64,000 nucleotides of DNA from assembly GCA_049322915.1 (NCBI GenBank), contig JBMOPW010000034.1, positions 32,001 through 96,000 of the forward strand, read 5' to 3'. A model generated the notes under the pieces. The model ran no database searches. It saw only the letters and a list, made by a program, of their open reading frames with translations, and was not told the DNA's origin. Source of the stretch: Candidatus Zhuqueibacterota bacterium (GTDB lineage: Bacteria > Zhuqueibacterota > Zhuqueibacteria > Thermofontimicrobiales > Thermofontimicrobiaceae). The translations under genes were made by a program, and so were the position numbers. Shown piece after piece: positions 1-64,000 of this stretch. Numbering within the stretch: the stretch's first letter is position 1; each line of letters begins with the position of its first letter.

Positions 1-1
1 C

Positions 2-973
2 CTACTCCCGAATTTCTTGTTGTGGAGAACTGCGCAACAGCAGCGAAGGATTTTCACTGATGAGCCGGGTGAATTCATTGAAGTTTTCCAGACTTTCCCT
101 GAGTATTTCGGTGGAACTGATGATGTCGTGGCGGCTTTTCAGCAGGGTCAAATCCAGATGCGTGAATGTCTTATTGGTCTGCTCGATGGCCGCAGCCAAT
201 TTGGCGATCAGCTCCGAAAGCTTTGCCTGTTCCAGATCTGAGGAAATTCTCTCGACATTGTCTAGGGTTTTGGTCAATTGCGGCGACCTTGTGATGGCCC
301 GAATATCGCCCAACGCCAGATTGGAAATGACCATAAATGTATCCAGGTGGCTGGTAAATTTTTCGATATGCTGCAGCGTGTTGAAAAAACTGTTTTGATT
401 CGTATCGAGTAGGGTATTGAAGCTCTGCAAAGCATTGCTGGTATTGTCGACCAGTTTGAACAGCTTCTCCTGGCGCTCGGCCACGGTCATTTGAGCCAGA
501 TTATTCAAAATCATCTCCAGTTTTTCGGTGATTATCTCCGCCTTGCCGGAGAGATTGTCGACGATGGAATGGCCCGGTTTGATGAATGATTTGGGAGGGA
601 GCAGCGGCGATTCATTGCTGCCGCCCAGAATTTCAATCATCTTAATGCCGGCAGCGTAGCTGATATAATTGACAACGGCCTCGTTGTCCTCTTTGATCGG
701 CACATTGGGCGTCACAGTGATCTGCACGATATTAGATGTGACATCTTTGGGATCGATGTAAATATTTTCGATTCTGCCTATTCGAATGCCGCGATATTTG
801 ACCGGGGAACCAATTTCAAGACCGGCCAGCGAGAAGTTCTGATAGCGGATGAAATAGGTGGTCTTTTTCTTGAACACGCGCGTGCCGGTGATGATGGCCA
901 CTGAAATGAACAGCACCGAAAAAGCAGTCACCAGAAAAATACCCAGTCGTATTTTTTGTGAACGGGACACCAT
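2..973 (-). CDS. mlaD: MlaD/MCE family protein (ABC transporter periplasmic component)
   Basis: N-terminal TM (LGIFLVTAF...), MCE motif GLEIGSPVKYRGIRIGRI, coiled-coil C-terminus ending ISENPSLLL. Confidence 0.85.
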   Translation of the reverse strand: MVSRSQKIRLGIFLVTAFSVLFISVAIITGTRVFKKKTTYFIRYQNFSLAGLEIGSPVKYRGIRIGRIENIYIDPKDVTSNIVQITVTPNVPIKEDNEAVVNYISYAAGIKMIEILGGSNESPLLPPKSFIKPGHSIVDNLSGKAEIITEKLEMILNNLAQMTVAERQEKLFKLVDNTSNALQSFNTLLDTNQNSFFNTLQHIEKFTSHLDTFMVISNLALGDIRAITRSPQLTKTLDNVERISSDLEQAKLSELIAKLAAAIEQTNKTFTHLDLTLLKSRHDIISSTEILRESLENFNEFTRLISENPSLLLRSSPQQEIRE

Positions 974-1089
974 GGTAAAAAATCCTCATGTACATTGTGA
1001 AATCTGCTGCGCCAGCAATGTTGACCATTGCGCCAATTCCTGAGCCAGGGATGCTCTGACGGTTCATTGCAGTGAATGCTACGCACGAG

Positions 1090-1118
1090 AAAATAGCGAA
1101 ACCGCACATGAAATGCAA
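1090..1118 (-). promoter_or_regulatory. Putative sigma70 promoter for mlaD
   Basis: Minus strand TTGCAT-17 nt-TATTTT. Confidence 0.45.
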
Positions 1119-1192
1119 GCTAAAACTTGGATTTTAACAGGATTTAAGATTTGACCGGCAGCATAATTTTGATTGAAAATATCACCTGGAAA

Positions 1193-1960
1193 TTATATGC
1201 CTTCTCCTCGCACGACAACCGACAGCGTTTTCAGAATGATCGCTAAATCTGTGCGCAGTAACTGCCAGCCAGTCTTTGCGCGGATGGCATCGTAATACTG
1301 CCGATCCAGTTGCACTCCTTCGAACATGAACTGCTCGTAATTCTCAAGCGCGCGATAGTCCTTGTTCAACTGGTAATACCCGGTGATGCCGCTTTTCAAT
1401 TCATTCCGGAACTGATAATCCAGCTTCTGACCGGCGATGGTGACCCGCCCGGCTTTGTCCGGGAGATTGCGCGGATCGTACAGCGCCACCGGCCGCGGCC
1501 CGACAATGGTCATTTCTCCGATAAAAATATTAAAAACCTGGGGCAATTCATCCATATAGAATTTCTTGAGCAATTGGCCGAAGTGAGTTTTTTCCGCTCC
1601 CTGGTCTTCCCTCCAGTATTCCGGATGCCGCTGAAAATACGACCTGTCCTCCGGCGACAGCAGCCGTTCAATGTGCGCGATCAGGCCAGGAGAGAATGAC
1701 TTCTCATGCGACGGAGAAATGCGACTGACGCGAAATTTAAAGATGATGAAAATGCGGCCGCATGTTTTACGAAACACCCGATGAAAAATTGGCCCTCGGT
1801 CATTCGGGAAAAACAGCATGTTCAGCGCATAGCCAGTGATGATGCCAATGAACAGCGGGATAAGCAGCAACAGGAGGGGGATCAGCAGGGCGAGATCCAG
1901 CATTCGTTTGAAGCGGTGAATGGCGGCCATGCCATTGCAATGATGGTTCGGTCGTGTCAT
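1193..1960 (-). CDS. Bacterial sugar transferase (phosphoglycosyl transferase, Bac_transf family)
   Basis: KRMLDL, KFR, DELPQVFNIFIGEMTIVGPRP, SGITGYYQ, DLAIILKT motifs. Confidence 0.85.
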   Translation of the reverse strand: MTRPNHHCNGMAAIHRFKRMLDLALLIPLLLLLIPLFIGIITGYALNMLFFPNDRGPIFHRVFRKTCGRIFIIFKFRVSRISPSHEKSFSPGLIAHIERLLSPEDRSYFQRHPEYWREDQGAEKTHFGQLLKKFYMDELPQVFNIFIGEMTIVGPRPVALYDPRNLPDKAGRVTIAGQKLDYQFRNELKSGITGYYQLNKDYRALENYEQFMFEGVQLDRQYYDAIRAKTGWQLLRTDLAIILKTLSVVVRGEGI

Positions 1961-1978
1961 ACGCCTGTCGCAGTGAAA

Positions 1979-3265
1979 TTACTGCGCCTCGGGAATGGGC
2001 TTTCCATGCGGGTCGCTCTGTTTTTCGCCCACGGTCTGAATCAATTTCGTCTCCAGATCCTCTTTGATGAAGTGCTCCATGCGATTGGCCGGCTCATGGA
2101 CATGATCCGAAGGCAGGCCGCTCTCATCAAGGAACGTCTCCCAGAGCCTGTGTCGTCGCACTAAACTCGCCGCTTGTTTCATTCCCTCCGGTGTTAAAAA
2201 ATACTGCTGTTGGGTATTGGCCTGAATATACTTTTTCCTTTTGAGGGTGAACCAGGCTAACACAGCGCGCAGCGCGCCTTCTTCTGTCTCACGGAAAAGC
2301 TGGGCGCGGGTCATTAGCGCAGCCGCTTTTTTTTCCGATATGCGATACAGGGATAAAAGGATATGGTCGACGATGACGTTGATTGACAGTAAAAAATGGT
2401 TGAATGCTTTGCTGGCCAGGCCATGCCGGGGGGAAAAAATGAACGCTGACATGAACAGCAGCCCGGAGATGACCGTCATGACCGCAGCGATGGAGCTATC
2501 CCACACCACAGCGACGAAATAGCCGGCAGTGGACGAAATGACTCCGACCAGAACGGACAGCCAGAGCATGGTTTTCAGGTTATCGGTCAGTAAGTACGCC
2601 GTTGCCCCGGGGACAATGAGCATGGCCACGACCAAAATCGCGCCGACGGATTCGAACGCGGCGACTGTAGTCATGGAAACAGCGGCCATGAGCGCGTAGT
2701 GAATCAGTGTTGCATTGATGCCAATGGAGATCGCCATGCCCGGATCGAACGATGAAATCAGCAATTCCTTGTAAAAGAGAAGCACGAACAGAAGGTCGAT
2801 GAAAAATACGATTCCCAACAGCCAGACGGGTCGCGGCCCTAAAGACAGATCGCCCCAGCTCAGCAAATCGAAGGGAGTATAGGCGATTTCACCGTACAGC
2901 ACGCATTCCTGATCCAGGTCAATGTGCCCGGCGTAGAGGGAGATGAGCACCACTCCAAGCGCAAACAGCGCGGTGAAGACAATGCCGATGGAGGCGTCTT
3001 CCTGAACGCGCCATCGCCGATTCAGCGTTTCAATGAGAACTGCGGTGAGCAATCCGAACGCCGAGGCGCCAAGGATCATGGGCAGAGTGCTGCGGCTCCC
3101 GCTGAGCAAAAATGCAATGGCAATGCCCGGCAACACCGAGTGACTGATTGCGTCGCCAATCAGGCTCATTTTTCGAAGGACAAGAAAGGAGCCCAATAGC
3201 CCGCAGGACGCCGCTGCCAGCGCGCCGGTCATGATGATCCAGAATGCCATAGTGAATTCAGACAT
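1979..3265 (-). CDS. Mn/Fe/Zn ABC permease (TroD/MntD-like) fused to C-terminal DtxR-like metal-binding/dimerisation domain
   Basis: GDAISHSVLPG, ESVGAILVVAMLIVP; C-terminal RRHRLWETFL...HVHEPANRMEH...DPHGKPIP; ATG 3265 has an AGGAG RBS. Confidence 0.88.
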   Translation of the reverse strand: MSEFTMAFWIIMTGALAAASCGLLGSFLVLRKMSLIGDAISHSVLPGIAIAFLLSGSRSTLPMILGASAFGLLTAVLIETLNRRWRVQEDASIGIVFTALFALGVVLISLYAGHIDLDQECVLYGEIAYTPFDLLSWGDLSLGPRPVWLLGIVFFIDLLFVLLFYKELLISSFDPGMAISIGINATLIHYALMAAVSMTTVAAFESVGAILVVAMLIVPGATAYLLTDNLKTMLWLSVLVGVISSTAGYFVAVVWDSSIAAVMTVISGLLFMSAFIFSPRHGLASKAFNHFLLSINVIVDHILLSLYRISEKKAAALMTRAQLFRETEEGALRAVLAWFTLKRKKYIQANTQQQYFLTPEGMKQAASLVRRHRLWETFLDESGLPSDHVHEPANRMEHFIKEDLETKLIQTVGEKQSDPHGKPIPEAQ

Positions 3266-3397
3266 AGATAACTCCTGGTAATGCCAAATCAATCTTAACG
3301 TGCGCGTGCTTCTTCACTTCGTGCACGAGTGCAGTACCGCTCACCTCAGGCGATTTTGCGGATGGCTGCTTATTGCGCTACAGGTTGATCCGTTGCT

Positions 3398-4687
3398 TCA
3401 ACCGTGAATATTGACAATTTTCTCGGTGTCAATTCCCTGGCTCTTGAGAATTTTCTCCAACTCATCGAGCACACTGGGCGAAAGGATGTGTTCCATCTCG
3501 TCCGCGTCGCGGTGGACATGGTCGGAGCGCAGCCGCGCCCGATGCACGAGATAGTGTTCCCACAGGCGATGCGTCTTTACAATGTGAAGTGCTTCTTGCT
3601 GGCCAGACGCTGTCAGAGCGATTGCGCCATCCGTCATCTGCACGAGTCTTTTTCGCTCCAGCCGACGGATTGTTCGTCGCATGGTGGCTGGCGACTCATG
3701 AACCTGCCGGGCCAGGTCATCGAGCGCTACTGCCGCTGGACCGGGGCGCTGCTCTCGCAGTTCAATGCAAGCCCGCAGTACGTGCTGCTCGATGACCTGC
3801 CGCTTGTTGTTTCGATGGAGCTGCCATTTGGCGAATAAGCCTCGTTTCGGCGCGGCAATCGCGGAGATAATGAAAAACAGTGTGGCAGTGAGCACCATGA
3901 CCGGGCCCGTTGGAATGCGCGGCGCCATCGCGCTGAAGAACGTCCCGGCAACGCCGGAGATGCCGCCAAAAATCGCTGCTGCAAGCACCATCCGATTGAG
4001 ATGGTTGGTCCAGAACCGGGCCGCCGCCGCCGGAGTGATGAGCATGGCGGCCATCAAAACCACGCCCACTGCCTGCAATCCCACCATTACAGCCAGCACC
4101 AGCAATCCCATCAACAGCAGATCGATGCGTCTGGCATTGAACCCAAGAGAGGTGAGATAATCCGCATCGAAGCACAGCAGGCGAAATTCCTTAAAAAAGA
4201 GCAATACGAAAATCAGGACAGTGAGAGAGATAGCACCCATGACCAGCAAATCATCTGTGACAAGCGACGCCGCCTGTCCGAACAGGAATTTATCCAGGCC
4301 GCTCTGGTTGCCAATGGGCTGGCGCTGGACATGTGTGAGCAGCACAATGCCGACGCCAAAAAACACGGTCAATACCAGTCCCAGCGCCGCGTCCGGTTTG
4401 ATTCGGCTGAATTGGACAATGGCCTGGACGAGCAGAACCCCGACGATCCCTGAAATCGACGCGCCCACCAGCAATGGCACAATCGATTTTGATCCGGTGA
4501 TGAGAAAGGCGATGACCACGCCTGGAAGCGCTGCATGAGCCAATGCATCGCCCATCAGGCTGCGTTTCCGCAGCAGGGCAAAGGAGCCCAGCAGACCGCC
4601 GGTGGCGCCCAGGAGCAGCGAACCCAACAATACAAACTGCACGTTGGCATCGCTCAGGCTGAGAAATCTCAGGATTTCCTCCCACAT
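3398..4687 (-). CDS. Mn/Fe/Zn ABC permease (TroC/MntC-like) fused to DtxR-like HTH and dimerisation domain
   Basis: GDALAHAALPG, GLQAVGVVLMAAMLITP; C-terminal HTH-like segment and HRLWEHYL...HVHRDADEMEH. Confidence 0.88.
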   Translation of the reverse strand: MWEEILRFLSLSDANVQFVLLGSLLLGATGGLLGSFALLRKRSLMGDALAHAALPGVVIAFLITGSKSIVPLLVGASISGIVGVLLVQAIVQFSRIKPDAALGLVLTVFFGVGIVLLTHVQRQPIGNQSGLDKFLFGQAASLVTDDLLVMGAISLTVLIFVLLFFKEFRLLCFDADYLTSLGFNARRIDLLLMGLLVLAVMVGLQAVGVVLMAAMLITPAAAARFWTNHLNRMVLAAAIFGGISGVAGTFFSAMAPRIPTGPVMVLTATLFFIISAIAAPKRGLFAKWQLHRNNKRQVIEQHVLRACIELREQRPGPAAVALDDLARQVHESPATMRRTIRRLERKRLVQMTDGAIALTASGQQEALHIVKTHRLWEHYLVHRARLRSDHVHRDADEMEHILSPSVLDELEKILKSQGIDTEKIVNIHG

Positions 4688-5463
4688 CACAGTTTCCCCC
4701 CGCTTCGTCGCGCCACTTCCTCCGAAGCCTCCGACAGGATCGCAAGCTTTCCGCCGTAGGTCTTGTTTAGATTCTCCTGGGTGAAATGCTCCGCAGTGGG
4801 CCCGGCAGCGACAACGCGCATGTTCAGCATGATGACCCAGTCGAAATATTCCGGCACGGTCTGCAAATCGTGATGCACCACCAGCACCGTCTTGCCGTTC
4901 ATCTTCAAATCCATGAGCAGTTGAATGATGGCCTTTTCCGTGGTCGCATCCACACCGGCAAACGGTTCATCCATGAGATAAATTCGCGTATCCTGGGCCA
5001 GGGCGCGGGCTAAAAAAACCCGCTGCTGCTGTCCGCCGGAAAGCTGGCTGATCTGGCGATTGGCAAATTCTATCATGCCCACGCGCTCCAGGCATGAATC
5101 GGCGAGGATCTTATGGCTTTTCGTTGGCTGCCGGAACAGGCCCAATTTTCCGTAGACGCCCATCAGCACAACTTCCCGGACAGAAACCGGGAAATCCCAG
5201 TCTACCGATTCCCGCTGCGGGACATATCCCACGTGCAAGCGCATGTCCTGGTATGGCTGACCATAGATTTTCACCCAGCCGGACGCTTTGGGAATCAGTC
5301 CCAGAATGGCTTTTATCAGGGTGCTTTTGCCTGCGCCATTCGGGCCGATGATGCCGACCAGTTTTCCTTCCGGAATAGTCAGGTCCACATCCCATAGAAC
5401 CGGCTTTTTATGATAGGCAATGGTCATGTCATGGACTTCAATCGGGAAATTTTCATTCTGCAT
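4687..5463 (-). CDS. Metal ABC transporter ATP-binding protein (TroB/MntB-like)
   Basis: Walker A GPNGAGKST, YVPQRESVDWDFP, LSGGQQQR, MDEPFAGVD, VHHDL. Confidence 0.93.
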   Translation of the reverse strand: MQNENFPIEVHDMTIAYHKKPVLWDVDLTIPEGKLVGIIGPNGAGKSTLIKAILGLIPKASGWVKIYGQPYQDMRLHVGYVPQRESVDWDFPVSVREVVLMGVYGKLGLFRQPTKSHKILADSCLERVGMIEFANRQISQLSGGQQQRVFLARALAQDTRIYLMDEPFAGVDATTEKAIIQLLMDLKMNGKTVLVVHHDLQTVPEYFDWVIMLNMRVVAAGPTAEHFTQENLNKTYGGKLAILSEASEEVARRSGGKL

Positions 5464-5647
5464 GTTTTACCTCAATCATCTCGCGCTGAATTCAACGCCG
5501 TTACGGCGCGTATCTCAATCTGTTTCACTCCCAACAACAAACACTGCTTCTGCGGAAGCGATTCTTTCCAACCTCAGTTCAAACAAACGATTCAATGGTA
5601 TCGAAGCCATCTTCGTTGAATGACTCTCATTGTCCCTGTTTCACTCT

Positions 5648-8356
<2,709 letters not shown>

Positions 8357-8419
8357 GTTTCTTCCTTCTGTTGATTCACCAGTTTGAGATAGAACCTAAA
8401 AATCGTCGTTTTGTCCATT

Positions 8420-8534
8420 GCCCATTTTTCGACGGTTAACCGAAGCCATTCGTGGAACAGCCAATGCCGATTTCTTCATCGTGATGAGCCGCCCTTTTAC
8501 TTTGCGGTGAGGGCTGTTTCCCCGTCAATTGAGC
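8420..8534 (-). ncRNA. Candidate riboswitch, divergent yybP-ykoY (Mn2+)-like leader of the P-type ATPase
   Basis: About 180-nt 5' UTR; closing helix UUGACGG/CCGUCGA; GGGGAAACAGCC resembles GGGGAGUAGC; UCAUCACG...CGGC L3-like segment; gene context matches known yybP targets. Confidence 0.5.
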
Positions 8535-8540
8535 AGGCAA

Positions 8541-8569
8541 AATATATGCATATTTGACCTCTAATGCAA
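8541..8569 (-). promoter_or_regulatory. Putative sigma70 promoter for P-type ATPase
   Basis: Minus strand TTGCAT-17 nt-TATATT. Confidence 0.6.
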
Positions 8570-8725
8570 GGGTATTTTGTTCGGATTTTCACAGTAGATG
8601 TTTCACTGCGTTGAATCGCATTGGATGAGTTCATTGAAAATTAACCCGGGCTTTGTCATCTATTTTTCACATGCAGTTTGTACATAGAGCCACTGGTCTT
8701 GAACGTCAATTGAGCGAAAATTATC

Positions 8726-8754
8726 TTGACAATTTACTTTTATTACTTTATTTT
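8726..8754 (+). promoter_or_regulatory. Putative sigma70 promoter
   Basis: TTGACA-17 nt-TATTTT. Confidence 0.55.
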
Positions 8755-8829
8755 TATACCGTTCCCGTGGCAAAGGCTAATCAGCTTCAAATTTCATATT
8801 ATTCAATGATCTTTAAGAGGAGGAAAATC

Positions 8830-9021
8830 ATGGCTGAAATTCAGTGTTCCCAATGTGCGTTTCGGGCGAAATATGACAATAATCCCAAATCCTTCCTGGG
8901 ACGATTGTGGCGCTGGCATGCGAACTGGTGCCCGGGCTGGAAGGAATACATGAAGTCGCTCTCTGAGCAAGAGCGAAATGAATTGGCCAAACGCTATCAG
9001 TTGAAAAAGTACCTGGCTTAA
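8830..9021 (+). CDS. Small hypothetical protein with CxxC and HxxWC motifs (63 aa)
   Basis: Strong GAGGAGG RBS before ATG 8830; CSQC...WRWHANWCPGW. Confidence 0.75.
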   Translation: MAEIQCSQCAFRAKYDNNPKSFLGRLWRWHANWCPGWKEYMKSLSEQERNELAKRYQLKKYLA

Positions 9022-9621
9022 ATCCTGCATCAACCCTGCGCTGATATCCCGTAGTCCGGGCATACCAGCGGTTTGTTTCAGCGTGCGCTCTCCGTTCGGA
9101 TGCATTGAAGGCGATTTCCCTGGTTCATTCGGAAAATGCATCCGGACTATCGCGCCGAAACGCGGAGATCGCTCATTGGACATTATGTCGAATGTCACTG
9201 AAATCTTCAGGATAAGTCGGCCTTTGATGTCACGTGCTCTCAACTCAGAATCGGCGACTGGCTCTCACCGTACATTCTGAAAGCGCGTTCTGCGTTCATG
9301 CGCCGGCGCTATTTTTTTCCGGCGACCTCTGCTGCAACAATTTTCACTCAAAAATACCTCTCTGATATTTGACTATCTTTTAATAATAAAAACATTAATT
9401 TTCAGTTTTCGATGACGATAATAGTTTAGACACGTATGTCAAAAATCGCATCCATCACTGAGGCGTAAATCCGAATGTGCCTTCTCAGTATTTACTCCGG
9501 CAGCAAGAGTGTCTATGTTTCGGATCTGAAAAGGACGCCTTGCATAACTTCCAACGCTCAAATCAATTAACGGTTCTCTTTTAAAATGGAAGCGTCACGA
9601 AATTTGTTTAAGAGGTGAAGG

Positions 9622-10212
9622 ATGAAAATAAGTCAAAGAACCTTTGATAAACCACAAAACGAAGAATTTGGAAAGGATCAAAAAATGGAAAAAACATTTA
9701 ACATCAACACATCAAGCCCCACAGCCACCGTGACCGATTCAACAATGATTTTTGAAGGGATACGATTTGTCGGGGATATTTCAGGTACTCATGATCTGTA
9801 TCTGAACGGTGAAATTGAAGGGAGCGTTGATCTGTCCGCCAATATGACGATCGGACGCACCGGCAGATTCAAGGGCGAAATCAAAGCTCAGAAAGTGATG
9901 ATTGAAGGCGAAGTCGAAGGCAAGGTTCATGCGTTAGATAAAGTTGAACTGCGCGATGGCGCCAAATTCAACGGCGACACAACCTCGCCATCGATCATGA
10001 TATCCGACCAGGCCTTTTTCCAGGGCAATGTCACCATGGTCGTGAATAAGCCAAATCAGGCAAGCACAACGAAGAAGGACAGCTACTCAAAGGATATGGA
10101 TAAAGAGAAATCCATGGATGGAAAAATAAAGATCGTCGACGATATATCCTCGTCACCTGAGCATGAAGAGAAAAGCAGCAAAAAATCCAAACTGATGGAT
10201 TCGTTCAATTAA
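9622..10212 (+). CDS. Bactofilin (polymer-forming cytoskeletal protein)
   Basis: Beta-helix repeats IRFVGDISG..LYLNGEIEGSV..IGRTGRFKGEIKA..IEGEVEGKV..AFFQGNV; GAGGTG RBS. Confidence 0.88.
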   Translation: MKISQRTFDKPQNEEFGKDQKMEKTFNINTSSPTATVTDSTMIFEGIRFVGDISGTHDLYLNGEIEGSVDLSANMTIGRTGRFKGEIKAQKVMIEGEVEGKVHALDKVELRDGAKFNGDTTSPSIMISDQAFFQGNVTMVVNKPNQASTTKKDSYSKDMDKEKSMDGKIKIVDDISSSPEHEEKSSKKSKLMDSFN

Positions 10213-10278
10213 AAGAGAACGCTGTGACCACGCGTAATGGTCGGATTAAATTAAGACTTGATTTGTATTTACCAGAAG

Positions 10279-10309
10279 AAAAAACCCTTGATGACCTCAA
10301 GGGTTTTTT
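10279..10309. terminator. Bidirectional rho-independent terminator
   Basis: AAAAAACCCTTGA-loop-TCAAGGGTTTTTT between convergent genes. Confidence 0.8.
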
Positions 10310-10392
10310 ATTAATAATTACCATTCTCAGGATAGGGGAGATGGGACTCGATCTGCAATTGCAGGTTTTAATTTGAGCCATCGCTGCCGTTG

Positions 10393-11544
10393 CTAAAAAA
10401 TGGTGTAGCCGTTGTTCTTCATCAGGACCATGGATTTTTCGTTCTTAAAATTCAAAATAACCTGCTCAATGTGAATTCGGGGCTGAGTCTCAGGGATGTA
10501 AATTCTATCGATATGGACCACCTTTTCGATAGAAGTGAAATTGGCGGCGCCAACGGCGCCACCGAAATGATCGCTTCTCCCGAAGGCGATATGCAATCCC
10601 AATTTTTCGTCCAATAAAATTTCACCGCTGGGAAGCACGCCAAAATCCTTCAGCACGCCAAATCCTAACTCTGCAATATTCGCATAGGCTGGTTCCGACG
10701 CAATGTATTTCGCCTCAGCGTCTGAACGGGCGCCACGACTGATCACCTCTTTTGCTGTGTTATTCTCCAATCGGTAGAGCACAACTTCATCGTCGAATTG
10801 AACCGGCAGGACGCCGGACGATTCGCTGGCCGCATCTTGCTCGCCTTCGTAGGGCACAATGTAACTTTCACCGCTGGGCAAATTTCCGGCTGTGCCCGGA
10901 TCAGGCAATCGCCCGCCGCTGGCATGCGCTGTACGAAAACGGAGGTCGAAGTGGCAGGTATACTCCTGCTTTCCATCGACTAAAAACTGGACGTCCAGCG
11001 AATCGGCTTTGTCCAGCAATTTCTTTATTTCAAAGACGCGGCGATTGATCTCTTCGTAATCCAGCCGCAGGGAAGGAATCATTTCAGCAGTGAACCCCGG
11101 CATTGTGGCCGCCCTGAAATTGGATTTTTTAGCCAGCAGCTTCAGAGGCGCTGTCGCTGAAAATTGTGTCGGCGCTAGGATGATCTGGCAGGTATCCAGA
11201 TAGGCGGCAAAATCGAACGGAATGCCTTTGGACAGAAGCGTTCCGGCAGTGACGGTCGCAGCAGAGCCGTTGTAACGGAATGCCTGCTTTGGCAGATCCG
11301 CATTGTTGCTGTGCACATTGGGGTAAAAGACCAGATCAACGTCGCTGAGCTGCAATTCGGTTTTCGCTTCGCGCAGCTTGCCGTGCCACTCACTCGCCAT
11401 TTCGCGGCGCATGCGCCATTTATCGATGTCAGCGACTTTTTCATCGGGCACATCGATGAGTATGGCCAAGCGCCTGTCGTCTTTCCCGGGCGAAAAAACA
11501 GAACGTACCAGATTGATCAATTCGTGGATAGTCAATGTTTCCAT
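10393..11544 (-). CDS. Thermophilic metalloprotease (M29)-like aminopeptidase
   Basis: ATMPG, GNLPSGESY, NIAELGFG, DEKLGLHIAFG, HID motifs. Confidence 0.7.
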   Translation of the reverse strand: METLTIHELINLVRSVFSPGKDDRRLAILIDVPDEKVADIDKWRMRREMASEWHGKLREAKTELQLSDVDLVFYPNVHSNNADLPKQAFRYNGSAATVTAGTLLSKGIPFDFAAYLDTCQIILAPTQFSATAPLKLLAKKSNFRAATMPGFTAEMIPSLRLDYEEINRRVFEIKKLLDKADSLDVQFLVDGKQEYTCHFDLRFRTAHASGGRLPDPGTAGNLPSGESYIVPYEGEQDAASESSGVLPVQFDDEVVLYRLENNTAKEVISRGARSDAEAKYIASEPAYANIAELGFGVLKDFGVLPSGEILLDEKLGLHIAFGRSDHFGGAVGAANFTSIEKVVHIDRIYIPETQPRIHIEQVILNFKNEKSMVLMKNNGYTIF

Positions 11545-11586
11545 TTCGTGAACTCCTTTTGTAAATGACGATGCACATCGCTCAGA

Positions 11587-12729
11587 TTATCTTGGCGAAA
11601 CGTCTGTGGGAACCGCTCCAGCGTGGAGAAACGAAGCGCTGTTCATTGGGTGCAACTGAATGGTGTAGCTGGTGTCGAAAATGACTTCAGTAACCACAAC
11701 CATTTTTTGGAAGATGCCGTCAATGCCGAGGATGTAGGTTACCTGAAGCGAATCATTGTTCATTTCTTCGACCAGTTGACTTTTCAAATCGTGAACAGGG
11801 AATCCGTAACCGTGAAGCGTTGTTTTTATTTCAATCGGAAACTCGAATCGGCCGGATCGAAAAACAGTCTCGCCGGCATCCTGATCCAGGGTGAGGCCAA
11901 TTGGAATGGCTTTGTCGTACGGCTGGACATGGTGGAAATATTCCCGGTACACTGGTTTGGAAAATCCAAAGATGTAGGTGAGAAGTCCGGCAGATCCCGC
12001 AATGCACGCCCATTTCAACACAGGGTATTTTCTCTTCCAGTCCGGGCCGGGTGTCGTCGAAGATCGTCTCATGAGAAAATCGATGACAGCGGCTGCGCCG
12101 CACGTCATCCCGCCGGACCAGAGGACGTCCGATAAAAAGTGGCCCCCCTGAGCCATGCGCGCCGTGCCGATATAGAGTCCCATGGCCAGGCTCATTGCCA
12201 GCGCGATGTGAGCAAGACGCGGATTTTTCTTTCGATACATAAAATAAAAAACAATCAGGAAAAACCCGGTCGATGCATGCCCGCTGGGGAACGAGGCGCC
12301 TTTGCCAGGAATGCCCGGTTGCCAGACTTCGTGATATGTCCATTTGCCGCCGAATTGCTCGATTTGCCGTGGCCGTGGCCGGCCCCAGTGGTCTTTGAAA
12401 ATGCCATTGACCAGCAATCCCGGGCCTAAAATGAAACTGAGAATGATGAATTGTGCGTTTCGTCTGAGCGGGGCCAAATTTGAAATCTTCAGGCTGAGGA
12501 AAAATACAGCAAGAGCGGCAACAAAAATGAGAATGGCAGGGTAGGGGCCGTAGTGATAAGCCAATGTCCAGGGCACGGAATTCCGCTGATACCAACCCGA
12601 CGAGGTTGAGTCGTAAAAATAAGATTCGATTTTCAGATCGAGATTTAAAAAAGAAATGGCGCCTGTGATCAGGGCTAAAATAAATAGACTGATCATGGCG
12701 ATCAACAAAAAGTGGCTGGGTCGATTCAT
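11587..12729 (-). CDS. PAP2-family membrane phosphatase with C-terminal soluble extension
   Basis: KDHWGRPRP, SFPSGH, RMAQGGHFLSD catalytic motifs; several TM helices. Confidence 0.88.
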   Translation of the reverse strand: MNRPSHFLLIAMISLFILALITGAISFLNLDLKIESYFYDSTSSGWYQRNSVPWTLAYHYGPYPAILIFVAALAVFFLSLKISNLAPLRRNAQFIILSFILGPGLLVNGIFKDHWGRPRPRQIEQFGGKWTYHEVWQPGIPGKGASFPSGHASTGFFLIVFYFMYRKKNPRLAHIALAMSLAMGLYIGTARMAQGGHFLSDVLWSGGMTCGAAAVIDFLMRRSSTTPGPDWKRKYPVLKWACIAGSAGLLTYIFGFSKPVYREYFHHVQPYDKAIPIGLTLDQDAGETVFRSGRFEFPIEIKTTLHGYGFPVHDLKSQLVEEMNNDSLQVTYILGIDGIFQKMVVVTEVIFDTSYTIQLHPMNSASFLHAGAVPTDVSPR

Positions 12730-12750
12730 GCGATGTATTTCAATGAAATG

Positions 12751-12778
12751 AAAAGCACAACCCGCAGGCTGTGCTTTT
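12751..12778 (-). terminator. Rho-independent terminator after PEPCK
   Basis: AAAAGCACA...TGTGCTTTT inverted repeat. Confidence 0.65.
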
Positions 12779-12806
12779 TATCAATTCCGAACGTGATTAT
12801 CAAGAA

Positions 12807-14651
12807 TTACCGATACCCGGCCGGTCTCGGCGGTCGGGACTTGCTCACCCACGATTGCGATGATCCGGGAATTCCAGCGCCATCCACAGGGGACGCTGAA
12901 GTATCCGGCATAAAGACCTGCTTCGTCTTTGTGTCTTTGTAAATTTGGAACGAACTTTCTGCCTCTTTCAAAATCTCGGGTTTCAACCCCTCGCTGGCAA
13001 TTTCATCGGTGAATTTGCGCCGGCCGTCGACAATGTCCTTCAAGTAAAAATCGACTTGTTCTCTCGAGTACAGCTTGAAGGGATTGTACGGTTCAATATC
13101 GCCGCCCTGGCACCAGACAACTTCCTCTGTCCCAAAGATGCCGCGCTGATATTTGTTGGTTCCTCTCAAATCCCCGCGCTGAATGGCGGCCATGAGATTG
13201 ATCGGGACGCGGGTCACCTTTCGAATAACGCGCTTTTTCGGAATTGAGCCATCCATATAGTTATCGATGATCTCCCCGACGCCGCCGGTATTGTACTGAT
13301 AAAATTCAACCTTGCCCGGAAATTTATCCATCAAGTCCATAATAATGCTGTAAAAGCGATTGACTTTGTTGGCGCGCGAACCGACAATGAACGGGTCAGT
13401 GCCCACAACGCGCACAGATTCGCCGGCTTTATCCGGCTGAGAGGCGTAGCTGTGACTGGATTCGCCCCAGAGATAGGCCAGCACAGCCTGCTCGGCCGTG
13501 AGGCGCTGCGCGAACGGCATGATCGTGTTGCGCCGTGTGATGAATGCAAAGGCGATCCCATCCAATTCTTCGAGCGGCGGAAGATTGATGCTCTTGGAAT
13601 CAATGCCGACGAGCTTTCTGCCGCGCTTTATTCTCAGTTTATCTTTGCGAATCACAGCCCGACCATTGCCGCATAAATTTTCATCCAAAAAATCGGGATT
13701 GCCATTCGAATCGATCATGACGTTTTCGTAGAGCGCGGACTTGTCAATCAGCGCGTAGTACATGGCTTCTTGCAGCTCTTTGTCCACGTCTGTTTTAACG
13801 AAGAAGCCCTGCTCGCTGCCATAGGCAGAACCGTCCCGGCGCAGAAATACAATGTCATCCTGCACAGCTTCAGTGCGTTCGCCTTTGGTGTAATCCAATC
13901 CCAACTGGTGGCAGGACCAGGTCGATTTCCCAGTCGCCGAAAGGCCGAAAAGAAAAATGCCGTATCGCTTGAGTTTATTATCCCGTTCATCCCGCACATA
14001 GACTAATTTGGTGCCGGCATGCAAACCGAGCATTCCGTGTTCGTCCGCGTACCACATGGCCTGTCGTAGAAAGCCCTTTTTATCCTCGCCCATATAATCG
14101 GTGCCCAGGGCGATGTTCAAATTATACTCAGGCAACGCCAGTACCTGCTGCCGTATCTGATGTTCCTCCGGAATATGAATCATGGTAAATTCGGGGCCAG
14201 GTCGTTTCGTAGGATTGCCGAGCGTGTTGCCCCACATGTAAGCGATGCGGTGATTTTTAGGATCGGCAGTGGACATGTAAAGATTGCAAATCGGATTGAA
14301 TTCGCTGTTATCGCCCATCTGCCTCCGGATATGGACGAAGGGCAGAGTGCGCATCAGATGCAGCACTTTGTGAAGCTCCTCCGGCGCGCTTTCAATTAAT
14401 TTCGCATGCAAGTCCGATGGTTTGGGAAGCCGCACACGCTCACTCCCAAGATACACGGTCCGGGGAGCGACGCGGCTGGAGACCGCAGAACGCCAGCCAT
14501 AGGAACCGTACTTAGTTTTTGTGCCTCTGGAAAAAGCAAGCTTTCCCAACTTTTTCAAATCATAATGCTTAATAGTTTTACCATCCAACAGGGGTTTCAG
14601 GTTTTGAGAGAATCGTTTGTAGTCCTCTTCGTGGTAAGTTACAGTGCTCAT
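12807..14651 (-). CDS. pckA: Phosphoenolpyruvate carboxykinase (ATP)-like protein
   Basis: GTDYMGEDKKG, LHAG, FGLSATGKST (P-loop), QDD, ENVM, NGRA, NTG motifs. Confidence 0.82.
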   Translation of the reverse strand: MSTVTYHEEDYKRFSQNLKPLLDGKTIKHYDLKKLGKLAFSRGTKTKYGSYGWRSAVSSRVAPRTVYLGSERVRLPKPSDLHAKLIESAPEELHKVLHLMRTLPFVHIRRQMGDNSEFNPICNLYMSTADPKNHRIAYMWGNTLGNPTKRPGPEFTMIHIPEEHQIRQQVLALPEYNLNIALGTDYMGEDKKGFLRQAMWYADEHGMLGLHAGTKLVYVRDERDNKLKRYGIFLFGLSATGKSTWSCHQLGLDYTKGERTEAVQDDIVFLRRDGSAYGSEQGFFVKTDVDKELQEAMYYALIDKSALYENVMIDSNGNPDFLDENLCGNGRAVIRKDKLRIKRGRKLVGIDSKSINLPPLEELDGIAFAFITRRNTIMPFAQRLTAEQAVLAYLWGESSHSYASQPDKAGESVRVVGTDPFIVGSRANKVNRFYSIIMDLMDKFPGKVEFYQYNTGGVGEIIDNYMDGSIPKKRVIRKVTRVPINLMAAIQRGDLRGTNKYQRGIFGTEEVVWCQGGDIEPYNPFKLYSREQVDFYLKDIVDGRRKFTDEIASEGLKPEILKEAESSFQIYKDTKTKQVFMPDTSASPVDGAGIPGSSQSWVSKSRPPRPAGYR

Positions 14652-14703
14652 TTCGATTTCCTGGCTTGGGATAGTGAACAGGGAATGTCAATTTTAATTG
14701 CTG

Positions 14704-14732
14704 AATATAAGATATTTGGACATAAAAAGCAA
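14704..14732 (-). promoter_or_regulatory. Putative sigma70 promoter for PEPCK
   Basis: Minus strand TTGCTT-17 nt-TATATT. Confidence 0.55.
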
Positions 14733-14887
14733 CTGCTTTTTTAGTTGCCAAAATCACTTGTTTCGTGTTTGTGTTTAAATGAAAAACAAAAATAGGTATT
14801 CATCGGAATGCTAATTATTATCTAAAGAGATTCCATTTAAAAGCCTAATAATTACTGATCACGGATGAAAAAAAGTAAAAAAATTTG

Positions 14888-14916
14888 TTGCAATATATTT
14901 TAAATATCCCTATATT
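14888..14916 (+). promoter_or_regulatory. Putative sigma70 promoter for flotillin
   Basis: TTGCAA-17 nt-TATATT. Confidence 0.6.
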
Positions 14917-14989
14917 TCCCGACATTTAATCGCCTATAAATTTTTAATTTATTTTCCGCTCACCAATTAAGAGCACCAAGGAGGAACGA

Positions 14990-16402
14990 ATGGAACTAAC
15001 AACGGTTAATTTGCTCATCATTATCGGGTCTGTCGTCATCATCATTGCTTTGTTTATTCTGGCATTAGCCAAGCAATATCGCAAGGTGGGGCCTAATGAA
15101 GTCCTCATCATTTCAGGAGGTCGATCACACAAAGTCACGGATCCGGATGGAACAGTCAAGAAAATAGGGTATCGTATGAGTATTGGTGGCGGTACTTTCG
15201 TGAAGCCGTTCATTGAACAAGTTCAGACACTACCCCTGGAAATTTACACGCTGCAGGTGAAAACGCCGGAAGTGATCACCTCTCAGGGCGTAAATATCAT
15301 CGCCGAAGCAAGCGCTCAGGTGAAAATTAAAAGTGATGAGTTTTCGATTCGAAAAGCTGCGGAACAATTTTTAGGCACTGGATCTCAGGGAATAAAGGAC
15401 GTCTCCTTCAGCGTGCTCGAGGGCTTTGTTCGGGCGATCATCGGCACCATGTCCGTCGAGGACATCTATCGCAACCGCGATAAATTCGCCGAACGAGTCA
15501 TCACCGACTCCCGAATCGATTTTGATCGAATGGGGCTGGAAGTTCTTTCGTTCGCGCTGCGCGATATCAGCGATACCCAGGGATACCTCAATTCGCTGGG
15601 TCTTCCTCGAATTGCACAGGTTAAAAAAGACGCCGCCATTGCCCAGGCCGAGACTGATAAAGAAGCGACCATCAAAGCGGCCCAGGCCAGAAAAGACGGA
15701 GACATTGCCAAACTGAAAGCTGAAATTGAAATCTCCAAAGCCAACCGCGATTTTGAATCGCAGCGCGCTCAGTACCAGGCGGACATTAACCAGAAGCGTG
15801 CACTGGCCGATTTCTCCTACGAACTGGAAAAATATCGTATCGTGCAGCAGATAAAGAAAGAAGAGTCAATGGTAAAATTGATTGAAAAAGAGCAGGCCAT
15901 TAAAATCGAAGAGATGGAAATTTCCCGCAAAGAAAAAGAGCTGGATGCGTCCGTGAAAAAAGCTGCTGATGCGACCAATTACCAGTTGAAATCCCAGGCC
16001 GAGGCTGAAGGCTATCGCATTAAAGAAGAGGCCAAAGCTCAGGTTGAGGCGAAAAAGCTGGAAGGACTGGCCGAAGCAGCATTGATCAGAGCCAAAGGCG
16101 AGGCCGAAGCGGATGCCATGCGCATGAAAGCGGAATCATGGAAAGACTACAATGATGCAGCAATCTATAAAATGGTCATCGATGCGCTGCCGGAATTGGC
16201 CCGCGCCGTCTCCGAGCCATTGTCCAGAATTGAAAAGATCATCATGGTCGGCGGTGGTGATGGTGCGAACGGCGTTTCCAAAATCACCGAACAGGTTGCC
16301 CAGGTTTTGGCGCAACTGCCAACAGTCGTTCAATCTCTCAGTGGCGTTGATTTGACAAAGCTATTGAAAAATCTTCCCGGACAGGAGCAGAAAGACAAAT
16401 AA
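14990..16402 (+). CDS. Flotillin (SPFH/Band 7) family protein
   Basis: N-terminal TM, YRKVGPNEVLIISG, GGGTFV, AAEQFL, EA-rich coiled coil, AEAEG repeats; GGAGG RBS. Confidence 0.92.
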   Translation: MELTTVNLLIIIGSVVIIIALFILALAKQYRKVGPNEVLIISGGRSHKVTDPDGTVKKIGYRMSIGGGTFVKPFIEQVQTLPLEIYTLQVKTPEVITSQGVNIIAEASAQVKIKSDEFSIRKAAEQFLGTGSQGIKDVSFSVLEGFVRAIIGTMSVEDIYRNRDKFAERVITDSRIDFDRMGLEVLSFALRDISDTQGYLNSLGLPRIAQVKKDAAIAQAETDKEATIKAAQARKDGDIAKLKAEIEISKANRDFESQRAQYQADINQKRALADFSYELEKYRIVQQIKKEESMVKLIEKEQAIKIEEMEISRKEKELDASVKKAADATNYQLKSQAEAEGYRIKEEAKAQVEAKKLEGLAEAALIRAKGEAEADAMRMKAESWKDYNDAAIYKMVIDALPELARAVSEPLSRIEKIIMVGGGDGANGVSKITEQVAQVLAQLPTVVQSLSGVDLTKLLKNLPGQEQKDK

Positions 16403-16637
16403 TCAGGTAATTGCCGATCATTTCAGCCGGGATTCCAATTCTTCCCGGACACAATGATCGTCAATTTTCCGATGAGCAGATTGTCGCTGCGCGCCGAGAG
16501 AGACTCCCTGCGCGCTGCGGGGCGTTCCACATCCATCCCGGGTGGGATTGATTTTTCCCATGATAGAAATCGACGTAATAACATTAGCTCACAATTCATG
16601 AACTGTTGTCATTACCAAAACTAAGAAGATTACTTAT

Positions 16638-19028
16638 ATGATATCAACGAGAGTACAGGAAATTGGATTTTCTCCGACATTGCGAATAAACGCCAAAGCG
16701 CAGGCCATGCGCGCAGAGGGCATTGACGTCATCGATTTGAGCGTCGGTGAGCCGGACTTTGCCACGCCGGAGAATATCAAAGATGCCGGGAAGGCCGCAA
16801 TTACCAAGAACCTGACCAAATATACGGCCAATGCCGGAATTCCACAGCTCAAAAAAGCGATTATCAATCGCATTTTCAATGATCATGGCATTACGTATGA
16901 ACCAGACGAAATCATTGTTTCCAGCGGCGCAAAAAACAGTCTTTACAACGTGGCCATGGCCATTTTCAACCACGGGGAAGAGGCAATTTTACCGGCGCCG
17001 TACTGGGTGTCTTATCCTCATATCATCAAACTGGCAAAGGGTGTGCCTGTTGTCATCCCGACGCGAGAAGAGAATGGCTTCAAATTGACGCCAAAAGATT
17101 TGAGCCGGGCCATCAATTCAAATTCAAAAGTGCTCATTCTGAATAACCCCAGCAATCCGACCGGCGCGACTTACTCGCGCGATGAATTGGAGGAGTTGGC
17201 CGATATTGCCATTGATGAAGGCCTGTTGATCATCGCCGATGAAATTTACGAGAAACTGGTTTACGATGGCTTTCGATTCTGCAGCATCGCGGAGTTGGGT
17301 GAAAAAGTGAAGCAAAATACAGTGATCATCAATGGCGTTTCCAAAGCGTACGCCATGACCGGCTGGCGAATCGGATTTGCTGCCGGCCCCAAAGACATCA
17401 TTGCTGCCATGGGAAAAGTCCAGAGTCACAGCACGTCCAACGCGAGTTCGATTTCCCAGTATGCCAGTGTCGAGGCCTTTGCCGGGCCGCAGAACGAAAT
17501 CAATAAGATGGTGTCTGAATTTCAGCAGCGGCGTAATTACATGCATTACCGATTGAGCCAAATTCCCAAAATTTCCTGCTATAAATCCCAGGGCGCATTT
17601 TATCTCTTCCCGAATTTTTCCGCCTATTACGATATGGCCTACGAAGGCAATCCAATCAGGAATTCGCACGGACTGGCCTATTATCTTTTGAAACACGCGC
17701 ACGTTGCCATTGTGCCCGGCGATGCATTTGGCGATGATAAATTCATCCGATTTTCCTACGCCACATCCAGGGAAAACATAGAGAAAGCCATGGATCGGAT
17801 CACTGAGGCCATGGGCAAATTGGTGCCGATTAAAAAATCATCAAAAAAACCGCTGAACAATACTGTCACTCAGCGAAAGTCATTTGTGGAAACTGAGGCG
17901 AACATCAGTCTGGAAATGCGCAATGCGCTCCTGGCTGAGTCGGAAGCTTTCATGACGTTCGAAGGCTATTATGAATGGAATGTCAATATTGCCGGCATCA
18001 TCGTTCAGCTTCGGACAAATAGCCCGCATCTCTATGAGTTCTGGATGGAGAATTTTTACCCGGCCCAGTTGGAAACAGATCTGGAACCACACGCTATCAT
18101 TTATGCGGTGAACTGGATCACGGGACGCGAGGCGCGAGCCTTCTACAACCCTGAATCGCGGACTGTGTTTTACTTCAAATCCGCTTTCTATCCTCAGTTG
18201 CGGAGCCTGGCTCTGGGAATGGTCGCTGATATCACGGAGCGGTTGTACGACATGCACATGGTTCGCGCCCAGTCCGTGGATATTGCTGGCAAAGGGATGC
18301 TGCTCATCGGTCCCCCGGGCACCGGTAAAATGGACCAGTTTGCGGAATTATTGAAGCAGCCAGGGATCAAGCTGCACTCCAACGACGTTGTCCTGATGCG
18401 ATATGTCGGCAATGAAGCGTTCGCCGATGGGGTGGAGAGAAAATTCACCATGTCCACCGATTTTGTCGAGAAGTACCCGCAGATGGTGAGCCTGTTCGAC
18501 ATGAGCAAATGTGAAAATGTGGTCACCTCGAAAGAAGAATGCACAAACGAGAAATGCAAAAGGGAGGACAATTGTCGACTGGATCGCGGAGCGCCATACT
18601 GCTTTTCGGCGTCGGAGCAGTCCATTGCGTTGCTCGACCCCTATTGGCTGGGCGGGCCGGAAAAGCATGTGAAACGAACTTCAGTGCGATGGGTTGTCAT
18701 TTTTAGAAAAGATCCCATTGCTCCGGCAATAGTGAAGGCAACGCCTGAAGATGCCATCAAATTTCTTGAAGAAGGCAGAAATCCGAGCAGCTATGGTAGC
18801 GCGCAGAACGTTCCTTTCTTCAATCCCCATCTGCTCATTAAATCGATAGATCGAATTGATAGTCAAAAACAAAATTTCAAAAAGCTATTCAAGTCGGCAT
18901 CGGTTTACATTGTGAATGCCGGGATGGAATCCAAAGAAGCAATCAAACAGAGGATTTCCGCGCTGGTCGCTGGCAATGAAGAATCGGCGCTGAAGTTATT
19001 CTCGAAGGCAACAGAGCAATATAAATGA
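16638..19028 (+). CDS. Class I/II PLP aminotransferase (aspartate aminotransferase-like) fused to C-terminal PEPCK/HPrK-like P-loop domain
   Basis: aa 1-395: GEPDF, NNPSNPTG, DEIY, SKAYAMTGWRIG. aa ~400-796: GMLLIGPPGTGK, 5-Cys cluster, PFFNPH. Confidence 0.85.
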   Translation: MISTRVQEIGFSPTLRINAKAQAMRAEGIDVIDLSVGEPDFATPENIKDAGKAAITKNLTKYTANAGIPQLKKAIINRIFNDHGITYEPDEIIVSSGAKNSLYNVAMAIFNHGEEAILPAPYWVSYPHIIKLAKGVPVVIPTREENGFKLTPKDLSRAINSNSKVLILNNPSNPTGATYSRDELEELADIAIDEGLLIIADEIYEKLVYDGFRFCSIAELGEKVKQNTVIINGVSKAYAMTGWRIGFAAGPKDIIAAMGKVQSHSTSNASSISQYASVEAFAGPQNEINKMVSEFQQRRNYMHYRLSQIPKISCYKSQGAFYLFPNFSAYYDMAYEGNPIRNSHGLAYYLLKHAHVAIVPGDAFGDDKFIRFSYATSRENIEKAMDRITEAMGKLVPIKKSSKKPLNNTVTQRKSFVETEANISLEMRNALLAESEAFMTFEGYYEWNVNIAGIIVQLRTNSPHLYEFWMENFYPAQLETDLEPHAIIYAVNWITGREARAFYNPESRTVFYFKSAFYPQLRSLALGMVADITERLYDMHMVRAQSVDIAGKGMLLIGPPGTGKMDQFAELLKQPGIKLHSNDVVLMRYVGNEAFADGVERKFTMSTDFVEKYPQMVSLFDMSKCENVVTSKEECTNEKCKREDNCRLDRGAPYCFSASEQSIALLDPYWLGGPEKHVKRTSVRWVVIFRKDPIAPAIVKATPEDAIKFLEEGRNPSSYGSAQNVPFFNPHLLIKSIDRIDSQKQNFKKLFKSASVYIVNAGMESKEAIKQRISALVAGNEESALKLFSKATEQYK

Positions 19029-19033
19029 AATAG

Positions 19034-19066
19034 GGGCGCACGACATCGCATGCGCCCTTTTCTTTT
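19034..19066 (+). terminator. Rho-independent terminator
   Basis: GGGCGCA...TGCGCCC followed by T-tract. Confidence 0.7.
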
Positions 19067-19479
19067 CATTCGATAAAATCAATGTCCATTCGGACTTTGC
19101 GCTGGAAGATTGAGTACATGTCCTTCAAAAAATTCCCTTCGACATCCATTTTTACTGCCATGGTGAAGAAGACAAATTCCACCGGGATTCGTTCGGCGTC
19201 TTTTCCCTGTCCCACACGCTCCATCTTGTTTTTGACAGTGAAATCTTCAATACTCACATTTTCAAATTCAATGTTGTTGTCGTACTGATCGTACGGCGTT
19301 AGTTTCAATTTAATAAGCCGCTTCCTGAAGCCGGCAAACAGGTCAGAAATTTGCAGGGTGTTATTCAACTGCGCCTCGCCTTTGAAGACCATTTTATCGA
19401 GGGTCTCCTTGGTCTCCGGATTCTTTTCCTGCTTGGGCTGAAAAGCCGTAATGCGTGCATCGTCAAATGTGCTGCTCAT
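19066..19479 (-). CDS. Hypothetical protein (137 aa)
   Basis: Clean ORF with AAGGGA RBS and protein-like composition; family not recognised. Confidence 0.7.
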   Translation of the reverse strand: MSSTFDDARITAFQPKQEKNPETKETLDKMVFKGEAQLNNTLQISDLFAGFRKRLIKLKLTPYDQYDNNIEFENVSIEDFTVKNKMERVGQGKDAERIPVEFVFFTMAVKMDVEGNFLKDMYSIFQRKVRMDIDFIE

Positions 19480-19983
19480 TGTATTTTTCCCTTGTGTTAG
19501 ATGTAAATTTCAACCAATCACGAGTTAATGTTCACTTGAAATGGATGCTCAGAAATGGCGCCTAATTTACTCATTTGGAATTTATATTTCAAGAGAAATA
19601 TATTGTAATTTTCATTGCTCTGGTTTTATTGTTAAAACGAACAGCCTGAAAAGAATTTGCAAATTCAGACAACCTATAAAAAATGGATGACTGACATTCC
19701 GCCTCTGCTGTCCATACACGTCAGCGCTTTTCCGATTGTACTCTTTCATTGATTGCACTTGCCGGATCAGCCCGAGATGCTGTTTCCAGGACAGACAGCG
19801 TCAATTGACGAAAAGCATTGACCCTAAAAAAAAATTGTCCATTGAAGATCGATGTTGGATTTAAAAATTGCTTGCATTATAAGAAATAAATTATTAAATT
19901 CAGCCGTTAAAATTTGGTCAACTAAAAAGGCAAAGGCAATCTTGGAATTTGCCAGAGGTAAACACACCCCATTGGCGCACCGG

Positions 19984-20628
19984 ATGAATCAATTTTTTGA
20001 TGCCCGGGAAAAGATGGTCGCAGAACAACTGGCGAATCGGGGGATTTCGAACCAGGACATTCTGAAAACTATGCGCAAAATTGAACGGCATTTCTTTGTC
20101 GATAAGAAATATTGGGGCAAAGCCTACGAAGATTCGCCATTGCCCATTCCGTGTTCTCAGACAATTTCTCAGCCGTACATGGTCGCCTTGATGACTGAAT
20201 TAATCGAGCCCAATAAGTCAAAGCGGGTTCTTGAAATCGGTACCGGTTCAGGGTATCAAACCTCCATCCTGGCGGAGTTGTGCAAACAAGTCTACTCCAT
20301 CGAACGGCACCAGGAATTGGCGGATAGCGCATTTAAGCTGCTCACGCATCTGGGCTATCGCAACATCGAAATTACCACCACCGATGGGACTTTGGGTTGG
20401 CCGGAAGAGGCGCTCTTCGACGCAATCATTGTCACCGCTGGCGCGCCCGGTGTGCCTGAGCATCTTGTCAATCAATTGAAAGATGGTGGACGCATGGTAA
20501 TCCCGGTGGGGAGTGCGTATCAGCAGGATTTGTTGTTAGTCACCAAACGAAGCGACTCATACATCACAAAAACTATCTGCGGATGTATTTTTGTACCGCT
20601 GATCGGCAGCAAAGGATGGGGAGAATAA
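19984..20628 (+). CDS. pcm: Protein-L-isoaspartate(D-aspartate) O-methyltransferase
   Basis: AYEDSPLPI..QTISQPYMVA, VLEIGTGSGYQ, FDAIIVTAG, FVPLIG. Confidence 0.95.
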   Translation: MNQFFDAREKMVAEQLANRGISNQDILKTMRKIERHFFVDKKYWGKAYEDSPLPIPCSQTISQPYMVALMTELIEPNKSKRVLEIGTGSGYQTSILAELCKQVYSIERHQELADSAFKLLTHLGYRNIEITTTDGTLGWPEEALFDAIIVTAGAPGVPEHLVNQLKDGGRMVIPVGSAYQQDLLLVTKRSDSYITKTICGCIFVPLIGSKGWGE

Positions 20629-20670
20629 GGAAAATTTCAGTATAAAAATCGTTTTGCGTTTTATAAAATT

Positions 20671-20745
20671 CGGGGCGTAGCGCAGCCCGGTTAGCGCGCC
20701 TGCTTCGGGAGTAGGAGGTCGGAGGTTCAACTCCTCTCGCCCCGA
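20671..20745 (+). tRNA. tRNA-Pro(CGG)
   Basis: Cloverleaf CGGGGCG/CGCCCCG, anticodon arm CCTGC-TTCGGGA-GTAGG, GTTCAA T-loop. Confidence 0.95.
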
Positions 20746-20756
20746 CACATGAGATG

Positions 20757-20784
20757 AGGCCTTGTTGAATGACAGGGCCTTTTT
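20757..20784 (+). terminator. Terminator after tRNA-Pro
   Basis: AGGCCTTGTT...GACAGGGCCT followed by T-tract. Confidence 0.7.
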
Positions 20785-20849
20785 CATTGGTGGAAACAGC
20801 TATCGACCTCGGCAACGTTCCTCAAAAATGAAATCCGCTTTTTTTGGGC

Positions 20850-20878
20850 TTGACATCCTCTGCGAATTTTATTATCTT
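20850..20878 (+). promoter_or_regulatory. Putative sigma70 promoter, probably giving a leaderless mRNA
   Basis: TTGACA-17 nt-TATCTT, with 6 nt between the -10 hexamer and ATG 20885. Confidence 0.6.
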
Positions 20879-20884
20879 ACAGCC

Positions 20885-22291
20885 ATGAAACAAAATAACG
20901 TGCTTCTGATAAATCCATGGATCTATGATTTTGCTGCCTATGATTTCTGGAATAAACCAGTCGGATTGTTATCAATAGGAAATACTCTCAGCCGAAATGG
21001 TTTTAGCACGCATCTCATTGATTGTCTCGATCGGCATCAGCTTCCCCCGCCGCTTCAGAATAACAAGAAATACGCTACTGGAAAATTTATCCGAACCCCG
21101 GCGCCGAAGCCTCATGCATTGAGCCACATCCCCCGACACTACTGCCGCTACGGCTTGCCCCTGAAACTCTTCCTGAAGCAATTGAATTCAATACCAACGC
21201 CGGACGTGGTCATGATCACTTCGGGCATGACGTACTGGTACGAAGGTGCGTTTTTCGCCATTCGTGTCATCCGTAAAAAATTCCCGGAAGCGCCGATTAT
21301 CCTGGGCGGAATCTACGCGACACTGTGCTACGAGCATGCTGATCGCCACGCCGGCGCGGATTATGTCATTAAAGGAAAAGGTGAGGAAGCCGCCTTGAAG
21401 CTCGCCTGCCTGTTGACTGGCCATCGCGGCGCAGAGACAGATACGTTAACTGCCATCCCGACTGCCAGTTATCACTATTACCCGGATCTGAAATCAATTC
21501 CAATTTTAACTTCAGTGGGATGTCCTTTCCGCTGCTCGTTTTGCGCGTCGCATTTGCTGTTTGATAAATTCATTCAACGCGACCCGGCAGAAGTGATCGG
21601 GGAGATTCACTCATATTATTCCAAACGCCACGTGCGCCACTTCGCCTTTTTCGATGACGCGCTGTTAATCAATCAGGAACGCCATCTGTCCGTTATTCTG
21701 GAGGGAATAAAGGCGCTCAAGGTCCGTGCCGCGTTCCATACGCCCAACGGAATTCATCCGCGGGAAATGACGCCGGAATTGGCCAGGCAGATGGCCGAGA
21801 CGAACTTCCAAACCATTCGGTTGAGTTTTGAAAGCATCAGCACGTCACGGCAAAAGGAGATGGGCTACAAAGTGACGAACGACGCTTTGGCCAATTCAGT
21901 GGATTACCTTGAAGCGGCCGGTTATGCGCGGAAGGATTTGGGAGTGTACGTGATTATGGGTTTGCCGGAGCAATCTGTGGATGAAGTTGTGGAGAGTATG
22001 CTTTTCGTGCATGGACTGGGCGCCAAAATCTATCTGTCGTCTTTCTCACCAATTCCCGGCACGCGCGATTGGGAAAAATCAGTGAATTTGTACAATCTGC
22101 CCAATAGCCTGGATCCGCTTTTAACCAACAATACCATTTATCCGTTGCATCGGAAAGATTTCACGTATGGCATGTTCGACACGCTGAGAAATTTTTCGAA
22201 AGTGCTCAATCACAGCCTGGATCAAAATATCAACCTGGTCACGTCAACTGAGATTTCGAGGGTTATGAGAAAATTATTTGCCGGGGATTAA
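20885..22291 (+). CDS. B12-binding domain radical SAM protein
   Basis: LLINPWIYDFAAYDFW, LGGIYATL, GCPFRCSFC (CxxxCxxC), FFDD. Confidence 0.9.
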   Translation: MKQNNVLLINPWIYDFAAYDFWNKPVGLLSIGNTLSRNGFSTHLIDCLDRHQLPPPLQNNKKYATGKFIRTPAPKPHALSHIPRHYCRYGLPLKLFLKQLNSIPTPDVVMITSGMTYWYEGAFFAIRVIRKKFPEAPIILGGIYATLCYEHADRHAGADYVIKGKGEEAALKLACLLTGHRGAETDTLTAIPTASYHYYPDLKSIPILTSVGCPFRCSFCASHLLFDKFIQRDPAEVIGEIHSYYSKRHVRHFAFFDDALLINQERHLSVILEGIKALKVRAAFHTPNGIHPREMTPELARQMAETNFQTIRLSFESISTSRQKEMGYKVTNDALANSVDYLEAAGYARKDLGVYVIMGLPEQSVDEVVESMLFVHGLGAKIYLSSFSPIPGTRDWEKSVNLYNLPNSLDPLLTNNTIYPLHRKDFTYGMFDTLRNFSKVLNHSLDQNINLVTSTEISRVMRKLFAGD

Positions 22292-22318
22292 CATCATTTT
22301 CAACGGGAGTAGTACCGA

Positions 22319-23023
22319 TTGAATGATAATTTCCTAAATCTGGAATCGACACTCATTCTTTTTGGTCTGACAATTTTCATTTTTGGCAGCATTGCCCTCG
22401 GTTATTTCATTTTCAATTTAATTTTCAGGTCACGCAAAAACAACGATGAGAATAAAAGCAAAGCGCCTTCGGCCTTTTGGCAAAGGGTTAAAGTCATCGC
22501 GATTCTTTTCATGATTTTATCGGGACTGATATTTTGCGCATTGGGCGTGTTCATCCATTCCCTGATTCCGGTGACTGACAAAATACTTGTTGCTGAAGTA
22601 TATTGTACAGATGTTAATACAAACGATAACACAATCGATCTTTTTTTTGTTCAGAAATTTGGTGATAGCGGCAATACATCGAGGAGTTATTTCATCATCG
22701 GAGAGCAATGGCTGGTGCAAGGCGAGTTGATTCACTGGAATCATTTGGCCGGCTCCATTGGCCTGAAGACGAATTGTCGCCTGGTGAGGATTGGTGGCCA
22801 TTTTGTTAATCAGGACATTGGAGACGGGATTATCCCATCCAGATATTCACTGCTTTCGTTGGAGAAAAATTCGGTCTGGCAGTGGCTGTACCGGCTTGGG
22901 TCCCACTTGCCGCTGATCGACCGAATTGACCAGACATTCGCCTATGGCATTCCTATGCCAAACACGAAATATCTCATTTATGCCACTCCGACGGAGATTT
23001 CCACTGAAATTGAAATTCCATAG
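22319..23023 (+). CDS. Hypothetical membrane protein (2 N-terminal TM helices plus soluble domain)
   Basis: TTG start with GGGAG RBS; two hydrophobic helices; GEQW...IHW...CRLVRIGG segment. Confidence 0.65.
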   Translation: MNDNFLNLESTLILFGLTIFIFGSIALGYFIFNLIFRSRKNNDENKSKAPSAFWQRVKVIAILFMILSGLIFCALGVFIHSLIPVTDKILVAEVYCTDVNTNDNTIDLFFVQKFGDSGNTSRSYFIIGEQWLVQGELIHWNHLAGSIGLKTNCRLVRIGGHFVNQDIGDGIIPSRYSLLSLEKNSVWQWLYRLGSHLPLIDRIDQTFAYGIPMPNTKYLIYATPTEISTEIEIP

Positions 23024-23072
23024 AAATTGTCTGAATCAAAGTCATCGATTATTTTCGAAAAGGAGAAGTGTC

Positions 23073-23525
23073 ATGTATCAGAGAGTTTTTGCAGTTGCGA
23101 TGTGTTTACTTCTGACTGCCTGCAGCGGTCCGACTGAAGATTCGAAAAAAGTAATTAATAGTCCGCGCGCTCCCAAAGCTATCGGCCCATACAGCCAGGC
23201 GATTCAGGTCGGCAACACACTGTACTGCTCCGGTCAAATTGCCATGAATCCTGAAACCGGGGAACTTGTGCAGGATTCGATTGAAGCTGAGACCAAACAG
23301 GTGTTGGATAATCTTGGGGCTGTGTTACAGGAAGCGGGAATGGATTATTCCGATGTGGTCAGCGCAACTGTCTTCATGTCCAACATGGAATTTTACAAAC
23401 AAATCAATGATGTGTACGCCCGCTATTTCACGGAGAAACCACCGGCCAGAGCGGCGGTTCAGGTTGCCAATTTACCGAAATACGTGAATGTGGAAATTGC
23501 ATGCATCGCCGTCAAGTCCAGATAA
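23073..23525 (+). CDS. ridA: RidA family reactive imine/enamine deaminase with N-terminal lipoprotein signal
   Basis: APKAIGPYSQA, SGQI, PARAAVQV, VEI; AGGAG RBS; signal MYQRVFAVAMCLLLTA-C. Confidence 0.88.
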   Translation: MYQRVFAVAMCLLLTACSGPTEDSKKVINSPRAPKAIGPYSQAIQVGNTLYCSGQIAMNPETGELVQDSIEAETKQVLDNLGAVLQEAGMDYSDVVSATVFMSNMEFYKQINDVYARYFTEKPPARAAVQVANLPKYVNVEIACIAVKSR

Positions 23526-23718
23526 GGCGGAGGTTGGCCACAATTTTCAGAGTGAACGCGAAGGGAATTTCCGGCGTTTTGCGCGGTCAGTGCGAGGCGA
23601 TCTGAATTCCCCGGGCACCGTCCAGGAAAAAAATTGAGGCAGCGCCAATAGATTGTTGACATTTTGCAATATTTTTCCTATCTTATCGCGCACTGTAATT
23701 TGGAGAAGGGGAAAAAGA

Positions 23719-25020
23719 ATGAGTAAAAGTTTCAGAAAAAATTTGGGTATCTTTCTATTCACTGTTATTACTTTTTTTGTTTTAGATGAAGTAAAACCAC
23801 CGGCCGTTGTTGTGACCGATTCGGCTCAGGAAGCCACCGGCGTTGAAATGGGTCTGGAAAAGAGAATTTGCGACAGCATCAAAAACGGGGAGACGCTATC
23901 TTCGATTCTCACAAAACACCAGATTTGCAGTGCGACCATGCTCGATATCATCGACTCCTTCAAAAGTCTGTATTCGGTCACACGATTAAGGACAGGGGAT
24001 CGATATGAAATTGTGAAGGATAGCTCCAATACGTTCAAATCGTTTTCCTACAAACCCAGTTTGCAGGAAGAATATCGCGTGTCAGTGAATGATTTCGGCC
24101 AGTTCGACGCCGCGGTTGAAAAGATCGAACTGGAAAAGAAGGAGAAGTATCTCACCGGCACGATTCAAACGAGCCTCTATAATGCCATACTCGACAAAGG
24201 CGAAAATCCGGAATTGCTGTTTCTATTCACAGATATTTTCCAATGGGATATCGACTTTTTCATCGATCCCAGAGTGGGCGATGAGTTCAAAATTATCTAT
24301 GAAAAATACTATCTTCCCCAAACAGGTCAGTTTGTGAAATACGGCAGAATCATCGCCGGGCAATATATTTTTTCGAACAAGGAAGAACTGACCGCTCTCT
24401 ATTTCGAGAATCATCCCGCTTCTGCCGGGTATTATGATTTGAATGGCAATTCATTTCAAAAAACATTCCTCAAGTCGCCATTGAACTACCGCAGAATCAG
24501 CTCTTTTTTCAGCCATTCGCGCCACCATCCTATTCTGAAAATCAGCCGGCCGCATTACGGTGTCGATTACGCCGCCCCGGCTGGCACTCCTGTTTCCGCT
24601 GCTGCTGATGGCGTCGTCATCGGAAAGGGATATGATCGCAGCATTGGCAACTTCGTAAAAATCCGCCATAAGAACGCCCGCTTCATCACGCTCTACGGCC
24701 ATTTGAGCCGATTCCAGGAGGGCATTTACGAAGGCATTCGGGTGAATCAGAAAGACATCATCGGCTATGTCGGTAAGACGGGGCTGGCTACCGGGCCGCA
24801 CCTGCATTACGCGTTCTATGATAATGGTCGTCCCATTGATCCCTTGAAAATTAAGAATACGTCCGGCGACCCTGTTCTCGAAGTCAACACCGAGAATTTT
24901 GCCCTGGAAAAAAATGAGGTCATGGAGAAATTGCAGTATCTGGACAATTCTCGGCTTCCGCTCATCTGGTTGACGTCAAATCAGGTGCATTACAATCGCT
25001 ATTCCATTCCCGCCCGATAG
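23719..25020 (+). CDS. M23 family peptidoglycan DD-endopeptidase (MepM-like)
   Basis: HYGVD, YGHL, TGPHLHY motifs; N-terminal TM; upstream TTGACA-17-TATCTT at 23656-23684. Confidence 0.92.
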   Translation: MSKSFRKNLGIFLFTVITFFVLDEVKPPAVVVTDSAQEATGVEMGLEKRICDSIKNGETLSSILTKHQICSATMLDIIDSFKSLYSVTRLRTGDRYEIVKDSSNTFKSFSYKPSLQEEYRVSVNDFGQFDAAVEKIELEKKEKYLTGTIQTSLYNAILDKGENPELLFLFTDIFQWDIDFFIDPRVGDEFKIIYEKYYLPQTGQFVKYGRIIAGQYIFSNKEELTALYFENHPASAGYYDLNGNSFQKTFLKSPLNYRRISSFFSHSRHHPILKISRPHYGVDYAAPAGTPVSAAADGVVIGKGYDRSIGNFVKIRHKNARFITLYGHLSRFQEGIYEGIRVNQKDIIGYVGKTGLATGPHLHYAFYDNGRPIDPLKIKNTSGDPVLEVNTENFALEKNEVMEKLQYLDNSRLPLIWLTSNQVHYNRYSIPAR

Positions 25021-25338
25021 CCAGAGCATAATCCCTGGCTGCCCGGTTTTCCATATCATGTATTTCCCACATTCATGAATTCAGCGGATGTGATTCAACA
25101 CATCCGCTTCATGTCCTTTTTTCACTGCCGATAATTGCAGCCACTTTGCTCTTTCAGGAGACTGAATTCTCCCTGATTTCATGAAATTTTCGCTTGACTT
25201 TCAATCCTAAAAATCTTAACTTGTTTCCAACAAATCTAAAATAATATTAGGCTCAAAGAAATTAAAGGGGAATAATATTATAACAACTGCCTAATACAGT
25301 GAAATTCTTGTTTACCAAAAAATTTGAGGAGATCGTGT

Positions 25339-26970
25339 ATGCCGAATGGAATTTTTAAAGTACCTACTCCAAAAAATGAGCCTGTCCTGGCTTACGGACC
25401 TGGCAGTACCGAGAAGAAGAAGTTGAAAGCGAAAATCGCTGAACTGAAAGCACAGCAGATTGAAATTCCTGTGTTGATTGGCGGAAAGGAAATTAAAACA
25501 GGACAAATGGGCGAGTGCCGTCCGCCTCATGAGCATAAGCATTTGCTGGGCACCTACCACAAGGCCGGCGAGAAAGAAGTGGAAATGGCAATTCAGGCGG
25601 CTTTGGCAGCTCGGTCTTCATGGGCCGCAATGAGCTGGGAAGCGCGTGCTTCCATCTTTCTCAAGGCTGCTGAGTTGCTGGCCGGCCCCTATCGCGACAC
25701 TCTGAATGCCGCCACTATGTTGTGCCAGTCAAAAACTGTGTTTCAGGCGGAGATCGATGCGGCCTGCGAATTGATTGATTTTTACCGGTTCAATCCGTAT
25801 TATATGCAGAAAATTTACGAACAACAGCCAGACTCCTCCGCCGGTTGCTGGAACTATCTCGAACAGCGGCCAATGGAAGGATTCATCTTTGCCGTGACGC
25901 CGTTCAATTTCACTTCCATCGCCGGCAATCTGCCAACCGCTCCGGCCATGATGGGCAATGTGGTGCTATGGAAACCGGCGTCATCCGTTGTTTACACGGC
26001 TTATTTTATTATGAAATTATTGAAAGAGGCAGGATTGCCGGATGGCGTCATCAATATGGTTCCCGGAAATGGCGGCGCGGTCGGCAATCCGGTGATGGCG
26101 AGTCCCTATCTGGCTGGAATTCATTTCACAGGGTCGACACCTGTGTTTCAGAATATGTGGAAGACCATTGGCAATAACATCCAGAATTATAAAACTTACC
26201 CGCGAATTGTGGGTGAGACTGGTGGTAAGGATTTTGTTTTCGTTCATCATACAGCAAATTTGGATGCGGTGGCAACGGCGATTGTCCGCGGCGCCTTTGA
26301 GAACCAGGGCCAGAAATGCTCCGCTGCATCCCGGGCGTATATTCCGAAGAGCATCTGGCCTGCGTTGAAAGTGAAGCTCATTGCGGCAGTGAAGAATATT
26401 CGAATGGGCAGCCCTGAGGATTTTTCCAATTTCATGGGAGCTGTGATCGATAAGGCGGCGTTCGATTCCATTGTTGAATATATCAAGTATGCGAAGAATT
26501 CAAAAGAAGCTGAATTTATCACCGGCGGAAATTATGATGACTCGATTGGATATTTCATTGAACCGACGATTGTGCTCACCAGCAATCCACATTTCAAATT
26601 GATGGAAGAAGAAATATTCGGCCCGGTCATGACTATTTATGTTTACCCGGATGAGGAATTCGAAGGGACACTCAGGCTGTGCGACACAACCTCGCCGTAT
26701 GCGCTGACCGGTTGCATATTCAGCAATGACCGTTACGCGATAAATAAAGCGTTCGAGCTTTTGACCAACGCAGCTGGCAATTTCTATATCAATGACAAAC
26801 CAACCGGCGCAGTTGTCGGGCAGCAGCCGTTTGGAGGCGGCCGAGCTTCGGGAACGAACGATAAAGCGGGCAGCATCATTAATTTGCAACGCTGGGTGAC
26901 GCCCAGAACGATCAAAGAGACTTTCGTGCCACCCCTCGATTTTCCATATCCGCACATGGCTGAGAAGTAG
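25339..26970 (+). CDS. pruA: L-glutamate gamma-semialdehyde (P5C) dehydrogenase
   Basis: NEPVLAY, PFNFT, FTGST, GETGGKDF, QGQKCSA, EEIFGP, SGTNDKAG. Confidence 0.95.
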   Translation: MPNGIFKVPTPKNEPVLAYGPGSTEKKKLKAKIAELKAQQIEIPVLIGGKEIKTGQMGECRPPHEHKHLLGTYHKAGEKEVEMAIQAALAARSSWAAMSWEARASIFLKAAELLAGPYRDTLNAATMLCQSKTVFQAEIDAACELIDFYRFNPYYMQKIYEQQPDSSAGCWNYLEQRPMEGFIFAVTPFNFTSIAGNLPTAPAMMGNVVLWKPASSVVYTAYFIMKLLKEAGLPDGVINMVPGNGGAVGNPVMASPYLAGIHFTGSTPVFQNMWKTIGNNIQNYKTYPRIVGETGGKDFVFVHHTANLDAVATAIVRGAFENQGQKCSAASRAYIPKSIWPALKVKLIAAVKNIRMGSPEDFSNFMGAVIDKAAFDSIVEYIKYAKNSKEAEFITGGNYDDSIGYFIEPTIVLTSNPHFKLMEEEIFGPVMTIYVYPDEEFEGTLRLCDTTSPYALTGCIFSNDRYAINKAFELLTNAAGNFYINDKPTGAVVGQQPFGGGRASGTNDKAGSIINLQRWVTPRTIKETFVPPLDFPYPHMAEK

Positions 26971-27080
26971 CAATTTGAATGGATAGGTAAAAAGCTGGGT
27001 GGGCTGATGCCCAAATTATTAATGCGTTCACAAGTTACTCCGCCGTAAATGGCGGAGCGATTCATAAAATTTTATGAAAA

Positions 27081-27119
27081 AAAAAGTGCAGTTGGAGTCT
27101 ATCATCAACTGCGCTTTTT
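27081..27119. terminator. Bidirectional terminator
   Basis: AAAAAGTGCAGTTG...CAACTGCGCTTTTT between convergent genes. Confidence 0.75.
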
Positions 27120-27135
27120 TTGTTGGACAAAACAA

Positions 27136-28155
27136 TTAAAGCTTGATTTCAATTTCTGTCGTCGGCAGGCTCATTTTCATCAGAGTCACGCCGGCTTCGT
27201 CGAATAGCTGCACCACCATATTGAAATTATCCGGATAATCACCGCAGGTCACCACTTTTCGAATACCGGAATTCACAATCATTTTCGCGCAGATAATACA
27301 TGGACTATGGGTGCAATAGAGCGTGCCGCCCTTGATCGTCACGCCGTGAACGCCGGCCTGAATGATGGCGTTCTGTTCCGCATGAATCGCCCGGCATATT
27401 TCATGGCGCTCGCCGGAGGGAATGTTCAGTTTGTTTCGAAGGCACCCCAGCTTCAGGCAATCGTTGGTTTTTCTGGCAGCGCCATTATAGCCTGTTGTGA
27501 CGACGTGACGATTTTTCACGATGATGGCGCCTACATGGTGTCGCAGGCAGGTGGAGCGCTCAGCCACGAGAAAAGCCATTTTCATGAAATAGTCATCCCA
27601 CGAGATGCGGATCCGTTTCTCCAACTGAGTTGAAATATGGTCAACTTTCCTGTGAAGCTCCGCCACACTGCCGTCATTTACAATCCGGAATTCCGCCAGA
27701 TCCATACATGCGGCGATGTTTTGAAAGTTTGCATCGCTGCTTTTTTCCTGATTTTCAAGCGCAATGAAGGACTCCAGGCTCGCGCTACTTTCAATACGTC
27801 CTCGTTGCTGAGCCCGTTCGAACCGCAACGCAACCGGAGCGTCCACAGCTATCAGAAAGAAATTGTCCAACCGGCGCAATGCCCGGACTTCGGACGGATT
27901 GCGAATGCTATCGATGATAGCCCTGGGCGATTTGAGTTTCCCGATGATTCGCTCAGCCAGAATCGCCGGACCAAAAGCGCTGCGCAGCTCGTTTCCTTTT
28001 CGAATCAGGAGTTCACGGCTCAACGGTAGATTATTCGCTGCCAGTTCATCGCGAATGATATCCGACAATGAGAATGGCTCAAATCGTTTGGATGCCAGAT
28101 AGGTCACAATGGACGATTTCCCTGAAGCATTCGTTCCTGTCAATCCGATTAACAT
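27136..28155 (-). CDS. P-loop NMP-kinase-like domain fused to dCMP deaminase
   Basis: N-terminal GLTGTNASGKS, DSIRNPSEV; C-terminal SWDDYFM, RSTC, TGYNG, HAEQN, PCIIC. Confidence 0.9.
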   Translation of the reverse strand: MLIGLTGTNASGKSSIVTYLASKRFEPFSLSDIIRDELAANNLPLSRELLIRKGNELRSAFGPAILAERIIGKLKSPRAIIDSIRNPSEVRALRRLDNFFLIAVDAPVALRFERAQQRGRIESSASLESFIALENQEKSSDANFQNIAACMDLAEFRIVNDGSVAELHRKVDHISTQLEKRIRISWDDYFMKMAFLVAERSTCLRHHVGAIIVKNRHVVTTGYNGAARKTNDCLKLGCLRNKLNIPSGERHEICRAIHAEQNAIIQAGVHGVTIKGGTLYCTHSPCIICAKMIVNSGIRKVVTCGDYPDNFNMVVQLFDEAGVTLMKMSLPTTEIEIKL

Positions 28156-28507
28156 AGGTCACTCCGGATTTTCAAATTAGGCCTGTAAATGAATTTAACC
28201 TCATCAGATCAAGTGAATTTTTTCATCGAAATGATATTTCAAAAAGATCGCATTCACAAAATGGACTGAAATGGCGCGATGCAGGACGGCATTGCATCCC
28301 ATTCATATGCGGCAGGGGAGTGGTGATGAAAGATTTACTCCCGCCCGATCATAAAAAGTATAGACATCCGATACCTGCCCGCGAAAGAAAATGCCTGCGC
28401 CGGCTGTTCGATATCCAACTTATCGGAACATTATCGGGTATCGTTGGGTAACTTTGTCATCACTCGCGCAGCGCACGTTGGTTCCTTTTTTTAAAAACAG
28501 CGCTGGA

Positions 28508-29980
28508 TTACCCCCCAATTTTCTTCACACACTTGTAAGCAGCGCCCAACGCCCCGGGCACGCCGCCAATCTGGTTCGCCCAGCACGAGCCAATCAACAG
28601 ATTTTTAATCGGCGTTTCAACAAAGCTTCCATTAAAATTTTTATAGAATTTATTTTTGGGATTCCAACTCCACGCCGATGTTGCGCCATCTGTATTTTGC
28701 GTGTATCGCTCGTAGGTGAGTGGCGTGGCGGCATCTTCGAACTCGATCATATCCATGAGTTCAGGGATCACCCTCGTTGCTGTTTTCATCACGGCGCGTT
28801 TTGCCTCATCCTTCAGGCGGCGATATTCCTGACGATCACCGCCGCCCCAATTGTTCATCCAGTGATACGGCGTCACAACTTGCAGCATCAGCGATGATTT
28901 GCCGGCCGGAGAAAGTTCGGGATTCATCAGCGTCGGCGAATAGAGAACAATGGACGCCTTTTTAAAATAGCCCGCATCGTCGGAATTGTGAATATCGAAT
29001 CCCGGTGCATCGACAAAATACAGGACGTGCGGCGCCTTCAAATAGGTGTTCAGTCGTTCCTGCGAGAGCTTCAGCCCGAGATACACGGTGAAAATACCTT
29101 CGGAGACTGCACTGGTCTTGATTTTATCCAGCAATGCAAAGGGAAGGGAAGACTGAGAATCCAGCAGCTTCAAGAACGTCTTTTTGTAATCGCTGGCGGA
29201 AATGATGTAGTCCGCTTCATAGCTTTTATCCTTACAGGCAACGCCAATCGCTTGCCCATCCTTTGTCAGTATTTTCTCCACAGGTGTATTCAGCAGCAGT
29301 TCTCCGCCTGATTGTTTGAATTGGGCTGCCATGACATCCGCCCAGGACTGCATGCCGTTTTTTACTGTCCAGTAATCGTCAAACAGCGTGACAATCGCGC
29401 CGCCCAGAATCCATGTCGCCATATCCGGATAGCCGATATTTCTGAAAAAGCGATTCAACAGGCTATCACGTGGAAAATATGTATCCGTAAAATCACCAAC
29501 AGGTATTTTTCCGTATTTGCGATACATCAGCATAAGTCTGATGCCGGCGGAGAGCATCGAGAAAGGTGATGGTTTTGCGGCCATGAGTGGTTTGAAGGCG
29601 CGCACCATTTTATCCACCTCGGAAAAATAGCTGTCCAGCCGATTTTTTTCATTGGGATAGGCGGCAGCAATGAGGTTTTTAAAATCATCATACGTTTCAG
29701 GCGCTCCACTGAAATCGGCGGAGACCCAGCGGGTCTTCTGCCGGACGAATTCGATTTTATCCCGCACCCCAATCTCTTTCATGGCTTTGAAAATCGAACT
29801 CGATGATTCGAACGACAATGTGCCGCTCTCGAAATAATGCCCTTTGCGCCAAAAGCCAGCCGTGTATCCGCCCGGAGCGGAGTGCGCTTCGAATATGGTG
29901 ACGCGATGCCCTTTCTTCGCTAACAAGTTGCCGGCCAGGAGACCACCCATTCCAGACCCGATGATAATGACCTTTTTCAT
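28508..29980 (-). CDS. NAD(P)/FAD-dependent oxidoreductase, phytoene desaturase family
   Basis: IIGSGMGGL Rossmann motif, PGGY, ATPLTYERYT..GA. Confidence 0.85.
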   Translation of the reverse strand: MKKVIIIGSGMGGLLAGNLLAKKGHRVTIFEAHSAPGGYTAGFWRKGHYFESGTLSFESSSSIFKAMKEIGVRDKIEFVRQKTRWVSADFSGAPETYDDFKNLIAAAYPNEKNRLDSYFSEVDKMVRAFKPLMAAKPSPFSMLSAGIRLMLMYRKYGKIPVGDFTDTYFPRDSLLNRFFRNIGYPDMATWILGGAIVTLFDDYWTVKNGMQSWADVMAAQFKQSGGELLLNTPVEKILTKDGQAIGVACKDKSYEADYIISASDYKKTFLKLLDSQSSLPFALLDKIKTSAVSEGIFTVYLGLKLSQERLNTYLKAPHVLYFVDAPGFDIHNSDDAGYFKKASIVLYSPTLMNPELSPAGKSSLMLQVVTPYHWMNNWGGGDRQEYRRLKDEAKRAVMKTATRVIPELMDMIEFEDAATPLTYERYTQNTDGATSAWSWNPKNKFYKNFNGSFVETPIKNLLIGSCWANQIGGVPGALGAAYKCVKKIGG

Positions 29981-30068
29981 TCAAAATCCTTTCATCCGTT
30001 AATCTCATGTAGAAATGAATTACTGCATTCAATCGCCTGACTTGAAATTTTTCAATATATTCATCCGG

Positions 30069-30725
30069 CTATTTTATGCCCTGCAACTTCAAACCAATTG
30101 GATTTGCAGATACTGCACAGCGCTCCAGTCCGGTGCCTCGGATCAGCTCTTTCAATTCATCTGGAGTGTAAGCGGCATGGATCGAAGTGAGCAGGCCGGG
30201 ACGGACTTCCTTCGGTCTGGAAAATAACCATAAAAACCACCTGACTGGAAAAGACATATCCCGGCGCAGATCAGAAATGAAAATCCTCCCGCCCGGCTTC
30301 ACCACGCGCGCAATCTCGTCGAAGGTTTTTGCTGGTTCTGACCATTCGTGCAACGAACCATTGGTGAACACTGCATCAAAAGTATCATTTTCAAAAGGAA
30401 TCTTTTCTCCGCTGCTCAACACATACTGCACGCGGTCGGACAGCCCATACTCAGCGGCGTTCTTCTCCGCAAGTTTAATCATGTCAGGGCTGATGTCCAA
30501 TCCTTTCAGCGCAGTGCCGCTGGATACTTTCAGCCATTCAAGACCCAGATAGCCAGGACCCGGGCCAATTTCCAATGCCAACCCTGAAGTGATTCCGCTT
30601 TTGATTATTTCCCTGGTCTCGATCCAGCCTTTGTCCCGAAGATTGCGCTGCATCTGGTCATAGATGGCGACATTGAATTCACCCTGAATTCCCTGGTCGG
30701 TTTCAATATTTCTTTGCCGTGGCAT
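30069..30725 (-). CDS. Class I SAM-dependent methyltransferase
   Basis: LEIGPGPG, GLDIS, FDAV..SLHEW, RVVKPGG; GGAGG RBS before ATG 30725. Confidence 0.9.
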   Translation of the reverse strand: MPRQRNIETDQGIQGEFNVAIYDQMQRNLRDKGWIETREIIKSGITSGLALEIGPGPGYLGLEWLKVSSGTALKGLDISPDMIKLAEKNAAEYGLSDRVQYVLSSGEKIPFENDTFDAVFTNGSLHEWSEPAKTFDEIARVVKPGGRIFISDLRRDMSFPVRWFLWLFSRPKEVRPGLLTSIHAAYTPDELKELIRGTGLERCAVSANPIGLKLQGIK

Positions 30726-31404
30726 TGCACATTCCTCCATTTAATTGTGAAAATTATTTTAAAAAGAAATTAAAAAAACTCAGTCCAATTAGTAAAAGTC
30801 TATCGCCGAATGAGCATCATCATCGATTTCAACAGAGAAAGCCACGGTTGAACGTATCACCAACGAAGTGAGAGCATTTCATGAGATGGAAATGAACGGG
30901 AAAAATACATCGTGCAGCATCAACAACGACAAAAATCAGAGTGAAGATATTCCAGGAATTTGGGGAGAAGCGCAGTCCCGCGTTTGCAGCATGCGAGGGT
31001 GGTTGATACCGGTTACAGGGTATTCTGTCAGTCATGGTGGAATATACTCAGTTCATGTTAACGCTATGTTGCAAAAGCATCAAAGAAGCGCATTTATTTT
31101 CAGGCCAGTTTCCGGCAATGGCTTCTGCACGTCACCTGCAGGATTTGCTCCCGAATAAAACGTGCTAAATATAGCGAACGACAATGAAGAAAGTTACACT
31201 GTTTCTGAACGAACAGAGGAAAAATTCAATTCAAAATTGCAGAACTTGAACGCGCAATCCAGGCAATATTGCCGGCATGATAGGGTAGAGGCACTTTAAA
31301 AGTGAGGCTCGGGGCAAATCTGCCGGGACATTTTTTTCACTGGATGCGCGATAGATTGAGCGACGAGGAACCATCCTGTTTTAGTTGTCACCCGTTCTTT
31401 CGAA

Positions 31405-32244
31405 TCAGAGGTTAATGTCCTCAAATGTATTTCCCTGGTTCACATCGCCGGTTTCAAAGCCTTTTTTGAACCAACTCTGGCGCTGTTCCGATGTCCCATG
31501 GGTGAAATCGTCCGGTACGACATATCCCTGGGATCTTTTCTGAATGCGGTCGTCGCCAACAGCGCTGGCAGCGTTGAGCGCTTCGTCGATATCGCCCTCT
31601 TCCAGAATATCATTCATCCGTTGCGCATGATGCGCCCAAACGCCGGCAAAAAAGTCGGCCTGCAGTTCCAGGCGCACCAGGTACTGGTTGAAGTCGCGCT
31701 GGCTCAACTTGTTTCGCATGGCCATCACCTTGTCGTTGATGCCTAACAGATTTTGAACGTGGTGCCCCACTTCATGGGCGATCACGTAGGCCATGGCAAA
31801 ATCGCCCGGCGCTTGAAATCGCTGGTGCAGCTCCTCAAAAAAAGACAGATCGATATACACTTTTTCATCGCCGGGACAATAGAACGGTCCGGACGCTGCG
31901 CTCGAAAAACCGCACGCAGACTGCACCGCATTGGTGTAAAGAACAAGCATGGGTTCGTGATAGTCCTGTCCCATTTGGCTGAACAACGCGTTCCAGACAT
32001 CCTCCGTGTCCTGCAAAACCACGGAAGCGAACTGCGCCAGTTGATTTTCCTCTGAGCTGCCGACATGTTCTGACACTGAAACCTGCTCCCCGACTTGCAT
32101 GGTGTTGAGCAATTCCAGGGGATTCCCGCCGAGAAGCCATACAATTAAAATGATGATCAATGTGCCTCCGCCGAGCGCTTTTTTGGAAGTCATGCCCCGA
32201 CGGTCTTCGACATTGGTACTCTGTTTTCTTCCGATCCAACGCAT
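31405..32244 (-). CDS. ypfJ: Neutral zinc metallopeptidase (YpfJ family)
   Basis: STNVEDRRG, GPFYCPGD, AHEVGHHVQ (HExxH), LELQAD, FTHGTSEQR; GGAGG RBS. Confidence 0.92.
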   Translation of the reverse strand: MRWIGRKQSTNVEDRRGMTSKKALGGGTLIIILIVWLLGGNPLELLNTMQVGEQVSVSEHVGSSEENQLAQFASVVLQDTEDVWNALFSQMGQDYHEPMLVLYTNAVQSACGFSSAASGPFYCPGDEKVYIDLSFFEELHQRFQAPGDFAMAYVIAHEVGHHVQNLLGINDKVMAMRNKLSQRDFNQYLVRLELQADFFAGVWAHHAQRMNDILEEGDIDEALNAASAVGDDRIQKRSQGYVVPDDFTHGTSEQRQSWFKKGFETGDVNQGNTFEDINL

Positions 32245-32280
32245 ATTTTCCTCCGATTTTAATACAGGGTGTGTGCACAA

Positions 32281-32309
32281 AATATAATGACATTTTTCTA
32301 AAAATACAA
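32281..32309 (-). promoter_or_regulatory. Putative sigma70 promoter for ypfJ
   Basis: Minus strand TTGTAT-17 nt-TATATT. Confidence 0.5.
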
Positions 32310-32329
32310 ACGATAATTTTGCCAACACC

Positions 32330-32650
32330 AAAGGCACTTGAGCGGATGGGATTGGTCTCCCATCCACTCAGTGTTCCGAATGTCATTATCGTGACAGCTC
32401 CAGGAAATTTGAGATGTTAACTCGAAGCGAAGGCCGGTTTTGAGGTTGACTTTGAGTTGGTTGGTTCGAGACCGGCTTACACCGGCGCGGGTCATTCGAT
32501 TTCTTCGATGATTTCGATACACGCCAACATGGTCGCTTCGGACGGTATGTATGTAAACTTTTGCAAAATAGAACCGCTTCTGATATGGGCTACCGATGGG
32601 TTCGCTCGCATCGGCAGCAAGCCATTCCGCTGATTGGTTTCGTTGAAAAC
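32330..32650 (-). ncRNA. Candidate small structured RNA
   Basis: Preceded by TTGACT-17-TATGTT (32684-32656); several hairpins; ends in a long GC-rich stem. Confidence 0.3.
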
Positions 32651-32876
32651 ACCGCAACATACTTAAAATAAAACCTCCAGTCAAGAGAAAAATCAATATT
32701 GTAAAATTGCAACAACCAACTTCATGGAATAGATATTGCAATTTCTTTGCTTATTGTTGTTTAGAGTAACAACTCATTTGGTCAAAATCCCTTGGCAACA
32801 ATGCAATACATGAGCAATCAGGCTTCTTGGTTTGAAAATACTCCTTCCTTAACATGGGGGAATGAGGAAGTACAGT

Positions 32877-32891
32877 GTCTCAATTTGAGAC
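32877..32891. promoter_or_regulatory. Perfect palindrome GTCTCAA-T-TTGAGAC, putative transcription-factor site
   Basis: Lies upstream of the CsgG operon; related copy at 46351-46368. Confidence 0.5.
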
Positions 32892-32960
32892 CAATACGCT
32901 TCATTCTTAACCATCTATCCAATCTGAAAAAATTCGTATAAATTTTTGAAAGGAGCATCG

Positions 32961-34334
32961 GTGAAAAAAATTCTAATTTCAGCCCTGCTTGGAATCGTTC
33001 TGGTTGGGTGCGCTTCCCAAAATCAGTTTCGTTCCGCAGATCAATTACTCGAACGGGGTGACTATACCAGCGCGCTCAAAGAGTATCTCGCTGTTGCCGA
33101 AGCGAGCGGCTCTCTGGTCACATCAAAAAATGTCCGCGCCCTGGAAGGAGCCATGATTGCCTATTTCAATATTGGCGAATACGCCAAATCCTTTTCGCTG
33201 AGCCGACAAATACTCACCTTTGATAAGTACAATAGCAGTGCTATTTTTTATGCCGGTATGAATTTGGAAAAGCTGAACAAGCTGACATTAGCGAAAAAGA
33301 TATTCCGTTACTACCTCGTCCTGTCCGATTATGATCCCTACAAAAGCCTCATCAAAGCCAAATTCAATGATCTCGTTCAAAAGGAAATGAAGATCCGAGC
33401 CAAATTAGCGATTCAGATGGAGAATAACATTAGTCTGGACCAGATCGATAGCAACACGCTGGCCGTTTTATATTTCATCAACATCATGGAAGATCCGGAG
33501 TGGGGGTCCATCGGAAAAGGATTGGCGGAGATGATGATTACCGACCTGGCCCAGGTGAAAAGCCTGAAAGTGATCGAGCGCATCGAGTTGCAAAAGCTGT
33601 TGGAAGAGTTGCAATTAGGCATGTCCGGCCTTGTCGATGAAAAAACGACGCCGCGAATGGGGAAGCTGCTCAAAGCTAAGATAGTGGTAAATGGTGCATT
33701 TACGGTCAATGCTGGTCAAAATTTAACCATAAATTCTGAGCCGGTGGACGTCACCGAAGCAAAAGTCTTCCAGGTCGGGGAGTTCAGCGGCATTCTGAAC
33801 GACATTTTCAGCATTGAAAAGAAAATTGTTTTTAACATTTTGGAAGAGCTGAATATTACACTCTCAGCCAGCGAGAAAAAGAAAATTGGAAAATTCGCCA
33901 CGAACAATCTGCAGGCATTTAAAGCCTACTGCAATGGTCTCGATGAATATGATTTTGGCAATTATGATACTGCAAATTCTTACTTTCAGCAAGCTGTTGA
34001 TATTGACCCAAATTTTTTACTCGCAGCGGACATGCTGAGCATTACCAGCGCCATGAACGTTATTGAGCGCGCCCATTTTGTGCAATTTCATTTCCGACCG
34101 AGGCAACGGGGAATTGGGCCGGGTGTTCACGCTCATTCCATGCGCGCTAGAAATTCGACGCAGTTTCGGCTGCAACAGCTTTCGCGTAATATGGCTCTCA
34201 TCTATCTGCCCGGGACAGAGTCACGGAACGGCTCTTCGGAAATAATTACCCGGGAAGATTTTTGGCGCGGCACGGACTGGCAGTTCCCGGCAGAGATTTT
34301 GCCGCCGCCGCCTGATCCACCGCCGGGCCGATAA
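32961..34334 (+). CDS. Lipoprotein with TPR, CsgG/HfaB-like and TPR domains, Pro-rich tail
   Basis: GTG start with AGGAG; lipobox LVG-C; LAVLYF..GLAEMMITDL..VIER..LLEELQL..GLVD..GKLL; ends LPPPPDPPPGR. Confidence 0.8.
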   Translation: MKKILISALLGIVLVGCASQNQFRSADQLLERGDYTSALKEYLAVAEASGSLVTSKNVRALEGAMIAYFNIGEYAKSFSLSRQILTFDKYNSSAIFYAGMNLEKLNKLTLAKKIFRYYLVLSDYDPYKSLIKAKFNDLVQKEMKIRAKLAIQMENNISLDQIDSNTLAVLYFINIMEDPEWGSIGKGLAEMMITDLAQVKSLKVIERIELQKLLEELQLGMSGLVDEKTTPRMGKLLKAKIVVNGAFTVNAGQNLTINSEPVDVTEAKVFQVGEFSGILNDIFSIEKKIVFNILEELNITLSASEKKKIGKFATNNLQAFKAYCNGLDEYDFGNYDTANSYFQQAVDIDPNFLLAADMLSITSAMNVIERAHFVQFHFRPRQRGIGPGVHAHSMRARNSTQFRLQQLSRNMALIYLPGTESRNGSSEIITREDFWRGTDWQFPAEILPPPPDPPPGR

Positions 34335-34387
34335 GCCCTCCAATGAATTTAAACAGAACATTGAGCACTCAAATTGGAGTTCATCCT

Positions 34388-35527
34388 ATGCAAAGGACAC
34401 GAATCATTTTAATTTTATCAGCGCTCCTGGGATTGTTAAGCGCAGTAACCGCCCAGAATTATTCTCCAATCATCGATACCGTAAAAGTACAACAGCGAGA
34501 CAATAGCTTCCTGGTTGATATTTACTACGACGTCATCGATACTGAATATGATTCGCTTATTGTGTTCATCCACGTATCCGAGGATAGCGGCGCGACGTTC
34601 AACGTCCCGGTGAATGCGCTGAGCGGTGACTTCGGATATCAAATTTACCCGGGCACAGACCGGCATATCGTCTGGGATGCCGGCAAAGACTATCCCGAGA
34701 AATTTGGCAAGAAATTCAAAGTGAAATTGACAGCCAGTGACACGAAGCTGAACCACGGGGAGGCGATTCCCCCGGGTGGATTTTACATGGGTGACAGCGC
34801 CGGATTCGATGATCCGCGCCATCTGATTGCGCTGGATGATTTCGAGGTGAGTCGTTACGAAGTGACGAATGCAGAATATCGTCTGTTTTGCGAAATGACA
34901 GATCGCGAATTTCCACCGGAAGGAGGATTGTTCCAGCCACCGAAAGGCTATTTTCTTGAATATAAAAATTACCCTGTGGTTGCCGTGAGCTGGTACGACG
35001 CTGTGCTGTATTGCAATTGGTTGAGCGAGCTACAGGGGCTGGAGCAATGTTACAACACAGTCAATTGGGTTTTCGATGAAACGAAGAACGGTTATCATTT
35101 GCCCACGGAAGCCCAATGGGAAAAAGCAGCGCGCGGCGGACTGGAAAAGATGCTTTATCCCTGGGGCGATGACCATCCGCCTGAAACCCGGGCGAACTAT
35201 CAAAATTACGCCGGCGATTTGATCACACTCATGGCCAACTTCGACGGACAGGGAAGAGGCACTCTGATGGTGGATACCCTAACCACCAATGGTCTTGGAT
35301 TGTATCAAATGGCCGGAAATGTCTGGGAATGGTGCAACGATTGGTACAATGATGAATATTATTATGACTCCCCTGATGAAAATCCACTTGGTCCGACGTC
35401 CGGTTCTGACCGAGTGATACGAGGTGGCGCATGGAATACCTCGGATATTTATCTTCATTGTGCGGCGCGGGATATGAAAGCGCCGGATAGAAAGCGGTAT
35501 GATATCGGTTTTCGGGTTGCACGTTAA
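34388..35527 (+). CDS. Secreted FGE-sulfatase (SUMF1/C-type lectin fold) domain protein
   Basis: Signal peptide; FYMG, YEVTNAEY, PVVAVSWYDA, LPTEAQWEKAARGG, MAGNVWEW, RVIRGG, IGFR. Confidence 0.9.
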   Translation: MQRTRIILILSALLGLLSAVTAQNYSPIIDTVKVQQRDNSFLVDIYYDVIDTEYDSLIVFIHVSEDSGATFNVPVNALSGDFGYQIYPGTDRHIVWDAGKDYPEKFGKKFKVKLTASDTKLNHGEAIPPGGFYMGDSAGFDDPRHLIALDDFEVSRYEVTNAEYRLFCEMTDREFPPEGGLFQPPKGYFLEYKNYPVVAVSWYDAVLYCNWLSELQGLEQCYNTVNWVFDETKNGYHLPTEAQWEKAARGGLEKMLYPWGDDHPPETRANYQNYAGDLITLMANFDGQGRGTLMVDTLTTNGLGLYQMAGNVWEWCNDWYNDEYYYDSPDENPLGPTSGSDRVIRGGAWNTSDIYLHCAARDMKAPDRKRYDIGFRVAR

Positions 35528-35568
35528 TGACGCATCGAATCAACTGAACAAAACATCACGAGGATAAC

Positions 35569-38500
35569 ATGAAAGCATACACATGGCAACGCGTTCTCTC
35601 ACTGGTCATTGCCATACATTTTCTGGGACTGTCGTTTGCACATGCCGACATCACATCAAAGCACAGCAATATTTTTACGCTGGATACTCGCGTTCAAAAT
35701 CCCGATCCGGTGGATGGCTGGCAGATCGTGACAAACCAGGGCAACACCTACAATGAAGATATCATCATCGATGACGTCGGCAAGGTATGGTGCTTTTATT
35801 TGAGAAACATCGGCCCGAACCCGCCAGTGTACATGAAGATTTTCACTTCGACAGGGTATATTTACAAGCACGAAACGGTTGTGGGGCATGCATCGCCTTT
35901 TACCTACTTCGTGCAGAATTCAATACGCGCCGCGCTCAATTCCGAGACTGGCGATGTCTGGGTGGCATTGGAGGGTAATTCCGGCGGTTATTTTGTCCGT
36001 TACGACTCCACCGGTGAGGTGGTTCAGGATTCCACGTTGCTCGCCGAAGAGTCTCATCTGCCCAAGATTATTGAAGGGACCGATGGTCAAATGTGGTTTT
36101 CGTGGCACACTTTCGCTAATGGCGGAGCCGAAAGTTTTGGGAAAATCGCAGCCTATTCTAACAGTGGCGCTCTTGCAATTCGACCCATATTTGTGAGTCA
36201 GTTTAATAATGTCTTCAATACAGATATTGCCATGGACGACAGCAATCAGATCTGGGTGGTGCTCGATAGCAATGACAATGGCAATTTCGCCAGCCGGTAC
36301 TGTGTGTTCAATGAGGATTTAGATCTCATCATCGCCGGCAATGTGATCAGCAATAATCCAATTCCATTGAACCCGCAGCGCCAGATTCTGGCTGACCGCA
36401 TCAATGGAAGGGTCTGGATTCTGGCCAAAAATGATACCACGCAAAAACAGAAACTCAATATGTATGGATTGGATGGTTCTCTTTTGACCAGCATCAACAA
36501 TGTCGGCGAATGCGCCTTTCTGAGAAATGAAACCAACCATCTGGAAGTGATGCGATTCAACAGCTCGGATCCATTGAACAAGCTGTACCAGATCGCCATG
36601 TTCAACGCGCAGGACGGAAGTCTATTTCAGGATTGGACCACTGAATTTGACAGCACCTACAGTTTTGTGAGAAATGGCTTGTCCTACGAGGGTGCTCAGA
36701 ATGGACTCAAAATCTACGCTGTCCATGAGGAAGAAAATTTAACCCGAATAAAATTTTTAGAGGTGACAGCCGGCTTGCCGGAAATTACGATCAGCCCGTC
36801 TTCCGTCAACTTCGATACAACGAAAATTATAAACGGTTACATTAAACATAAAGATATCAAAGTTTCCAATATCGGCAATGCAACTTTGGCGATCACGGAT
36901 ATCAACAATGAACGATCCAATTTCTTCGTGAGCGACACGGTCTTGCAGCTTTCGCCCGGGCAATCAGATAATATCACGGTTTATTTTGACCCGGCGGATA
37001 CGAACGTCCTTTACGACACGCTCATCGTTCACAGCAACTCCGTTCAGAATAATCCATTCGAAGTGGCGCTCGCCGGCAGAGGCTATAATCCCGGCTTCCC
37101 TGATATTTTGGTCAATCCAACAACCCTCGATTTTGACTCACTGGTCGTCAGGAATTCACTGATCAGGTATCTATATGTGTACAATCAGGACGTGTATGAA
37201 CACCTTGTGATTTCCTCGGTGACGTCACAAAGTCCGCACTTTAGCCATAGCACCGATGGCTTCACACTTGGGCCGAAAAGAGGCGAGTATATTGCTGTCA
37301 CGTTTCGGCCAACGTATGCCGGCACTCATCTGGATACTCTTTACATCAGCAGCAATGACCCGGAAAATCCCAATCTGGCAGTTCCGCTTTTTGGAGTAGG
37401 CCTCAGTGGAGAAGAACCGCAGATCGTTGTGGATGTTGATTCACTGTACTTCGGCGAATTGGCGCTGGGACGTGATAAAGTTTTGTATGTTGGCATTGAG
37501 AATGAAGGACAGACCACTCTGACCGTCAGCGAAATCGCTTCCAGTGATTCTCAGTTTACTGCGGAGCCGGCAGAATTCTCCCTGTCGCCGTATTCAAAGC
37601 GATATATTGCAGTAAATTTCCACGCCTACCGTCTTGGCGAAGCGCTTGCAACGCTGACGATTCAAAGCGATGATCTGGAATTTCCAGAATATAACATCAA
37701 ACTTGTTGGGATCGGTAGGGAAGAGTACCCGCCGTCCATTTCGGTTTACAGCGATTCGATCGATTTCGGCATTGTTCCCGTGGGAAATCAGAGTTTAAAA
37801 TACTTCTGGGTCATCAATGAAGGCGAACAAACGCTGGATGTAGAAAGCCTTGTCTCCAGTGACAAACAGTTCATAACCGATCGATCGAGTTTTTCCCTGA
37901 CGCCGGGCGGCGTTCAAATGGTCGCTGTCACTTTTGTTCCGGATGAACCGGGACTGATAAATGCCGAACTGATCCTTTCGAGCAACGATCCTGAAAATAG
38001 CAGAAAATCTGTGACACTCGTTGGGCAGGGGAGAAATTTAACAGAGCCCAATCTGGTTGTCAATGCGCAACAACTCGATTTTGGCGCCGTTGGCATTTCG
38101 CATTCTACGACCAAATACTTCACGGTTTACAATAGCGGCGAACAGACGCTTTCTGTGACGAACATTTATATCAGTGGGGTTCAGGGTAATCCGTACAACG
38201 TTCATCCCGGTTCATTCAATCTTTCGCCGTACCAATATCAGACCATCTATGTCACTTTCACGCCCAACGTGCTCGGCCAACTGAATGGGACGTTGAATAT
38301 CGAAAGTAACGATCCTCCGACCCGAACCGTGAGTCTGGTGGGAACAGGCCGTTTATTGAACGACCCGAACCTGTATGTGGATAAATCGCTTGTCTCTTTC
38401 AGCGAGACCGCCATTACCCGAACGACTAACTCCTACCTCTGGTTCAGCAACACCGGAGAGCAGGAATTGATCGTGGAAACAATGACCCATTCGGACACGA

Positions 38501-41500
38501 GCTTTTCGGTCAATATCGATAATTTTTCTCTCAACCCGGGCCAGAGCCAGTACGTGGTCGTTTCATTCGCTCCGAAACAAGTGGGCGAATATCTGGACAC
38601 GCTGAAAGTTTACAGTAACGATCCTGAAGACCGCCTGAAAAATATTGTACTCCTGGGATCGGGCAGAAATTTGTATTCTCAGAACATTCAAATCTCCAAT
38701 GACAGCCTTGCTTTTGGAGCGGTCCCCATTAATCAGCGCATTACGTACGGCCTGGTCGTTTACAACACAGGGGAACAGGATTTGACCATCAGCAATATTG
38801 GAAACGCTCTTCCTGAATTTCTGGTCGACACGCGCCAGTTCACCGTTTCGTCCAATTCCTATCGCACCCTTTATATCACCTTTGAACCGGACTCGCTAAA
38901 AGATTATAATGATGAATTATCGATTTCAAGCAATGACCCGGAGACGCCCGTCTCAACAGTGAAACTCAGCGGCATTGGAAGGAATTTGCTGGATCAAAAT
39001 CTCGCCACCGCTCCGGATAGTCTGTTCTTCGGCAGTATTGGTGTTGGTTTGAATCACACGATGAGTATCCAGCTTAGAAATATCGGAGAAAAGAATCTGG
39101 TCATTGATAGCATCCGGGTCACTCATCCGATGTTCTCTCTCAGCGGCCAGTCTGCGTTGACATTGTCGCCGGGCGCATCCCAGTGGCTGAATATCACATT
39201 TACTCCAACTGCGGTGGATACGTTCGACGCGGAACTCCATTTGTACAGCGACGACGTCGACTCCTCGGATTTCATTGTCCCGCTTCTTGGCTATGGCCGG
39301 GAATTGACCGGGCCGAATCTCGTCGTTTCTCCTGATGAATTGAATTTTCAGGATGTCCCTGTTCGCGGTATTGAGGAAGTCTTTTTGAGCGTTTACAATT
39401 CTGGCGAACAACATTTGAATATCACCGATATTCAGTCCGGAGATGTTCAATTCGTGCCGGCTCCTACAGAACTCACGTTAAGTCCGGGCGCGTCCCAATT
39501 GGTCAAAGTGACGTTCTCTCCCATGGCGATCGATACATTCGAAACTGAACTGATCTTTTTTAGCAATGACGGCGATAGCAGCGAATTTGAAGTTCCGATG
39601 ACTGGCATCGGTCGCGATTTGAGGGAGCAGAATTACGTCAGCAACGTCAAGTCTGTGGAATTCGGGGAAGTCATGCTTGGACAACGCATCACACGAAGCA
39701 TCACGTTCTCCAATAGCGGCGATCTTCCGCTTGTTCTTTACAATTGCACGACGACCGACACCCATTTTGTCTGCGCAACCGATTCGTTCATCGTCATCGG
39801 CGGCAGTGAGTATGCACTGCAAATAACATTTACACCGAGTGACACGCATTTTGTCCAGGCAGATTTGATTTTCAATACCAACGACCCTGATGTCTATTCA
39901 ACCACCATTCCGCTGCGAGGCTCAGGACAAATGGACACGCAGCAGATCGCTGTTTCGCCGGGCGCACTTTCTTTTGGCGATGTGAGAATTCATACAACGC
40001 GCAGCAGGTCAATTCAGGTGAGTAACTTTGGAGAGAAGACGCTCAATGTTTTCAATATCATTCCGACCGACACGGTTTACTCAACCAGCATTGGCAGTTT
40101 CTCTCTCATTCCCAACGAGACCCGAACTGTGTTCGTTTATTTCACTCCGGACACGATCAGATCTTATCAAGCGCAACTATTGTTTGTGAGCGATGATCCG
40201 GTCACGGATACTTTGGCCGTTATCCTGTATGGCGTTGGCAGAGATTCGCTGAGCGCGGCAATTACAACAAGCACCGACAGTCTGGGATTTGGTGAAGTCG
40301 CGGTGGACTTCTCTCGCTCCATTCACATGACCCTGTACAACTCCGGCGAAAAGACATTGCAGATCAGCAATATCACCACCACAGATTCTGTCTTCTCAGT
40401 CGGTCTGACGAATTTCAATGTCAATCCAAACTCTCAGGCGCTTCTGTTGGTTACATTCACGCCCGAAAGTATCACGAGCTACGCGGATACACTGACCATT
40501 TTCAGCAACGATCCGAACAACGACACGCTGCTGATTGAGCTCACCGGCATTGGCAGAAAGCAAAATGATCAGCATATTGCAGTCTCAGATACCTCGCTCA
40601 ATTTTGGCGTGGTGCCGACCGACCGATCGAGTACGAAAACTTTCTGGGTGTATAATAACGGTGAAAAGACGCTCGACGTCACTCAAATTGCAGTCAGCGA
40701 TTCGCAATACACGGTGAACAAAGAATGGCTACTCATTGCGCCGGGTCAGTATGAATACCTGCAGGTGACCTTCTCGCCAGATTTAGAAGATACAATTAAG
40801 GCCGTGCTGACGCTGACAAGCAATGATCCGGACGAATCTGATAAAACGATTCAACTCTCAGGGATAGGAGAATTGTACACCGGGCCAAGAATTATTGCCC
40901 TGAACAATTCACTGAATTTCGGCAATATGTTGATTGGCGCCACCAAAAAAATGACGTTCCGGGTTAAAAATCTGTCCCTGACTGATACCCTGATCATCAA
41001 TAACCTGACGTCGAATAACAGCAATTTTACCGTTTCAAAAAGTGAAATAAAAGCTCCTCCGATGGATAGCACGTCCATTCAGGTGACATACAAACCGAAT
41101 TCCATTGGCTATCATTCGGCTGCCCTGACGTTGTATTCCAATGATCTGTACCAGGAGCAGTTTAATTTCTGGGTATATGGACAGGGCATTTCCGAAAATG
41201 TCGGCACCAATTATTTAGCAAATCTGGGATGGAAAGTGAATGGGTATTCTCCATTCGGTCAGTATTTCAGCCCCAATCCGTATACAGATGACGTCCTGAG
41301 CGGTAGTGACATCCTGAACGATCCTAATGGCCGAGCCGACCGTGCCTGGTTCGTGAAAGATGTCTTCATTTATGACAATCCGGATACTGCGATTTTGAAT
41401 ATTTGCTATGATGATCAAATTTTTCTCTATGTCAATGGCACGTATGTTTACAATGACACCTCGGCCACGCCGCTCCACTGGAACATCGCTGATTTGAATG

Positions 41501-44034
41501 TCAAACCCTATCTGAAATTGGGCCGAAATCGGATAGCTATTTCCGTGTGGAATGAGTATAAAATTGGTGACTTCTTTTACGGCGGCTTCGATTGTGAATT
41601 CGTCGTGGATGGTGAAGCGAAAATCAGGCGCGGCGACCAGAACTGGACGCACCCGGATGCAACCTGGTGGTATTTTGGGGAGAACGGTGATTTTGAAACC
41701 AAGCCGGTTGACACAATTAACAATCGTCTATGGTTTTATGGCGAATACGGCCTGTCCGAAATCGATTCTGTCACGGCCAACTGGTCGTTCGAGCCGATTG
41801 TAGGCGATACGCTGTATGATGACACCCCGTACGGACAGGTTGCCATTCTGCACAACATAGCATGGATACAGGGGATCTCCGGTTCGTCCATGCGATTCAG
41901 CGGGGCCTATGACTCGTATGTTGAATTGCGGACCAATCTGAATACAGTTCCGCAGTCCATTGAGCTGTGGTTCAATTGCTACGGGCTTCGTTCCGGGTAC
42001 CAGAACATCATTACCAACAAAGGGAGCGGCTCCTTTGGCCATGGCTTATTCATCAATGAAACCGGCCTACTGGGCGTGTATTATTACGATGGTGAATTTC
42101 TGACCGACTACCTGGTTCAATTGAATACCTGGTTGTTCGTTTCCACGCAGTACTCCAATGATCGAATCAGGGTTTATATCAATAACACGCTCGTCGGGGA
42201 GTATGACATCACTGAGGATGAGGCAGGAAATCCCACCGGAGGAAATTACTGCTATCTTGGAGGCAATCCCCTGGGGGCTGATACAACGGCATTCAACGGC
42301 GCTATCGATGAATTGGTGATTAAAAACTCGGCATTTGCGCCATCGCCGATGCAAGCGGTCGCGACAATTTCAGTTTCAGAGCCGGACTCCGTGGTCAAAT
42401 TGAAAGAGTTGCAATTATCGTTCAATGTGTTCCCCAGCCCGTTTAAGCTGATCAGCGGAACCCTGGAATATGCAAAGGGCGGAAGCCAGAATTACCATTC
42501 AGTGACAGTGCCTGCGTCCGATTCGCTCGTTTCACCGGTCATCGTCAGTATTCCCGCCGACTCGATGACCATTCGGGGATTGAAGTACAGAATCTACCTC
42601 ACGACGAATTATGGGTCGGTTTATTTCCCACAAACCGGCGAGGGCGAAGAATATTTCTCCTGGATCAATGTCAGGACCAGCGGCGAGAATTCAACAGTGA
42701 CAATTCCTGAAAAGATATATAAGATGGTTTCTGTCCCGTACGAAGCGGACAGCCAATCGGTGTTTTCTGTGCTTGCCGATGATTTGAAAGAATACAATCC
42801 ATATTTCTGGCGATTGTTCGAATGGGATCATGAAGATACCCAGTATGTTGAATTCGGCGATACGCTCTGGCAATCCGGCCGAGGATTTGAACGCGGAAAA
42901 TCCTACTGGTTAATCTCAACCCGCGCTCTCAGTTTCGATGCCGGCTCAGGACATTCACCATCTGAGACGCATTATCGAATACAGCTAACCCCGGGCTGGA
43001 ACATGATTTCCAATCCATTCCCGTATTCTGTGAGCTGGCTCTCTGTTCTGAAATCGTCAGAGGGCATCGCCGATCCGGTTTATTGGGCTGCCGATGACAC
43101 AATTCGCTGGATTTACAATGTGGAGGAATTGGCGCCGTGGGCTGGTTATTTTCTCTGGAACGGAGACGCCAGCACGCGAAGTATTCTGATTCCGCCTCTG
43201 GAGTCGAGTGAAGTGCCTTTGAAAAAGCCGCTTTCGCTGGCAGATCGATACGAGGAAAAATATGGACAAATCTCAGTTTTGATCGCTGCAGAAGCGCGGT
43301 GCGGAAGATTTGTCGATATAGACAACCTGTTCGGCATCGCTGAAAACGCGAACAACGAACTGGATAGCTACGATATGAAGGAGGCGCCGGCTATTGGCAA
43401 TTTCGTGTCCCTGTTCATCGATAATAAGTCGTGGTCAGAGCAGGGGGGAGCTTACACTGTGGATATCCGAAAGCAGGATGGCGCCGGACAATGCTGGCCA
43501 GTCACGCTTTTATATACACTGGAAAGTCCGCCCAATAACATGTCCCTCTCATTGAAACCAATAACGGCGTTGCCTGAAGATTGGTCGATGTATCTTTTTG
43601 ACCTGTCAAATGATTTAGCCGTGAATATCGGTGAAGAGAAAAGCCTTGCTTTCAAGCCGGTGGCCAAACAACCGACGAAGAAAAATTATAAATTGATTGT
43701 TGGTACCCGGGAGTTCATCGAAAGCAATTCGGACGGGATACCGCTGGTTCCGCTCAAGTTTGAATTGTTCCAGAATTATCCTAACCCGTTCAATGCAGCG
43801 ACGACCATCAGTTTTAATCTCCCGGAACGAATGAAAGCGACTGTGAAAATCTACAATGTGCTGGGGCAACTTGTAAAGACTGTTGTAGACGATGCGGAGA
43901 TGCGTGGCGGGCATCAAACGCTCATTTGGGACGGAAAGAACGAGCATGGTAATTTGGTCACAACAGGCCTGTACCTGGTTCGTTTGGAGACCAAAAAGGA
44001 CATCGCCATTAAGAAGCTACTCTTAATCAAGTAA
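35569..44034 (+). CDS. Giant secreted surface protein: N-terminal beta-rich region, 14 choice-of-anchor D/ASH-type Ig repeats, jelly-roll, LamG-like domain, FlgD-Ig/T9SS-type C-terminal tail
   Basis: Signal peptide; repeat consensus P.I.V...L.FG.V......N.GE..L.I.....F....L.PG....V.F.P......L.I.SNDP......L.G.G; LamG FNGAIDEL; tail LFQNYPNPFN...IYNVLGQLV...WDGKN...GLY...KKLLLIK. Confidence 0.88.
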   Translation: MKAYTWQRVLSLVIAIHFLGLSFAHADITSKHSNIFTLDTRVQNPDPVDGWQIVTNQGNTYNEDIIIDDVGKVWCFYLRNIGPNPPVYMKIFTSTGYIYKHETVVGHASPFTYFVQNSIRAALNSETGDVWVALEGNSGGYFVRYDSTGEVVQDSTLLAEESHLPKIIEGTDGQMWFSWHTFANGGAESFGKIAAYSNSGALAIRPIFVSQFNNVFNTDIAMDDSNQIWVVLDSNDNGNFASRYCVFNEDLDLIIAGNVISNNPIPLNPQRQILADRINGRVWILAKNDTTQKQKLNMYGLDGSLLTSINNVGECAFLRNETNHLEVMRFNSSDPLNKLYQIAMFNAQDGSLFQDWTTEFDSTYSFVRNGLSYEGAQNGLKIYAVHEEENLTRIKFLEVTAGLPEITISPSSVNFDTTKIINGYIKHKDIKVSNIGNATLAITDINNERSNFFVSDTVLQLSPGQSDNITVYFDPADTNVLYDTLIVHSNSVQNNPFEVALAGRGYNPGFPDILVNPTTLDFDSLVVRNSLIRYLYVYNQDVYEHLVISSVTSQSPHFSHSTDGFTLGPKRGEYIAVTFRPTYAGTHLDTLYISSNDPENPNLAVPLFGVGLSGEEPQIVVDVDSLYFGELALGRDKVLYVGIENEGQTTLTVSEIASSDSQFTAEPAEFSLSPYSKRYIAVNFHAYRLGEALATLTIQSDDLEFPEYNIKLVGIGREEYPPSISVYSDSIDFGIVPVGNQSLKYFWVINEGEQTLDVESLVSSDKQFITDRSSFSLTPGGVQMVAVTFVPDEPGLINAELILSSNDPENSRKSVTLVGQGRNLTEPNLVVNAQQLDFGAVGISHSTTKYFTVYNSGEQTLSVTNIYISGVQGNPYNVHPGSFNLSPYQYQTIYVTFTPNVLGQLNGTLNIESNDPPTRTVSLVGTGRLLNDPNLYVDKSLVSFSETAITRTTNSYLWFSNTGEQELIVETMTHSDTSFSVNIDNFSLNPGQSQYVVVSFAPKQVGEYLDTLKVYSNDPEDRLKNIVLLGSGRNLYSQNIQISNDSLAFGAVPINQRITYGLVVYNTGEQDLTISNIGNALPEFLVDTRQFTVSSNSYRTLYITFEPDSLKDYNDELSISSNDPETPVSTVKLSGIGRNLLDQNLATAPDSLFFGSIGVGLNHTMSIQLRNIGEKNLVIDSIRVTHPMFSLSGQSALTLSPGASQWLNITFTPTAVDTFDAELHLYSDDVDSSDFIVPLLGYGRELTGPNLVVSPDELNFQDVPVRGIEEVFLSVYNSGEQHLNITDIQSGDVQFVPAPTELTLSPGASQLVKVTFSPMAIDTFETELIFFSNDGDSSEFEVPMTGIGRDLREQNYVSNVKSVEFGEVMLGQRITRSITFSNSGDLPLVLYNCTTTDTHFVCATDSFIVIGGSEYALQITFTPSDTHFVQADLIFNTNDPDVYSTTIPLRGSGQMDTQQIAVSPGALSFGDVRIHTTRSRSIQVSNFGEKTLNVFNIIPTDTVYSTSIGSFSLIPNETRTVFVYFTPDTIRSYQAQLLFVSDDPVTDTLAVILYGVGRDSLSAAITTSTDSLGFGEVAVDFSRSIHMTLYNSGEKTLQISNITTTDSVFSVGLTNFNVNPNSQALLLVTFTPESITSYADTLTIFSNDPNNDTLLIELTGIGRKQNDQHIAVSDTSLNFGVVPTDRSSTKTFWVYNNGEKTLDVTQIAVSDSQYTVNKEWLLIAPGQYEYLQVTFSPDLEDTIKAVLTLTSNDPDESDKTIQLSGIGELYTGPRIIALNNSLNFGNMLIGATKKMTFRVKNLSLTDTLIINNLTSNNSNFTVSKSEIKAPPMDSTSIQVTYKPNSIGYHSAALTLYSNDLYQEQFNFWVYGQGISENVGTNYLANLGWKVNGYSPFGQYFSPNPYTDDVLSGSDILNDPNGRADRAWFVKDVFIYDNPDTAILNICYDDQIFLYVNGTYVYNDTSATPLHWNIADLNVKPYLKLGRNRIAISVWNEYKIGDFFYGGFDCEFVVDGEAKIRRGDQNWTHPDATWWYFGENGDFETKPVDTINNRLWFYGEYGLSEIDSVTANWSFEPIVGDTLYDDTPYGQVAILHNIAWIQGISGSSMRFSGAYDSYVELRTNLNTVPQSIELWFNCYGLRSGYQNIITNKGSGSFGHGLFINETGLLGVYYYDGEFLTDYLVQLNTWLFVSTQYSNDRIRVYINNTLVGEYDITEDEAGNPTGGNYCYLGGNPLGADTTAFNGAIDELVIKNSAFAPSPMQAVATISVSEPDSVVKLKELQLSFNVFPSPFKLISGTLEYAKGGSQNYHSVTVPASDSLVSPVIVSIPADSMTIRGLKYRIYLTTNYGSVYFPQTGEGEEYFSWINVRTSGENSTVTIPEKIYKMVSVPYEADSQSVFSVLADDLKEYNPYFWRLFEWDHEDTQYVEFGDTLWQSGRGFERGKSYWLISTRALSFDAGSGHSPSETHYRIQLTPGWNMISNPFPYSVSWLSVLKSSEGIADPVYWAADDTIRWIYNVEELAPWAGYFLWNGDASTRSILIPPLESSEVPLKKPLSLADRYEEKYGQISVLIAAEARCGRFVDIDNLFGIAENANNELDSYDMKEAPAIGNFVSLFIDNKSWSEQGGAYTVDIRKQDGAGQCWPVTLLYTLESPPNNMSLSLKPITALPEDWSMYLFDLSNDLAVNIGEEKSLAFKPVAKQPTKKNYKLIVGTREFIESNSDGIPLVPLKFELFQNYPNPFNAATTISFNLPERMKATVKIYNVLGQLVKTVVDDAEMRGGHQTLIWDGKNEHGNLVTTGLYLVRLETKKDIAIKKLLLIK
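36778..41187 (+). repeat. 14 tandem ~105-aa Ig-like protein repeats, diverged at the DNA level
   Basis: Counted repeat starts from PEITISP to PRIIALN, most with an SNDP-like motif. Confidence 0.85.
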
Positions 44035-44093
44035 AAGATACGCTCTGGAAATCGGAAGAAAGTCAATGTGCTATGAAAATTTGGAGAATACCC

Positions 44094-45185
44094 ATGTATA
44101 AAATCTATTTGAAAATTCTCGCGGTGATTGCAATATCAGGAACTTTGATCGCTGCGCCTGAGGGTGGAAGATTATCCACTGGATTTGTCTTTCAGAAATG
44201 GACGATTGAAAACGTCACGAATCCGGTTTCCGAAGGCTCCTTTCCGATTGAATTGATCTATCCTTTCATGGATAACCTTCAGGTTCAGGTGAGTCATTTG
44301 CCGGCTCTGTCACAATTTGGTGAATCAAATCTGGCAGGGCTTTCCGACACCTGGATCAGAACGTCGTATTCGCTGATGAACAATCAACTGGCGCTCAGTC
44401 TTGGGGTTGGCCTCCCTACAGGAAAAACAGAGTTGGACTCCACTGAAATCCTCATCACCCAACTCATCAGTCAAAATTCATTCAAGTTCCGACTGCCTGT
44501 TTTTGGTCAAGGCCTGACGCTCTCTGGCGGCGTGATGTATGCGCTGCCAGTGAATGATCTCTTCACAGTGGGTATTGGTGCAAATTATGTGTATCGAGGT
44601 CAATATAAATTCAGCAAACTTTCCCCCTTCGAATATGACCCGGGCGATCAGATTGGTGGAAATATCGGATTTGATTATTCAATCAATCCGTCTCTCACCG
44701 CAAGTCTTGATTGTGTTTATAGCTATTACCTCGCGGACAAGCTGGACAAGACCGAGGTTTTCACCTCTGGTCCCAATTTCACGATTAAATTATTCACCCA
44801 ATACAAACTCGACTTCGGCGATCTGTGGCTGAATGCTTTCTATCGCGCAAAATCCAGGAATGAAACGTGGGATGGCCAGGCGTTGGCGCCGGAAGCGAAA
44901 AATTCGAATGTCACTTTGCGTGAAGTTGAGTTGGGGTCCCGGATCCGGCTCAATGAAATCGTCTTCATCAACGTGCTCACTGAGTTGAGAACCTATGCAA
45001 AGAATGAGTACGATACAGGATCGATCACCATTTTTGGTGGCGGCATTGGATACGATTTATCAGTAACACGGAACTTTGCCCTCTCTATGGGAATTAAATT
45101 GTTCTTCGGAAATGGTGAATTTTTCAATACCACTCCGTCGTTAACTGGCAATGAGTTTTATTTTGGTACTCAATGGTACTTCTAA
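44094..45185 (+). CDS. Putative outer-membrane beta-barrel protein
   Basis: Signal peptide, alternating beta-strand pattern, GLSDTW, LPTGKTEL, YDPGD, C-terminal aromatic YF. Confidence 0.7.
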   Translation: MYKIYLKILAVIAISGTLIAAPEGGRLSTGFVFQKWTIENVTNPVSEGSFPIELIYPFMDNLQVQVSHLPALSQFGESNLAGLSDTWIRTSYSLMNNQLALSLGVGLPTGKTELDSTEILITQLISQNSFKFRLPVFGQGLTLSGGVMYALPVNDLFTVGIGANYVYRGQYKFSKLSPFEYDPGDQIGGNIGFDYSINPSLTASLDCVYSYYLADKLDKTEVFTSGPNFTIKLFTQYKLDFGDLWLNAFYRAKSRNETWDGQALAPEAKNSNVTLREVELGSRIRLNEIVFINVLTELRTYAKNEYDTGSITIFGGGIGYDLSVTRNFALSMGIKLFFGNGEFFNTTPSLTGNEFYFGTQWYF

Positions 45186-45199
45186 TCTGATTAACTTAC

Positions 45200-45895
45200 A
45201 TGGATCATGCGATGAAAAAAATTTTCATTCTGTCGTTACCCTTGTTTCTCTTTATCTCTTTAATTTCGTTTTCTCATGCAACTGAAAAAACAATCGCTCT
45301 TCTTGATTTTTCAAATAATTCTCTTTTCGATAAAGAGAAATATTCCTCATTGTCACCTGGTTTGGCTGAAATTATGATCACCGAACTCAGCAAAATAAAA
45401 GCATTCAAATTGGTGGAGAGAAAAAAAATCAACGCACTGATTGAGGAGATGCAACTTTCGCAGAGTGGTTTGATTTCCGAGGAAAGCAATATTCAGGTCG
45501 GAAAATTACTGGGAGCACAATATCTCGTCTTTGGCAGTTACATGGTTAATTCAAAAGATAAGGTGCGAATCGATGTGCGTATTGTCGAGGTGGAAACAGG
45601 CTTGACAATTAAGGCCGAGGAAGTGACGGACAAACTCGATAAAATATTCGATATCATTAAAAAGCTCAATGATAAAATTATAAAAGACCTGGACATCAAA
45701 TTATCAAGCGCAGAACGGCAGACCTTAGACGAGGGAAGTGCTTCATTAGAAGTGATTGCCTATTTTTCCCAGGGAATAGCATTTGAAGAGAAAAAAGAAT
45801 TCGAAAAAGCAAAACAGATGTACATCAAGGCATTGAAAAGTGATCAAAGTTATGAGCCAGCAAAGACGCGCCTGAAAGAACTGATGCAGAAATAA
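45200..45895 (+). CDS. CsgG/HfaB-like domain plus TPR periplasmic protein
   Basis: Signal peptide (alternative start 45212); IALLDFSN..GLAEIMITEL..LVERKKI..EEMQL..GKLLGAQYLVFGS..DVRIVEVETG; C-terminal TPR. Confidence 0.82.
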   Translation: MDHAMKKIFILSLPLFLFISLISFSHATEKTIALLDFSNNSLFDKEKYSSLSPGLAEIMITELSKIKAFKLVERKKINALIEEMQLSQSGLISEESNIQVGKLLGAQYLVFGSYMVNSKDKVRIDVRIVEVETGLTIKAEEVTDKLDKIFDIIKKLNDKIIKDLDIKLSSAERQTLDEGSASLEVIAYFSQGIAFEEKKEFEKAKQMYIKALKSDQSYEPAKTRLKELMQK

Positions 45896-45914
45896 CATTG
45901 CCACTGAAAATAAA

Positions 45915-45973
45915 AAAAAGCATTTAACTATTAATTTCTTAATGGATAAAAAAACAATAGTTGAATGCTTTTT
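45915..45973. terminator. Bidirectional terminator-like hairpin
   Basis: AAAAAGCATTTAACTATT...AATAGTTGAATGCTTTTT between convergent genes. Confidence 0.65.
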
Positions 45974-45997
45974 CTGTGCTAAAAAAATCGACTTGCA

Positions 45998-46216
45998 TTA
46001 ATTCGCAGCGGCAGCTAAATTGACCTGATAGGGCATCTGTTGCCGTGCGACCGTACCGACGGTGATGAAGCTGTACAAATCTCTTCCGCAGTTATTTTTG
46101 CATTTGAAATTTCTAAAGATTTCATCACAATTATCCTGAGATGTAATTCGAAATTTCTCAACATTACCGCATGATTCACAGGTAATGATGAGTTCTGTGA
46201 CATCGATTCTTTTCAT
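45998..46216 (-). CDS. Small Cys-rich (putative zinc-ribbon) protein, 72 aa
   Basis: GAGGAG RBS; CESC...C...CKNNC. Confidence 0.7.
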   Translation of the reverse strand: MKRIDVTELIITCESCGNVEKFRITSQDNCDEIFRNFKCKNNCGRDLYSFITVGTVARQQMPYQVNLAAAAN

Positions 46217-46290
46217 TGAGCCTTCTCCTCGTATGGCGAATTTGTGTTTTGAATTAGTCTAAATATGGCAATATCCATACCAGGCGATAA

Positions 46291-46338
46291 AGTCAATATA
46301 TAGTATGATCATAATTATTCAAGTACAATATGTAGATT
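46291..46338. promoter_or_regulatory. Tandem NrdR-box-like sites
   Basis: CAATATATAG (46294-46303) and CAATATGTAG (46326-46335), 32 bp apart. Confidence 0.55.
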
Positions 46339-46611
46339 ATTAATTGACAAAGTGTCTCAATTCGGACAAGCACTGGATAATTATAAAACAATCATTCAAT
46401 TGATACCTGGAAAATAACTAACTGAATGTTATCTTAGAATATGAAATTAATTATCATATCATTACTGGTCCTTGTCATTCTCATCCTGAAACGACAGATT
46501 AAAAAAAGTCCCAGCAAAATTAGAGAAAGACGAAGCCGAATCCTGGATAGAATGCGCCATCATGAATGATACGAATTCAATCAGAAAAATATAAATATGC
46601 TAAAAAAACTC

Positions 46612-46642
46612 TTGCATTATTTTTAATTTATTTGTATATTTG
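46612..46642 (+). promoter_or_regulatory. Promoter of the tRNA cluster
   Basis: TTGCAT-17 nt-TATATT(TG). Confidence 0.65.
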
Positions 46643-46657
46643 CAGGCGATAAAATAA

Positions 46658-46729
46658 GCGGGAGTAGTTCAGTGGTAGAACACCACCTTGCCAAGGTGGT
46701 TGTCGCGAGTTCAAGTCTCGTCTCCCGCT
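46658..46729 (+). tRNA. tRNA-Gly(GCC)
   Basis: GCGGGAG/CTCCCGC acceptor; CCACC-TTGCCAA-GGTGG. Confidence 0.96.
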
Positions 46730-46737
46730 CAATTTTA

Positions 46738-46810
46738 GGCGGCGTAGCCAAGTGGCTAAGGCGGAGGTCTGCAAAACCTCTATGCATCGGTTCGACTCCG
46801 ATCGCCGCCT
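46738..46810 (+). tRNA. tRNA-Cys(GCA)
   Basis: GGCGGCG/CGCCGCC acceptor; GAGGT-CTGCAAA-ACCTC. Confidence 0.96.
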
Positions 46811-46823
46811 CGTCTAAGTAAGA

Positions 46824-46909
46824 GCCGGGGTGGCGGAATTGGTAGACGCAAGGGACTTAAAATCCCTCGGATATTTATATCCGTGCCGGTTCGACTCCGG
46901 CCCTCGGCA
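46824..46909 (+). tRNA. tRNA-Leu(TAA)
   Basis: AGGGA-CTTAAAA-TCCCT anticodon arm; long variable arm. Confidence 0.96.
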
Positions 46910-46992
46910 CATATCGAAAATAAGTGCTGTAAATAAATCTTAAAAGCGGAGTCATTTTATTTATGGCACGCTTTTTTATTATAAAAATACAC

Positions 46993-47066
46993 GGGCGATT
47001 AGCTCAGATGGTTAGAGTGCTTGCTTGACATGCAAGAGGTCACTGGTTCAATTCCAGTATCGCCCA
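46993..47066 (+). tRNA. tRNA-Val(GAC)
   Basis: GGGCGAT/ATCGCCC acceptor; CTTGC-TTGACAT-GCAAG. Confidence 0.96.
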
Positions 47067-47163
47067 CTAACATAATGAAAAAATTGAGATATGCCGAATT
47101 CTGCACACAATGGGGATTCGGCTTATAATATTTAGAGGCTGTTAATAAACTGTAAATTGTGAC

Positions 47164-49083
47164 ATGAATAAAATTACAATTACATTCCCTGACGGAGAAC
47201 AGAAAGCCTTTGACAAGGGTATCACCCCGGAGGCAATAGTCAAGGAAATAAGCCATTCATTGGCCAAGAAAACCGTTGCGGCAAAGTTAAATGACAGGTT
47301 GATTGATATTAACAGGCCTTTAGTCGAAAATGGAACGCTTGTTTTTATCACCAATGATACAAAAGAAGGGCGGGAAGTCTTCTGGCATAGCACCGCTCAC
47401 ATCATGGCCCACGCAATAAAGAGATTATATCCCGAAGCAAAATTTGGCTTTGGCCCGGCTCTTGAGGATCGTTTTTTTTATGATTTCGAAATCAATAAAT
47501 CCCTTAGCCTGGAAGACCTGGACGCAATTGAAAAAAAGATGATGGAAATCGTGGAAGAAGATGCTCCATTCATCCGCGAAGAAATTTCAAGGGAAGAAGC
47601 GGTGAAAATTTTCACCGAAAGAAAAGAGCCCTATAAAGTCGAGCATATTGCCGATCTTGACAGCAATACGAGCATCTACAAAGAAGGTGATTTTATCGAC
47701 CTGTGCTCCGGTCCGCATCTTCCGTCGACTGGGCTGGTGAGAAACTTCAAGCTACTGGCTATTTCTGGCGCCTATTGGAAGGGCAATGAAAAAAATCCAA
47801 TGCTTCAACGGATTTATGGAGTTTCCTATCCCAAGAAAACCGAGTTGGATGATTTCCTGTTCAAATTAGAAGAAGCTAAAAAGCGCGATCACCGCCGGTT
47901 GGGACGCGAGTTGGATCTGTTCAGCATAAACGATGATTGCGGAGCTGGTTTGATACTATGGCATCCTAAAGGTGCACTCATCAGAAAAATAATGGAAGAT
48001 TTCTGGCGGGATGAACATCTCGAAGCCGGTTACGAATTAGTCAACACTCCACATATTGCGCGACTCGACCTGTGGGCGAAAAGTGGTCACTTAGATTTCT
48101 TCACCGAAAATATGTACAGCCCAATTGAAATGGACAACATGAAATACCAGTTAAAGCCCATGAATTGTCCGTTTCATTTACTCATTTATAAGAGCCAGGG
48201 AAAAAGCTATCGCGATTTACCAATACGATGGGCTGAATTAGGCACCGTGTATCGCTACGAGCGTTCTGGCGTTTTGCATGGTTTGATGCGAGTTCGGGGA
48301 TTCACTCAGGATGATGCCCACATTTTTTGTCGACCGGACCAACTCCAGGATGAGATTATTAATTGTTTAGATTTCACAATGTTCATTCTAACGACTTTTG
48401 GCTTCAGTGAATTCGAAATTTATTTATCCACACGACCAGAACATTTCGTCGGGACAATTGAAAACTGGGACCAGGCAACGAATGCGTTGAAAAATGCTTT
48501 AGAAAAAAGAGAGTTAGATTATACAATCGATCCCGGTGAAGGCGTCTTTTATGGCCCGAAAATTGATATAAAAATCAAGGACAGCCTTGATCGCGCCTGG
48601 CAATGTACGACCATTCAAGTAGATTTCAATGAACCGGCGCGATTTGATATAACGTATCGCGGCCAGGATGGTCAGGAATATCGGCCCATTATGATTCACA
48701 GGGCACTTATGGGATCATTGGAGCGTTTTTTTGGAACGTTGATCGAGCATTATGCCGGTGCTTTTCCAATTTGGCTTTCTCCGGTTCAGGCTATTGTTCT
48801 ACCCATCACGGATGCTCATGCGGAATATGCAACTCATTTAGAAAAACTCCTAAAAGAGAAAAAAATTCGTTGCAAAGTTGATGATCGAAACGAGAAGGTC
48901 AATCTGAAAATACGTGAAGCCGAAATTCAAAAAATACCTTATATGCTGATTGTCGGGGATAAAGAAAAACAAACAGTTCAGGTGTCAGTTCGAAAAAGGA
49001 AAGAGGGAGATTTAGGTCAATTTCAGATAAATGACTTGATCAATAAAATCACCACAGAAATCGAAAATAAAGTTTGTCACTGA
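47164..49083 (+). CDS. thrS: Threonine--tRNA ligase
   Basis: TGS domain, WHSTAH, DLCSGPH, KPMNCP, RVRGFTQDDAH, IHRA. Confidence 0.98.
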   Translation: MNKITITFPDGEQKAFDKGITPEAIVKEISHSLAKKTVAAKLNDRLIDINRPLVENGTLVFITNDTKEGREVFWHSTAHIMAHAIKRLYPEAKFGFGPALEDRFFYDFEINKSLSLEDLDAIEKKMMEIVEEDAPFIREEISREEAVKIFTERKEPYKVEHIADLDSNTSIYKEGDFIDLCSGPHLPSTGLVRNFKLLAISGAYWKGNEKNPMLQRIYGVSYPKKTELDDFLFKLEEAKKRDHRRLGRELDLFSINDDCGAGLILWHPKGALIRKIMEDFWRDEHLEAGYELVNTPHIARLDLWAKSGHLDFFTENMYSPIEMDNMKYQLKPMNCPFHLLIYKSQGKSYRDLPIRWAELGTVYRYERSGVLHGLMRVRGFTQDDAHIFCRPDQLQDEIINCLDFTMFILTTFGFSEFEIYLSTRPEHFVGTIENWDQATNALKNALEKRELDYTIDPGEGVFYGPKIDIKIKDSLDRAWQCTTIQVDFNEPARFDITYRGQDGQEYRPIMIHRALMGSLERFFGTLIEHYAGAFPIWLSPVQAIVLPITDAHAEYATHLEKLLKEKKIRCKVDDRNEKVNLKIREAEIQKIPYMLIVGDKEKQTVQVSVRKRKEGDLGQFQINDLINKITTEIENKVCH

Positions 49084-49115
49084 GTTGCGTTCAACAAAAT
49101 TAACGGAGGCTAATT

Positions 49116-49625
49116 ATTAAGAAAAAAGAAATTCGCATCAATGATCAAATTAAAGCCCCTAAAGTGAGGGTAATTGGTGCTGATGGAAAACAAATCGGAG
49201 TTCTGAGTATTGAAGAGGCCAACAAGGCAGCGATGGAAGCTGGAATGGACCTCATAGAGATAGTTCCAAATTCAAATCCCCCTGTTTGTAAGGTTATTGA
49301 TTATGGTAAGTTTAAATACGAACTGAGTAAAAAAGAAAAAATTGTAAAAAAACGTCAGCATGTTATCCAGCTAAAAGAAATTCGGTTAAGCCCTAAAACT
49401 GAAGGGCACGATATAGAATTTAAAATCAAGCACGCACGTAAGTTTATTGAACAAGGCAACAAAGTCAAATTAAACATTTTATTCAAAGGACGGCAGATAA
49501 CCCATCAGGAATTCGGGCGGCAACTCATGGAGAGAATCATCCAGGAGTTAGACGATATCGCCAAGATCGAGAGCCCGCCCCATATAGAGGGAAGAAATAT
49601 GGTTGCTGTCATTATTAAGAAATGA
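49116..49625 (+). CDS. infC: Translation initiation factor IF-3 (ATT start)
   Basis: GGAGG-6 nt-ATT, then [29 protein letters not shown]. Confidence 0.95.
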
Positions 49626-49647
49626 AATAATTTACGAGGAATACGTA

Positions 49648-49842
49648 ATGCCAAAAATGAAAAGTAAACGCGGAGCTGTCAAGCGTTTTCGAACAACGGG
49701 TTCCGGAAAAATTAAAAGATTCCATGCTTTTTCAAGCCATATTCTGACTAAAAAATCGAGAAAACGAAAACGAAATCTTCGTAAGCCAGGATTGATATCC
49801 AATTCAGAGGTCAGAAGAGTGAAACAATTGATTTTAGCTTAA
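49648..49842 (+). CDS. rpmI: 50S ribosomal protein L35
   Basis: [14 protein letters not shown]...[13 protein letters not shown]. Confidence 0.97.
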
Positions 49843-49856
49843 GATTTGGAGGGGCA

Positions 49857-50204
49857 ATGCCTAGATCAAAATATAGTGTTCCATCGAGAAATAAACGAAA
49901 GAAAATTCTGAAAGCCGCTAAGGGATATTATGGCGCAAAACATCGTCTCTTGTTATCTGCCAGAGAAGCGGTAGAGCGGGGACTTCTCTATTCTTATCGT
50001 GACAGAAGAAAAAGACCGGGACAGTTCCGGACATTGTGGATTACGCGGATTAATGCCGCTGTCAGAAATTATGGAATGTCCTATTCATCCTTTATGCACG
50101 CTTTAAAAAAGAACAACATTTTACTAGACAGAAAAGTCCTTGCCGACATGGCTGTGAACGATTCCAAAGGATTTGACAGTCTGGTCCAGAAAGTTATTTC
50201 ATAA
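49857..50204 (+). CDS. rplT: 50S ribosomal protein L20
   Basis: [29 protein letters not shown]. Confidence 0.98.
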
Positions 50205-50409
50205 CTAAACGTGGATTGTCTTCTTGAGTATGACTGGCAATCTAAATACGAAATATGTACGTACAATTCTGAATAATTTTCTGAAAATGTTTCTCCAAAT
50301 AAGTACAATTAAAGCAAGTATAAACGCTTTCATTTCCTTGCGTTTAATCGTTGCAAGCCAAGCACCCGGATGTTCTCTAATTTGATTTAGAAAAACTAAG
50401 TAAGAGTAT

Positions 50410-50706
50410 ATGATGTTCGGAGATCCTTCACCGGCCGATTATCCTGAAATCGAGAAATTGGAAGAGAAAGTAACCAGGCTCATCACGGTTGTTCAAAAAT
50501 TATATTCAGAAAATAAAGAAATAAAAAAGCGAAATGAGGATCTACTTCAACAAAGTCAAGAGCAGCAAACTCTTATAAATATGTTGAAAGAGCAATGCTA
50601 TAAGTTACAACATATTGAAGATAATACAAAAATTTACCAGGAACGGGAAGAGAATATCAGGAATAAAATTCAGCAAATGCTCAAGAAGCTCGAGAATTTG
50701 CAGTAA
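50410..50706 (+). CDS. Coiled-coil protein, ZapB-like
   Basis: All-helical heptads (LEEKVTRLI...IRNKIQQMLKKLE); position directly upstream of zapA. Confidence 0.65.
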   Translation: MMFGDPSPADYPEIEKLEEKVTRLITVVQKLYSENKEIKKRNEDLLQQSQEQQTLINMLKEQCYKLQHIEDNTKIYQEREENIRNKIQQMLKKLENLQ

Positions 50707-50784
50707 CTAAAAAATTGAACTGAATCAAAGTGCGTTTACAATTAACAAAAACGGTTGTATGTTTTAATAAAATATAGACGCTAA

Positions 50785-51093
50785 ATGAGCGATGAGTACA
50801 ACATACTCAAGGTCAATATTTACGGTACAGATTACCCGATTAAAGGAAATACGGATATAGAATATATTAAAAAAGTGGCGCAGTACGTAGATAAAAAAAT
50901 GAGAGAAGTCAACAAAAACATCTCCATCGATTCATCATTGAAAGTCTCCATTCTGGCCGCTTTGAATATAACCGACGAACTATTCCGAGAACGTGAAGAG
51001 AATGAGAAGAATTTATCAATTTTAAAAATCAAAGAACGATTAAAAAAATTGAACAATGACCTGGATGAATGTTTAAAATATTTTAAAGAATAA
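50785..51093 (+). CDS. zapA: Cell division protein ZapA
   Basis: VNIYGTDYPI, VAQYVDKKM, ILAALNITDELF. Confidence 0.92.
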   Translation: MSDEYNILKVNIYGTDYPIKGNTDIEYIKKVAQYVDKKMREVNKNISIDSSLKVSILAALNITDELFREREENEKNLSILKIKERLKKLNNDLDECLKYFKE

Positions 51094-51109
51094 AACGCAT
51101 CACTCTTTG

Positions 51110-51235
51110 GCTGAACCCTGATTTTTGTATATTTGTGACGCACATTTTAAATTGTAAACATAATCGTAGCAAAACTATTTTTTTTTACTACGCTGGACGA
51201 TGTGCTACAAATAACTAAAAACCAGGGTTTTTTGT
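51110..51235 (+). ncRNA. ssrS: Candidate 6S RNA
   Basis: Rod fold: AACCCTG/CAGGGTT, TATTTGTG/TACAAATA, GCACAT/ATGTGC, central bubble, CGTAG/CTACG; zapA-rny position. Confidence 0.5.
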
Positions 51236-51269
51236 TGACAATCAACTCACCCAAAAAATTGGAGGGGAG

Positions 51270-52829
51270 ATGGCAATATATTGGATTTTCGCCATTGTAG
51301 TAGTCGGCGTTTTGGCTTTTATCGGAGGCTGGCTCGCCAGCAAAAAGATTGGACAAACAAAAGTTGCCAACGCCGAAAAACTGGCGGAAAAGATAATCGA
51401 AGATGCAGAAAAAGTCGCTAAGACATTAAAGAAAGAAAAGCTTTTAGAAGTAAAAGATGAGTGGATCAAGTTAAAACAAAATTTTGAGAATGAGACAAAG
51501 TCACGACGCACTGAACTGTTGAAGATGGAAAAGCAGCTTGCAAATCGTGAAATTAATATGGATCGTAAAGTTGATCTATTGACCAACAAAGAAAAACACC
51601 TCAACCAATTGGAGAAAAATTTAAAGGATAAAGATTTTAAAATAGGTCGACTTGAAGCAGAGTTAGAGAAGACAATTTTAGAACAGAATGAAAAATTGGA
51701 GAAGATATCCGGCATCTCCAATGAGGAAGCCAAGCGAATTTTAATGGAGAATTTGATTGATAAGGCAAAACAAGAGGCAGCTCAAAAAATAAAGGAAATA
51801 AAAGATCAGGCAAGGCAAAACGCAACGCGCGAAGCGAAAGAAATCATCATTCAAGCTATTCAACGAACAGCAGCAGACCACTCAGTTGAAACAACGGTAT
51901 CTGTAGTCAATTTGCCAAATGATGAAATGAAAGGCAGAATCATCGGCCGTGAGGGAAGGAATATTCGTGCATTTGAGACGGCTACAGGCATTGAAGTAAT
52001 CGTCGATGATACGCCTGAAGCGGTTATCCTCTCTGGCTTTGATCCGTTTCGTCGGGAAATTGCCCGCGTGTCATTAGAAAAATTGATTACCGATGGTAGA
52101 ATTCATCCGGCGCGTATCGAAGAAGTTGTCGATAAAAGCCGGAAGGAATTGGAAGAAAAGATCATCGAAATTGGTGAACAGGCTCTGCTTGAAACCGGCG
52201 TCGGAAATATGCATATTGAACTGATCAAGCTGTTGGGTAAGCTCAATTATCGAACAAGTTATGGTCAAAATGTACTGCAACATTCAAAAGAAGTTTCCTG
52301 GTTAGCCGGCCTGATGGCTGCTGATCTGGGACTCGATGCAAATTTAGCAAAACGAGCTGCGCTGCTCCACGATATTGGTAAAGCTATCGATAAAACAACT
52401 GAAGGGACGCATACAGAAATTGGTACGGAGATTGCTAAAAAATACAAAGAGCATCCCATTGTAATTAATTCAATTGCCAGTCACCATGAGGATGTGGAAC
52501 CTATTTCGCCCATCAGCGTACTTGTACAGGCTGCCGATGCAATCTCCGGATCACGACCCGGCGCGCGACGCGAGACCCTGGAAGGGTATATCAAACGGTT
52601 AGAAAAATTGGAGCAATTGGCCGAATCATTCAATGGTGTTGTGAAAACCTATGCTATACAAGCCGGTCGCGAAGTTCGAGTCATGGTGGAATATGAGCAA
52701 GTCGATGACGCCATGGCCGATCAATTGGCTTCTGATATTGCACAAAAAATCCAGGACGAAATGGAATATCCCGGTCAAATAAAAGTCACAGTCATTCGAG
52801 AATACAGATCGATAGGCTATGCGAAATAA
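51270..52829 (+). CDS. rny: Ribonuclease Y
   Basis: N-terminal TM, coiled coil, KH (KGRIIGREGRNIR), HD (LLHDIGK), RPGARRE. Confidence 0.97.
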   Translation: MAIYWIFAIVVVGVLAFIGGWLASKKIGQTKVANAEKLAEKIIEDAEKVAKTLKKEKLLEVKDEWIKLKQNFENETKSRRTELLKMEKQLANREINMDRKVDLLTNKEKHLNQLEKNLKDKDFKIGRLEAELEKTILEQNEKLEKISGISNEEAKRILMENLIDKAKQEAAQKIKEIKDQARQNATREAKEIIIQAIQRTAADHSVETTVSVVNLPNDEMKGRIIGREGRNIRAFETATGIEVIVDDTPEAVILSGFDPFRREIARVSLEKLITDGRIHPARIEEVVDKSRKELEEKIIEIGEQALLETGVGNMHIELIKLLGKLNYRTSYGQNVLQHSKEVSWLAGLMAADLGLDANLAKRAALLHDIGKAIDKTTEGTHTEIGTEIAKKYKEHPIVINSIASHHEDVEPISPISVLVQAADAISGSRPGARRETLEGYIKRLEKLEQLAESFNGVVKTYAIQAGREVRVMVEYEQVDDAMADQLASDIAQKIQDEMEYPGQIKVTVIREYRSIGYAK

Positions 52830-52865
52830 AGTCTTCGTATTTGATATTTGTTCACCATTAATCCT

Positions 52866-53672
52866 ATGGATGATAATTTGAGTCATGCTAAAATAAACGT
52901 GCTTTTCATCGCAGATATCATCGGCAAGCCGGGACTTAAAATCGTTCAACAATCGGTCAATAATCTGATTGATAGGTATCGAATTGATTTTTGTATTGCT
53001 AATGGTGAAAACGGTGCCGCAGGGAAGGGATTAACTGAGGACATCGCGCAGGAATATTTTAAAAATGGCGTCCATGTGATTACGAGTGGCAATCATATTT
53101 TTGAAAAATTCGAAGCGCACAAATTGTTGAATACGAGTAACAGAGTGATTCGGCCACTCAATTATCCCAAAGGAGTGATCGGAAAAGGCTCTGTTATTTA
53201 TAAAATTTTTGATGATGTTCAGATTGCAGTGATAAATATTCAGGGACGGACTTTCATGTTTCCGATTGATTGTCCGTTCAACACGGTTAACGAAGAAATA
53301 AAAAAAGTCAGGATGGTCACTCCAATTATCATTGTTGATTTTCACGCAGAAGCCACTGCTGAAAAAATGGCAATGGGTTGGTATTTGGATGGAAAAGTGA
53401 GTGCGGTTATTGGAACGCATACTCATGTTCAAACTGCAGATGAAACGATTTTAGATCATGGCACTGCTTATATCACGGATGTCGGCATGACCGGTCCGTT
53501 TGATTCCGTTATTGGCATGAAAAAAGAGGTTGCGTTAAAACGTTTCATGCATCAAATTCCGGTGCGCTATCAACCAGCCGATTCGAAATTACGGTTCAAT
53601 GGTGTTATTATTCGTATTGATACAGAATCCGGTACGGCTGAAAAAATCGAACGATTGGTTTTTTCATTATAA
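52866..53672 (+). CDS. ymdB: TIGR00282/YmdB family metallophosphoesterase
   Basis: DIIG, NGEN, SGNH, DFHAEATAEK, GTHTH, TDVGMTG. Confidence 0.93.
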   Translation: MDDNLSHAKINVLFIADIIGKPGLKIVQQSVNNLIDRYRIDFCIANGENGAAGKGLTEDIAQEYFKNGVHVITSGNHIFEKFEAHKLLNTSNRVIRPLNYPKGVIGKGSVIYKIFDDVQIAVINIQGRTFMFPIDCPFNTVNEEIKKVRMVTPIIIVDFHAEATAEKMAMGWYLDGKVSAVIGTHTHVQTADETILDHGTAYITDVGMTGPFDSVIGMKKEVALKRFMHQIPVRYQPADSKLRFNGVIIRIDTESGTAEKIERLVFSL

Positions 53673-53691
53673 TTGGAAGAGGATGCCAGGA

Positions 53692-54579
53692 ATGTCCGCT
53701 CAAATTATCGATGGTAAGTTAATCGCTCAGGATATAAAAAATGAGTTGAGTGTTGAAGTTGAATTACTTGCCCAGAAAGGAGTTCAGCCTGGTCTTGCAA
53801 CGATTCTGGTTGGGGAAGATCCCGCTTCAGCGACATATGTAAGAATGAAAGAGAAAATGTGCGGTGATCTTGGAATGCTCACCAAAAGTTTTAAATTAGC
53901 GAAGGAAACTGGAGAAAAGGAGCTTCTTCAAATAATTCAAAAATTAGCTGATGATTCAACTGTTCATGGTATCTTAGTTCAACTCCCTCTGCCCAAACAC
54001 ATTGATGAACGAAAGATTATTCGTGCAATTCCGGTGAGTAAGGATGTTGATGGATTACATCCACTGAATTGGGGCAGGATGATGCTTGGAGAGGATACTT
54101 TTTTACCCTGTACACCAGCCGGCATTCAGGAATTATTACTCCGAAGTGGTAACAATCCGGAGCGGCACCATGTGGTTATCGTAGGCAGAAGCCAGATAGT
54201 TGGCTTGCCACTTGCAAATATATTGGTTCAAAAATCTCATGGCGCCAATGCCACTGTCACTATGTGCCACACAGGAACCAGGAGTTTGAAAGAAATTACA
54301 ACCACGGCAGACATCCTGATTGCTGCTATGGGGAAAGCTGAAGCGATTACGGCTGATATGGTCAGTGAAAAGTCAGTCGTGATTGATGTTGGTGTGAATA
54401 GGGTGGAAGCTCCAAATACTCAAAAGGGGTATATTCTGGTTGGGGATGTGAAATTCGAAGAGGTTGCCGCCAAGGTGAAGGCTATCTCGCCAGTGCCTGG
54501 TGGCGTTGGTCCAATGACAATAATTATGTTAATGAAGAATACAGTCAAATCTGCGAAAGCATTTAGCAATTCGTTATAA
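53692..54579 (+). CDS. folD: Bifunctional methylenetetrahydrofolate dehydrogenase/cyclohydrolase
   Basis: IIDGK, GILVQLPLP, KDVDG, PCTP, GRSQIVG, PVPGGVGPMT. Confidence 0.97.
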   Translation: MSAQIIDGKLIAQDIKNELSVEVELLAQKGVQPGLATILVGEDPASATYVRMKEKMCGDLGMLTKSFKLAKETGEKELLQIIQKLADDSTVHGILVQLPLPKHIDERKIIRAIPVSKDVDGLHPLNWGRMMLGEDTFLPCTPAGIQELLLRSGNNPERHHVVIVGRSQIVGLPLANILVQKSHGANATVTMCHTGTRSLKEITTTADILIAAMGKAEAITADMVSEKSVVIDVGVNRVEAPNTQKGYILVGDVKFEEVAAKVKAISPVPGGVGPMTIIMLMKNTVKSAKAFSNSL

Positions 54580-54583
54580 ATGT

Positions 54584-54657
<74 letters not shown>

Positions 54658-54773
54658 CTAACTTTTAAATTTTAATATTGTAATAATGTTGAAAATGTTC
54701 CTTTTTCGTCCCACTTGGTGTCCCAAAGATATTTTAAAGACGAGTATTTCTGTTAAAAGGTACCATAAGTTCC

Positions 54774-56156
54774 ATGCAGGAAAAGAAGATTCAAAAAACT
54801 GTAAATGCAACCATTGATCTCAGCGATATTGATTTTGATGAAGTGTCGATAGCAAAAATTGCACATCCGTTGGATGCAGAAACGAAAAAGTTTCTTTTAA
54901 AAAAAATATTGGGACTGGCTGATAGTTTTCAGGGCGCAATCGATTTATTCATTCAAGATCAAAGAGTCCATTTCCAATGGAACATGAATCATATAAATAT
55001 TCAGGCCGAAAATTTACATCGACACGCGATTCAGTTCGCTCGTAAAGGTGAATTAAATACGGCTCTTCAAAAATGGGAAGAGGCGACAAAAATCAATCCT
55101 TCTGATCCAGATTATTTTTTCAACTTGGGTGTTGTTTATTTTGAATTTAAAAAATATATAGAATCCATTGATTCGCTCACCAGAACCCTCGCTATTTGCC
55201 CCATCTATCATAAAGCGCATCTCATTTTAGGTACCGCTTATCTTAAAATCAGAAAATTCGAGAACGCAAAAAAGCACATTGAAAAGAGCTTGAAATTTAA
55301 TAAAAATAATTTAATGGCTTTATTGAATCTTGGTGCAGTTTATAGCATTTTAAAAGATTATAGAAATGGAATCATGATGTTCGAGATGGCAATTGAGAAG
55401 TCACCGGGAGAAGCAAGCGCCTATATGGGATTGGCGAAAATTTATTCGACGTTGGAGGATTCAGAGAAATCAAATTATTACTTCAAGAAAGTTATTGAGT
55501 TTGATAAAAAAGGAAACCTGGCAAACTACGCTAAAAGATCGATTATCACTCCTCAGATAAATCGACCAGACGATGATTCTGTCGAGTTGAGTTCTGAAAA
55601 TCCGGAAGATTATTATTCAGAAGGGTATAGAAACTATATTATTGCCGATTTCGATAAATCTGAAAAGCTATACAAAAAATATCTTACGCTCAAACCAGAC
55701 GATGATTATGTCTGGTATGCATTGGGAGAAGTTCAGTTGAGATTTGGAAAAGCTGAGTTGGCTGCTGAGTCGTTCAGAAAGGCAATAAAATTTTCACCTT
55801 CGAAAGGACTTTACTTCAAAGAATTAGCCATTGTATTTGATAAAGCTGAAAAATATGATAAGGTGATTGCCGCAATTGAGAAAGCAAAAGAATTGGGAAA
55901 AACGGATAGCATCACACTTTGCTTACATGGGAAAGCTTTGTATAAGACTAATAGGATTAATGAAGCTATACCTGTTTTAGAAGAGGCACTTCAGAAAAAT
56001 AAAAACAATCTATTGGCGAAATACTATTTATCAAAATCTCTTTTGAAAAACGAAGACATGGATGATGCTGCATGGTATTTGGAAGAAATATTGAATGCTC
56101 CCATGAATTCTCCGTTGAAACAGAAATCTGAATCACTACTTAAAGGTTTCAAATAA
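54774..56156 (+). CDS. Tetratricopeptide repeat protein (cytoplasmic, two TPR arrays)
   Basis: Multiple TPR motifs (FNLGVVY, LILGTAY, YALGEV); no signal peptide. Confidence 0.85.
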   Translation: MQEKKIQKTVNATIDLSDIDFDEVSIAKIAHPLDAETKKFLLKKILGLADSFQGAIDLFIQDQRVHFQWNMNHINIQAENLHRHAIQFARKGELNTALQKWEEATKINPSDPDYFFNLGVVYFEFKKYIESIDSLTRTLAICPIYHKAHLILGTAYLKIRKFENAKKHIEKSLKFNKNNLMALLNLGAVYSILKDYRNGIMMFEMAIEKSPGEASAYMGLAKIYSTLEDSEKSNYYFKKVIEFDKKGNLANYAKRSIITPQINRPDDDSVELSSENPEDYYSEGYRNYIIADFDKSEKLYKKYLTLKPDDDYVWYALGEVQLRFGKAELAAESFRKAIKFSPSKGLYFKELAIVFDKAEKYDKVIAAIEKAKELGKTDSITLCLHGKALYKTNRINEAIPVLEEALQKNKNNLLAKYYLSKSLLKNEDMDDAAWYLEEILNAPMNSPLKQKSESLLKGFK

Positions 56157-56200
56157 TTTATTCTTGTTCGTTGACTTATAATATATATTATGTAAACAAT

Positions 56201-57109
56201 CTACTCAATTTGAAGAGAAAAATCAAACACATGAGCCGAGTGTGTTATTTCACCAATGGAAATAAAATCCACGCCAGTATGATAGTAATCTAATAAATTG
56301 ACTGCATTGACTCCTCCAGATATTTCAACCTCACATTTTCTGTTTATTAGAATGACTGCCTGAGTTATCATTTCTAAAGGCATATTATCCAGCATAATTC
56401 GATCGACATTTACAGATAACGCCTCTTTTACGTCCTCCAAAGTTACCGTCTCAACTTCAATTTTCATATTAAGATGATGCTTCTTATTATAATTTTGGCA
56501 AGATTGAACCGCCTTTGTAATTCCACCAGCAGCAGCGATATGATTATCTTTGATGAGCATCATATCAAATAAACCAATGCGATGATTGAAGCCGCCACCT
56601 AATTTCACAGCATATTTGTCAAGATAGCGCCAGCCTGGACATGTTTTTCGCGTGTCTAATATTTTGATATTTGAACCCTCTAATTTTGAAACGTAGTGAT
56701 TCGTCATTGTGGATATTCCGCTTACTCGGGATAATAAATTTAGCGCAGTTCTTTCAGCAGTTAAAATACTCTCAGCATATCCATGAAGCGAAATCGCTGT
56801 ATCTCCTTTATTTATGTGGCTTCCTTCCTGGCTTTCAATTTTCACTTGAAGCGCTTCATCAACTACTTTAAAGGCCATATCAGCGACAAAGCCACCTGAA
56901 AAAATGCCATTTTGTTTTGCAATAATCCTGGCTGAACAATTCTCATTTTTGACATGCGTAGCTTTTGTAGTAACGTCCCCAAGTTTATCCAGATCCTCAC
57001 CTAAAGAGATATCAATCAGTCGATTGATTTCTTTGTAAAGATTCTCAATAAAATAGTCCTCAAATAATGATTTATCAATGAATTTTCTAAATTCGCTGAA
57101 GGTAATCAT
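56201..57109 (-). CDS. nadC: Nicotinate-nucleotide pyrophosphorylase (carboxylating)
   Basis: GDVTT, ERTALN, DTRKT, HRIGLFD, IKDNH, IMLDN, SGG. Confidence 0.96.
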   Translation of the reverse strand: MITFSEFRKFIDKSLFEDYFIENLYKEINRLIDISLGEDLDKLGDVTTKATHVKNENCSARIIAKQNGIFSGGFVADMAFKVVDEALQVKIESQEGSHINKGDTAISLHGYAESILTAERTALNLLSRVSGISTMTNHYVSKLEGSNIKILDTRKTCPGWRYLDKYAVKLGGGFNHRIGLFDMMLIKDNHIAAAGGITKAVQSCQNYNKKHHLNMKIEVETVTLEDVKEALSVNVDRIMLDNMPLEMITQAVILINRKCEVEISGGVNAVNLLDYYHTGVDFISIGEITHSAHVFDFSLQIE

Positions 57110-57118
57110 CTACTTCCC

Positions 57119-60100
57119 TTAATTTTTATTGACTAACAATCGATCAATTTCCTGTATTTTCTCAAGCGCTGGTTTTCCGAATACACTTTCAGCGCCCTGT
57201 TCCTGGACAATCTTTTCAAAAAGTTGTCTGCCATTTTCTGGTTGTGACAATTTCAAGTACGCTAATCCTGCTTTATACTGCGCTGTCACTCGATATTGAG
57301 GTAATAATTTTGTTGGTCTTGAAAGATAAACGATTTTTAGATATTCACTTATCGCTTTTAAATACTGTCCTTTTTCAAAATAGCATTCCCCTATCCAGAA
57401 TTGAATTCTTGGCTCATTCTCTAAATCAGCTTCAAGTTTTAAATTTTGAAATAGTTGAATGGCCTGATCGAACTCATTTATCTCGGAAAGAATGATTCCC
57501 ATTCTGACTTTTTTTTCAAAGACATCATCAGCCTCTGGATAGAGGTTGATGTAGCGGCGAATGAGAACAATCGCCTGGTCTCGCAGGCCCAAGTCTGTAT
57601 AACATTTGATGAGATTGTGCATCCCTAATTTTAAAGTGCTATCATCAATTTTTGGAAAATCAACAACCGTACGATACGCTAACATTGCATTCTCAACTTG
57701 ACGCGCCTGAAAGTAATAAAAATTCCCAAGTGTGATATAAACGTTAGGAAGAATGGGATCATTAGGATATTTGCTCATCATTTTTGTTAAAATTTCCAGC
57801 GCCTCATGGTCTTTATTCAATATGAAGTACAACTTACCTAATAAGTATTCCGCTTTTGCTCCATTCTCTAATGTTTTATATTTCGATCTCACGTTTTTAA
57901 AAATTTCCTCTGCCTGATCGAATATCTTGTTTGTTAAAAAGTAGTCCCCTTTTTCTAATTCTATATCCGATAATAAATTTTCTTCATCCTTGTAATTGCT
58001 CCGAAAAGTTTTAAAAAGCTGATCTCCAACCTGAATTTGTCCTAACCGATAATGACAAATTATAAGTTGTGCAGAAATTATTGCCTGTTTTTCTTTGCCA
58101 TTTGCATGTAACGATTGCTCTTTTTCATAATATCCAATCGCTTGTTCATATTTTCCTGCTTCAAAATACAAGTCCGCTATATTGTGAGCAGCAGCAGGCA
58201 TCAGATGACTCTGCGGAAAATTTTTTTCCAGTCGCAATAAATAATCGATCGCCTTATCTCTTTCCTGGGCTCTGAGTGTTGAATAAGTAGTGGCCAACGA
58301 GTACAGCACTTCATCGGCGAATTGGCCGTTTGGAAAGTGATGTAGATACTGTTGAAGATAATCCCGCGCTAGATCTTTCTTTTCGAGATTTATATAGCAT
58401 TCAGCAATTTCGACCATGGAATTCTGGAAGAGCGAATTGTTCTTCAGGGTATCATCTCCAATATTTTCTGGCTTTAGAAATTTTAAATAAATACTATTAA
58501 AATATTCTAATGCCTCTGAGTATTTTTTTTCAGTTTGGAGAAGCGCCCCTATTTTTAATCGGGCGCTATCCGCATAGCTGCTGTAAAAATGCCGACTTAA
58601 TATTTCTTCTAAAACACGCCTGGACTCAGCTAAGTCGCCTTTCTTTTCATGAATTTTTGCCAACTCAAAACGTACTTCACAAATTCTATGCGAACCCGGA
58701 TAAGTCGAGATAAATGATTCCAATTTTTTTTCAGCGGTTGAACTATTTCCCATTTGTAAAAACATCATAGCCTGACTAAATGCAGCATCGTCTTTCAATG
58801 AACTATTCGTTGAATTTATCAGAACACTTTCAAAGTAATTGTAGATTTCCATGCTATCAACCGATGATTTAAGTCCATCATGCAATAGCAAATTCCCCAA
58901 TTCGAAATTAATTTCTTCTCGGAAAGCGCTTTCTGGAAAATCCTGCAAGTACGAACGAAGCATTAACTTTTTATTTTGAGAATACAAGCTATCTTTGAAA
59001 TGCGCTGTTGTTTCAAAAATTTCAATTAAATGATATCGCGCTTTCACATTCCAGGAACTGGCGCTGTAACTTTCGGCCAAAAAATTAAATTTTGTCCTTG
59101 CACTGTCTAAATATTGCTCGTTATTTTCTATGTCTTTTAAACCAAATAGCTGATAAGAGCGAGCCCAGTAGTAATGCAATTCCTCCTGATTTAACTTTCG
59201 TGTTGAATCCAATGAATTGCATTCACTGAAAAGACGAATGCAAGTTTTATAGTCTTTGAATTGACTATAATTCATTACAGCTAATTGAAAGAGAAATTCC
59301 GGGTTTTTATTATTAGGAAGCGCAGCGAGCAAATCGCTGAATGCCTTTGTTGTTTCGCCATTGGTGGGAATGAAGTCCGAGATGTATTCGATTCGGCTGA
59401 TTGCCATATTCCATAAATCACTTGCCGGATACAATTGAAGAAACGTTCGGTAATCATTGAGCGCCTGAGAGTAATGCCCATTCTTCTCATGGCATCGTGC
59501 AATGGCATACCGTGCGTCATCGACAAAGACGCTCATCGGATAGAGATCAATGAAATCATAATAAATTCTAATGGCCCGCTCGATATCATTGAGCTTGGTT
59601 TCATAGAGATAGCCAATTTTAAATTCAAATTCATCGACACCGCGTTTACCTTTGTACATTTCAACATAGTTTTTCAGATACGATGCCGCCGATTGCGGCT
59701 GATTGATTTTCAGGAAATCATTGGAGATTCTCAAATAAGCCTGGGCGTGGAGCGAGTGCGACTCTGAGTCAACCTGAGCATAGTAATTATCAAAAACCTT
59801 TAAATAGGAATCGATCGCTTTGGAATAATCATTGAGATAATTATAATTTACGCCCATTTTGAAGTAGATCTTCAGTCGATTGAGCGTGTCGGATTTAGCG
59901 ACCATTTCATTATAAAGATTAATCGCTTCAGTATAATTCGTGAGCATTGTATAATTCTCTGCGCTGAGCATCATGCCCTTCAGGTCGTCTTTGAATTGAG
60001 ATATCTTATGCAGGTTCTCATTGGATTTACCATAGAGACCCTTTCGATGGAGTATTTCACCCATTTTTAAATAGGCGTGACTCAATGTATTTGAATATTT

Positions 60101-60862
60101 TGTGGTCTTCTCTGCACCATACTTCAAAATGAGCGAATCGAAAGTATTTTCTGCTTCCTGCAAATTGCCCTGAAGGAAATGCACGTTTCCTAATAAAAGA
60201 AGCGCCCTCGCATTGAACTCACCTTTCTCCGTTGTTCCGAGCAATTTATCAATTTGAATTTTAGCAAGGTCGTATTTTTCATCAGCAATATAGACTTCAA
60301 TCAATTGCGTTTGTGCCTCATGGTACAGGCTGCTTTTCGGATAGACTTCAAGAAACTCCAGAAGTATCTGAGTCGCTTTCTCGAATTTTTTGTCCTGCGA
60401 ATACATCTGGGCGGATGAGAGCAAGGACTGTTGTGCGAGGTTGCTTGCCGGATAAAATATTTGAACCTGCCGAAATGCCTTTCCCGCTTTGGCGTAGTCG
60501 CCAGTGAGCTTGAAACACTCTGCGATTTTGAATTGCGCCTGATCGAGATTCTGGGCATCAGGAAACTGGATCATCAGGTAAGAAAATTCTTTTTGCGCTT
60601 TTTGATAATCGCCGCTTTTAAAATAGCTCAAGCCAGCCATGAACAGCGCTTCGGATGCTTTTGGATGGTTGGGATTTTCAGCAGCAAATAGATGAAATTG
60701 CTCTGCGGAGAGATTATACATTTCATCATCATACAATTTCTTCGCATAAATATAAGAAACACCTTCATCGCCAGTTTGTGCAAAACTAAAATATGGGAGC
60801 ATGACCACAATGCAAAACAGGAATATTATTCCTGACGTGTCAATTATGTTTTTTGTACTCAT
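57119..60862 (-). CDS. Large exported TPR protein (YbgF/BamD-type repeats)
   Basis: Signal peptide ..FSFA-Q; many TPRs with YP.S turns. Confidence 0.85.
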   Translation of the reverse strand: MSTKNIIDTSGIIFLFCIVVMLPYFSFAQTGDEGVSYIYAKKLYDDEMYNLSAEQFHLFAAENPNHPKASEALFMAGLSYFKSGDYQKAQKEFSYLMIQFPDAQNLDQAQFKIAECFKLTGDYAKAGKAFRQVQIFYPASNLAQQSLLSSAQMYSQDKKFEKATQILLEFLEVYPKSSLYHEAQTQLIEVYIADEKYDLAKIQIDKLLGTTEKGEFNARALLLLGNVHFLQGNLQEAENTFDSLILKYGAEKTTKYSNTLSHAYLKMGEILHRKGLYGKSNENLHKISQFKDDLKGMMLSAENYTMLTNYTEAINLYNEMVAKSDTLNRLKIYFKMGVNYNYLNDYSKAIDSYLKVFDNYYAQVDSESHSLHAQAYLRISNDFLKINQPQSAASYLKNYVEMYKGKRGVDEFEFKIGYLYETKLNDIERAIRIYYDFIDLYPMSVFVDDARYAIARCHEKNGHYSQALNDYRTFLQLYPASDLWNMAISRIEYISDFIPTNGETTKAFSDLLAALPNNKNPEFLFQLAVMNYSQFKDYKTCIRLFSECNSLDSTRKLNQEELHYYWARSYQLFGLKDIENNEQYLDSARTKFNFLAESYSASSWNVKARYHLIEIFETTAHFKDSLYSQNKKLMLRSYLQDFPESAFREEINFELGNLLLHDGLKSSVDSMEIYNYFESVLINSTNSSLKDDAAFSQAMMFLQMGNSSTAEKKLESFISTYPGSHRICEVRFELAKIHEKKGDLAESRRVLEEILSRHFYSSYADSARLKIGALLQTEKKYSEALEYFNSIYLKFLKPENIGDDTLKNNSLFQNSMVEIAECYINLEKKDLARDYLQQYLHHFPNGQFADEVLYSLATTYSTLRAQERDKAIDYLLRLEKNFPQSHLMPAAAHNIADLYFEAGKYEQAIGYYEKEQSLHANGKEKQAIISAQLIICHYRLGQIQVGDQLFKTFRSNYKDEENLLSDIELEKGDYFLTNKIFDQAEEIFKNVRSKYKTLENGAKAEYLLGKLYFILNKDHEALEILTKMMSKYPNDPILPNVYITLGNFYYFQARQVENAMLAYRTVVDFPKIDDSTLKLGMHNLIKCYTDLGLRDQAIVLIRRYINLYPEADDVFEKKVRMGIILSEINEFDQAIQLFQNLKLEADLENEPRIQFWIGECYFEKGQYLKAISEYLKIVYLSRPTKLLPQYRVTAQYKAGLAYLKLSQPENGRQLFEKIVQEQGAESVFGKPALEKIQEIDRLLVNKN

Positions 60863-63066
60863 CAAAGGATCTCCAATTTACAAAACTTGAGCATCACTTT
60901 TTTCTCACCAACATCTTCAAAAATAATGTAGGCCTTTAGCTCGTTGCCTTCGCCTTCAATGGACTTAACCACACCTTTTCCAAAATGCGGGTGTCTTACT
61001 AAAATGCCGGGACGAACATCCCCCGAATGCCTGGTCTCATTAAGTTCCGAGGCAAATTTTATCACTTTCCTGGGTTTAAAGGTTCGACTTCTTGTCTGAG
61101 CAAAGTCCTGGTTGCTGACCGCTTCTCTCTCGATTAATTCTTTGTCAATTTCATGGAGAAATCTGGAAAGAGCGCCACTGGAATTCTCTCCATATCTATT
61201 TCTTGAAAAAGCCGCTGTTAGATACAACTTTTCTTTTGCGCGAGTAGCGCCAACGTAGAATAACCGCCGCTCTTCTTCGATATCATCGTCGTTGCTTAAC
61301 TGTCGCGATAGCGGAAAAAGGCCTTCTTCCATTCCGGAAATGAAAACAACTGGAAACTCCAGGCCTTTCGCGCTGTGCAAAGTGAGCAGTGAGACTGAAT
61401 TTTTCGCTGACTCCCAATTATCAACATCGCTGATAAGCGCGACATTTTCAAGGTAATGTTCGAGGTTCAGATGAGGATTGTTTTCAACAAAATCATTTAT
61501 TGCAGCAATGAGTTCGCGGATATTTTCAATTCTGCTTTTGGCTTCAATCGTTCCTTCATCACGCAGCGTGGCAATGATGCCCAATTCATCAACCATAGCT
61601 GCAATCAATTCCCCAACTTCAATGCTACTTTTCAGCTTGTCGTACTTCTTCATAAAGTCAACGAATTGTAGAATAGCCTGCTGAGTACGGCTGGTGATTC
61701 CATCAATCTCTTTGATACTCTCCAGACCGGTAAAAAACGAAATTCCATGAAGTGAACAATATCGATCTATTTTTTTTATCGTAGCATCGCCGATTCCCCG
61801 CGCCGGGTAGTTGATAATCCGTTTAATGCTAATGCTATCAGACGGGTTGACCAGAACCCTCAAATACGCCAGCACATCTTTTATTTCTTTTCGTTCGTAA
61901 AACCGAACCCCTCCAACGACGACATAGGAAATCCCTTTCAATTGAAAGGCTTCTTCCAGAGCACGGGATTGAGCATTCGTCCGGTATAAAATTGCAAAAT
62001 CACAGAAGTTGCGTTGATTCTGATGGATCTCATATTCAATGCGCCGAATTATTTCGTGCGCCTCTCCGGTCGCATCTCTGGCAATGAATAGGCCAACTTT
62101 TTCGCCTGTTCCATTTTTCGTCCAGAGCTGCTTTTCCATGCGATTCACATTGTGCTGGATGATTGAATGCGCAATTGCCAGTATGGTACTTGTCGACCTA
62201 TAGTTTTGTTCCATCCTGAAAATGGTGCAATCAGGGAAATCGCTTTCAAAATCCAGAATGTTCTTTACTTCAGCGCCTCTCCAGCGATAAATTGACTGAT
62301 CATCATCCCCAACCACCGAGATATTTCGATGCTCACGGCTGAGCAGTTTGATGAGTTCGTATTGCGCACGATTGGTATCCTGATATTCATCAACGAGAAT
62401 ATATTGGAAGTGCTTTTGGTAATATTGCAGGACTAACGGAAAATTCACAAACAATTCAATCGACCGAAGCAGCAGGTCTTCAAAATCCATAGCATTGTTT
62501 TGAAGCATCTGCCGGACATACTCTTTGTACACCGCCAGGATAAGACCATCCTCATAATCTTCAGGATTGCCCATTAAAGAGGGATTGTTCAAGTTAGCGT
62601 TTTTGTATTGTTTAATTCGCGATTTCACTTTTTGGGGCGAGATAGCCTTCATATCAGGAACTGAGGAATCCGCGATAATTGTTTTGATAAGCGTCAGTTG
62701 ATCCGCTTCATCGTAGATGACAAAATTTTGCTGGTAGCCAAGCTTCTCACATTCGCGACGAAGAATTCTGGCGAAGATGGAGTGAAAGGTGCCAATCCAC
62801 ATTTCCGCCAATTCATCTTTTAGAAGCGCTTCCACCCTCTCTTTCATCTCGCGGGCAGCTTTATTCGTGAAAGTCATGGCCAGGATGCGGTACGCCGGAA
62901 TCGCTTTACGTTTGATGAGATAGGCTATTTTGTGGGTCAATACCCGTGTCTTACCACTGCCAGCACCAGCAAGAATGAGATTGGGTCCGTCACTTTTTTC
63001 TACCGCCTGACGCTGGACAGAATTAAGATTTCGCAGCATGGAGAGATCAGTCTCTTTGTGACTCAT
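60862..63066 (-). CDS. pcrA: UvrD/PcrA ATP-dependent DNA helicase
   Basis: AGAGSGKT, TFTNKAA, DEYQD, GDDDQSIY, TLHSAKGLEF, EERRLFYV, C-terminal Tudor-like HPHFGKG; exact start uncertain. Confidence 0.96.
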   Translation of the reverse strand: MSHKETDLSMLRNLNSVQRQAVEKSDGPNLILAGAGSGKTRVLTHKIAYLIKRKAIPAYRILAMTFTNKAAREMKERVEALLKDELAEMWIGTFHSIFARILRRECEKLGYQQNFVIYDEADQLTLIKTIIADSSVPDMKAISPQKVKSRIKQYKNANLNNPSLMGNPEDYEDGLILAVYKEYVRQMLQNNAMDFEDLLLRSIELFVNFPLVLQYYQKHFQYILVDEYQDTNRAQYELIKLLSREHRNISVVGDDDQSIYRWRGAEVKNILDFESDFPDCTIFRMEQNYRSTSTILAIAHSIIQHNVNRMEKQLWTKNGTGEKVGLFIARDATGEAHEIIRRIEYEIHQNQRNFCDFAILYRTNAQSRALEEAFQLKGISYVVVGGVRFYERKEIKDVLAYLRVLVNPSDSISIKRIINYPARGIGDATIKKIDRYCSLHGISFFTGLESIKEIDGITSRTQQAILQFVDFMKKYDKLKSSIEVGELIAAMVDELGIIATLRDEGTIEAKSRIENIRELIAAINDFVENNPHLNLEHYLENVALISDVDNWESAKNSVSLLTLHSAKGLEFPVVFISGMEEGLFPLSRQLSNDDDIEEERRLFYVGATRAKEKLYLTAAFSRNRYGENSSGALSRFLHEIDKELIEREAVSNQDFAQTRSRTFKPRKVIKFASELNETRHSGDVRPGILVRHPHFGKGVVKSIEGEGNELKAYIIFEDVGEKKVMLKFCKLEIL

Positions 63067-64000
63067 CAAGTTTTTTCTTTCGATTAATCAAAGTGCGATA
63101 GGCATCGAATTTACTTTTTGCATTGAGATGTTCGTTCAACGTTTTGCTGAAGATATGTGTCCCGTCTCCTTTGGCGACGAAAAATATATAATTGACCGCT
63201 GCCGGGTTTAGGGCAGCGAGAATTGATTTGATTCCTGGATTGTTGACCGGCCCGGGCGGCAGACCAATATAACGGTATGTGTTGTAAGGCGAGTCGATGA
63301 CGAGGTCTTTATTCAGCAACCGCCTCGGCCCATCGGGAATGATGTACTGAATCGTCGGATCGGCCTGTAACAAGATGCCGTTTTTCAAGCGGTTGTGGTA
63401 AACCGCCGATACAATCGCTCGCTCGGAATCCACCATTGCTTCGCCTTCGATGATCGAAGCCAACGTGACGATCTGGTGCAACGTCCACCCTTTTTCGGAG
63501 ATTAGATTTTCCAGCGAATCAGGAACATTTCTCCGGAATTCATGTACCAGCGTGGCGATGATTTCTTTTGCTGAAATGCCCCACGGGAAAAAGTAGGTAT
63601 TCGGGAATAGGTATCCCTCCAACGAATTGGCTTCAACTCCAAAATTTGTGATGATCTCTTGATTGGTGGTCAAACGGATGAACTGTGTCGAATCGATCTC
63701 CAGATTTCGAGCCAGAATCGATGCAATTTGAAATGAAGTTGATCCTTCAGGTATAACAATCCGGGAGTTCGATATTTTGCCCTGACTGATGATTTTCAAT
63801 ACGTTGTAAACAGAAAGCCTCGGCGAGATGGCATATCGACCGGCCTTCAAATGGGATGACTTTTGAAATAGCTTAGCGGCCAATACAAAATCATCCCCAT
63901 TACGAACGATTTTTAGCCTCTGGAGTTCGTTGGCAATCTGTCTCACCGAGGTCCCAGGCTTGATCTTCACTTCGATTTCATGAGTTGTTATGGCGCATTT
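63047..64000 (-). CDS. mltG: Endolytic transglycosylase MltG (5' end outside window)
   Basis: LEGYLFPNTY, LASIIEGE, LQADPT, SPYNTY, GLPPGP. Confidence 0.95.
   Translation of the reverse strand, partial: KCAITTHEIEVKIKPGTSVRQIANELQRLKIVRNGDDFVLAAKLFQKSSHLKAGRYAISPRLSVYNVLKIISQGKISNSRIVIPEGSTSFQIASILARNLEIDSTQFIRLTTNQEIITNFGVEANSLEGYLFPNTYFFPWGISAKEIIATLVHEFRRNVPDSLENLISEKGWTLHQIVTLASIIEGEAMVDSERAIVSAVYHNRLKNGILLQADPTIQYIIPDGPRRLLNKDLVIDSPYNTYRYIGLPPGPVNNPGIKSILAALNPAAVNYIFFVAKGDGTHIFSKTLNEHLNAKSKFDAYRTLINRKKKLDESQRD

Follow-up and report, generated by a model that had tools for sequence, protein, structure and literature searches.

A recurrent outer-membrane gene module around a giant T9SS-tagged protein in Candidatus Zhuqueibacterota, possibly a cargo docking complex

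How a 2821-aa adhesin-like protein comes to stand on the cell surface, and what the genes packed around it contribute, is the question raised by one locus within the 64,000-nucleotide stretch of a Candidatus Zhuqueibacterota contig analyzed here (the window). The ORF listing of the window confirms five closely packed, co-oriented open reading frames on the + strand spanning 32961-45895 (g1 to g5), as the initial annotation had described, with gaps of 8 bp (g1/g2), 41 bp (g2/g3), 38-59 bp (g3/g4), and 14-26 bp (g4/g5). By inspection, a hydrophobic leader is found at the N terminus of all five products, in line with the signal peptides noted earlier, and the earlier domain calls agree with Pfam and NCBIfam matches. 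The features are as follows.

32704-32712 / 32736-32744, no strand: inverted repeat, 9-nt arms, 100% complementary
32946/32961-34334, + strand: g1, predicted 457-aa lipoprotein with TPR and a TolB-N/PelC-like domain
34343-35527, + strand (start possibly 34388): g2, predicted exported protein with an N-terminal beta-rich domain and an FGE-sulfatase-fold domain
35569-44034, + strand: g3, putative 2821-aa T9SS cargo
42469..43773, + strand: C1 domain of g3, residues 2301-2735, ~430 aa, undescribed
43777..44031, + strand: sorting domain at the C terminus of g3 (T9SS type A), residues 2737-2821
44073/44094-45185, + strand: g4, predicted 363-aa outer-membrane beta-barrel of an unnamed family, 16-strand type
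45200/45212-45895, + strand: g5, predicted 227-aa exported non-lipoprotein paralogue of the g1 core
45915-45973, no strand: AT-rich hairpin, 27-nt arms, 85% complementary, 5-nt loop

Signals had also been proposed on both flanks, and both structures are present. The inverted repeat at 32704..32744 overlaps a TTGCAA palindrome, both lying inside the 590-bp intergenic region upstream of g1, and is a possible operator or promoter element. The hairpin 3' of g5 is bordered by an A run and a T run; its status as a terminator, taken as given before, is plausible, making it a candidate bidirectional terminator that is missing from the output of a consensus terminator scan because it has too few G-C pairs.

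The gene arrangement is not a matter of chance, because the same order recurs in relatives across the phylum. The g4 barrel family is found in 120 of 167 phylum genomes, and we compared 40 barrel loci from 31 genomes and 16 families. A g1-like TPR/TolB-like protein, usually a lipoprotein, adjoins the barrel in all 40 (adjacency here includes the order g1-cargo-barrel); g1 is the barrel's invariant partner. At 36 loci the g1-like gene immediately precedes the barrel gene or has nothing but the cargo gene (plus g2 in seven) in between, and at the other four the barrel is masked by ORF picking (two), g1 is split (one), or g1 lies across the locus border (one). In 26 loci a gene for a large protein separates g1 from the barrel, and 14 have the pair with no cargo between. 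The synteny is thus strong, and three of the five genes form an outer-membrane module kept across this whole uncultured phylum. The proposal of a conserved, co-inherited envelope module around a giant T9SS-tagged protein therefore stands. Its five-gene composition is overstated: a g2-type FGE-fold gene is present in only 7 of 40 loci, all in families f1 and f2, and a g5-like gene precedes g1 in 18 loci and follows the barrel in only 6. Both the accessory g2 and the downstream place of g5 are limited to one order.

Barrel clade, g1 tail type, and cargo presence co-vary. In a quick barrel tree, 11 cargo-less barrels make up one side of a branch (SH-aLRT 98), with 26 cargo-linked barrels on the other side together with that of locus L062, whose barrel is followed by a giant protein with weak likeness to C1 (E 8e-06). 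A proline-rich tail ends 21 of 24 g1 proteins followed by a cargo versus 1 of 12 followed directly by the barrel, the latter group ending instead in a short beta-strand-like motif. It is hardly credible, given these joint shifts, the adjacency in every locus across 16 families, and gaps of merely 8-59 bp, that the genes are mere neighbors or share an operon for regulatory convenience with no joint function, even if the presence of g2 and the position of g5 differ between clades as such a reading would have it.

The g3 product comprises a signal peptide, an N-terminal region of ~380 aa, 14 choice-of-anchor-D/ASH Ig-like domains, a LamG domain (Laminin_G_3), the C1 domain, and a sorting domain. 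The latter matches TIGR04183 (36.8 bits, cut-off 23) and PF18962 (31.8 bits, cut-off 27), with a FlgD_ig match as well, and these profile matches mark g3 as a type A T9SS cargo. SprA (712.8 bits), PorV (258.3 bits), and two PorU proteins (868.7 and 818.5 bits) are encoded in the same genome, all above their cut-offs, and SprA is present in 163 of 167 phylum genomes. Given this tag and this machinery, the earlier description of the locus as self-contained for export is unlikely to hold. Furthermore, a barrel of its own directly after a cargo gene is the rule in this genome: a tag-bearing ORF lies within 1.5 kb at 18 of 29 PorV-like barrel places, compared with 5.15 +/- 2.1 (maximum 11) over 200 draws of random places. 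Cognate PorP/SprF shuttles are reported as genetically linked to their own cargos (PMC12618676, in the sections available). Type A tags in Bacteroidota are described, in the portion of the source consulted, as cleaved and attached to lipopolysaccharide, with no hold by a PorP-like barrel (PMC9143113).

C1, which sits immediately before the sorting domain, is an undescribed domain, with no Pfam match and no PDB sequence match to g3 outside the tag. It matches 11,901 representative protein clusters at E<=1e-3, and 146 of 167 phylum genomes encode it, a single genome having as many as 12 matches. By BLASTP, C1 and a T9SS tag are found in 26 of 26 cargos between g1 and the barrel, and these two are the only parts common to all barrel-linked cargos; Pfam scans of nine further cargos show varied passenger domains (propellers, FG-GAP, LamG, Ig). 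C1 and the barrel do not depend on each other. Family f11 has C1 in 8 of 8 genomes and family f14 in 10 of 10, with the barrel in 0 of 8 and 1 of 10, respectively; several genomes have the barrel without C1 (G043, G045, and G110-G113); and a second C1 protein of the same genome (contig C14) has neither g1 nor a barrel beside it.

Translated from GTG 32961, which is preceded by AAGGAG, g1 has a lipoprotein-type leader ending in a VGC lipobox. Its C17 is nearly invariant in an alignment of 34 sequences, and the lipobox pattern is matched in 32 of 43 g1-like ORFs. An N-terminal TPR is followed by a TolB-N/PelC-like alpha/beta domain, further TPR, a conserved tail motif, and a proline-rich C terminus; g5 consists of a TolB-N/PelC-like domain and one TPR unit. 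The two are paralogues in their central module, with 32% identity over 173 residues (E 7e-22).

Both had been read as components of a CsgG/HfaB-type pore, and closer comparison does not support this analogy. Besides TPR, Pfam reports partial CsgG matches covering profile positions 34-99 of 210 in g1 (E 2.3e-11) and 8-97 of 210 in g5 (E 4.3e-16). The AF2 model of g5 (pLDDT 89.1) is a compact alpha/beta domain best matched by the TolB N-domain (Z 14.1, rmsd 2.4, 125 aligned residues), followed by PelC (Z 11.1-11.3, including chain C of the PelBC complex 9h80), CsgG (VIA Z 11.0, rmsd 5.9), and LpoB (Z 10.8). A TolB_N/FlgO-type fold, named beforehand as one half of an outcome that would speak against the initial reading, is thus what the model contains. 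The "CsgG-like" domains are, as modeled, TolB-N/PelC/LpoB-type domains of ~135 residues, too small for the CsgG transmembrane hairpins and lacking such insertions, and a curli-type pore is unlikely. No curlin or holdfast genes are present, and the former absence had been noted correctly.

The central TolB-like-plus-TPR module of g1 (~42% of its length) also matches extracytoplasmic parts of many signaling proteins (Ser/Thr kinases, adenylate cyclases, and winged-helix regulators; E 1e-18 to 1e-33), and the g5 model aligns to the CadC periplasmic sensor domain over 182 residues (Z 9.7). In addition, a Ser/Thr kinase with PEGA domains is encoded directly upstream of the g5-like gene in three loci (L062, L069, and L075). 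These matches raise the possibility that g1 and g5 serve as sensors or scaffolds in the envelope rather than as structural anchors, binding a ligand or partner, reporting the state of the barrel or cargo to signaling proteins, and so controlling adhesin display. We consider this quite unlikely: Pfam and NCBIfam scans find no output or transmembrane signaling domain in either protein, the kinase is absent from the window and from 37 of 40 loci, and the strict neighbor is the barrel, not a signaling gene. A sensory role would nevertheless be compatible with a scaffold role in docking and does not exclude it.

The g4 protein has no Pfam or NCBIfam family match. Its start is placed at 44094 because its homologues are 363 aa long. 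It models as a generic 16-strand-type outer-membrane barrel of an unnamed family (AF2, pLDDT 84.3), in which the best conserved stretch, with invariant columns in the family alignment, is a long loop with a helix at residues ~108-144. It is not detectable as a member of PorP/SprF (no PF11751 match) or PorV, and hhalign of the family against 23 PorV-like proteins of the same genome gives a 61% probability over 63 columns. The best structural matches are conduits, nearly tied (VIA Z: CdiB 20.2, FhaC 18.5, BcsC 18.0, PelB 17.2, PgaA 16.4), and ESM Atlas neighbors (TM 0.60-0.64) include clusters with the Slam family in 12% of members and BBP2_2 in most.

These resemblances would suit a reading in which g1, g4, and g5 build a separate export gate. 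Such a conduit would be PelBC-like, Slam-like, or two-partner-secretion-like, with TPR arms and a ring of TolB-N/PelC-like domains beneath its 16-strand barrel, and would carry a polymer, a lipoprotein, or part of the cargo across the outer membrane, with the T9SS tag serving another step or the giant lectin-like protein binding the exported product. The 14 pairs without a cargo gene and the g5 likeness to PelC point the same way; in PelBC, the PelB barrel carries a periplasmic ring of twelve PelC lipoproteins (PMC12141448). We nevertheless regard such a gate as rather unlikely. The fold does not distinguish conduit from porin, because porins score about as high (Z 16-17), and the g4 model lacks both a POTRA and a fused TPR domain. 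Scans of the operon and of 46 neighboring proteins find no glycosyltransferase, synthase, or polymer-modifying gene, and a second route would be needless where all 26 linked cargos are T9SS tagged and SprA is near-universal.

The g2 protein matches FGE-sulfatase (PF03781, E 2.9e-55) and scores 138.7 bits against the GldK profile, below the cut-off of 350. It has T and L at the columns of the two cysteines of human FGE (1y1e), which suggests that its FGE-fold domain is non-catalytic.

Most likely, then, the module holds such tagged giant proteins at the cell surface rather than forming a curli-type pore. As a specific reading we tentatively prefer, at somewhat less than an even chance, a cargo-specific outer-membrane docking or anchoring complex that works with the T9SS, analogous to PorE-PorP-PG1035 and built from different families. 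We infer its physical contacts, order of events, and anchored outcome as follows. The giant g3 would first be exported by Sec and then use its type A tag to cross the SprA translocon. At the cell surface, its tag-proximal C1 would be held by a complex in which the barrel g4 is joined to the lipoprotein g1. The latter would lie below the barrel on the periplasmic side of the outer membrane, with the TPR arms and the TolB-N/PelC-like domain acting as a scaffold and the conserved C-terminal tail touching barrel or cargo. The soluble g5 may extend this scaffold, and g2 would be a clade-specific accessory, probably a binding subunit.

We favor docking because the g1-barrel linkage is obligate, because every linked cargo carries C1 and a tag, because the T9SS machinery is present and the cargo-then-barrel order is a genome rule, and because barrel, g1 tail, and cargo vary together, with PorE-PorP-PG1035 and SprF-SprB as precedents. 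The reading is weakened by a barrel that is not detectable as PorP/SprF or PorV, by the type A tag, by C1 and barrel occurring independently, by the cargo-less loci, and by the solitary C1 protein on C14. Barrels of 16 strands with TPR partners are typically conduits, not anchors, which also counts against it.

Literature searches found no description of this module, consistent with the initial remark that no system of this composition had been characterized, and four known systems offer partial likenesses. Like CsgG/HfaB, g1 is a predicted lipoprotein with a weakly similar alpha/beta core; unlike in CsgG, the similarity is confined to the N-terminal half of the profile. Extracytoplasmic TolB-like-plus-TPR modules of Ser/Thr kinases, adenylate cyclases, and CadC-type proteins are homologous to the central module of g1 and g5, which, unlike those signaling proteins, are stand-alone and exported, lack a cytoplasmic output domain, and are tied to a barrel gene. 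PelBC, the exopolysaccharide export complex of Pseudomonas aeruginosa (PDB 9h80; PMC12141448, in the part consulted), shares TPR repeats, a small TolB-N/PelC-fold lipoprotein domain, and a 16-strand-type barrel, whereas here the lipoprotein rather than the barrel bears the TPR, the vicinity has no pel-type synthase genes, and the linked product is a T9SS-tagged protein, not a polysaccharide.

The closest parallel is the T9SS anchorage of type B cargo by PorE-PorP-PG1035 in Porphyromonas gingivalis and SprF-SprB in Flavobacterium johnsoniae (PMC9143113 and PMC12618676, as far as the sections consulted describe it). There, the TPR lipoprotein PorE, the barrel PorP, and the cargo PG1035 form one complex and SprF binds SprB (PMC9143113, same sections); the same three-part design is predicted here, with a T9SS-tagged surface protein, an outer-membrane barrel, and a periplasmic TPR protein associated with the outer membrane. 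In both cases the barrel gene lies immediately downstream of an often giant cargo gene, and the core T9SS (SprA, PorV, PorU) is encoded elsewhere in the genome. In contrast, g4 is not detectable as a PorP/SprF member and g3 carries a type A rather than a type B tag; g1 is not PorE, scoring 17.5 bits against a cut-off of 600, and is built without WD40, CRD, or OmpA_C domains. Finally, the present locus adds to the PorE-PorP-PG1035 scheme an extra C1 domain and a second TolB-like paralogue.

The feature is real and strongly conserved. Five ORFs on the + strand, separated by 8 to 59 bp, fill positions 32961-45895 of the window, which bears out the five co-oriented genes described in the initial annotation. 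We refer to them as g1 to g5:

32961-45895, + strand: operon of g1 (TPR plus TolB-N/PelC-like lipoprotein), g2 (FGE-fold protein), g3 (2821-aa T9SS cargo), g4 (beta-barrel) and g5 (small paralogue of the g1 core)
42469-43773, + strand: C1, the domain directly N-terminal of the T9SS tag, residues 2301-2735 of g3
46658-47067: cluster of four tRNA genes (Gly-GCC, Cys-GCA, Leu-TAA, Val-GAC), 3' of the operon and its hairpin

The most likely start of g1 is the GTG at 32961, preceded by an AAGGAG box and followed by a lipoprotein-type leader; hydrophobic leaders, judged by inspection, open g2, g3, g4, and g5. The start of g4 was set at 44094 from the length of its homologues (363 aa). Upstream, a 590-bp intergenic region holds a perfect inverted repeat with 9-nt arms. 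On the downstream side there is an AT-rich hairpin whose 27-nt arms are bordered by an A run on one side and a T run on the other; it is absent from the list returned by a consensus terminator scan. An ORF beyond the tRNA cluster (47164-49083) is likewise kept beside the cassette in close relatives.

The giant protein g3 comprises 14 choice-of-anchor-D/ASH Ig-like domains, a LamG domain, and a type A T9SS sorting domain. This tag exceeds both curated cut-offs (TIGR04183, 36.8 bits against 23; PF18962, 31.8 bits against 27, residues 2737-2818), and among the eight NCBIfam matches of g3 the type A model is present and the type B model absent. The window's own genome (G000) encodes, above cut-offs, SprA (712.8 bits), PorV (258.3 bits), and two PorU proteins (868.7 and 818.5 bits), so that all three components for which the initial annotation proposed a genome search are found, PorU twice. 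SprA is above cut-off in 163 of the 167 phylum genomes. By its tag and by these genome components, g3 is classed as a type A cargo, with T9SS-dependent secretion and PorU cleavage predicted. The proposal that the operon is self-contained in secretion is unlikely, given the cargo's type A tag and the SprA, PorV, and PorU encoded in the genome. No own-genome match reaches the GldK cut-off, and searches for GldM and GldL returned nothing, with control searches equally silent; the genome could be one with a T9SS that lacks the PorKLMN motor, bearing in mind those silent GldM and GldL controls.

The initial annotation had read g1 and g5 as CsgG/HfaB-like pore proteins. In Pfam and NCBIfam, g1 combines TPR repeats with a CsgG (PF03783) match confined to profile positions 34-99 of 210 (E 2.3e-11), and g5 combines one TPR with a match to positions 8-97 of 210 (E 4.3e-16) and weaker LpoB and FlgO matches; this partial coverage rules out a full-length CsgG domain in either. 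The two cores are paralogous (32% identity over 173 residues), and a profile run against CsgG chains reached only E 0.005 over about 50 residues. A structure model of g5, built from 19 homologues (pLDDT 89.1), displays a compact alpha/beta domain of five strands at residues ~25-160 followed by TPR helices. The nearest fold to this domain is the TolB N-terminal domain (Z 14.1, rmsd 2.4, 125 residues aligned), with further matches to FlgT in the LPHT ring (Z 13.2), CT253 (11.6), PelC (11.1-11.3), and LpoB (10.8); CsgG scores Z 11.0 but at an rmsd of 5.9. When the entire model is compared, 182 residues can be aligned to the periplasmic domain of CadC (Z 9.7).

The curli-type CsgG pore is an oligomeric, nonameric ring in which each protomer contributes two transmembrane beta-hairpins to the channel. 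We found no hairpin insertion in the g5 model able to make such a channel, and therefore the pore analogy fails on a defining feature. The better match of the TolB N-domain further argues against the CsgG/HfaB identity of g5 and, by way of the 32% identity, probably also against that of g1, and the pore reading is not supported. On the model, the domain of g1 and g5 falls within the wider TolB-N/PelC/LpoB fold, a group in which several proteins build rings beneath the outer membrane.

Searching with a g1 profile gave 169 proteins at E<=1e-10, and we examined the 120 best. About 70 of these 120 are of g1 length (about 420-490 aa) with E values below about 1e-100, and are named at source as hypothetical, TPR, TolB-like, or CsgG/HfaB proteins. 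The others among the best 120 are Ser/Thr kinases, adenylate cyclases, and winged-helix regulators, whose similarity is limited to the central TolB-like-plus-TPR stretch that makes up about 42% of the query. These signalling relatives of the TolB-like-plus-TPR module speak for g1 and g5 as sensor or scaffold proteins, an explanation that we consider improbable.

The g4 protein matches no Pfam or NCBIfam family at E<=0.01. Its AlphaFold2 model (38 homologues, pLDDT 84.3, pTM 0.75) is a closed beta-barrel, which we compared with 48,161 PDB representatives. The best match is CdiB (Z 20.2, rmsd 3.2, 282 residues aligned), ahead of FhaC (18.5), CymA and BcsC (both 18.0), PelB (17.2), general porins (16-17), and PgaA (16.4); FadL, at 14.8, is not set apart from other barrels. 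Since these scores are nearly tied, the fold says only that g4 is a 16-strand-type outer-membrane barrel with no POTRA domain. Membership in PorP/SprF was rejected, given that no family matches g4 and that the four PF11751 matches of the genome sit elsewhere. The barrel is also outside the 32 PorV-like (NF033710) matches of its own genome, and we did not accept PorV kinship on an hhalign comparison of the barrel alignment with 23 own-genome PorV-like proteins (61% probability, 63 columns). In the ESM Atlas, barrel clusters with near-identical features (0.98-0.99; structural TM 0.87-0.91) come from Ignavibacteriota, Zixibacteria, and Gemmatimonadota, a lead which suggests that this unnamed barrel family extends to those phyla.

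The barrel-family profile finds members in 120 of the 167 phylum genomes (75 of the 105 rated high quality), often with several copies per genome. The tallies of barrel, C1, and SprA over 167 genomes take in G158 and G162; loci, alignments, tree, and models leave these two genomes out. From 150 listed barrel places we fetched 40, a non-random choice made for long contigs and family spread, representing 31 genomes and 16 families.

Gene strings at the 40 barrel loci (L, g1-like; F, g2-like; C, cargo with C1; B, barrel; s, g5-like)
LFCB(s): 7 loci, all in families f1/f2
LCB: 7 loci
sLCB: 10 loci
CB: 2 loci, one with a split g1, the other with g1 across the locus border
sLB: 7 loci
LB: 5 loci
barrel ORF masked by ORF picking: 2 loci, with a g1-like gene there

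From these strings the invariant core is g1 plus the barrel. A cargo gene lies between the two at 26 of the 40 loci, the window included, and the barrel adjoins it on the 3' side. A g5-like gene accompanies the core at 24 loci, 18 times upstream of g1 and 6 times, in f1/f2 only, downstream of the barrel. The five-gene form of the window is thus an elaboration, at the level of one taxonomic order, of a phylum-wide module of three to four genes. What recurs of the composition put forward in the initial annotation is the g1-plus-barrel core, across 40 loci and 16 families, whereas the FGE-fold gene (7/40) and the downstream g5 (6/40) are confined to f1/f2. Gene-order evidence supports a putative dedicated display module for a giant adhesin, which survives without the CsgG pore and self-contained secretion once attached to it. 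A single-peptide-pattern search for related loci gave nine matches, all close and of KSB1 (Zhuqueibacterota) type.

Two further arrangements were observed among the loci. Tandem duplicated cassettes, with g1, cargo, and barrel twice over, occur at L061/L084 (contig G036:C16), L066, L067, and L068, in families f22 and f24. At three loci, from families f7, f14, and f15, a Ser/Thr kinase gene with PEGA domains lies directly 5' of a longer g5-like gene (347-362 aa):

L062, 8994-10859: PEGA-kinase gene
L069, 15132-17030: PEGA-kinase gene
L075, 6484-8751: PEGA-kinase gene

The 14 of 40 loci without a cargo between g1 and barrel would fit a reading in which g1 and g4 form a PelBC-, Slam-, or two-partner-like conduit, and the building blocks resemble PelBC (PMC12141448). 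However, substrate-synthesis genes that would support a conduit were not found: the operon and 46 scanned neighbours contain no glycosyltransferase, polymer-synthesis, or polysaccharide synthase genes. We regard the conduit as the foremost alternative, but an unlikely one.

Cargo linkage is reflected in the barrel and in g1. In a quick maximum-likelihood tree of 38 barrels, 11 cargo-less barrels are split off by a branch with SH-aLRT 98, and the opposite side holds the 26 cargo-linked barrels and that of L062, a locus with a giant protein of weak C1 similarity (E 8e-06) 3' of the barrel. The cargo label changes twice on this tree, compared to a shuffle mean of 10.4, and none of 500 shuffles was as low, counted over relatives that are not independent. 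By pattern match, a proline-rich C-terminal tail is present in 21 of 24 g1 proteins with a cargo next to them and in 1 of 12 with the barrel directly next (L062), the others of the latter group ending in a short alternating hydrophobic motif. Another seven g1-like ORFs have neither cargo nor barrel called adjacent; three lack the proline tail, and the four that bear it belong to second cassettes in which the end of the locus truncates the cargo. On the 5' side of the tail, both tail types share a short motif in which R, P, and R are nearly invariant. This motif is kept in nearly all g1 members, and the proline-rich end follows it only in cargo-linked cassettes. Both cassette types coexist in single genomes (G086, G036, G037, G039, and G030), so they look like old paralogous subfamilies and not recent copies.

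The linked cargos, 26 in all, are between 927 and 3144 aa long (1469 aa at locus L085), and their passenger domains differ, with LVIVD, BNR, and FG-GAP propellers, LamG, and Ig repeats seen among nine further cargos scanned. What all 26 share is C1, ~430 residues placed right before the tag, with 25-67% identity to g3. C1 matches no Pfam family even at E<=1, its profile against the PDB hit the tag region alone (FlgD, PorU) and nothing outside the tag, and the ESM Atlas gave only subthreshold leads (0.87). A profile of C1 alone retrieves 11,901 representative clusters at E<=1e-3, or 3,341 when the limit is tightened to E<=1e-30, and in nearly all of the 150 best clusters the match ends ~85-100 residues short of the C terminus. 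C1 is therefore a very large family without a Pfam model, found directly before a T9SS-type tag, and merits its own description and structure.

Of the 167 phylum genomes, 146 encode C1, and a single genome can have as many as 12 matches. Families f11 (8/8) and f14 (10/10) have C1, with the barrel in 0/8 and 1/10 genomes, respectively, and some phylum genomes have the barrel without C1; these tallies rule out strict co-occurrence of the two. The window's genome encodes a second C1 protein of 1132 aa (G000:C14:859337-865851) with a g5-like gene 2 kb upstream. Its locus has no g1 and no barrel, and unrelated ORFs and a stretch of masked bases separate the g5-like gene from the C1 gene; this protein either belongs to a cassette that has degenerated or is served in trans as a cargo.

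The g2 protein is a strong fold match to the FGE-sulfatase domain (PF03781, E 2.9e-55). Its top NCBIfam model is GldK, and g2 also matches the PorK chains 9ots and 9mzu at E 1e-18; the GldK match covers the C-terminal half only and, at 138.7 bits against a cut-off of 350, excludes g2 as a GldK/PorK equivalog. In an alignment to human FGE (1y1e), T and L occupy the columns of two cysteines, which we take to be the catalytic pair. On this alignment, g2 is probably a noncatalytic FGE-fold protein, and we rejected it as a formylglycine-generating enzyme. In family f3, which lacks a separate FGE-fold gene at these loci, the N-terminal beta-rich domain of g2 is fused onto the N terminus of the cargo (E 9e-13 and 5e-13):

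L056, 4686-14048: fusion of g2 domain and cargo
L058, 4516-13950: fusion of g2 domain and cargo

The fusion is a hint that g2 ordinarily works on the cargo's distal end or together with it.

The pattern of a cargo gene with its own barrel after it is not peculiar to this operon. To call tag-bearing ORFs we turned the tag columns of an alignment into an HMM, which yielded 201 in the window's genome, and we counted 29 PorV-like barrel places (32 NF033710 matches minus three second stretches of the same ORFs). A tag-bearing ORF lies within 1.5 kb at 18 of the 29, compared to 5.15 +/- 2.1 at random places (maximum 11 in 200 draws), so this arrangement is a general habit of the organism. Examples are as follows:

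G000:C32:28779-37648: PorV-like barrel with tag-bearing ORF
G000:C2:9803-13661: PorV-like barrel with tag-bearing ORF
G000:C16:212671-216240: PorV-like barrel with tag-bearing ORF

This suggests that the genome holds many cargo-specific shuttle or anchor barrels.

Our leading, still tentative, interpretation is that g1, g3, g4, and g5 form a cargo-specific complex for docking or anchoring, which would act together with the T9SS. The giant protein g3 would cross the outer membrane through SprA by means of its type A tag and would then be retained on the surface by the g4 barrel, with g1 underneath and g5 as an additional scaffold of the complex. A bolder and rather doubtful version sees in g1-g4 a new kind of trans-outer-membrane tether, in which the conserved C-terminal tail of g1 would thread or plug the 16-strand barrel, the g1-g4 pair would hold C1 at the surface, and the TolB-N/PelC-like domains of g1 and g5 would form a periplasmic ring beneath the barrel, partnering the T9SS in phyla without the lipopolysaccharide anchor of Bacteroidota. 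If true, thousands of T9SS cargos would share C1 as a novel domain for retention at the surface.

To our knowledge, surface retention of T9SS cargo is understood only in a few Bacteroidota, where type A cargos are linked to lipopolysaccharide and type B cargos are held by PorP/SprF barrels. In this uncultured phylum, the translocon is present in 163 of 167 genomes, equivalents of PorK, PorL, and PorM went undetected in the window's genome, and giant type A cargos lie beside a TolB-like/TPR lipoprotein and a barrel of another kind. The arrangement is a candidate for another route of anchorage or docking; it would add to the cognate outer-membrane partners known for T9SS cargo, and it brings in an unnamed barrel family and the very large, unnamed, tag-proximal C1 domain. 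The module is absent from titles and abstracts of the literature on type IX secretion with CsgG and TPR, we found no literature linking type IX secretion with KSB1, and the main text of the phylum description makes no mention of secretion, T9SS, adhesin, or outer membrane (PMC11683472).

Likeness to PelBC is at the level of fold only (g5 against PelC, Z 11.1-11.3; g4 against PelB, Z 17.2, on a par with porins and TpsB barrels), and unlike PelBC, the operon and its 46 neighbours are devoid of polysaccharide synthase genes. As precedents, the PorE-PorP-PG1035 complex and SprF-SprB (PMC9143113) come nearest, together with the cognate PorP/SprF shuttles described for F. johnsoniae (PMC12618676). 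As with PorP/SprF anchors, the barrel gene of the window adjoins the cargo gene (26/40 loci); unlike them, g4 falls outside PF11751 and the tag of g3 is of type A and not type B. PorE consists of TPR, WD40, and CRD domains together with an OmpA_C domain, whereas g1 scores 17.5 bits against its model NF052230 (cut-off 600) through the N-terminal TPR only. Because the family of every component and the tag type differ, the relation to these precedents is one of functional analogy and not of membership. If binding is confirmed, the "cognate shuttle/anchor" principle would reach past Bacteroidota and past type B tags.
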